Below are positions 1 to 34,849 of a stretch of DNA of 34,849 bases, one piece after another. The number at the start of each line of letters is the position of its first letter. Position 1 is the stretch's first letter. The notes under the pieces are model-generated. The model worked only from the letters and a program-made list of their open reading frames with translations, ran no database searches and was not told the DNA's origin. This DNA comes from a virus (lineage: Duplodnaviria > Heunggongvirae > Uroviricota > Caudoviricetes): IMG/VR virus record IMGVR_UViG_3300024268_000010; one strand, 5' to 3'. The position numbers and the translations under genes are program-made.

Positions 1-321
1 GCTATTGCGGAGGGTTCTAACACAGTAGCTAAAGGTATTGCGTCGCACGCTAAAGGTGAGGGAACTATTGCTGCTGGTAAAAATCAGACCGCAATGGGTA
101 AGTATAATGTAGAAGATATCACTAGCCTTTTAATAGTTGGCAAAGGAACGAGCGACACTGATCGTAAAAATGCGTTCCTTGTTGATGGAAACGGAAACGG
201 TTGGTTTTCCGGCAATATTCTGGTTGGCGGAACTGGATTTTCAGACGGAAAGAAAATATACACTCAAGAAGAGGTTGACGCGTTAATTGATGACACGGAA
301 GTTTCTTGGGGAACATTTTAA
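1..321 (+). CDS. 3' end of a tail fibre with YadA/Hep_Hag-like head repeats (5'-partial)
   Basis: Frame 1 is open from base 1: AIAEGSNTVAKGIASHAKGEGTIAAGKNQTAMGKYN...IVGKGTSDTDRKNAFLVDGNGNGWFSG, TAA at 319-321. SHAxGxxTxAxG repeats followed by a GxGxS..R.NA..V..G motif are typical of trimeric fibre and adhesin heads. The track's ATG at 94 is internal. Confidence 0.75.
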   Translation, partial: AIAEGSNTVAKGIASHAKGEGTIAAGKNQTAMGKYNVEDITSLLIVGKGTSDTDRKNAFLVDGNGNGWFSGNILVGGTGFSDGKKIYTQEEVDALIDDTEVSWGTF

Positions 322-328
322 TATTAAA

Positions 329-351
329 CACAATAAATATTGTGCTAAATT
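329..351 (+). promoter_or_regulatory. Intergenic palindrome CACAATA-aa-TATTGTG overlapping a possible extended -10 (TGTG-c-TAAATT)
   Basis: Perfect 7-bp inverted repeat with a 2-nt spacer at 329-344 in the 57-nt gap before the gene at 379. A TRTG-n-TAAATT element lies at 341-351. No convincing -35. Confidence 0.3.
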
Positions 352-378
352 TCTTACTCAGAGAGGAGATAAAATAAT

Positions 379-2550
379 ATGGCACTTTTTAAACCGTTTC
401 GTGGAGCACGCGCAGACTTGCCTGCAGAAAAGCATGATGGTTATGCTTATTTTTGCACGGATGACGGCACTTTCCACATAGACTATATAGATGAAAATGG
501 TGTTTTACAAAGAAAACAAGTGTGTGCTAATAGCACGCCTGGTGGTGGGATAAGTATTGATGAAGTAAACAACCTCATTGATGTACATAATGTTGACACA
601 GAAGCCCACAATGACATTCGAACATCTATGGACAATGTAAATGTACGTTTAGATGTTCATGATGATATTATTGATAATTCAATAATGATTGATAAGAGTT
701 TTGGTAATGGTCCAGACACCGTAGCAGAGGGCGACCATACCCATGGAAATCTTGAGCTACAGATGCAGTCAATTGAAGACATTATTAATATTGATTATAA
801 CGACAAATCCGAGGCAGTTGAATTCTTTACTGATATAACCCCTTCTTACACTTTGTGGGAAGCAAGCGACCCATCCTTGGTTACCGATGTTGAAATTAGT
901 GATGGTAAGTATGTATGTACCTCAAACACTGTTGAAGAAGGTATTAAAACTGGTTCAATGTATGACATGGTTGACCTTGTAAAAGGTAAGACTATTGTTG
1001 CTGTGGCAAACATAAGCTCAGAAAATTATACCTTATATGTTAAGATGTATAATGGTACAGCATGGTCATTTGGTAGGGTAAAAAAGAACAACAAAGTAGT
1101 TTCTATAGATGTACCGGAAAACCTTGTAAATTTTAAATTAGGATTAGAGTGTAACGGTACTGGAGAGACACCAGAAACTTGTGAAATGACTAACTTTGCA
1201 TTGTATATCGTTAACGATGTTTCGATAACAAGTACTGCGCATATTCCTAATCGTAATTATACTATTTGGTCATGGGGCGATGAAGGCATAAAAGACCCAG
1301 AAGGTTTTGCTGCTTTTTGCAAGTCTTACAGAATTAATCGTGTATATCAGAGCATGTATGATGACTGGGTAACATATTCTATTAAAACTTTTGTAGGTAC
1401 AATGCAAAAAAATAAGATACTTGTTAACTGGCTAGCAGGTGAGGCAAACTGGATATTGACTGAAAATCAAAGTCATATAACAGAAGAAATACAAAAAGTT
1501 GTTAATTACAATATGTCAGTTCAAAATGACTATGAAAAAATCGGTACAATACAGTTTGATATTGAACCATACACAATAGATTTGTGGGATACTGATAGAG
1601 ACATGGCGATTAAGCTGTATCAAGATGCAATCGTACTTACGTATGAAGCGTGTATTGCCAACCGATTAAGCTTTAATGCTTGTATACCAACGTGGTTTGA
1701 GAAACAGTCATATGATAATGAATACGGTCAGGGTAATTTATTTGATTTCGTATCTAAACACAGCAGTTCGACTGTGCTTATGTCTTATAGCACTACTGAT
1801 TATGTAAGTATGTCTGAAGATGAAATTCGTATAGGTGCTGAGAACGGCAAAAATGTAGCAGTCGGCTTAGAAACTCAAGCAGTCAGTGACCGTGTAACAG
1901 AAGATATTACATTTGTTAATCATCCAATAGAAGATTTGTATCGTGCATTTGAGGAGTTATATTTAGTATATAAGATGTACGGTGTTACTAAAGGCATTGA
2001 GTTTGTTATTCATTACTATACTTCTTTTAAGGAATATGTTGAAAAGTTTAATCTAGCCACAGAATCTTATGATATTCTAGATAAATTAACAACAACAGAT
2101 AAGACAGACTTAATTTCCGCTATTAACGAAATTAATACTGAGGTTGAATCGCTAAAAACACCTTCGCCAATGGTAGGCGCAACCGAAGCTACCGACGGTA
2201 CAACGGGCACAGTGCCAGCTCCCACATCCGCCGACAGTTCGAAATTTTTACGTGGGGACGGCACATGGGCAGACGCAGGTTCAAACTACCCAATTAAAAA
2301 TGGCGTTACTAATATTTTGCCAGATACTTATTACACTTTCGGGGAAGTTGACTCTTTAACAGTAAACCTTGTTAATACAGGTGATTCTAGCAAAATATGT
2401 GAATATTGTTTTGAATTTACTCCTTCTAGCAATTTCACAGGACTTACAATAACTCCAGAACCCAGATGGGCACACGAGATTCGCTTTATTCCTGGCATGA
2501 CGTGCCAAGTTTCTGTCCTTCGTGGGATTGGAGTGATGATCTGTGCTTAA
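379..2550 (+). CDS. Modular tail fibre/appendage protein with CBM-like domain and putative glycoside-hydrolase (beta/alpha)8 domain, 723 aa
   Basis: RBS GAGAGGAG. Mtd_N/hyaluronidase-like leader (MALFKPFRG..LP..KHDGYAYFCTD), fibre motifs (HNVDTEAHNDIR, DHTH, LTTTDKTDLISAINE, KFLRGDGTWA), a beta-rich segment at about aa 160-285, and a barrel-like segment at about 1255-2030 containing IQFDIEPY. Confidence 0.75.
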   Translation: MALFKPFRGARADLPAEKHDGYAYFCTDDGTFHIDYIDENGVLQRKQVCANSTPGGGISIDEVNNLIDVHNVDTEAHNDIRTSMDNVNVRLDVHDDIIDNSIMIDKSFGNGPDTVAEGDHTHGNLELQMQSIEDIINIDYNDKSEAVEFFTDITPSYTLWEASDPSLVTDVEISDGKYVCTSNTVEEGIKTGSMYDMVDLVKGKTIVAVANISSENYTLYVKMYNGTAWSFGRVKKNNKVVSIDVPENLVNFKLGLECNGTGETPETCEMTNFALYIVNDVSITSTAHIPNRNYTIWSWGDEGIKDPEGFAAFCKSYRINRVYQSMYDDWVTYSIKTFVGTMQKNKILVNWLAGEANWILTENQSHITEEIQKVVNYNMSVQNDYEKIGTIQFDIEPYTIDLWDTDRDMAIKLYQDAIVLTYEACIANRLSFNACIPTWFEKQSYDNEYGQGNLFDFVSKHSSSTVLMSYSTTDYVSMSEDEIRIGAENGKNVAVGLETQAVSDRVTEDITFVNHPIEDLYRAFEELYLVYKMYGVTKGIEFVIHYYTSFKEYVEKFNLATESYDILDKLTTTDKTDLISAINEINTEVESLKTPSPMVGATEATDGTTGTVPAPTSADSSKFLRGDGTWADAGSNYPIKNGVTNILPDTYYTFGEVDSLTVNLVNTGDSSKICEYCFEFTPSSNFTGLTITPEPRWAHEIRFIPGMTCQVSVLRGIGVMICA

Positions 2551-3199
2551 TCGAAGAAGGTTAATTATAGAATTAATGAATAGTAAATTTCGTTTCGTAA
2601 AACTCAATAAAGATATGTTTTTTAGACGAAAATCTACTATTAATACTGCAGATTCTGATGAACTGTCTGCAAAAAAAGTTATTGAAATGCCACTTGAGTC
2701 ATCTGCTGTTTCTATACAAGCGTCAACAGCAGAAAGTAATCGTATGATTGGCGTAAGCACAGACGCAGATTTTAATACAGCAGGTTCTACAGAAGCAAGC
2801 ACAGCAAGAACTCTCGGTATGTCTCATCGTTTTGGACTAATCTCATATATCATTGGTCAATTAAAAATGAATAGGAATATGTCTACGATGTCAAGTGCGG
2901 ATGTTACAGATAAAAAGGCCAGTGATATTGCTGTTGATAGTGTTTCGAACAATATCCTTAAAGCTAGTATGGTGGGAGCGAAAAGTCCCAGATTTAATAT
3001 TCGTGATACGAGTACAAACGAGATTAATGCGCCAATGCTGTCTGCCAGAGCTGCTCATGCAAGCACTTCTAAAAATGAGAAGACTGAATTGCTGGCGATT
3101 TTATGTTGCTGGGATTATCCAACACTTGCCGATGGAGTGTTATGTATATCTCAGGCAAATACAATAAATTATGAAAATGAAATTTTGGAGGTGATTTAA
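2543..3199 (+). CDS. Ser/Ala-rich tail-associated protein with about 22-aa periodicity, 218 aa
   Basis: GTG start overlaps the upstream stop, RBS GGAG at 2530-2533, TAATG overlap with the next gene. C-terminus WDYPTLADGVLCISQA...LEVI matches that of 10696..11871. Confidence 0.7.
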   Translation: MLNRRRLIIELMNSKFRFVKLNKDMFFRRKSTINTADSDELSAKKVIEMPLESSAVSIQASTAESNRMIGVSTDADFNTAGSTEASTARTLGMSHRFGLISYIIGQLKMNRNMSTMSSADVTDKKASDIAVDSVSNNILKASMVGAKSPRFNIRDTSTNEINAPMLSARAAHASTSKNEKTELLAILCCWDYPTLADGVLCISQANTINYENEILEVI

Positions 3200-6100
3200 T
3201 GGCAAGAGAAGTAATTTTTGAAAAACAAGAGTTAATATTTACACCAGACGATGGATTTGGCGGATTGTGTTTCGCTGACCTTGGTTCATTTGAGTTGGTC
3301 GAGGGCGGAAAATATGATGTTTATTTTGGTGACACGAAATACACTTGTACAGCCGAACCGATGACTTTTGGCCAACTCTCTGGAATCGGGCTTGGAAACA
3401 AATCCATTATCGGAATTGGAGAAGATACGGAAGAGCCATTTATCCTTGGTGTTGTTGGGTCTTATGCGAGTTGTTTGACAGTCGAGACTGTTGAAACCAC
3501 ACACGAGATCGGCGTATATACCTATGAGGCATCTCAAGATGTCGTTCTTAAAAACTATCATGGTAAACCAGTAGCATATGAAGGCGTAAATTATGTTGCT
3601 CTTAAAACAACAAGCGGTGATATGGCAAAGTTTATTAATGAACATTTAGTGCAAAATCAAATTCAATCTGACTGGGCTCAAACAGATGAAACCGCTGTGG
3701 ATTTTATTAAAAATAAACCAGAGGCAGAATTACCCAAAGTAACTGCCGATGATAATGGTAAAGTGCTTGGCGTTGTTGATGGTATTTGGTCTAAAATTGA
3801 TGCTCCAAGTGGTGGCGGTGGAAACTGTTCTTGCCCAACAAGCACAATTGAAAAAGAAATAAAAATAGATTGGGAATTTACTCAAGAAACTGTTGATAAT
3901 GGTATTGAAGTTATTCCAGAGGAATCTGTAAATTTATATAAACTTATTGACGCTACTCCCACGAAAGAACAAATACTCTCTGGAGCGTTTTTTGGACATG
4001 TATTGGGCGAATCTATGGTTTTTAATCTTAATGTATTGCATGAAGAAGAAGAGTATCTTATACTTAGAGACGCAAATTTTTATTATCCATTTTTTGTGTT
4101 TTATAAACCAGGAGAATATATAATATATTTTAACGATATGGAAGTACCAGTAACCGTCTCTTCGGTAGGAACATTTGTAATGGCTCCAGCCGACCTTTCT
4201 CCTATGCTTATAGGTGCATATGGTCATTTTAGTTACACCATCGTTGAAGAAGTAAACTTTGTTCAATCAGATTGGAATCAAAGTGACTTTACGAAGCCAG
4301 ATTATGTTAAAAATAGACCTTTCTTTGTAGAGAAAACAGAAGGAAAAGAATTACTTCCTGTAGAAGAAACTACATTTAATTATCAAATTGACGGTTATGT
4401 TTTTGGTGACTGGGGAGCAGATTCTACGCAAAATTTTGCGCCAAGCGACATAAATCCAGATATTTATGTTCTTGACCACGAGCGTTCACCAGATACTTTA
4501 AAAGAGAATACTATATGGAGAGTAAGATTTAACAATTATGATAGTGTTTTTGATTGTCGTACTTTTACTGTAACAACATCTGATAATGAAAGTTATGTAG
4601 CAATAGGAAACATTGCTTATTGTTTAGATACAGTGACTAATAGTTGCCCTGAAAATGCTGAAATGCCATTTTTTATTAGAAATACTTCTACTGGTTTAAA
4701 GATTACAACTGGCTTGCAACAAGATACTATTATAATTTATATGGCTGAAAGAGAAGAGAATCCGTCTTTAGATATTTCTTTACCAAAGGAAATTTTAGAA
4801 TCATTGGTTAACAATAAAATTCAAGTAACAATGGGGAACGACATATTTGAATCTACAGTATATAAATTTATTGGCGAATCTGCAATAATGTATTATGCTG
4901 GAAATATTTCGGTATTGCCTCAATATATGTTAGAAATATTCAAATCATGGTTTGGACTATCAACTCTATCGAGCGATGATACTAAACCTTATTTTATAGG
5001 AAATGCTGTAATAATATCCAATGGTAATTCAATAAGCTACTGTTATTGTAAAACAGATGACCCAAGTCCTGAACCTAAAATAACTTTCGGCATCTCAAAA
5101 GAAGGAGAAGATATAATTCATAAAATTCCTCAAAAGTTTGTAGAAACTGACTGGAATCAAAATGATGAAAATGATGCTGGCTACATTAAAAACAGACCAT
5201 TTTATGTTGATAATGGAAAAATAACAGAGCATGAGATTTTACCTTTTACCAATATAATTTTTAACCAAGAAGATGGAATGGCCTTAGTGCAGGTTCCTTT
5301 AGAACCGGCTTTATTTAAGGAATATTGGAAAGAAGCGACTGTAACTTGGGATGGAAAAGAGTATATTTTAAATACTATTGCAACAGATGGAACAATAGAT
5401 AGACAAGCTAAGGCTTTTGGTAATTTCGGACAATTGGCTGGCACAGGCGATAGTGGAGAACCTTTTGTTATTATGGCTATGTTAGATGGCGAAGAGCAAG
5501 GGTTTATGATGATCGACTTAAACGCAGTTGGTTCGGAAACTGCACCACAACATGAAGTGTCTATTAAAATTAAAACGGCTGAAGTAAATGAAATTTTACC
5601 ATTTACAACTATTCCGTTTAATTATTATGAAGATATGTCTGTCTATGGGTTTCAAGATGTTGCACCAGCTACACTTGTTGATTTTTGGAATAGTGATTGG
5701 GATAATGTGATTTTGTTTTGGAATGGAATGCCATATAAATGCGAACGAAAAACGCTCGAAGGAATACCTTGTATTGGTAATGCAGATAAAATGATGGGTA
5801 CTGGAGATACAGGTGAACCTTTTGTGGCAGCTTGTTTTAATGGTGCTGTTATCATATACGATCTTGAAACCACATACGAAGAAGACATTTCTACTATTAA
5901 TGAAACAATATCTTTAGTACAAGAAAAGCAAGAAATTGTAAAACTTGATAATAAATTTATTGGTGATATTGATTATGAAAAGAAAATTGTCAATAAACCT
6001 TTTGAAACAATTGTTGCTGGTACTGTGATAGCGAATGAGACAATTACAGTGACAGATGGACGTGGATCTATGGCAACAATTGATTATAATAAAATTATCG

Positions 6101-6453
6101 AAGGAGTTCGATATAGTGTTATTATAAGCGATGTTGTTTATCAAGGTGTTGGTGAAATTATGGGTCCTTATATTGTATTATCCATAAGAAATGAGAACAA
6201 TGAACAAATTGCATTTATCGTTGATATACTTGGCGGTTTGTCTGATAGTGCTGGGAGATTCTCAGATGGTGAATACACTATCAAAATTTCTTTTGCTGAA
6301 GACTATATAAAGAAACTCGACCCTATTTATCTTCCTGATGAAATGAAACTTCCTACAATTACACCTGATACAGACGAAGGAAAATTCTTGCGAGTAGTTG
6401 GCGGTGTTGCTACATGGTCAACAATTCCTAATGCAGAGGAGGCTGAGTTTTAA
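3199..6453 (+). CDS. Multi-module tail fibre protein, 1,084 aa
   Basis: RBS GGAGGTGA, TAATG coupling at both ends. Three (Q/E)(S/T)DWxQxD...(D/G)(F/Y)(I/V)KN(K/R)P linkers, LPxVT..D.GKxLxVVxGxW motifs, and several copies of a 100-120-aa beta domain ending GN......GTGD(S/T)GEPF. Confidence 0.8.
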   Translation: MAREVIFEKQELIFTPDDGFGGLCFADLGSFELVEGGKYDVYFGDTKYTCTAEPMTFGQLSGIGLGNKSIIGIGEDTEEPFILGVVGSYASCLTVETVETTHEIGVYTYEASQDVVLKNYHGKPVAYEGVNYVALKTTSGDMAKFINEHLVQNQIQSDWAQTDETAVDFIKNKPEAELPKVTADDNGKVLGVVDGIWSKIDAPSGGGGNCSCPTSTIEKEIKIDWEFTQETVDNGIEVIPEESVNLYKLIDATPTKEQILSGAFFGHVLGESMVFNLNVLHEEEEYLILRDANFYYPFFVFYKPGEYIIYFNDMEVPVTVSSVGTFVMAPADLSPMLIGAYGHFSYTIVEEVNFVQSDWNQSDFTKPDYVKNRPFFVEKTEGKELLPVEETTFNYQIDGYVFGDWGADSTQNFAPSDINPDIYVLDHERSPDTLKENTIWRVRFNNYDSVFDCRTFTVTTSDNESYVAIGNIAYCLDTVTNSCPENAEMPFFIRNTSTGLKITTGLQQDTIIIYMAEREENPSLDISLPKEILESLVNNKIQVTMGNDIFESTVYKFIGESAIMYYAGNISVLPQYMLEIFKSWFGLSTLSSDDTKPYFIGNAVIISNGNSISYCYCKTDDPSPEPKITFGISKEGEDIIHKIPQKFVETDWNQNDENDAGYIKNRPFYVDNGKITEHEILPFTNIIFNQEDGMALVQVPLEPALFKEYWKEATVTWDGKEYILNTIATDGTIDRQAKAFGNFGQLAGTGDSGEPFVIMAMLDGEEQGFMMIDLNAVGSETAPQHEVSIKIKTAEVNEILPFTTIPFNYYEDMSVYGFQDVAPATLVDFWNSDWDNVILFWNGMPYKCERKTLEGIPCIGNADKMMGTGDTGEPFVAACFNGAVIIYDLETTYEEDISTINETISLVQEKQEIVKLDNKFIGDIDYEKKIVNKPFETIVAGTVIANETITVTDGRGSMATIDYNKIIEGVRYSVIISDVVYQGVGEIMGPYIVLSIRNENNEQIAFIVDILGGLSDSAGRFSDGEYTIKISFAEDYIKKLDPIYLPDEMKLPTITPDTDEGKFLRVVGGVATWSTIPNAEEAEF

Positions 6454-7640
6454 TGGCTGAATATTTAATTCAAAAGACAACTTTAACCTCTATTGCCGAT
6501 GCCATTAGAGAAAAAACTGGAACGACAGGCGCGATTAAACCAACTGATATGGCTAGTAAGATTGGAGAGATTTCTGTTGGAGGCGGAGAGAGTGATGGTT
6601 CAGTAAAAAGTAAAGCAATCAATTTCTACGACCCTATGGGCAATATTATATATTCCTATACAAGAGCAGAAGCCGCTGCTTTGACTGAATTACCCCCTGG
6701 CCCACAGCTTGAGGGGTTTGAGTTTTCTGGGTGGACGCACACATTATCCAACTTACAGTCCGAAAAATTTTTTGCTGACGTCGGACCACTATATACACTC
6801 AATGGGAAAAACGTAGGTATTCTTATAGTGGATGTTCCCGCACACAATTTGACGGTAACCGTAAACGCTAAATGTAGTACCAATAATACCGGAGCTATAG
6901 ATTGGATGGACGGTAGTGCGGTATCGACAATACCTAGTACGTCCACCTCAGGTATCTATAGTACAGCGAATAGCCATACTTATGCATCCGCGGGGATCAA
7001 GTACATAGCTGTTTACGCGACCAGCGGGCGCTATGTTTCGTTAGGTGGTGCACTTATAGGCGGTTCCGCTAGGTCGCCTATAGGAAGCTCAGATCAAAGT
7101 AAGGATAAAATTGTACCAGAATACACATTATTATCAATTATATGTGCACCAGATATAGAACTTGAACGTGCCATAGGTCACGAGAGACTTAGATTTATAG
7201 CTTCGCCAAATCACAACTGGAACTCACCATCCGGTATTACCACGTATATACACCAAGCCCCTTGTTTAGAGACAATAGCTATACCCGGAGTATATTGCAC
7301 AAGTAGGTACTTAGAACTTATTCATGCTCCTAAACTTCGACGTATTAAGACGTATCTCAGCTATTCGTCCGGATATAGCGTGGATGAAGCTTTGTTATAT
7401 ATGGGATCGGTTACCGACGTATATCTAGATTCGAACTCGAATATCCCGTCAGTTATGAACGTTAAACGAAGAGTTATTGTTAACGCTACAACCCCGAAGA
7501 ATAAAGTTACAACCACAATCCAATGGGGCTCTGGCGATATTTACGTACCAGACGATGCTGTTGAAACTTACAAAGCCAACGCCCTGTTTGCTACTGTAGC
7601 CGACTGCATTAAACCTATAAGCGAATACCCTGATTATTAA
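6453..7640 (+). CDS. Tail-associated protein with PKD-like segment and degenerate BspA-type leucine-rich repeats (putative receptor-binding), 395 aa
   Basis: Fibre N-terminus MAEYLIQ..TL.SIADAIREKTG; INFYD..G..IYSYT..EA.ALTELP; IDWxDGS...HTYASAG (PKD-like); LRR remnants QAPCLETIAIP and HAPKLRRIKTY; BspA-type C-cap IYVPDDAVETYK...IKPISE. Confidence 0.7.
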   Translation: MAEYLIQKTTLTSIADAIREKTGTTGAIKPTDMASKIGEISVGGGESDGSVKSKAINFYDPMGNIIYSYTRAEAAALTELPPGPQLEGFEFSGWTHTLSNLQSEKFFADVGPLYTLNGKNVGILIVDVPAHNLTVTVNAKCSTNNTGAIDWMDGSAVSTIPSTSTSGIYSTANSHTYASAGIKYIAVYATSGRYVSLGGALIGGSARSPIGSSDQSKDKIVPEYTLLSIICAPDIELERAIGHERLRFIASPNHNWNSPSGITTYIHQAPCLETIAIPGVYCTSRYLELIHAPKLRRIKTYLSYSSGYSVDEALLYMGSVTDVYLDSNSNIPSVMNVKRRVIVNATTPKNKVTTTIQWGSGDIYVPDDAVETYKANALFATVADCIKPISEYPDY

Positions 7641-7646
7641 ATTTAT

Positions 7647-8132
7647 ATGATTAACAAAGTTTTATATTGTGTATGTATATATCTTATCGCAATGTTTTTA
7701 GTTTCTTTTTTGTCTAATATTTTTGAGCCTGCCATTTCCAAGGATAAAAATGTAATAAGTCATTTTTTAAGAACTAGTGATTCAACGACAGAGCAAGAAA
7801 ATATACAACAGAAGAAAATAACAGAGCAACACGATGAGGATGATTTATCTAATAATAAAATTAAAACAACAAAAGGCAATCCATTTTTTATAGATGTGAA
7901 TATTATTTATCCGTCAAATATTATAGAAAATAGAAAACCTAATATACAAACATGCTTTATAGCAGACATACCTTGCTTTGATGTTTTATACGAATTAGAA
8001 AAACGGACAAGCAAGGTTATTTATAAAAGAAAATTTTGTTTATGCTTTATGAAGCAACAAATTAAACGTTTAAAAGCCAAGAAAATGGCAATAAGGAGGA
8101 TTCATTATGCCTTTGACTACAGTTTATGCTAA
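7647..8132 (+). CDS. Hypothetical protein with N-terminal hydrophobic helix, 161 aa (uncertain gene)
   Basis: The only long ORF filling an AT-rich gap. About 22 hydrophobic N-terminal residues precede a charged stretch. No clear RBS, and it overlaps the next gene by 26 nt. Confidence 0.4.
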   Translation: MINKVLYCVCIYLIAMFLVSFLSNIFEPAISKDKNVISHFLRTSDSTTEQENIQQKKITEQHDEDDLSNNKIKTTKGNPFFIDVNIIYPSNIIENRKPNIQTCFIADIPCFDVLYELEKRTSKVIYKRKFCLCFMKQQIKRLKAKKMAIRRIHYAFDYSLC

Positions 8133-8538
8133 CAAAGTATTAAATTATATTTTTGGTAAAGAAGGACTTACAAAACCTACGGCGGTTTATATTGCTCTTT
8201 CTACCAATGATCCAGAAGCAGACGGTGGTGTTTTTGAAGAACTCACCGGCAATACATATGAAAGAGTGTTGCTTATGAACAATAGTGGTGACACGAATCT
8301 TATGGGTATCGCTTCTGAAAGAACGATCACTAACGCAAAACAGATTAACTGGACAAAAGCAACTGGCGCATGGCCAACAGCGAACGGCTTTGGCATTTAT
8401 ACTGCAAAAACTGGTGGAGAATTGATTTACTATGGTAAACTTGATTCTCCTGTTACAGTATCCGCTGAAGCAGTTGCGTTGTTTGACCCAGGCACACTTA
8501 GAATTAGTTTCGCAGCAGTCGATACAGCAGTAGTTTAA
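8107..8538 (+). CDS. Small tail-fibre base/adaptor-like structural protein, 143 aa (paralog of 11894..12427)
   Basis: RBS AAGGAGGA. Motifs AN.VLNYIFG, YIALST.DP..DG..F.E, Y.R, ITN.KQI.W..ATGAWPT..GFGIY.A.TGG.LIYYG.L..PVTV match a widespread small phage tail protein family. Confidence 0.75.
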   Translation: MPLTTVYANKVLNYIFGKEGLTKPTAVYIALSTNDPEADGGVFEELTGNTYERVLLMNNSGDTNLMGIASERTITNAKQINWTKATGAWPTANGFGIYTAKTGGELIYYGKLDSPVTVSAEAVALFDPGTLRISFAAVDTAVV

Positions 8539-8549
8539 TAAGTATCATT

Positions 8550-8584
8550 GAGGGACTGTCGAAAATGGCAGTCCCTTATTTTTT
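8550..8584 (+). terminator. Rho-independent terminator-like hairpin
   Basis: AGGGACTGTC-gaaaat-GGCAGTCCCT (10-bp stem, one G-U) followed by TATTTTTT, 12 nt after the stop of 8107..8538. Confidence 0.7.
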
Positions 8585-8600
8585 AGGGAGGTGAAGGTCG

Positions 8601-10247
8601 ATGTATAAATACATAGTACAACATAGAAGGGGCACAGTATCTCAATGGGCAGAACAATCCACACTTATTCCTCTTGAAGGTGAGTTAGTTATTGAAATTG
8701 ACGAAACTAACGGCTTACATAAATTAAAAATAGGCGATGGAATTCACACTTATGCTGAGCTCGCTTATTTGATGGCAGGCGACGAAATTGTCTCTCAGGT
8801 AATTACACAAGTAAAACCGCGCGTTGTTACCGTTACATTATATAAAGATAATTGGGCACTAGATGATGATGGTCTTTTGTACCAAACAATAAAGCCAGAT
8901 GGTATTACACAATATAGTAGATTAGACTTACAGCCGTCAATAGCACAGCTTGCAAAGTTTAAGGAGCTTGGTATTGTATTTATTACAAAAAACATAAAAG
9001 CAACGGATGACATCGAGGTGTACTTAATTGGTAATCCTTTATCAGAATTAGAAGATTATACTATGCAGGCAACTATAATTGAGACTGACACAGAAAAGCA
9101 CGATCATGAAGATTCCATCATTGGCTCTCCAGTAGGAGCTAGTGGTGCAACCGTACAATCCGACTGGAATCAGACAGATGATACACAGCCAGACTATATC
9201 AAAAACAAGCCAAGTTCGTTTGGTGATCAATCAAATAAACATTACGAAGGCACAATTAGTATTGATGGTAATAACGAGGATGAAATTTTTGCATTATATG
9301 ATGAATACGCTTCTGGTGATACATTTATTATTAAAACTCCTATTGCGAACGGCAAATATTCATATACTGCTTATGTGTATGATGAAACATGGAAGGCAAT
9401 GGATGGTAATTATAATGCAGAGAATGTATATTTTGCAGAAGATATTCAAGTTACTACGCAAGTAGGACATATTGAACTCGTTAATGGTTCTGGCAAAATT
9501 CCGTCAGAAGGTAAAAATTTACGCCAAGTTTTTGAGTCAATTTGGACAAAAGAACAAAACCCATCGGTTGTAAATCCATCTGTATCGATTAGCACTTCTA
9601 CACAATATTACGAGATTGGTACTTCTGTTGTGCCATCGTATGCTGTGTCATTTAACGAGGGTTCTTATAGTTATGACACAACAACAGGTGTGCAGGTTAA
9701 TGAATGGGAAGTAATTCATGAGTCAGAAACTTATAATCAATCATCTGGAACATTTGATGAGATTTTTGTAACAGAAGGTGATTGTTTTGAAATGACAGCA
9801 ACTGCGAAATACAGTGACGGGAATATACCAAAAACCAATTTGGGCAATGATTGCGCAGACACGCAAATTAAAGCAGGATCTGCATCTACGACTAAAAATT
9901 TAATTGTTGGTTATAAGCCGAATTTTTATGGATTCAAAAGCACTGCAATTGATATTGATACAATTGATTCAAGTATTATTCGTGGCTTAACAACAAATCA
10001 AAAACAGCAAATTACTCCAGTTTCTTCGGCAACCTCTAATGTTGCTTGGAAACAATTTTTCTATGCGGTTCCAAAGGGCAGAGTGAAATCTTTGAGCGTA
10101 AAAGATAGTAATAATTTACCACTTACAGTAAAGAACAAAGAAGTAACTGTAAATCACGAGAACGGCAGATCAAGCACTTATACATTATTTTATGTTAACA
10201 ATGCTGCGTCATACGGCGCAACGACATTAACATTGACATGGAAATGA
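8601..10247 (+). CDS. Tail fibre with Mtd_N-like N-terminal domain, 548 aa
   Basis: RBS GGGAGGTGA. N-terminus IVQHRRGTVSQW......PLEGELVIEID......KLKIGDG...Y.EL.Y (Mtd_N/hyaluronidase-N-like), linker QSDWNQTDDTQPDYIKNKP, Thr/Ser/Val-rich beta-sandwich C-terminal half. Confidence 0.8.
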   Translation: MYKYIVQHRRGTVSQWAEQSTLIPLEGELVIEIDETNGLHKLKIGDGIHTYAELAYLMAGDEIVSQVITQVKPRVVTVTLYKDNWALDDDGLLYQTIKPDGITQYSRLDLQPSIAQLAKFKELGIVFITKNIKATDDIEVYLIGNPLSELEDYTMQATIIETDTEKHDHEDSIIGSPVGASGATVQSDWNQTDDTQPDYIKNKPSSFGDQSNKHYEGTISIDGNNEDEIFALYDEYASGDTFIIKTPIANGKYSYTAYVYDETWKAMDGNYNAENVYFAEDIQVTTQVGHIELVNGSGKIPSEGKNLRQVFESIWTKEQNPSVVNPSVSISTSTQYYEIGTSVVPSYAVSFNEGSYSYDTTTGVQVNEWEVIHESETYNQSSGTFDEIFVTEGDCFEMTATAKYSDGNIPKTNLGNDCADTQIKAGSASTTKNLIVGYKPNFYGFKSTAIDIDTIDSSIIRGLTTNQKQQITPVSSATSNVAWKQFFYAVPKGRVKSLSVKDSNNLPLTVKNKEVTVNHENGRSSTYTLFYVNNAASYGATTLTLTWK

Positions 10248-10258
10248 GGTGATGGGAT

Positions 10259-10693
10259 ATGGCTGTAAGTAAAGATAAACTTTTTGACGATATTGCCAAT
10301 GGTGCAGTGTGGGATACAGGTGTTGTGTTTAATAGAACTAACGGTATTCCCATTGATAAGTTTTCAGTATTTAAGACAATGAAAGATGCTGAAACATATG
10401 CGTCTTCCAATCCAGTTGCTTATCCAGGTCAATTTGTTGCAGTTGTTGATGATGACGGTTCTGCTGTTGGTTACATTATTCAAGAAGACGGCACATTAAA
10501 AGCAATTGGCGCAGATATAGAGGATGTTGTTAAATACACAGAACAAACCTTGACCGATGAACAAAAAACACAGGCTAGAGAAAATATTGGAGCAAGCGTA
10601 ATTATTCCTTTAACTCAAACTGAATATGAGAATTTACGCAATGATGGCAATATTTCGTTAACAACTTATTACTATATTTATGAGGAGATTTAA
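10259..10693 (+). CDS. Small tail-fibre-associated protein, 144 aa
   Basis: RBS GAGGTGA. FNR..GIPID..SVF.T...A..YA......YPGQ.VAV, QTLTDEQK.QARENIGA and C-terminal LTQ.EYE.L......TYYYI are motifs that recur in phage fibre clusters. Confidence 0.7.
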   Translation: MAVSKDKLFDDIANGAVWDTGVVFNRTNGIPIDKFSVFKTMKDAETYASSNPVAYPGQFVAVVDDDGSAVGYIIQEDGTLKAIGADIEDVVKYTEQTLTDEQKTQARENIGASVIIPLTQTEYENLRNDGNISLTTYYYIYEEI

Positions 10694-10695
10694 TC

Positions 10696-11871
10696 ATGAA
10701 ATTAGTAAAAGGAATACGATATGGGCTAAAGCCTATAAAAAGAATTTATCTTGGTCATGATATTGTTTATGATACTCGTACTTTTGTATTGCAACATGGA
10801 TATGGTGATTTGGAAAGTGATGTAATTGCTTCACTCAAAAAAGAACCAATCACAAATGCAAATATGATATACACCGTTGACATGTATGCTATTTCCGACC
10901 CAGAAATCTATGATGGCGATGGTGTCGGTGCAAATGATAATGACGGAATTCTTTCTGCTTGTGCGGTTGGAACATTTGATGATATTGCATTTGCAGCGAG
11001 CAATAGTAAATTAACAGATATCATCAAAAAAATTATTGCGGATATGTCTGCTGACGCAAAATATGCTGTTGCATTTGGTGGCGATGGATTATTGACAGTT
11101 GGCAATGGACATAGTTCACCAGCAAAAATAGCATATAGTAATAGCATGGATAGTATTGATGTAATTGGTGATGGTCATAGTACAGAATCTGTCAAGGTAT
11201 ATTCCATAGATAACAAGATCTGTTTTGCAATTGCAGAACCAAACGCAACAAGGTTTATAGAAATTGCTGGTTATTGCGGTCGCATTCTTGCTTGTCTTGG
11301 ATATGGTGATAATAAACATGGTGTGAATGCATATTCTATCGACAATAACATTTGCACAACTATTGGTGACGGCAAAAATAGTGACACGGCTAACGCAGAA
11401 GCCAACAGTATATTGAATGCCATCATTCACGCAAATATTGGCAATGACTCGCAGGTATTTATAGATTCCAATGCTAACCTTATGATCAGAACAATATCTG
11501 ACGGCGATTCAGTCGTTCCAAAACACAGCTATGCACATTCTGAACTCAATATTGAATCTACATTAAAAGTGGAAGACGTTGCTCAGTCTGACATCTATGC
11601 TCATGGTGACTTGCATATTAAAGCAGCTCTTGGAGATATAGAGGCAGATCCAGTTGACGTGAATGCTTACGCAAAACTTAAAACAACCGCAAAATTAAAT
11701 CCAGACATTACACAACCATATAAAGTTAATTTGTCTGGTGTTATTAAATCTCATACGAAGGCAAGTAGTATGACATGGCATTACCCAGAACAAGATGGGG
11801 ATGTTCTGTTTATATTCCAAGCGTATGAAGCAACTTATAATGAAGAAACAAAAACATTGGAGATTAAATAA
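10696..11871 (+). CDS. Low-complexity tail-associated protein with about 22-aa periodicity, 391 aa (C-terminus paralogous to 2543..3199)
   Basis: RBS GAGGAG. N-terminal IKRIYLG..IVY motif, repeated IG(D/N)G.S....AYS.DN units, C-terminus WHYPEQDGDVLFIFQA...LEIK. Confidence 0.7.
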   Translation: MKLVKGIRYGLKPIKRIYLGHDIVYDTRTFVLQHGYGDLESDVIASLKKEPITNANMIYTVDMYAISDPEIYDGDGVGANDNDGILSACAVGTFDDIAFAASNSKLTDIIKKIIADMSADAKYAVAFGGDGLLTVGNGHSSPAKIAYSNSMDSIDVIGDGHSTESVKVYSIDNKICFAIAEPNATRFIEIAGYCGRILACLGYGDNKHGVNAYSIDNNICTTIGDGKNSDTANAEANSILNAIIHANIGNDSQVFIDSNANLMIRTISDGDSVVPKHSYAHSELNIESTLKVEDVAQSDIYAHGDLHIKAALGDIEADPVDVNAYAKLKTTAKLNPDITQPYKVNLSGVIKSHTKASSMTWHYPEQDGDVLFIFQAYEATYNEETKTLEIK

Positions 11872-11893
11872 ATTAAAAAGAGGTGTAATAATT

Positions 11894-12427
11894 ATGATTA
11901 CAACAAATTTAGCGAATGCGCTTTTAAAATATCTATTTGGTCAAACAAAAACAGTTGATTATACAGATTATACATCTAGCACAGATTATGCAAAATGTTA
12001 TATTGGTTTGTCTACAACGACACCTAAGGCAGACGGTTCCAACTTTACTGAACCAAATCCTGATTCCACTGGATATAGCAGACAACAAATCTGTATCGGT
12101 AAAAGTGCAGACACAATTACGTGGACAAATTTCATGACTATTCCAGGTGAGACTACTGATAAGGCAGGGAAGATCATCAATGGAATCATTTCAAACACAA
12201 AAGAAATTACTTTTAATGAATCAAAGAGTGAGTCTCCATATACAGTAACTTATTTTGGTATTTTCCATGAAGAAGCAGCAAATACTGGAACACCGTTGTA
12301 TTTTCATCCACTAACTAAGGAAAATGAGACTACACATGTACACGAGCCACATTCTGTAACAGTTGATCCAGGAGACGTTTTACTATTTAAAAAAGACGCA
12401 CTTTCATTGGATTTCACTCAGGATTAA
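11894..12427 (+). CDS. Small tail-fibre base/adaptor-like structural protein, 177 aa (paralog of 8107..8538)
   Basis: Start reassigned to ATG 11894 (RBS AAGAGGTG), because the track start at 11795 overlaps the upstream gene. Aligns with 8107..8538: TT..AN..L.Y.FG, YI.LST..P.ADG..F.E, I.N.K.I, FGI, VTV....V.LF....L...F. Confidence 0.75.
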   Translation: MITTNLANALLKYLFGQTKTVDYTDYTSSTDYAKCYIGLSTTTPKADGSNFTEPNPDSTGYSRQQICIGKSADTITWTNFMTIPGETTDKAGKIINGIISNTKEITFNESKSESPYTVTYFGIFHEEAANTGTPLYFHPLTKENETTHVHEPHSVTVDPGDVLLFKKDALSLDFTQD

Positions 12428-12438
12428 GGTGATTCATT

Positions 12439-12564
12439 ATGGTAAAATATAAAGAAATATATGGAGTTGCAAAAGAAAAAATGTCTGATGTTAAAACGGC
12501 ATTAAATTTGGCAACACATGTTAATGTTGGTGCATGTGCGCAAATTAAAACAGCAAACAAATAA
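12439..12564 (+). CDS. Small hypothetical protein, 41 aa (below the ORF-track cut-off)
   Basis: MVKYKEIYGVAKEKMSDVKTALNLATHVNVGACAQIKTANK. RBS AAGGTGA at proper spacing. Fills the gap between 12427 and the RBS of 12581. Confidence 0.6.
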   Translation: MVKYKEIYGVAKEKMSDVKTALNLATHVNVGACAQIKTANK

Positions 12565-12580
12565 TAAAAGGAGTGGTAAT

Positions 12581-12979
12581 ATGATTCGAGGCACAAATAC
12601 ATTATTTAATTTTATATTGCCCTGCCCCGTGTCTAGCGTAGTTTGTGCCGAGATAACATTTTGGCAAGATGGATACGTTGGACCAGCTGCCAATCGTAAA
12701 CTACCAATTGTAAAAGTACTTGGGCAATGCGATCTTACCGAGAATCCCAATGAATTGTCCATTCTGCTCAATCAAGAGGAAACTCTTCGGTTTACAGAAG
12801 ACCGCAAGGGATATGCTCAGATTAGAGCCATTACCGACAAAGGGGCAGCATATGCTAGTAAAAAAAGAGAATTTCCAGTATATCCAGTAAAAAATGACCA
12901 TATTATTGACGATGATGATATTATTCCTACCCCAGACTTTAACGGTATAATAATTCTTAATGGTGGTATAATCCAGTGA
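12581..12979 (+). CDS. Tail/baseplate-associated beta-sandwich protein (BppU-N-like fold suspected), 132 aa
   Basis: Start reassigned to ATG 12581 (RBS AAGGAGTGG). MIRGT...F.F.LP...EITF.Q...L.QEETL.F...YAQIRA.T..G.A.AS pattern is common in Firmicutes phage tail modules. Confidence 0.6.
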   Translation: MIRGTNTLFNFILPCPVSSVVCAEITFWQDGYVGPAANRKLPIVKVLGQCDLTENPNELSILLNQEETLRFTEDRKGYAQIRAITDKGAAYASKKREFPVYPVKNDHIIDDDDIIPTPDFNGIIILNGGIIQ

Positions 12980-12992
12980 GGTGGTGATTGAT

Positions 12993-15900
12993 ATGCAAAA
13001 CAATGTTAAAAACATTGAAGAAGTTATTGTTGAATTTACAGAACAAATACAACTGGATTCTTATGATTTTAAACTTGGAAGTGATATGATTGCAGAAGAT
13101 GGGGCTATACCGCATAGTTCACTGTTTGGCAATGACTTTCAAGATCAGCATCCAATTGACGCCATAACAGGACTTAAAGATAAACTTGACGAAATTGAAT
13201 CACTAAAAACGGTATATTCAGACAAGAGATATTGTGCCAACTATTACGAATGGGAAGATGGAAATAGTGAAGCAGAAAACAGATTTGGACTTTTTGTTTC
13301 GTTGAATGGAGATAAAATTTCAATTTGTTCAGGAAATGATATATTTGGTATTATTGTTGATTCTGCTGCTTTTGTTGGTGGTCAAGCTAACGATAAAAGG
13401 GATAGCAAATATGGACTTGTTGCAACAACTGGTGCTGCTTTAATTAGATGTGAGCTTGAAGTTGTATCAGATGAAAATACAGGTTCTGACATATATGTAA
13501 TTTCTAATTCATATGGTGTTGCAAAAAGAGTAGATTGTGGCTATGGATATAAAGTTATATCATTCCATTATATTGATAATGAGCCATATGCGTTGATTAA
13601 CTTAACCACTGCAGGAGATAAGATATATTCAATCGGTTCTACATTGCAAGGATTAAATACTCGTATGGAGAATGCCGAATTTAATATCACTTCTGCTGTA
13701 AATGTTGCTAATGAGGCGTATAAAAGAACGGCAGATGTTATTGTTATATCTGGGAAAGTAGACAATGTTGTTGATACTGTCGATAAAGTGGTAACCGATG
13801 TTGAAAATTTAGGTACAAAAGTGTCAAATGCTGAATCTCTTAGCGCGCGAGCAGAAGCACTTGCAACTAGTGCGGCAAATTCTGCCATAAGTATGAAAAA
13901 TGATGCAGTAAAAGTTGCAAATGAGGCAGTGTCTGGTGTTAGTACATTAAGAAATGATTTTACAACTATGGCAAAGCAGATTAACGATGCAAATAATAAG
14001 GTGTCTATAGTCACTCAAAGAATCAATGGATATTATGAAATAGTTGATACAATAACAAATATAAACAAACAGAAAAATATTGTGTACTACGCACAAGATA
14101 CAAAAGAATATTATTACTATGATTATGATGTTGGCGATTGGCGACAAACAACAAATCCTCGTGACGCAGGTATAACTGTTGCGGTTGCTGGTATTCAAGT
14201 GGAAACAGATGAAAATAGTTCAAAAATAAACGATCTTGTTTTATGGGAAGACGAATCAAGATCTTCAATTGCTCGAATTGAGCGCAAGGCTGACGCAAAC
14301 GGAGCATACATTCAAAGCACGGTCGCAAATATTAATAAATATGTTGTAGGAGAATATTCTCAAGCATATGGATTCACAATCGAGCAATCCAAAAATACGT
14401 TCGAAAACGGTATAATTTATGTACCAACAAAAACAAAAGTTGGCAACGAAGCAGAAGTATACGAACAGGCTAGCGGAGATTCTATCAAACAAGAATTTAG
14501 CAGAGAATTCTATTATGAATGGAATGAAGATAAATGGGTTGAATCTGGACGAGTAGCATTTTCAAACCAATATTTTATAGGCAGTACTGAATCTATTTAT
14601 TGGTATGTTGATACCATTGATGATGTAATATATAATGGCGTAACATACAAGTCGTACACTTTATATAAATGGGAGCCATATAGTGATACCAATGGTAAAA
14701 CGCAATATCAATGGATTGCTGTTGCAACTCCTGATAGTAGTGTACAGAGTCGAGCAATTAGTAATATTAGACAAGATTCTAATAAGATTGAAACGAGTGT
14801 GGTTTCATTAGAGGGTAGTTATGCTGGTCTCCAAGAGGAGATAACAGACACAAAGGCTATTGTTGACCAACTTTCTTTATGGAAAGATGGCGAAACTGAA
14901 AAAATGGCATCCGTTAGAACAGAAACCAGTGAAGACGGAGGTGCATCTGTTATTATCTCTGCGTTAGAATCATATGATGGCGAGATTAAAGAAATGGCGA
15001 GTTTAACACTTAATGTTGTTAAGAAAGATATAGGCGGAGAACCTACATCATCTCTTGTTATTGATGCAGATAATGTTAATCTTGATTCCTATGTTACAAT
15101 AACCGATTTAAAAACTGGTGGCAAAACAGAGATTGACGGTAATAATATTACTACTGGACTTATAAAAAGTTCGAGCTACATGCATTCTTCTGGGGTTTAC
15201 TCAGATAGTGGCACTGCGATTGATTTAAATACTGGGTATATTCGTAGTAAAAACTTTGCAATTGATGATAATGGTGATGCATACTTTACAGGCAAGGTTG
15301 TTGCAAATGAAGGCGAGTTTAATGGAACTGTAAATGCGACGAATGGAAATTTTACAAATGGTATTTTTAATAATTGTGAAATAAACAATAATTGTATTAT
15401 TAGAGGAACATTAGATGGTGCAACTGGTAATTTTACTGGTAAGGTTGTTGCAAATGAAGGTGACATTGGTGGTTGGAGCATAACCGAAGAAGGTATTGTT
15501 AATACAAACACTGGCATAACTCGTCTTGTTTCATCAAATGCAAACAAATATCTTTATAAGTCGCTTGTAACAGAAGGTAGAGATATGCCTGCTAGATTTT
15601 GTGTTGGGTTTGGAACCAGTGAAACAGCAACAGAGAGCATAAAAGGAATTATGGCATATTACAATCAAGAATCTATGTTATATGAAGCATTATATGATGT
15701 TCAACGTGTTGTTAGCAATGTTTCTGTCGTTGCCATAAAAGATCGTGATGATAATGAAGTGTCAATGGAGCAAATTGAAAATATGCAAATTACATATTCA
15801 AACAATAATACTACATTCGCTATATCATTTACAACAGATGGATATGCCACCATTAGTGATGAATATGATGGTAATTTTTACACTGTATATGTTAGTTATG

Positions 15901-16751
15901 ATTATAAATTGAGCACTCCTCAGTTTTGTGTATTAGCAGATGGTTCGTTGTATACGTCGGCATGTAGAATGCGAGGAGCGAACAGCACAATCGATATATC
16001 TAGTAATGGTTTGCAAATAACATCTGATATCATGAACGGCTCTCAGTGCGAAATTAGTGCGGCAGGTTTGTATACATATACGAGTGATAGCAATAGTACC
16101 ACTATGCCAACTAGAATGGTTTTTGGTGCCCTTCAAAATGAAATTGGAGCAAGTGTTTTGTCATCGTCAGTAATTGGTTTGTTTATTGGTAGTAATGGGA
16201 ATTTGATATTGCGTGGGCCAACAGGAGTAGGATTATTGTCAAATTCGTCAATAACAATCGACGCAAAAACTATCTGTAAAATAACGGCAGACAATAAAAT
16301 TATGTTAAATGATGAACTCCATGCAAATACTGTAAATGAAATGTATGGTACATGGGAATTAAACGGTGCAGAAATGGTTGCTTCTGATAGAAATCTAAAG
16401 CATGATATTTGTTTATTAGATGATAGATATAATGATTTATTTGACCAATTGCAACCTATTAAATTTAAGTATAACGACGGTGCGTCAAATCGTTATCATA
16501 CTGGTTTTGTAGCCCAAGATGTTTGTTATGCAATCGAACAATCTGGTTTGGACACTAACGAGTTAGCGGCATATGTTAAATCAACAGAAGTTAATGAAGA
16601 TGGCACAAGAAAAGAAAAATGTGGTCTACGTTATGATGAATTTGTTGCCTTAAATACATGGCAAATCCAAAAGGTGAAAACACGCATTTCGGCACTTGAA
16701 GATCGTATCAAGTTACTTGAAGAATATATATTAAAATTAGAAAAGAATTAA
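12993..16751 (+). CDS. Large tail fibre/tip protein with N-terminal peptidase-G2-like domain and C-terminal S74 intramolecular chaperone, 1,252 aa
   Basis: ATG 12993 behind RBS GAGGTGGTG. G2-like YEWEDGN...ENR.G.FV.L.G.KI at about aa 85-130; coiled coil at about 13660-14010; beta-repeat stalk (FTGKVVANEG twice); S74 signature SDRNLKHDI...LQPI.FKY...HTGFVAQDV...GLRYDEFVAL...Q plus terminal coiled coil from 16383. Confidence 0.85.
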   Translation: MQNNVKNIEEVIVEFTEQIQLDSYDFKLGSDMIAEDGAIPHSSLFGNDFQDQHPIDAITGLKDKLDEIESLKTVYSDKRYCANYYEWEDGNSEAENRFGLFVSLNGDKISICSGNDIFGIIVDSAAFVGGQANDKRDSKYGLVATTGAALIRCELEVVSDENTGSDIYVISNSYGVAKRVDCGYGYKVISFHYIDNEPYALINLTTAGDKIYSIGSTLQGLNTRMENAEFNITSAVNVANEAYKRTADVIVISGKVDNVVDTVDKVVTDVENLGTKVSNAESLSARAEALATSAANSAISMKNDAVKVANEAVSGVSTLRNDFTTMAKQINDANNKVSIVTQRINGYYEIVDTITNINKQKNIVYYAQDTKEYYYYDYDVGDWRQTTNPRDAGITVAVAGIQVETDENSSKINDLVLWEDESRSSIARIERKADANGAYIQSTVANINKYVVGEYSQAYGFTIEQSKNTFENGIIYVPTKTKVGNEAEVYEQASGDSIKQEFSREFYYEWNEDKWVESGRVAFSNQYFIGSTESIYWYVDTIDDVIYNGVTYKSYTLYKWEPYSDTNGKTQYQWIAVATPDSSVQSRAISNIRQDSNKIETSVVSLEGSYAGLQEEITDTKAIVDQLSLWKDGETEKMASVRTETSEDGGASVIISALESYDGEIKEMASLTLNVVKKDIGGEPTSSLVIDADNVNLDSYVTITDLKTGGKTEIDGNNITTGLIKSSSYMHSSGVYSDSGTAIDLNTGYIRSKNFAIDDNGDAYFTGKVVANEGEFNGTVNATNGNFTNGIFNNCEINNNCIIRGTLDGATGNFTGKVVANEGDIGGWSITEEGIVNTNTGITRLVSSNANKYLYKSLVTEGRDMPARFCVGFGTSETATESIKGIMAYYNQESMLYEALYDVQRVVSNVSVVAIKDRDDNEVSMEQIENMQITYSNNNTTFAISFTTDGYATISDEYDGNFYTVYVSYDYKLSTPQFCVLADGSLYTSACRMRGANSTIDISSNGLQITSDIMNGSQCEISAAGLYTYTSDSNSTTMPTRMVFGALQNEIGASVLSSSVIGLFIGSNGNLILRGPTGVGLLSNSSITIDAKTICKITADNKIMLNDELHANTVNEMYGTWELNGAEMVASDRNLKHDICLLDDRYNDLFDQLQPIKFKYNDGASNRYHTGFVAQDVCYAIEQSGLDTNELAAYVKSTEVNEDGTRKEKCGLRYDEFVALNTWQIQKVKTRISALEDRIKLLEEYILKLEKN
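15285..15460. repeat. Two 29-bp direct repeats (15285-15313, 15432-15460) encoding FTGKVVANEG
   Basis: tttacaggcaaggttgttgcaaatgaagg vs tttactggtaaggttgttgcaaatgaagg: 2 synonymous mismatches, 147 nt apart, in frame. Confidence 0.8.
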
Positions 16752-16766
16752 AAAGAGGGAAATTAT

Positions 16767-16985
16767 ATGGAAAACAAACCTTTTATTATTGAAATTGAAG
16801 AAGCAAAAACAGAATTGGTGCAATGTATCAACCATATTATTAATGATAGAGGCATTCCTTGCTATTTTGTTGAGTCTATGCTTGAAGGCATTTTTCATCA
16901 AGTAAAAGCTGGGGCAAAGAATGAACTTGAGAGAGCAAAGAAGCAAATAAAAACAGAAAACCCAAAAACTAAAGAGGGTGATTAA
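16767..16985 (+). CDS. Small helical hypothetical protein, 72 aa
   Basis: RBS AAGAGGGA, coupled to the RuvC-like gene. No family recognised. Confidence 0.7.
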   Translation: MENKPFIIEIEEAKTELVQCINHIINDRGIPCYFVESMLEGIFHQVKAGAKNELERAKKQIKTENPKTKEGD

Positions 16986-16987
16986 GA

Positions 16988-17491
16988 ATGAGAATTGCAG
17001 GTATTGACGCTTCAACAAATAAAACCGGCATTTCGATCTTTACAGATGGTCTATATGAAACTCATACATTGATTGATTTACATAAAATAAAAAATTCTAA
17101 CGAGAGAATTCCTCAAATGATGTTGGCTATTTGTGATTATCTTGGTCAACATCATTTGGATAAAATTATTATGGAAGAGTCAGTGATGACTAATAATATT
17201 TCAACGGTGAAAATGCTTTCAAATCTTGCTGGTGCAATTATGTATTATGCTACAGTTAATGGTATTGAGTTTGAGTTGGTTCTGCCAACGGCATGGCGTA
17301 AACGCATTGGACTTTCTCAGTCGAGCAAAATTAAGAGAGATGTTTTAAAGGCAGAGGCGATTTTGGCAGTTAAGCAAGAATATGGTATGTGTGTGACAGA
17401 TGACGAAGCAGAAAGTCTGCTTATCTGTAGAAGTGGCTTTGATTTGCCACAAATTATCATTTCTGAAGATGATCTTTGGGATGACATTTGA
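16988..17491 (+). CDS. ruvC: RuvC-like Holliday junction resolvase, 167 aa
   Basis: RNase H-fold RuvC motifs: IAGIDASTNKTGISI (Asp7), IIMEE, ELV.PT.WRK.IG, C-terminal TDDEAESLLI with acidic residues. RBS GAGGGTG. Confidence 0.8.
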   Translation: MRIAGIDASTNKTGISIFTDGLYETHTLIDLHKIKNSNERIPQMMLAICDYLGQHHLDKIIMEESVMTNNISTVKMLSNLAGAIMYYATVNGIEFELVLPTAWRKRIGLSQSSKIKRDVLKAEAILAVKQEYGMCVTDDEAESLLICRSGFDLPQIIISEDDLWDDI

Positions 17492-17524
17492 ACAATACAA
17501 AATGATTAAAAGGAGACAATTATT

Positions 17525-18109
17525 ATGAAAATTGCAGAATTTATTGAAGGCTTTAAAAGCAAAAATATTATGAATACAAAACTTGTTCCTGATGCCGTTC
17601 AGCAATATATTAAACAGGAACTTGAAATTAAAGATTATGTTCCTTTTGCAGAAAAGCGTGAGCTTTGTGCAAAGGTTTTAAATGCTTGTAACACAAAAAC
17701 AAGCAGTGGACTTGTAAAAGTGGATAGTGTTAGTCGATATATCATCTTTACAATTTCTATTATTTCTAAATATTCAAATCTTGAATTTTCTTCTGGTAAA
17801 GACAGCGAACTTGATTCCTTGGATGAATACGATATGCTCTGTCAAGCAGATTTGTTAAATCCTATTTTGGATGTTATTGGTGACGAATATGCGACTTGCA
17901 ATAACATTCTTAATATGATGATGGAAGATATCGTCGCAAACAACAACACGGTTGAAAATGTTGTTGGCAATGTGCTTGGCAAATTAGGTGTATCTATTGA
18001 CAACCTCATCGATATTATTGCCGAAAAAGTGGAGGAACTTGAACTGGATTTGAGCCAGATTGATATAGATAAATATAAGGGGTTAATTGAATTATTTACT
18101 AAAAAGTAA
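17525..18109 (+). CDS. Acidic helical hypothetical protein, possibly a tail assembly chaperone, 194 aa
   Basis: RBS AAGGAG. Acidic and helical, two genes upstream of the tape measure gene. The chaperone role is positional inference only. Confidence 0.6.
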   Translation: MKIAEFIEGFKSKNIMNTKLVPDAVQQYIKQELEIKDYVPFAEKRELCAKVLNACNTKTSSGLVKVDSVSRYIIFTISIISKYSNLEFSSGKDSELDSLDEYDMLCQADLLNPILDVIGDEYATCNNILNMMMEDIVANNNTVENVVGNVLGKLGVSIDNLIDIIAEKVEELELDLSQIDIDKYKGLIELFTKK

Positions 18110-18135
18110 GTTTTTAAGTTTGGAGGAGTTGTACT

Positions 18136-18711
18136 ATGAAGGATTTTACTGACGAATTAGTTGATTTGATTATGAAAAACGAAAAAGAAAATCTTGATAC
18201 AATAATGAAAAAAGTTACACAAAAAATCACAGCAGACTTTACAAGAGAGACATATAGATTGCTTGATGAATATTATGATAATTACACCCCTATTCGTTAT
18301 GTAAGAGTGTATGGTGGCAAACGAAAGTTGCGTACTAAAAGTGGTACAACCAAAAGAAAACCAAGACCTGGTCAAGTGAGCTTGCATGCTGCTATTACAC
18401 GTGGTGGAGTGGACGCACCGGCAATAGCTGTAGACTATGGTGACTATGACAGTGGATATACAGGTGGAATTGTATTAGACCCAATGAAGTTCAAAGAAAA
18501 TGGCATGCGGCACATTGGTAAGGGCAAAGACTTTACAGAATGGAATATTGTTGAGAATTTTATGTTTGCTGGGGATGGTGGATATGGTGATATTCGTTCT
18601 TATATCGACTACAATTATCCGTCCGCAGATACAGAACTTGGACGTTTTATGGATTCATATGGTTCTACCGTTGATAAATATTATAAAGCTGCTTTAAAAG
18701 GTATTCAATGA
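18136..18711 (+). CDS. Hypothetical virion morphogenesis protein (possibly a distant HK97 gp10-like tail-completion protein), 191 aa
   Basis: RBS GGAGGAG. Helical N-terminus followed by YYDNYTPIRYVR (Y.P..Y.R), directly upstream of the tape measure gene. Family call is weak. Confidence 0.55.
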   Translation: MKDFTDELVDLIMKNEKENLDTIMKKVTQKITADFTRETYRLLDEYYDNYTPIRYVRVYGGKRKLRTKSGTTKRKPRPGQVSLHAAITRGGVDAPAIAVDYGDYDSGYTGGIVLDPMKFKENGMRHIGKGKDFTEWNIVENFMFAGDGGYGDIRSYIDYNYPSADTELGRFMDSYGSTVDKYYKAALKGIQ

Positions 18712-18728
18712 AAGGAGGGTGAACAATT

Positions 18729-21700
18729 ATGGCAGATAAAAAATTACAATATATAATTGAAATGATTGCTGATGATCAAAAAATCAGAAAGCAGATGAAG
18801 TCTTGGGACTGGGAAGATATAATGGGCACGAAAGGCAAGGATTTTGGTGAATTCGTTGCCGATAGTGTAAAGAATAGCAGAGATGATGTTAAAAATGCAT
18901 TCAAGGGGCTTAACATTGATTGGACACAGATTCTTGGTACTAAAGAGATTGCACAACTTGAACAGTCTCTTACAAGAGCATTAGCAAAAAAGAGAGATAT
19001 GATTACTGGTTTTATCGCCAGTGGAGATACTGCTAATATTGAGCGCACAGTAGATATTGTTGCAGAACTTGGCAATGAATTTAAATCTCTTGGATCAAAT
19101 TTTGATGTGAAGTCTTTGGTTCGAGGCATGGGTGCACTTGCAGATGTTCTTGCCCCTTTTGTAAAGGAAACCAAGAAGATTAAAGATGTTTTTAGTAATT
19201 TGTTTAACACATTTGATGGAAAAAAGGGCGAACTTGTTCCTACATTTAATTTTGAAGGTGTGGGCAAACAAGTTGATGCAGAGGTTAAAAAGATTCAAGA
19301 TTCATTGAATCAACTATCAGATGAGAGTAAAAAAATTAAAATAAATGTTAATGCGAGTTCAACCTTATCTCAATTTAATAATGAAATAGAAAAAATTTCT
19401 AATGCGATTGATAAGACTGAGGATAGAATAGATGAGTTAATAGAGGCTTCCCAGAACGCCGTTAAGGGTTCTGATGTAGAACGCAAAGCAAATATTGATT
19501 TGGCAAATACATATCTAGAGCGTGCAACACAATATAAAAAATTGATACAAATGAAAAAAATATCTAAATCTGTAACAGATCAGGTATTGTATGATCTTGG
19601 AATGGATGAAGATATCAAGGTGATGTTTGAGGAATCACGAGATAATGCTAAAAAAATATTAGGTACATTATTACATAGCGACAAACGTATGGAGAATACT
19701 GTTGGTATTGGTGTAACCGCTCCTTCTGCGGATGATATTATTAGAGCAGTGAACACGGCAATTGATGAAGTTAACACAAAGGCAAAGGCGTTACACACAA
19801 TTAAACTCAAAGTTGACGATCAATTAGAACCTATTTCTGGAGACAAAATTATTGACTCATTTCAAGTTACAAAAAACAAAAAGACATTAGAAAAAGAAAT
19901 TGCTAATATTATTAACGAAATTACAGAACTGGATAAAAAAAGGTTAAGTATTCAAAACGAAATAGATAACGCACCCAAAAAAGATGAAACAAGAGTTGGC
20001 ATGGTCAACGAAATTACTAACAAAATTGCGTCTTTGGAACAATTAAAAAAAGCCAATGAGGATTTACTTGCTGATGCTGATAATCTAGCAGTGCAATACG
20101 CATTGTCTACTATAATGAATGGTTATAACGCTATTGAAAAAGTTGTAGATAACAGACAGAATAAAATTTTAGATAAAACTGATGAATGGCGCAAGAGAAT
20201 GATTGGCGCAATGCAAATCGACAAAGCGGATGTAAATATTCAACTTGGCTTTGACAAAGGTCTTGAAGCCTCTACGGACGCCTTATATAACTATTTGCAA
20301 CAATATTTTGAAGAGAATCAAATTGAATTACATATTAACAAGGATGCATTTGTAAAAGAAATTAAAGATGCAGTTGCAAACGGTGGTGTTTCTGTAGGCT
20401 CTATTGGTGGTGGTACTGTTGATTTAAATCCTCAAACGCTTAAAAATGCAATTGCTGAAGGGCTTATTGCGGCTTTAACGGGAGATTTTATACCTAATGG
20501 CGTAAGCAGTACAACGACACAACCCGCTGAAACATCTAGTGCTAAAAAGCAGAAACTTGTTTATTTAGACCCAAGCAGTTCATATATGAAGCATATGACG
20601 GAAGTAGTGCGTACATTTGCCGAATATACACAAAAAGACAATGCACAGACTGCCAAGATAAAAGCCTTCTTTGACAGAAAAATCATTGATGTTGATGAAA
20701 ATGGCAAGCCGGTAGGTGTGCAAATCGACAAATATGCTGACGCAACTTCAATGGATGTTGCGGACATGTTAGCTAAATTGATTGAACGGCATGGTGTTAC
20801 TTTGCTAGATGATTTTGACAATTTGTTAAAAGATGTTGGCAAAAATAGAATTGCACAAAACTTCCGTAGTGATTTAGCAGAGTTACTACATACTCAAAAT
20901 ATTGGTCAGAGAACACTAACAGACGAAGAAAGACGTGTGCATTCCATTGAAGTATTTAAGGATTTAGTTGACAAATCTAAAATGCTTGAGCCGTTTAATG
21001 TTAAAAATCCTAAATGGAAAGTGTCAGAAATAGCAGATTTTGATAAAATATTTACTATGGCTACAAACGGTCTGGATCAGACAAGTGCAGAGTATAAAAA
21101 TATTGTTCAAAGTTTTGAGAGATTGAAAACAGTCATTACCAATGAAGATGGTTTAGACGGTGACGCTCAAAAAGAAAGATTACAAACTGCAGTTTTAGAG
21201 TTCAAGGAAAGCATTCATGAAACCTATGATACTCTTACAAAGTATGTTAATGCATTCGAAATGGATGTTTTTGTTAAGGGTGCAAAAAAGCCTTATCGTG
21301 TATCTAGTCGTTATTCTACACTTAGAGCTAATGACGCAGTAGGAGATGATGATACCAAACTGTCAGATGTCCGTATTTATAAAGATATTAATACAGCCGC
21401 ATTGGGCACAACAGCAAGAAATCAAGAATTAAAGATGCTGTATACACCTGGTGCAAAATTTGATTTAACTGTTCCTTATCCTGATAGAACCGATATTTTG
21501 TACAAAGATACAAGTATAGATGAGTTTAAGGAAGCAGAGAATACGGTCAAGCCATGGAAAGATGAGTCCACTGCTGTTGAACGAGCTGAAAAACGTGCAA
21601 AGAAGGCGACTGATTCACTTAAAAATGCAGAAGAAAGAGCTGCCAAGTTAGCAGAAACAGAAACATCCATTCAAAAGCAAATTACAGAAAAGAACACACA

Positions 21701-24700
21701 AAAAGCAGAATTAGAAAAAGATATTGCAATAAACCAAGAAAATATTGCAAAATTAAATACAAATTCTAGAAAAATTGCCGGTGCTCGTACAAGGCTTAAT
21801 AATCGTCAGACTGCATTGAGTGCGGCAGAACAAGCAAAAAAAGAAGCAGAATTAAACAAGAAAATTATCGAAGGCACTGATTTTTCTGAAAGAGATACGG
21901 AGCTTTCAGATATTTTTCAAAAACGTGCAAAATATGAAGCTTGGATGAAAAATCCAGAAGAGTACGATGATGACATTGTTGACACACTATATGATGGCAT
22001 CATGAAATCGTATAGATCTTACAAAGAGGCTGCAGAAAAAGAATTAAATAGATTAAACAATGTAATCACTAATACACCACAAAAATTAAGTGAACTGCGA
22101 GCAAAGGCTTCTGTCGCAACTCAAAATGGAGATTTAAAGGCACTGCAAAAGATTGAAGAGGAAATACGACAGGCACAACAAAATCAAAATGCGGCTTCTA
22201 AATCATTGCCGTCCACGCAAGCAGAATACAATAAATATACTCAGTTATTATCTGAAATATATGCAAAAATTGCAAGAGATACTGAAGCAGATAAAGCCGC
22301 TTTTGACTCAGATTTTCAAGCATACATATCAAAACAATTAAAAGAGTTGGATGTGCGAGAAGCAAACATTGGCGCTGACCCTCGTGAGGAAGCGGAAGTT
22401 CGTTTATCCAAAGCAGAAAAAGATTATCAAAAGGCACAAAAAGAATATGATAAAGTTGCTTCTTCTGAAGAAGGAAAAGCTGTCGTAGAGATAGATAGAT
22501 TAAAAGCAGAAAATCAAACTCTCCAAAAGCAAATTGACGATTTGTCAACCGAGTTAACAGAAGCAGAGGCAAAACAAAATAAAATTGCTGATGAAAAAAA
22601 GTCTGGTACAACTAGTGAAAGGCTTTTACAGTCAACTCAGCGTAGTGAAATTGATACATTATTTAAGGACGCAGATAACTTACAGCAGAAGATTCAAAAG
22701 AGCAAGCAAGAAGCAGAAGCTGTCAATAAAATGGTTCAAGATATTATGGATGGTGAAACATATCAGCATCCAAAATATAATATCAAGCACACAAAAAAGA
22801 ATCAAGAAAAAGTTGATAAACATAGTGCAATACTACGCAGATCGTTGTATTTAAAGTCTGTTGCCAATGGCACTGCCCAAACTGACGACAAGATTCCAAC
22901 AAATCTTACTCCTAAAATGTCAAATGCAATTGATGAATTAGCTAATTCAAGAGAAATAATTAAGCGTTTATTTAAAACAGAAAGTCAAAGTAAACTTAAA
23001 GAACAAGTAGAGGCAATTCAAACTGCAAGAAAAAATCAAGATGGATTAAATAAACAGGATAGTGCAAAAAGGCTTCAGGCAGCAATTGCAGAGTTTCAAA
23101 ATAGTATTAAAGATTTTGGTTTAGATAAATTTAAAACCGATGACGCGTTGCGTGCAGAAATAAAAGACAGATTTGCTAGAAGTGAAAGTAGTGAAAATCA
23201 ATTACATCCAATTGTTCAAGAATTTTATAATAAAATTTTGAAAAATGGAAAACAGGTTGCAACTGAATGGCTTCAAACGACCTTGGAATCTGTTGTTGAT
23301 GATAAATCTAAGTACTCTAATGAGTTGAAAGGTTTAGCACAAAAAGATACCGAATGGATGGAAAATTTCAAACCAGAACTTCAAAATGCACAACAACATT
23401 TAAAAGAATCGTTCCAAAAACAGGTTAAAATTTGGGCAGAATCCATTCGAAAAAAAATTGCATTAATTGATAAAGGCAATCTCAAGACAGAAGAGAAGGC
23501 CCTTGCTATTAAAGAAATTGAAGAATTATTTACTTTAATTGACAAGGCAAGCGCTGCATACACTAGTGAATTCAGAGGTGAAGAATTTCTTTCTAAAAAG
23601 AGTGATTTAGATTATCAGCTTAAAGAAAAAAAAATTTCAAAATCTGATTATGTAGACAGATTTCGTCAACTTATAAAAGAAAATAACGAAATGTTGTTAA
23701 AAGAATTGCTTGGAGACAATATAGATTTAAATGGTAAAAAGCAAAAGTTTGTTTATTCTTCTTATTTAAGTCAAGATGAAACAAAACATACGAATGAGTT
23801 AAATGCAAATTATGAAAAGATTCTTGAAAATCTGAAACAGAAAGAACCGCTGTTGGTGACCCGTCAAGGGGAGCTTTTGAAAAATATTGAATTGGCTACT
23901 AAAGCGAATGATACTGAACAAGTAAAATCACTAGAAACACAATTAGACCAAATTAATCAAGAGCTTGCTGTTTATCAAAGCGCAAGTGTTGGTTCAGAAG
24001 AATATTTTTCACTAAAAGAACGTCAACAAACTTTACTTCAAGATATCCAAAAAGCTTCGATGTCCAATGACATAACAGATCGTCAAAAACTTGAACAACT
24101 TAATAAAACATTAGCAAGTGTTACTAATGGACTTGCAAAGTATCAAGATTATAAAGAGCGTATAGAACGATCTACTCTTACATCGTTGTTCTTTGATGAT
24201 GCCGAGTTTATGGCCCAATATCGGGATACTCTATCTGAAATTATTAAGATGGAACAACAGGTGGATTTGTCAAAAGCAAAAGGTGTTTCTAAAAAAGCTT
24301 TAAGTCAGCAATATCAAAATATTGACACCAAGCGTGCCGATTTAGATAATTTTGTTTATAATAGTTTACAGAACAAACAAAATGAACTTTTAGCGGACAA
24401 TATTCCATCTTTGTATAAGCATAAAGCAGAATTAGAAACACAAGCCACTTCGTTGAGTAATGCAATTACTGAGGCAAAAAATGCAGACAAGCCTTTTGAC
24501 GACTTGAGTGAACAACTGCAAGATGTTAACAAGAAAATCAGAGAAAACAACGCATCTATTGCGAAAACAGAATCATTATTAACCAATGTTAATAAACTCC
24601 TTACTCCATTAGAACTTAATCAACGCAGAGCAACAGATATGGACATAAGCGGCATTGCCTACAAAGCAGACGAAGCCGTAATGAATGTATATAATAAAAC

Positions 24701-27700
24701 GACACAAGAAGCAATTGAGTTAGAACAAAAATTGGCTTTAGCGAGAGCAAAAGGTGCTGATGTTGAAGAGGCCTTAAGTGCTCAACGCTCTCAGAAGCGA
24801 AAAAGAACAAATGCCCTTGAACGAGCACAACAAGAGCGTGAACAACGTGAATCAGAGAATAGTCCTCGTGTGCAAGCGTTAAGATATCTTACAAAAACCG
24901 AAGATGCTTATACTACGGCATTAGAAAAAAGAGCAACATTGAACCGTCGCATAAAGGTAAAAGAAGCACAAATAGACGATATTGAAAATGACCATAAGTA
25001 TTCTACTTCGTGGCAATATAAACGCCATCAACGTACAGTTAAAGATCGTTTGGTTAATGAATATGTTGGTTCTGAGCAATATCATAATGACAGAGCTGCT
25101 GGAATGGCAAATGTCGAAGAATCAATGAAAACATATCTCGAAGAATCTTTGACACCAGAGGCCGTTGAGCAAGTATTGTACCAGTTAAAACAGACACTCG
25201 GTAAGCGTGGCGACAAGATTGATGTAACATCGTTACAAGATATGTATCATGATATACTAAGGGACAGTGTTGAATATCAGCAGTATTTTGAAGATAGAAA
25301 ATTAGAATATCAAAAAATACTTGTTGCGAATGCGGGCACAATTGATACTGATGTGTCTGACTTGAATTTAGCTATCGATGCCATGCACAAGAGTCGTGAT
25401 GCCCTTGAAGCGGGAAAAGAAAGAATTGAACAAGAAAAACAAGCGAATATTGCTTTTATTAAATCTGCCTCAGCAAATGATTATGCTCCTTTGCAACAAG
25501 AGATGCAAAAGGTTGCCACAAGAGTAAATCTAAAATCTATGGTTTCTAGATTTAAAGATGTTGTTGCACAAAATCGTAGCAGAGAAGCAACTATCAACAA
25601 TCTTAAACACCAGGTGTTGCAAGCAGGTGGAAACCAAACAGAGGCTAATCATCTGGCAAAAGAGCTAAATGGCATCGGAAAGACCGCTCTGAAAGATGTG
25701 CACGCTTGGGCTAAGGAGTTTTTGCCTAAAATTTTTCTAACAACAGAGGAAGAATTTAGAAATCAGGCTCGTCAAAATCTAATTGCTAATGAAGAAAGAT
25801 ATGCACAAAGAGAAATTGGTGAATTACAAAGAGCATACACTAGAGATGAAAAAGAAGTAAGATCAATTTTTAACCGTGAAACAAATAAAGGTGCCGATTC
25901 TTTTATTAATAAATATTTAGGAACTTTGGTAGACGATTTAAAAGAAAGCGATTTTCAAGATGTGGCAAGTTCACAATTCAAGGAAATTGTCAGTACATTC
26001 AAAAACTTACTTCAAAAGAATGTTTATGATATTGTTTCAAATTATAGTAAAAGTTTGGTTGTTGAGCATGGTAAACTTGGTGGAATTGATATTCGTGCAG
26101 AAATTCGTCATGCATTATTACAAGAGTTAGACATCCTACAAAAACAGCAACCTGGTGTTGATGAAGATATTGCTCATATCGAAGCACAACGCAAGGCTGC
26201 CATGAAGTTTGGTAGTATTGGATATGGTGAAATTGCTGATACCGATGTGCTGAGAGAACAGGCAATACTGACAAGCAAACTTACGGCAGAAAAAGAAAAG
26301 CAAAAAGAACTAGAAACACAAATTGCAACACTTGAAAAGACCGAAGATTCTGAAGAAGAATTAGGTCGTCTTAACAAAGCGTTAGATGAGTCCAATAAAT
26401 CTATTGCAACCCTACAAATGCTTGTTGATAATCGTGATACTTTGTTAGAACTACAACATCAAGCAAAAGAAGACGAAAAGGCAGAGCAACAGTGGACTCC
26501 TGAAAAGCAAAAGCTGTGGTTAACAAATAAATTAGAAGTCGCAAAGGCAAATCTTGAAAATGCCGATGAGACTGTGCGTAAAGAAGCAGAACAACAAATT
26601 GTAAGATATACCGAATTGCTAAATAATCTTGAGGCAAAAGTTGCAACTGAAGAGGCAGAACGTCGGAAGGATTCTAGCCTTATCGGTGTTATGACTAAGG
26701 CTCTGAAAGATGCATTTGGTGGCAAAGGTGGTTTTGCATTAGACGCAACCGGTATTGCTTCTGAGGCTACATTATCTCAGATTTTGCAAGTGCTAAATGG
26801 CTTTATTGCAGCATTTGGTGGCAAAATTGTTCGAGATCCAGAAATGGAAAAGAAGCTTGCTAGGATGAGGGAGCTTGAGGCGAAGCGTGGGGTTGTTAGT
26901 GAAGCTAAGGTTAATAAAACGACTAGCGATAATACTAAGAAAACTAATGAGAAGAATCCTATTGCAGAAGAGATGATTAAACGCATTAAGGCAGAAGTCA
27001 AAGAAGAAAAGGATTTACCAAAGTTAATCAAAGCGCTTGTTGACGGAATTAAACCAGAGAATAAAGGCACAAAGGAAGATACCGAAGATAGATTTAGATT
27101 GCATAGGGCGTTTGCTGAATATAAAGAGCAGAATAAAAATATTCCCGGTGTTCCGACTTATAAGGATAATAAAGGTGAATTACAACATTCGTATAAGGAA
27201 CTTGCTAAACATCTTGGTGTCGAGGGTGCAGACCAGTTGCGAATTTATGAAAATAAGATTCATGAACTTGCCAACACTGGATTTGTTGAAGGTCAAAAAC
27301 AAGTTGAAAATGAAAAGAAGAAGACTGCCGAGACTGCTAAACAGGTTGAGAATGAGAATAAATCACAATCGCGATATGATAGAACATTTGATAAGTCACA
27401 AATTAGAAAACTGACATCTATGGATGATGTAAAGTGGTTTACGAGTGAGTATTTACAAGCCCAACAAAGAGTAAAAGATGCGTGGCGTATGCGTAATGCG
27501 AAGGTTGGTAAAGAGAAGCGTATCGAGGCAGAGGAATATATGTCGGCTCTTATGAAACAACTTGAGAGTCAAATGACCGAGGCCGCAAGAAAGAAATACG
27601 GTAGCGCTTATGAAGTACCAGCTTTTGAGAGTCTAAATATAGATAGTAATAAACGAATTGCTGATGCAATCGGACTGTCAGCCATAACACAAGAGTCTGA

Positions 27701-30700
27701 GAAACAACTTAAAAATGCACAAGCGACTACTGCCGAGACCGCTAAGCAGGTTGAGAATGAAAAGAGGGAGACTTCTACGGAAGCAATACTTAAACCTGTT
27801 CTAGATTCCAATAAAAAAGAAATTATTGCTGGCACCAGTATTAACGACTTAAAGTCTGGTCAAAAGGACGCTTATGCTAACTATATTGGAAAACAGGTCG
27901 GCAGTTATAAGACGTCTGATGCTATTTTCTCTGACGAAAAAGCTTTAAAAGCAAAAGTTCAAGAGTTGAAGGGCGTTATGTCAACTGCTGCAAAGGACTC
28001 CGAGGAGTACTTAAAGGCAATGGTTGAAATGAGTCGCCTTATTTCAACGTGGCGCAATGTGGTTAAAAAGACCAAACCAGAAATGTCAGATAATGCTAAG
28101 TGGCAAGAGTACTTGACTACTGGTGAAGGCAAGTTGTTTGATAAAGAAGAAGAAGTGCCTCTTGGTGGCATTACTTCAAGTAGTAAGGTTACTCTTAAGC
28201 AAACTGCAATGAGTCTTGGTACTAAAATTAGCGATAATGCTAAGAATGAATTGTTTGTGGCAAAAGAAGCAGTTAAACCAATACAGCAAAAAGCAGAAGC
28301 CAAAGAGCGTGAAGCGAATGCAGAAAAGAAAATTACAGAAGAAAAACAAAAACAAAAAGAAGTTTTTGAAACTAAAGGCTGGACCAATAAAGACAAGGCA
28401 GAATACGAAAAACTTGCTAAAGAAACCAAAGACTATGCTCCAAAAGTTGTTTTTGGTGAGGGTGGCACATTTGGTGGTCTTGCGTTAGATAGCACTCTTC
28501 AAGACATTCTTACAGTAATTAAAAAGATTAAGACTGAAGGTATTAAAAAAGGTGGAAGCGGTTCTAACAATACAGCTAAAAACAAAAATAAAACCGAAGC
28601 GGATTTAATTCGTGATAGAGCATTAAGTCAAGACGACACAGTAAAAGGTTTGGCTGCAGGTCGTGGTGATTTGTATGACAAGTACATGGCTGAGGTTGCC
28701 GCACTTAATAAAGCAGTTGATGATGCGAACACGGCAAAGAAGAATAAAAAGACACCAGATATGCGTGCTGTTAAAGCCGCTGCCGAAAAAGTATCTGCTT
28801 TAACTAAAAATATTTTAAGAGATACGGCACAATGGGATTATACCGTAAAACAAAGTGATATTGTTAAAGACTTTAAATTACCCAAGGGTCAACAGATGAC
28901 AAAGGAAATTATGCAAAACGCAATTAAGGGTACATTTGACCCAAAGACGGAGAAGTATGATTTTCTAAATTTTGATAATGGTAAATTGATATATCAACTT
29001 ACAGACCTTGGGGGTCATATTCGCACAGTAACTGCTGAATGGAATGATTTTAATCAACAGTTGGCCATTACATCTGACAAGTCTGTTGGTAAACTCGATC
29101 CACTTGTTGCAAAAGTAGATGAACTCAAAACCAAGTTTGAAAACGCAAAGTCTGTTGGGTACCTAAAGGGTGATGACAACAATCTAGCTGATTTTACCAA
29201 CAAACTTGCCGCTATTAGTCAGGCTACTACAATAGACGATGTTGAGCGTTTAAGACAAGAAGCAATTAATATAGGTGAAATTGTTAATAAAACGATCAGT
29301 CATAATAAGAGATTATTTGCCGGCACTGGTGCAAAGAAATCTGTTGATAATCAATATAATAAGATTATTGGTGCAAGACGAGCAAGTGGTCAAGATTTTG
29401 AGGATCAATTTGTAGATGATTCACCATTGTTTAATGAGTATTATAACGCATACAATCAACTGAACAAGGATTATCAAACATATGTTAATAATCATCAATT
29501 AAATGACCCAAAAATTCAACAGCAAATACAACAAGAAGCATCAAAGGTACAAACACTTGGCAAAAAATATCTATCTTCTGTTACACAGGCAGCAAAGTTA
29601 AAAGAATTGGCAGAACAGTCTGGCACTTATACTGATGTGAGAACGGGGAAAGAGCATCAACTTGGTGGGTGGCAGTCTATTACCGATGATGAAATTAAAA
29701 AGCTTGATACCACAATGCGTGATTATGCTACGTCTTTGTACGGTGCAAATCTTGAAAATATTAAGATTAACAAAACAACTCAAACGCTTACTGGCACTGT
29801 GAGAACAAGTAAAGATACTGTTGCTGATATTGTCGTTCAATATAATCAAGCAACTCAAGCTCTTTATGGATATAACAAACAAGAACGTGAATCTTTAACT
29901 GGATTGGCTGGCTTTATAAAAAGTATGAAAGGCAAAATGAAATCAATTTTGCAGTATACTACCAGTATCACATCTATTTATAGGGTGTTTGGTGAATTAA
30001 GACGAGGTATTCAGTATATCAGAGAAATCGATAGTGCATTAACAGAGTTAAAGAAAGTTACATCTGAAACCGAAAAAACTTATGATAAATTCTTACAAAC
30101 TGCGTCAAAGACAGCAGATATAGTTGGTAGCACTATTAAAGAATTAGTCAGTTCTACTGCGGATTGGGCCCGGATCGGCTACAGTCTTGAAGATGCTGCG
30201 ACTCTTGCTGAAACAACTGCTGTATTATTAAACGTTTCAGAATTCCAGAGCATTGAAGACGCAACAAGTGCATTGACGAGTACATTGCAGGCATTCTCTA
30301 TGACGGCAGAGACAAGTATGCGTGCAGTTGATGTACTTAACGAGGTCGGAAACAATTTTGCGATATCAAGTGATGGAATTGCAACCGCACTACAAGACTC
30401 TGCAAGTTCACTTGTAGCAGCAAACAACAGTTATGAAGAAGCAGTTGCGTTAATTGCTGCGGCAAATAGGGTCGTACAAGATCCGAACAGTGTAGGTGCC
30501 GCACTTCGTACAATTTCTCTTCGTTTACGAGGAACAAGTGCAAAAGAATTAGAAGAAGCAGGAGAAGACACTGATGGTGCTATTGAGTCTAAAAGTAAAC
30601 TGAGAAGCAAGGTTAAAGGGCTATCAGGGGTAGATATATTAACAGACACTGGTGCTTACAAGAGCACATATGAAATATTGCTTGACATTTCCAAAGTCTG

Positions 30701-33700
30701 GAAAGATATGAGTGATATTAACCAGGCAGCACTTCTTGAAATTTTAGCAGGTAAGACACGTTCAAATACTGCTGCTGCTATACTTTCAAACACAAAAGAT
30801 CTTAAAAAAGCTTATGAGCAAGCACTTGAAGCAGAAGGATCTGCTCTTGCTGAAAACGAAAAATATCTTGATTCTATTCAAGGACGTATTGACCTATTTA
30901 CTAACTCCGTTCAAACAATGTGGAACAATGCGTTAGATAGTGATGTTATAAAGTGGTTTGTAGACCTTGGTACAAAATTAATAAAAGCAGTTGACACTCT
31001 TGGTTTAATCCCAAGTATTTTGGCTACAATTGGCGCAACAAAAGGTATTACCAAACTATTTAAGTCATTTGATGTGTCAGGAGCAACCCTGCAATCTGCT
31101 TTAACATATATTAATTCACTTACAGTTGGCTTTCAAAAAAATGCCATTGCACAAACCGCCTCTAATGCTGTGATACTAAAACAAGCCGCAACCAATAAAC
31201 TATTAAATAGTTCTATTATACAGCGTTTAGCAACAGAGCAACTTGATGGGCAATTGAAAGAAGCAAATATGGCAAGAGAGGTTAAATTAGTTGCGTTAAA
31301 GCAAGCATTAGAATTGGCAGAAGAACAATACGCACAAGGTTTAATTGATGATATTGCTTTACAAACGGCCAAAAATGCTGTAGACGCGGCAAGCGTACCA
31401 ATTAATCTTAGTCAATTTTCAGCCACAACAATATTGGGTGCTGCATTTAATGGATTAGCGCTAAGTATTGCAAACGCAACCAAGGCAATGATTGCGTTTT
31501 TGTTTACCAACCCTGTTGGTTGGATGATTTTACTTGTTGGGGCTATCGTAGGTGGAGTTGCTGCATGGAACAAGTGGGGTGACACTACAGAAAATATTCA
31601 AAAGAAGCTTGAAGAACTTAAGACTGAAATTTCAGGAATAAGTTCGGAATTGGATTCTCTAAATTCTGAATTAAAAACTACGCAATCACGTATGGCGGAA
31701 TTACTTGCACTTGACAAATTGTCATTTACAGAAGAAGAAGAATTAAAAAATTTACAAAAAACCAATGACGCACTTGAAAGAAAAATATATTTGTTAGAGC
31801 AAGAACAAAAAAGGAAACAAAAGGACGCAGAGGATGAATTTGACAAACTAATGAGTGACGAGTTCACTCGTGGCACTAATCAAGCAGGTATGTCCACTAA
31901 TCTTACTGAAATACAGGCATTAGAAGCCATAAAACAGCAGCATAAAATAAACATTGGGGCTGAAAAAGAAGCAGAGGAAGCGTTGGTTGAAGCAGAACAA
32001 GGTGGCAATCAAAAAGAGATAAGAAAAGCCAAGAGAAAATTAAAAAAAGCAAAAAAGAGTGCACAACGAACACAAAAATATATAGACAATAAGCTTGAAG
32101 AATATACTACGAATGCTGATGGTATTGATTATGACACGGCAGATACTGAAACCAAAAAATATCTTGATTATGTTTATAATTTTGAAGATTGGGTTAATAT
32201 TATTAACGGAGACGATAGTGCACAAACTCACGCAATTAAAAGAATCTTCAATAAAGACGAATTCTCCACTGTATCAGACGAGATTGACGAATTAGTTGAA
32301 AAATTAAAGAAAAACCCAACAGACCAAACCGTTTTTGAAGACATTCGAAAACAGTGTCAATTAGCCGAAAAAGATTTGTTAGCTGTTGGCTTGTCTGTAG
32401 ACGAAGCGACCAGATATTTTACGCAACTTGGCTCAACATCTGGTTTTGGTGCTTTAGATAAGAAAGTAAAAGAACTTGACGAGGCGAGTAAGACTTTTGA
32501 GGAATTATTAACAAATCGTAAGGTTGACATAGATGGGGAAAGTATCGGTCTGACAGACCTGTTTGATAAAGAAGGCAAAATTATTCAAACAAAATTAAGT
32601 CAAATCTTTAAGAATACTGACGCTCAAACGCGAAAAGATATCACATCCATTCTTGAAGGATCGTATGATGATATTAAGAATGGTACGATGGATATAGGGT
32701 CGTTATTAACTAAGTTTTCATTTAAGGCAAGTAAGCAAATTATTAATATTGAAAAAGAATTATTTACTTCACACAATAAAGAACTGTTCCCAAACTTAAA
32801 AGATGAAATTTCTGGCATTATTGATACATTTGATGAACTTGCAACCGCGGTTGGCAGTGTAGTAGACGCTATGGATTTGCTTGATCAAGCAAGAGCAGAA
32901 GAAGCATATTCAGGTTCTGTATCACTAGAAACATTACAGAACTTAATGGCATATACAGATGATTATTCCAAACTTGTTTCAGTAGATGAAACTGGCGCTA
33001 TACATTTAGCAACCAATGCACAAGAAATTCTAATTCAAGAAAAATTAAATGCAATTAAAGCCAATGCGTTATTGGCATACGAAGAGGCAAATAAAGCATA
33101 TCAGGAGGCTTTGGCTGCAAAAACGAGTGTGAGTGCCGCAGACACAATTAAAAATATGCTAATTCCTGTTATTGATAGTGTATCTGGTGGTTTATCATTT
33201 TTAGGTAGTTTATGGACGAGTGTGGGTGAGGCATGGTCTGATGGATTTGGTGGAAAAACATTTAATCTTAGCGAAGCAATTAATAATGCGCAATCTGCAT
33301 ATAACAGTACAGTTAGTAGCCGACAAAATGACCGTGAGACAGAAAGTGAAACAACTTTAACACAAGCAGAAGAGGCTCTTGAGAAGGCAGAGGCAAATTT
33401 AAGGATTGCAGAAAATTTAACCGCAGACAATATTAAAACCAGATCTGATTCTGGAACTGCTTCTGGTGGAAACGACACCAAAGATGACGTCGAAAACGAC
33501 GCCTTCCAGCGTGAAATGGACTATTGGGAAAATCGTATCGCTGCAAGCCAAGCAAGATACGAGCAAGTTCAAAATGAAATTGATCTTTTGGAAGCAAAAG
33601 GACAACGTGCTAGTGCAGATCATTATAAAAAGCAAATTGAATTAGAAGATGAACGCAGAAAGCTTCTTGAAAGCCAACGGGCAGCCGCTAAAAAATACTT

Positions 33701-34849
33701 GGATGACTTGGTTAACGCTGGTAAAGAAGGGTCAGAAGAGTGGTGGAATGCGGCAGAAATTCTCAATGACATTGAAAATGAACTTGATGGTATTATTAAA
33801 AATGTTTGGGACTTATATGACGCTATTGCAGAGTTGAACAAAGAACTCTCAGAAGAAACTCATGAACGAATTTCAAATCTCGTAACCGACTTAGGAAACA
33901 TAAGAGATATACTTTCTTATGAGGATATGTTTGACGAAGAAGGTCATTTTACAGAAGCAGGTGTAGCAAATATTGCAACATATGTTGATGAAATTGCTAG
34001 ATACAAAGATGGTATTCAACAGGTTGATAAAGAGCTTAGTTCACTTGGAACATGGGAATCGTTTAGTCAAAAGAATAAACACCACTTAGATCTTGTTCAA
34101 TCTGATATTGATATTTCAAAAGCATACAATGGTAATGAGGAATATTATAAGGGATATGGAATTAAATCCGCCGAAGAATATAAAGCATTTACCGAGTTTC
34201 TTGCAAAAGGAATAACGTCTGAACAAGAATTTTATGACGAAATGATTAGGTTAACAGACCAACGAGATGATTATACAAAGGGCATTAAAGAATCTGAAAA
34301 AGCCGTTGTTGAAATGTATGAAAATCAAATCGACGCAGTAGAAGATTATACTAGTAAACTTGTAGATAGCTACAATGATTATATTGATAGTGTTAAAGAA
34401 GCGTTGGATGCCGAAAGAGAACTATACGACTTTAAGAAAAATATTGAAAGCCAAACGAAAAACATTTCGTCGCTAGAAAGACGCATATCCGCTTTGTCTG
34501 GAAGTACTGCGGCAGAAGATATAGCGGAAAGAAGAAAACTTGAGGCTGAACTTGCAGAAGCAAAAGAGGGTATTAATGACACATATCGTGATAATGCTTT
34601 GGACGCTCAACAAAATGCACTTGATAAAGAAGCGCAGGCATACGAGGAAACGATGAATCGGTATGTTGAAGGTTTGCGTAACACATTAAAAGAAGCCACA
34701 ATAGACATGACGGCATTCGTTAATACAATTGCTGGCAATGTTGTCGCAAATGCTGATACTGTATATGATCAATATACAAAAACAGGTGTGTCATTAGATC
34801 AAACTTTGGTTCAGCCGTGGTTAGATGCAAAAGCAGAAATTGAAGCTTT
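18729..34849 (+). CDS. Giant tail tape measure protein, at least 5,373 aa (3'-partial)
   Basis: ATG 18729 behind RBS AAGGAGGGTG (MADKKLQYIIEMIADD...). The same frame reads open in every block translated by hand (about 18.7-21.7, 22.6-23.7, 26.7-28.6, 30.0-31.6 kb and the end, ...DQTLVQPWLDAKAEIEA), and the ORF track lists no terminated ORF in this frame. TP901/PhageMin_Tail-type core at about 30006-30960 (IREIDSALTELKKV...WARIGYS...VLNEVGNNFAISS..IA.ALQ.SASSL...GAALRTISLRL...AGK...N), then hydrophobic segments (TNPVGWMILLVGAIVGGVAAW). Confidence 0.9.
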   Translation, partial: MADKKLQYIIEMIADDQKIRKQMKSWDWEDIMGTKGKDFGEFVADSVKNSRDDVKNAFKGLNIDWTQILGTKEIAQLEQSLTRALAKKRDMITGFIASGDTANIERTVDIVAELGNEFKSLGSNFDVKSLVRGMGALADVLAPFVKETKKIKDVFSNLFNTFDGKKGELVPTFNFEGVGKQVDAEVKKIQDSLNQLSDESKKIKINVNASSTLSQFNNEIEKISNAIDKTEDRIDELIEASQNAVKGSDVERKANIDLANTYLERATQYKKLIQMKKISKSVTDQVLYDLGMDEDIKVMFEESRDNAKKILGTLLHSDKRMENTVGIGVTAPSADDIIRAVNTAIDEVNTKAKALHTIKLKVDDQLEPISGDKIIDSFQVTKNKKTLEKEIANIINEITELDKKRLSIQNEIDNAPKKDETRVGMVNEITNKIASLEQLKKANEDLLADADNLAVQYALSTIMNGYNAIEKVVDNRQNKILDKTDEWRKRMIGAMQIDKADVNIQLGFDKGLEASTDALYNYLQQYFEENQIELHINKDAFVKEIKDAVANGGVSVGSIGGGTVDLNPQTLKNAIAEGLIAALTGDFIPNGVSSTTTQPAETSSAKKQKLVYLDPSSSYMKHMTEVVRTFAEYTQKDNAQTAKIKAFFDRKIIDVDENGKPVGVQIDKYADATSMDVADMLAKLIERHGVTLLDDFDNLLKDVGKNRIAQNFRSDLAELLHTQNIGQRTLTDEERRVHSIEVFKDLVDKSKMLEPFNVKNPKWKVSEIADFDKIFTMATNGLDQTSAEYKNIVQSFERLKTVITNEDGLDGDAQKERLQTAVLEFKESIHETYDTLTKYVNAFEMDVFVKGAKKPYRVSSRYSTLRANDAVGDDDTKLSDVRIYKDINTAALGTTARNQELKMLYTPGAKFDLTVPYPDRTDILYKDTSIDEFKEAENTVKPWKDESTAVERAEKRAKKATDSLKNAEERAAKLAETETSIQKQITEKNTQKAELEKDIAINQENIAKLNTNSRKIAGARTRLNNRQTALSAAEQAKKEAELNKKIIEGTDFSERDTELSDIFQKRAKYEAWMKNPEEYDDDIVDTLYDGIMKSYRSYKEAAEKELNRLNNVITNTPQKLSELRAKASVATQNGDLKALQKIEEEIRQAQQNQNAASKSLPSTQAEYNKYTQLLSEIYAKIARDTEADKAAFDSDFQAYISKQLKELDVREANIGADPREEAEVRLSKAEKDYQKAQKEYDKVASSEEGKAVVEIDRLKAENQTLQKQIDDLSTELTEAEAKQNKIADEKKSGTTSERLLQSTQRSEIDTLFKDADNLQQKIQKSKQEAEAVNKMVQDIMDGETYQHPKYNIKHTKKNQEKVDKHSAILRRSLYLKSVANGTAQTDDKIPTNLTPKMSNAIDELANSREIIKRLFKTESQSKLKEQVEAIQTARKNQDGLNKQDSAKRLQAAIAEFQNSIKDFGLDKFKTDDALRAEIKDRFARSESSENQLHPIVQEFYNKILKNGKQVATEWLQTTLESVVDDKSKYSNELKGLAQKDTEWMENFKPELQNAQQHLKESFQKQVKIWAESIRKKIALIDKGNLKTEEKALAIKEIEELFTLIDKASAAYTSEFRGEEFLSKKSDLDYQLKEKKISKSDYVDRFRQLIKENNEMLLKELLGDNIDLNGKKQKFVYSSYLSQDETKHTNELNANYEKILENLKQKEPLLVTRQGELLKNIELATKANDTEQVKSLETQLDQINQELAVYQSASVGSEEYFSLKERQQTLLQDIQKASMSNDITDRQKLEQLNKTLASVTNGLAKYQDYKERIERSTLTSLFFDDAEFMAQYRDTLSEIIKMEQQVDLSKAKGVSKKALSQQYQNIDTKRADLDNFVYNSLQNKQNELLADNIPSLYKHKAELETQATSLSNAITEAKNADKPFDDLSEQLQDVNKKIRENNASIAKTESLLTNVNKLLTPLELNQRRATDMDISGIAYKADEAVMNVYNKTTQEAIELEQKLALARAKGADVEEALSAQRSQKRKRTNALERAQQEREQRESENSPRVQALRYLTKTEDAYTTALEKRATLNRRIKVKEAQIDDIENDHKYSTSWQYKRHQRTVKDRLVNEYVGSEQYHNDRAAGMANVEESMKTYLEESLTPEAVEQVLYQLKQTLGKRGDKIDVTSLQDMYHDILRDSVEYQQYFEDRKLEYQKILVANAGTIDTDVSDLNLAIDAMHKSRDALEAGKERIEQEKQANIAFIKSASANDYAPLQQEMQKVATRVNLKSMVSRFKDVVAQNRSREATINNLKHQVLQAGGNQTEANHLAKELNGIGKTALKDVHAWAKEFLPKIFLTTEEEFRNQARQNLIANEERYAQREIGELQRAYTRDEKEVRSIFNRETNKGADSFINKYLGTLVDDLKESDFQDVASSQFKEIVSTFKNLLQKNVYDIVSNYSKSLVVEHGKLGGIDIRAEIRHALLQELDILQKQQPGVDEDIAHIEAQRKAAMKFGSIGYGEIADTDVLREQAILTSKLTAEKEKQKELETQIATLEKTEDSEEELGRLNKALDESNKSIATLQMLVDNRDTLLELQHQAKEDEKAEQQWTPEKQKLWLTNKLEVAKANLENADETVRKEAEQQIVRYTELLNNLEAKVATEEAERRKDSSLIGVMTKALKDAFGGKGGFALDATGIASEATLSQILQVLNGFIAAFGGKIVRDPEMEKKLARMRELEAKRGVVSEAKVNKTTSDNTKKTNEKNPIAEEMIKRIKAEVKEEKDLPKLIKALVDGIKPENKGTKEDTEDRFRLHRAFAEYKEQNKNIPGVPTYKDNKGELQHSYKELAKHLGVEGADQLRIYENKIHELANTGFVEGQKQVENEKKKTAETAKQVENENKSQSRYDRTFDKSQIRKLTSMDDVKWFTSEYLQAQQRVKDAWRMRNAKVGKEKRIEAEEYMSALMKQLESQMTEAARKKYGSAYEVPAFESLNIDSNKRIADAIGLSAITQESEKQLKNAQATTAETAKQVENEKRETSTEAILKPVLDSNKKEIIAGTSINDLKSGQKDAYANYIGKQVGSYKTSDAIFSDEKALKAKVQELKGVMSTAAKDSEEYLKAMVEMSRLISTWRNVVKKTKPEMSDNAKWQEYLTTGEGKLFDKEEEVPLGGITSSSKVTLKQTAMSLGTKISDNAKNELFVAKEAVKPIQQKAEAKEREANAEKKITEEKQKQKEVFETKGWTNKDKAEYEKLAKETKDYAPKVVFGEGGTFGGLALDSTLQDILTVIKKIKTEGIKKGGSGSNNTAKNKNKTEADLIRDRALSQDDTVKGLAAGRGDLYDKYMAEVAALNKAVDDANTAKKNKKTPDMRAVKAAAEKVSALTKNILRDTAQWDYTVKQSDIVKDFKLPKGQQMTKEIMQNAIKGTFDPKTEKYDFLNFDNGKLIYQLTDLGGHIRTVTAEWNDFNQQLAITSDKSVGKLDPLVAKVDELKTKFENAKSVGYLKGDDNNLADFTNKLAAISQATTIDDVERLRQEAINIGEIVNKTISHNKRLFAGTGAKKSVDNQYNKIIGARRASGQDFEDQFVDDSPLFNEYYNAYNQLNKDYQTYVNNHQLNDPKIQQQIQQEASKVQTLGKKYLSSVTQAAKLKELAEQSGTYTDVRTGKEHQLGGWQSITDDEIKKLDTTMRDYATSLYGANLENIKINKTTQTLTGTVRTSKDTVADIVVQYNQATQALYGYNKQERESLTGLAGFIKSMKGKMKSILQYTTSITSIYRVFGELRRGIQYIREIDSALTELKKVTSETEKTYDKFLQTASKTADIVGSTIKELVSSTADWARIGYSLEDAATLAETTAVLLNVSEFQSIEDATSALTSTLQAFSMTAETSMRAVDVLNEVGNNFAISSDGIATALQDSASSLVAANNSYEEAVALIAAANRVVQDPNSVGAALRTISLRLRGTSAKELEEAGEDTDGAIESKSKLRSKVKGLSGVDILTDTGAYKSTYEILLDISKVWKDMSDINQAALLEILAGKTRSNTAAAILSNTKDLKKAYEQALEAEGSALAENEKYLDSIQGRIDLFTNSVQTMWNNALDSDVIKWFVDLGTKLIKAVDTLGLIPSILATIGATKGITKLFKSFDVSGATLQSALTYINSLTVGFQKNAIAQTASNAVILKQAATNKLLNSSIIQRLATEQLDGQLKEANMAREVKLVALKQALELAEEQYAQGLIDDIALQTAKNAVDAASVPINLSQFSATTILGAAFNGLALSIANATKAMIAFLFTNPVGWMILLVGAIVGGVAAWNKWGDTTENIQKKLEELKTEISGISSELDSLNSELKTTQSRMAELLALDKLSFTEEEELKNLQKTNDALERKIYLLEQEQKRKQKDAEDEFDKLMSDEFTRGTNQAGMSTNLTEIQALEAIKQQHKINIGAEKEAEEALVEAEQGGNQKEIRKAKRKLKKAKKSAQRTQKYIDNKLEEYTTNADGIDYDTADTETKKYLDYVYNFEDWVNIINGDDSAQTHAIKRIFNKDEFSTVSDEIDELVEKLKKNPTDQTVFEDIRKQCQLAEKDLLAVGLSVDEATRYFTQLGSTSGFGALDKKVKELDEASKTFEELLTNRKVDIDGESIGLTDLFDKEGKIIQTKLSQIFKNTDAQTRKDITSILEGSYDDIKNGTMDIGSLLTKFSFKASKQIINIEKELFTSHNKELFPNLKDEISGIIDTFDELATAVGSVVDAMDLLDQARAEEAYSGSVSLETLQNLMAYTDDYSKLVSVDETGAIHLATNAQEILIQEKLNAIKANALLAYEEANKAYQEALAAKTSVSAADTIKNMLIPVIDSVSGGLSFLGSLWTSVGEAWSDGFGGKTFNLSEAINNAQSAYNSTVSSRQNDRETESETTLTQAEEALEKAEANLRIAENLTADNIKTRSDSGTASGGNDTKDDVENDAFQREMDYWENRIAASQARYEQVQNEIDLLEAKGQRASADHYKKQIELEDERRKLLESQRAAAKKYLDDLVNAGKEGSEEWWNAAEILNDIENELDGIIKNVWDLYDAIAELNKELSEETHERISNLVTDLGNIRDILSYEDMFDEEGHFTEAGVANIATYVDEIARYKDGIQQVDKELSSLGTWESFSQKNKHHLDLVQSDIDISKAYNGNEEYYKGYGIKSAEEYKAFTEFLAKGITSEQEFYDEMIRLTDQRDDYTKGIKESEKAVVEMYENQIDAVEDYTSKLVDSYNDYIDSVKEALDAERELYDFKKNIESQTKNISSLERRISALSGSTAAEDIAERRKLEAELAEAKEGINDTYRDNALDAQQNALDKEAQAYEETMNRYVEGLRNTLKEATIDMTAFVNTIAGNVVANADTVYDQYTKTGVSLDQTLVQPWLDAKAEIEA
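27324..27760. repeat. Two 32-bp direct repeats (27324-27355, 27729-27760) encoding TAETAKQVENE inside the tape measure gene
   Basis: actgccgagactgctaaacaggttgagaatga vs actgccgagaccgctaagcaggttgagaatga: 30/32 identical, both mismatches synonymous, 405 nt apart (135 codons). Confidence 0.85.

Follow-up and report, generated by a model that had tools for sequence, protein, structure and literature searches.

The tape-measure mechanism of tail length control is textbook knowledge and is established in phages lambda, T5 and TP901-1, the tape measure protein (TMP) being a trimer in T5. Thermus phages with a 5,002-aa TMP have tails of nearly 1 micrometre, which have been treated as a thermophile curiosity. 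In SPbeta, the TMP YomI (approximately 2,285 aa, with lytic domains) is encoded beside YomN (PF27376). In T5, the TMP pb2 is cut after R1127 during morphogenesis, and the tail retains the fragment.

The 5,002-aa TMP of P23-45 has been termed giant and is fused to an RNA polymerase, structures of which (8H2M and 8H2N) have been deposited in the PDB; virions of this phage contain the full-size protein and possess an extraordinarily long tail (PMC10770324). Two further phages share the core of the TMP described here and have measured tails. Bacillus phage vB_BanS-Tsamsa is a 168.9-kb temperate siphovirus with a 3,123-aa TMP, detected as two bands (280 and 100 kDa), and a 440-nm tail (PMC3903500). 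Enterocloster phage PMBT24, whose host is a gut anaerobe, has a 1,508-aa TMP and a 238-nm tail, and in its relative CB457P1 the TMP gene consists of two ORFs (PMC11035940). Tsamsa has relatives of its own, including PBC2, Thrax3 and Thrax4.

The tape measure gene and its neighbourhood

Here, we describe a giant TMP gene in a phage genome (IMG/VR virus record IMGVR_UViG_3300024268_000010). The stretch of DNA analysed, hereafter the window, is 34,849 nucleotides long and corresponds to positions 94542-129390 within one contig of 174,761 bp; this genome has direct terminal repeats, and its completeness is rated at 100%. The genes most relevant to this analysis are as follows:

17525..18109, + strand: 194-aa ORF, upstream member of a pair of small genes preceding the TMP; candidate tail assembly chaperone from its position only
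18136..18711, + strand: 191-aa ORF adjoining the TMP and preceded by a ribosome-binding site of its own; putative chaperone by position only
18729..34849, + strand: TMP gene, codons 1-5,373 of 5,706 (ORF list, translation and family models)

In the ORF list, the TMP frame runs from an ATG over 5,373 codons (18729-34847, + strand) and is open at its 3′ end. An earlier sequence-only reading had reported a 16,121-nt frame without a stop, and translation of the window confirmed this, with zero stops throughout. Its remark that the gene was invisible to the ORF track holds insofar as the ORF exits the window, and nothing else lies behind it. Translation beyond the window, which it had proposed as a check, showed that the frame stays open up to a TGA at genome positions 130388-130390 (window-equivalent 35847-35849), 1,000 nt past the window end, so that the full TMP comprises 5,706 aa. 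With a G+C content of 36.6%, approximately 6.9% of random codons would be stops, which gives a stop-free stretch of 5,706 codons a probability of p ~1e-176 and excludes chance. The start position is fixed by an upstream in-frame stop 9 nt before it, by a AAAGGAGG ribosome-binding site 8 nt ahead of the ATG and by the alignment of relatives, whose TMPs begin aligning at residue 1.

The earlier assignment as a tape measure gene is borne out by family models, architecture and synteny. The protein scores 76 bits against PF10145 (PhageMin_Tail, cut-off 33.2) in Pfam and 95.3 bits against TIGR01760 (cut-off 28.8, aa 3754-4063) in NCBIfam, and matches five PHROGs (4211, 14917, 991, 28 and 167); PF10145 is found at one locus in the genome. 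The sheath family PF04984 has no match in the genome rated 100% complete, and by this criterion the phage presumably has a non-contractile tail. Downstream, the TMP gene is followed by one for a 318-aa tail protein with DUF6558/DUF6558_C, putatively Dit-like, and then by one for a putatively Tal-like minor tail protein of 1,375 aa (phrog_6211); next come a fibre gene and the gene for a DUF859 tail protein. The order of two small ORFs, TMP, DUF6558 protein, phrog_6211 protein, fibre and DUF859 protein is the same in three relatives. The tail tube and capsid proteins received no name from PHROGs, Pfam, NCBIfam or tblastn.

A lambda-type G/GT chaperone pair expressed by a programmed -1 frameshift was considered for the two small ORFs and rejected. 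The 191-aa ORF lies in the -1 frame relative to the 194-aa ORF, but it is open only from 18118, past the stop of the latter; as the frames do not overlap, such a frameshift is impossible here and the two are separate genes. In one relative, the equivalent of the 191-aa ORF matches YomN of SPbeta weakly, which recalls the placement of YomN beside YomI, whereas no YomN match was found for the 191-aa ORF of the window itself.

Architecture of the chain

The chain can be divided into the following regions:

18729..19208, + strand: N-terminal end module, aa 1-160, whose offset remains 0 even among distant members of the family
20046..21608, + strand: clade-specific conserved block, aa 440-960, with short helices and few strands, without known fold
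20382..20489, + strand: G-rich island 1, aa 552-587, conserved, with the pattern GG-phi-x-LD...TL-x-x-IL
21564..28598, + strand: fast-diverging long spacer, aa ~946-3290, helical where modelled (longest helix 64 residues)
26715..26828, + strand: G-rich island 2, aa 2663-2700, conserved
28461..28556, + strand: G-rich island 3, aa 3245-3276, conserved
28596..29918, + strand: pre-core module, aa ~3290-3730, confidently modelled as helices plus two small four-strand beta units
29988..30917, + strand: TP901-type core, aa 3754-4063 (TIGR01760, PF10145)
31482..31571, + strand: hydrophobic membrane-type segment, aa 4252-4281, the only TM-like segment in the chain
beyond the window, + strand: PG_binding_1 domain, aa 5488-5543 (Pfam)

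A conserved C-terminal end module also lies past the window edge, and approximately 1,100 aa of helix-rich sequence separate the membrane-type segment from PG_binding_1. The core is unusually distant from the N-terminus, its region in phrog_4211 starting at approximately profile position 440. The N-terminal end module presumably forms the part of the ruler nearest the head, and the spacer is proposed to be the ruler's main extension.

The whole TMP contains 1.3% Pro, and an amphipathic periodicity of 3.5-3.6 residues is present in all of its regions at 3-8 times the random expectation. An AlphaFold2 model of aa 1-1200, whose confidence is low (mean pLDDT 58), is approximately 75% helix, and from aa 946 onwards individual helices extend over as many as 64 residues; a model of aa 3150-3800 is helical apart from the two small beta units of the pre-core module (aa ~3378-3449 and ~3633-3721), a module for which no PDB fold match was obtained. 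The N-terminal extension of approximately 3,750 aa is thus predicted to be mostly helical, the helicity of aa 1200-3150 being judged from composition, periodicity and family searches only. A three-copy complex prediction for aa 946-1200 scored 0.00 and bears neither way on a trimer. The contribution of aa 440-960, the beta units and PG_binding_1 to length would differ from that of helix.

Relatives and length variation

At least 667 clusters with members longer than 3,138 aa share the TMP core. Among the 147 uninterrupted core-sharing TMPs retrieved, the median length is 5,316 aa and the maximum 6,300 aa, and 84 exceed 5,002 aa. This comparison, which had been suggested from the sequence alone, places the gene in a new light: its giant size is real, but it is not the lone oddity that it had seemed and is typical of a large undescribed phage group, in a family that counts hundreds of such genes. 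The order of N-terminal end, core and C-terminus is kept in relatives, whereas the spacer diverges beyond recognition and shifts in length by hundreds of residues, with offsets of -636 to +382 aa. Such a combination of conserved ends and a variable spacer favours a ruler.

In many relatives the TMP gene is distributed over split ORFs, as in CB457P1. One of them, L008, carries a 1.4-kb insert with a 307-aa ORF; the insert matches no intron family in Rfam and the ORF no Pfam family. Gene callers cut giant TMP genes at window ends or at insertions within the core, and annotators mislabel them, one nr record reading "minor tail protein", with the consequence that surveys of TMP length undercount giants.

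Among 50,697 deposited phages, neither window positions 1-20000 (megablast) nor TMP aa 1-2900 (tblastn) found a match. Several candidate kin were rejected. The 176-kb human faecal phage contig H16 (MT835469.1) has fragmented ORFs in the TMP region and a core only 44% identical, which does not support a sister relationship, and the "Jug phages" are unrelated 360-402-kb Bacteroides phages. P0078 has 3,123 aa like the Tsamsa TMP but is a different protein, without a match among the deposited phages.

The phage was sampled in animal faeces and in bovine metagenomes, with faecal samples that carry it at a depth of 30-50x, and among named TMP cores the nearest belong to Bacillota phages; for these reasons the earlier description of a mesophilic Firmicutes-type phage is reasonable. 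A search of 185,579 species genomes with TMP aa 3600-5706 yielded no confirmed relative, and therefore neither a prophage nor a clue to the host.

Comparison with described tape measure proteins

The claim that the protein is giant stands on its complete length of 5,706 aa, above the 5,002 aa of P23-45 (PMC10770324) and longer than the largest published TMP. Both TMPs are single chains that exceed 5,000 aa and come from long-tailed siphoviruses (the tail being predicted in the present case), with extra mass at the N-terminal side, membrane-type segments and a cell-wall-directed domain. However, the TMP of the window is 14% longer, belongs to a phage of approximately 175 kb from mesophilic gut/faecal samples rather than a hot spring, lacks the DFDGD/DxDxD motif and any detectable RNA polymerase, and carries PG_binding_1 where a metallopeptidase domain has been described for gp96. 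Since the Thermus TMP chain is partly enzyme, length alone is no proof of a pure ruler.

Tsamsa resembles the present phage as a siphovirus of approximately 170 kb with a TP901-type core 27-29% identical, but the TMP of the window is 1.8 times longer and its N-terminal 2,900 aa have no match there. The best-named core matches (32-34% identity) are the TMPs of PMBT24 and Brevibacillus phage Sundance, which are a quarter as large and have no counterpart to the long N-terminal extension.

Proposed ruler mechanism and predicted tail length

By analogy with lambda, T5 and TP901-1, we infer that the C-terminus of a TMP oligomer would be anchored in the tail-tip complex, formed with the Dit-like DUF6558 protein and the Tal-like 1,375-aa protein, and that tube subunits would assemble around the TMP as far as its N-terminus. 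As polymerisation would halt there, chain length would set tail length. Upon infection the TMP would be expelled, and its hydrophobic segment and peptidoglycan-binding domain may then act at the cell envelope.

Considering that the N-terminal ~3,750 aa appear free of payload and that the ends are fixed on either side of a spacer of variable length, the ruler probably comprises most of the chain or all of it. The two core-sharing phages with measured tails, PMBT24 and Tsamsa, give a calibration of 0.141-0.158 nm/aa, the lower value being that of the whole Tsamsa chain against its tail. By extrapolation, 5,706 aa would correspond to a tail of 805-900 nm (approximately 0.8-0.9 micrometre). The sequence-only reading had arrived at 780 nm from the truncated ORF, a value that the full length and the two-phage ratios revise to this range, and it rightly named the main caveat with its proviso "if the whole chain acts as ruler".

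Alternative explanations

The genome is metagenome-derived and the assemblies compared are Logan contigs, which raises the question of whether the long frame could be an assembly chimera or separate genes fused by sequencing error. We regard such an artefact as exceedingly improbable. Separate Logan assemblies of several runs agree across the whole TMP gene at even depth; contigs from two of the runs each cover 17000-34849 unbroken, with 0 differences and flat depth, identical fragments of the TMP region occur in a third sample, and the exact TMP protein is recorded on 11 contigs. The gene contains no Ns, no tandem repeats of note and no internal protein repeats by which an assembler might be misled, the 3-nt insertion in a variant from a bovine sample keeps the frame, and collinear genes of 4,000-6,300 aa are present in hundreds of relatives. 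Because the same sequence was obtained in independent assemblies, the TMP gene is not a chimera; an in-frame stop or an assembly chimera, either of which had been named as grounds for abandoning the giant gene, was looked for and neither was found in it. The analysis has shown a complete and intact 5,706-aa TMP of a complete 174.8-kb phage, and that the gene is real and encodes a TMP is next to certain. A different question is whether part of the N-terminal extension is an injected enzyme or host-takeover factor of unrecognised fold, aa 440-960 being the best candidate. The TMP-fused virion RNA polymerase (PMC10770324) provides a precedent, and the block is strongly conserved (48% mean column identity, 30 invariant columns) and unlike a plain coiled coil. 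However, a payload of this kind appears quite improbable, considering that the DxDxD motif is absent throughout the 5,706 aa, that Pfam, NCBIfam and PHROGs contain no enzyme family matching the TMP, that aa 1-3800 have no sequence match in the PDB, and that the models of aa 1-1200 and 3150-3800 have no Foldseek match at E ≤ 1e-3 in the PDB or BFVD. In the ESM Atlas, aa 440-960 retrieved just unnamed clusters, with scores reached by shuffled sequences too. The block has only 48 cluster representatives among 1.84 billion proteins and sits at approximately aa 360-1,030 in nearly all long proteins carrying it; it is never free-standing or in another context, and its short matches resemble fragments. 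A fused RNA polymerase of the P23-45 gp96 type was rejected for want of DxDxD, of the PDB sequence match and of a fold match for aa 1-1200.

The protein might also be a genuine TMP of which only part measures, the N-terminal extension being cleaved, folded back or in part compact; in that case the tail would be far shorter than 0.8 micrometre, and approximately 275-310 nm if only the 1,953 aa from the core to the C-terminus count. Several observations point in this direction: TMPs are often processed, as the two Tsamsa bands (PMC3903500) and the cleavage of T5 pb2 illustrate, which counts against a whole-chain ruler; processing or docking might take place at the three G-rich islands, which are small and strongly conserved and lie within the extension; the conserved modules at aa 440-960 and 3290-3730 look compact; and the core lies near the N-terminus in usual TP901-type TMPs. 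Nevertheless, we hold a partial ruler to be rather unlikely. In T5, cleavage occurs in morphogenesis and the fragment remains in the tail, P23-45 virions hold full-size TMP (PMC10770324), and PMBT24 and Tsamsa, with related cores and measured tails, fit whole-chain ratios. Moreover, a variable helix-rich spacer of approximately 11 kb (more than 6% of the genome) is kept in hundreds of relatives, and its discarding would be hard to explain. For T5, a cut site after R1127 has been described, but it yields no motif that could be carried over to other TMPs. On balance, we favour the reading that this is the intact TMP of a complete phage without a sheath gene, that most or all of it serves as ruler, and that the tail is approximately 0.8-0.9 micrometre long.

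Implications for gut phages

A TMP length on the Thermus scale or greater seems to be the rule throughout a large uncultured clade of animal-gut phages, in which the extra 3,750 aa are enzyme-free by search. A broader and more tentative reading, which we offer as a possibility, is that widespread undescribed gut-associated phages of approximately 150-175 kb have, as a rule, tails of 0.8-1 micrometre, with TMPs of approximately 5,300-5,700 to at least 6,300 aa and a new TMP architecture; in this architecture, an N-terminal module particular to the clade may be combined with a helical spacer of approximately 3,000 aa that evolves freely and is dotted with conserved G-rich islands for registration or processing. 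If so, gut-phage tails would equal or exceed those of the Thermus record holders at body temperature, and they would offer a natural range of lengths in which the measurement, assembly and stability of very long tails could be studied. Tails of 0.8-0.9 micrometre would rank with the longest of any known virus, which would raise the question of what purpose such reach serves in the gut, for instance with regard to thick capsules, mucus or cell aggregates, and hundreds of natural length variants with fixed ends would be available for testing how molecular rulers work.

Extent and integrity of the gene

No stop was found from the ATG at window position 18729 through the window's last full codon (5,373 codons), either in the ORF listing or in the translation. 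The window corresponds to positions 94542-129390 of one 174,761-bp contig, in which a TGA closes the frame 1,000 nt beyond the window, so that the whole tail tape measure protein (TMP), P0002 (locus L001), comprises 5,706 aa and its gene occupies 9.8% of the genome. The long open frame proposed from sequence alone was thereby borne out and completed. The start is secure, since an in-frame stop lies 9 nt upstream, a ribosome-binding site (AAAGGAGG) lies 8 nt ahead of the ATG, and the alignment of the relatives' TMPs begins at residue 1. Because a random frame at 36.6% G+C is expected to hit a stop approximately every 15 codons, an open run of 5,706 codons cannot be due to chance (~1e-176, calculated from G+C).

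An assembly or sequencing artefact as the source of the long frame was rejected on the evidence of continuity, depth, independent contigs, and repeats. The gene contains no Ns and just two trivial, two-copy DNA repeats, and no internal protein repeats were found in P0002. A chimera, which the sequence-only reading had named among the findings that would refute it, was looked for and is contradicted by Logan contigs from two runs (the source sample possibly among them), each of which spans 17000-34849 unbroken with 0 differences and flat depth (~48x and ~29x). Fragments identical to the TMP gene and spread across it were detected in another sample, and the exact P0002 sequence is recorded from 11 contigs, the longest of 176,947 bp. 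The genome record has 123-bp direct terminal repeats and a completeness rating of 100%. In addition, a bovine metagenome (run X8) contains a diverged variant with many substitutions, whose sole indel in the covered part is an in-frame 3-nt insertion (TGG) at window position 20404, suggesting that this phage group is also present in cattle.

Identity and gene neighbourhood

Judged by family models, P0002 can be placed firmly among tape measure proteins: it matches PF10145 (76 bits, cut-off 33.2), TIGR01760 'tape_meas_TP901' (95.3 bits, cut-off 28.8, aa 3754-4063), PG_binding_1 (35.8 bits, cut-off 23), and five PHROG families, all annotated as tail length tape measure protein. Since only one PF10145 locus and no match to the sheath family PF04984 were found in the genome, which is rated complete, a non-contractile tail is presumed.

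Genes around the TMP gene (window positions unless stated; L002 is another locus of the same genome)
6453-7640 and 10696-11871: structural-module proteins of 395 aa and 391 aa
12981-16751: fibre, 1,256 aa, whose C-terminal domain is a Peptidase_S74 intramolecular chaperone; placed ahead of the TMP block, not after the baseplate genes
16988-17491: RuvC-like Holliday junction resolvase (PF02075; phrog_159, 1770, 827), in the tail module between the fibre gene and two small ORFs
17525-18711: two small ORFs before the TMP gene, 194 aa and 191 aa
L002:13170-16192 (genome 143560-146582): tubulin-like (PhuZ/TubZ) gene and 646-aa serine integrase, a few kb past the tail genes

Upstream, the order runs from this fibre through the resolvase to the two small ORFs; downstream, the TMP gene is followed by a DUF6558 phage tail protein in the Dit position, a 1,375-aa minor tail protein in the Tal position, a 1,288-aa fibre, and a DUF859 tail protein. 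The same order flanks the giant TMP genes of three relatives and fits the TMP identity. Together with PF10145, TIGR01760, and the five PHROGs, this neighbourhood upholds the sequence-only assignment of a giant tape measure gene. In one relative (L005), a 1,323-aa counterpart of the 1,256-aa fibre and a RuvC gene occupy the same places, the position of the resolvase thus being conserved. The 194-aa and 191-aa ORFs have no family match; the latter lies in the -1 frame relative to the former, but without overlap between the two frames the ORFs lack the usual G/GT frameshift layout. The 395-aa and 391-aa structural proteins belong to no Pfam, NCBIfam, or PHROG family and have no, or almost no, relatives detected among 50,697 deposited phages, and these searches assigned no name to the capsid and tube proteins of the lineage.

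Anatomy of the chain

In P0002 the TP901-type core is unusually placed: ~3,750 aa precede it, whereas the equivalent region of phrog_4211 begins near profile position 440. In the closest precedent, the 5,002-aa TMP of Thermus phage P23-45, the initial ~1,200 aa form an active virion RNA polymerase bearing a DFDGD motif (PMC10770324); because of this payload, the N-terminal extension of P0002 was checked for one as well. Unlike the P23-45 protein, P0002 lacks a DxDxD motif throughout. It has no enzyme family match in Pfam, NCBIfam, or PHROGs, aa 1-3800 have no sequence match in PDB, and neither of two AlphaFold2 models (aa 1-1200 and aa 3150-3800) matched a fold in PDB or BFVD at E<=1e-3. No sign of a payload was found in the extension.

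The chain is poor in proline (1.3%) and rich in helix formers all along. In each region, 17-42% of windows show a hydrophobic periodicity (3.5-3.6 residues) above the 95th percentile of shuffled sequences. The low-confidence model of aa 1-1200 (pLDDT 58) is ~75% helix; a conserved stretch at ~aa 610-890 is better defined, and from aa 946 on helices run unbroken for as many as 64 residues. The model of aa 3150-3800 (pLDDT 72; 80-90 across aa ~3290-3730) comprises helices and two small four-strand beta units.

Features within the chain
P0002 aa 4252-4281: hydrophobic segment, C-terminal to the core
window 20382-20489, 26715-26828, 28461-28556: three short G-rich islands, pattern GG-phi-x-LD...TL-x-x-IL

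Past the hydrophobic segment follow ~1,100 helix-rich aa, the peptidoglycan-binding domain, and a conserved C-terminal end. The G-rich islands are nearly unchanged in relatives whose flanks have diverged to ~40% identity, and could be processing sites or chaperone/tube docking points.

Predicted tail length

Two phages with a related core have measured tails: Enterocloster phage PMBT24 (1,508-aa TMP, 238 nm, 0.158 nm/aa) and Bacillus phage Tsamsa (3,123-aa TMP, 440 nm, 0.141 nm/aa). Applied to 5,706 aa, these ratios would predict a tail of 805-900 nm. If only the part from core to C-terminus measured the tail, its length would be ~275-310 nm. TMP processing is common: the Tsamsa TMP runs as two bands and T5 pb2 is cleaved, but the cleaved T5 fragment remains in the tail, whose lumen holds the TMP as a trimer. 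The sequence-only assumption that the whole chain acts as a ruler is favoured here, although it is known to fail in part for the Thermus precedent P23-45.

A family of giant tape measure proteins

A search with words from P0002 aa 1-5000, restricted to proteins of 3,138-9,986 aa, retrieved 66 relatives 3,150-6,136 aa in length, and many of these lie on 150-177-kb contigs; its core-focused version under the same restriction gave 667 or more clusters at E<=1e-10. Of 65 relatives, 40-59 share the core (aa 3600-4100) and the last 800 aa; only 7-15 share aa 1-2900. The alignments are collinear. Even for distant members (21-24% identity) the offset at the N-terminal end is 0, and both core and C-terminus are retained; the stretch between has diverged beyond recognition and differs in length by -636 to +382 residues. 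Such fixed ends and a middle of free length are what would be expected of a ruler. When the conserved block aa 440-960 was used in an exhaustive profile search, only 48 cluster representatives among 1.84 billion were found, the block lying at ~aa 360-1,030 in nearly all long proteins found to carry it.

Of 188 core-bearing relatives that were retrieved, 41 have a TMP gene interrupted within the PF10145 core. In relative L008 (IMGVR_UViG_3300045988_147080; L008:4220-17668), the first ORF (2,235 aa) ends just past the core and is followed by a 1.4-kb insert with an unrelated 307-aa ORF, after which a second ORF (1,770 aa) picks up at the counterpart of P0002 aa 4009 (KTRSNTAAAILSNT); no interruption is present at this site in the window's gene. 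The insert has no Rfam intron or Pfam match, and an intron, a homing-endonuclease cassette, or something else are candidates. TMP lengths called from genomes with split genes are underestimates.

The retrieved set includes 147 uninterrupted proteins (those with over 1,000 aa beyond the core), with a median of 5,316 aa and a maximum of 6,300 aa; 84 are longer than 5,002 aa and 16 at least as long as P0002. One core-sharing relative in NCBI nr is titled 'MAG TPA: minor tail protein [Bacteriophage sp.]', some bear the JGI label 'TP901 family phage tail tape measure protein', and no description of the family was found in open-access text. The interpretation as a giant TMP thus stands, but not as a singular oddity: P0002 typifies a large, as yet undescribed family and is a new, record-range example of an already known kind of protein.
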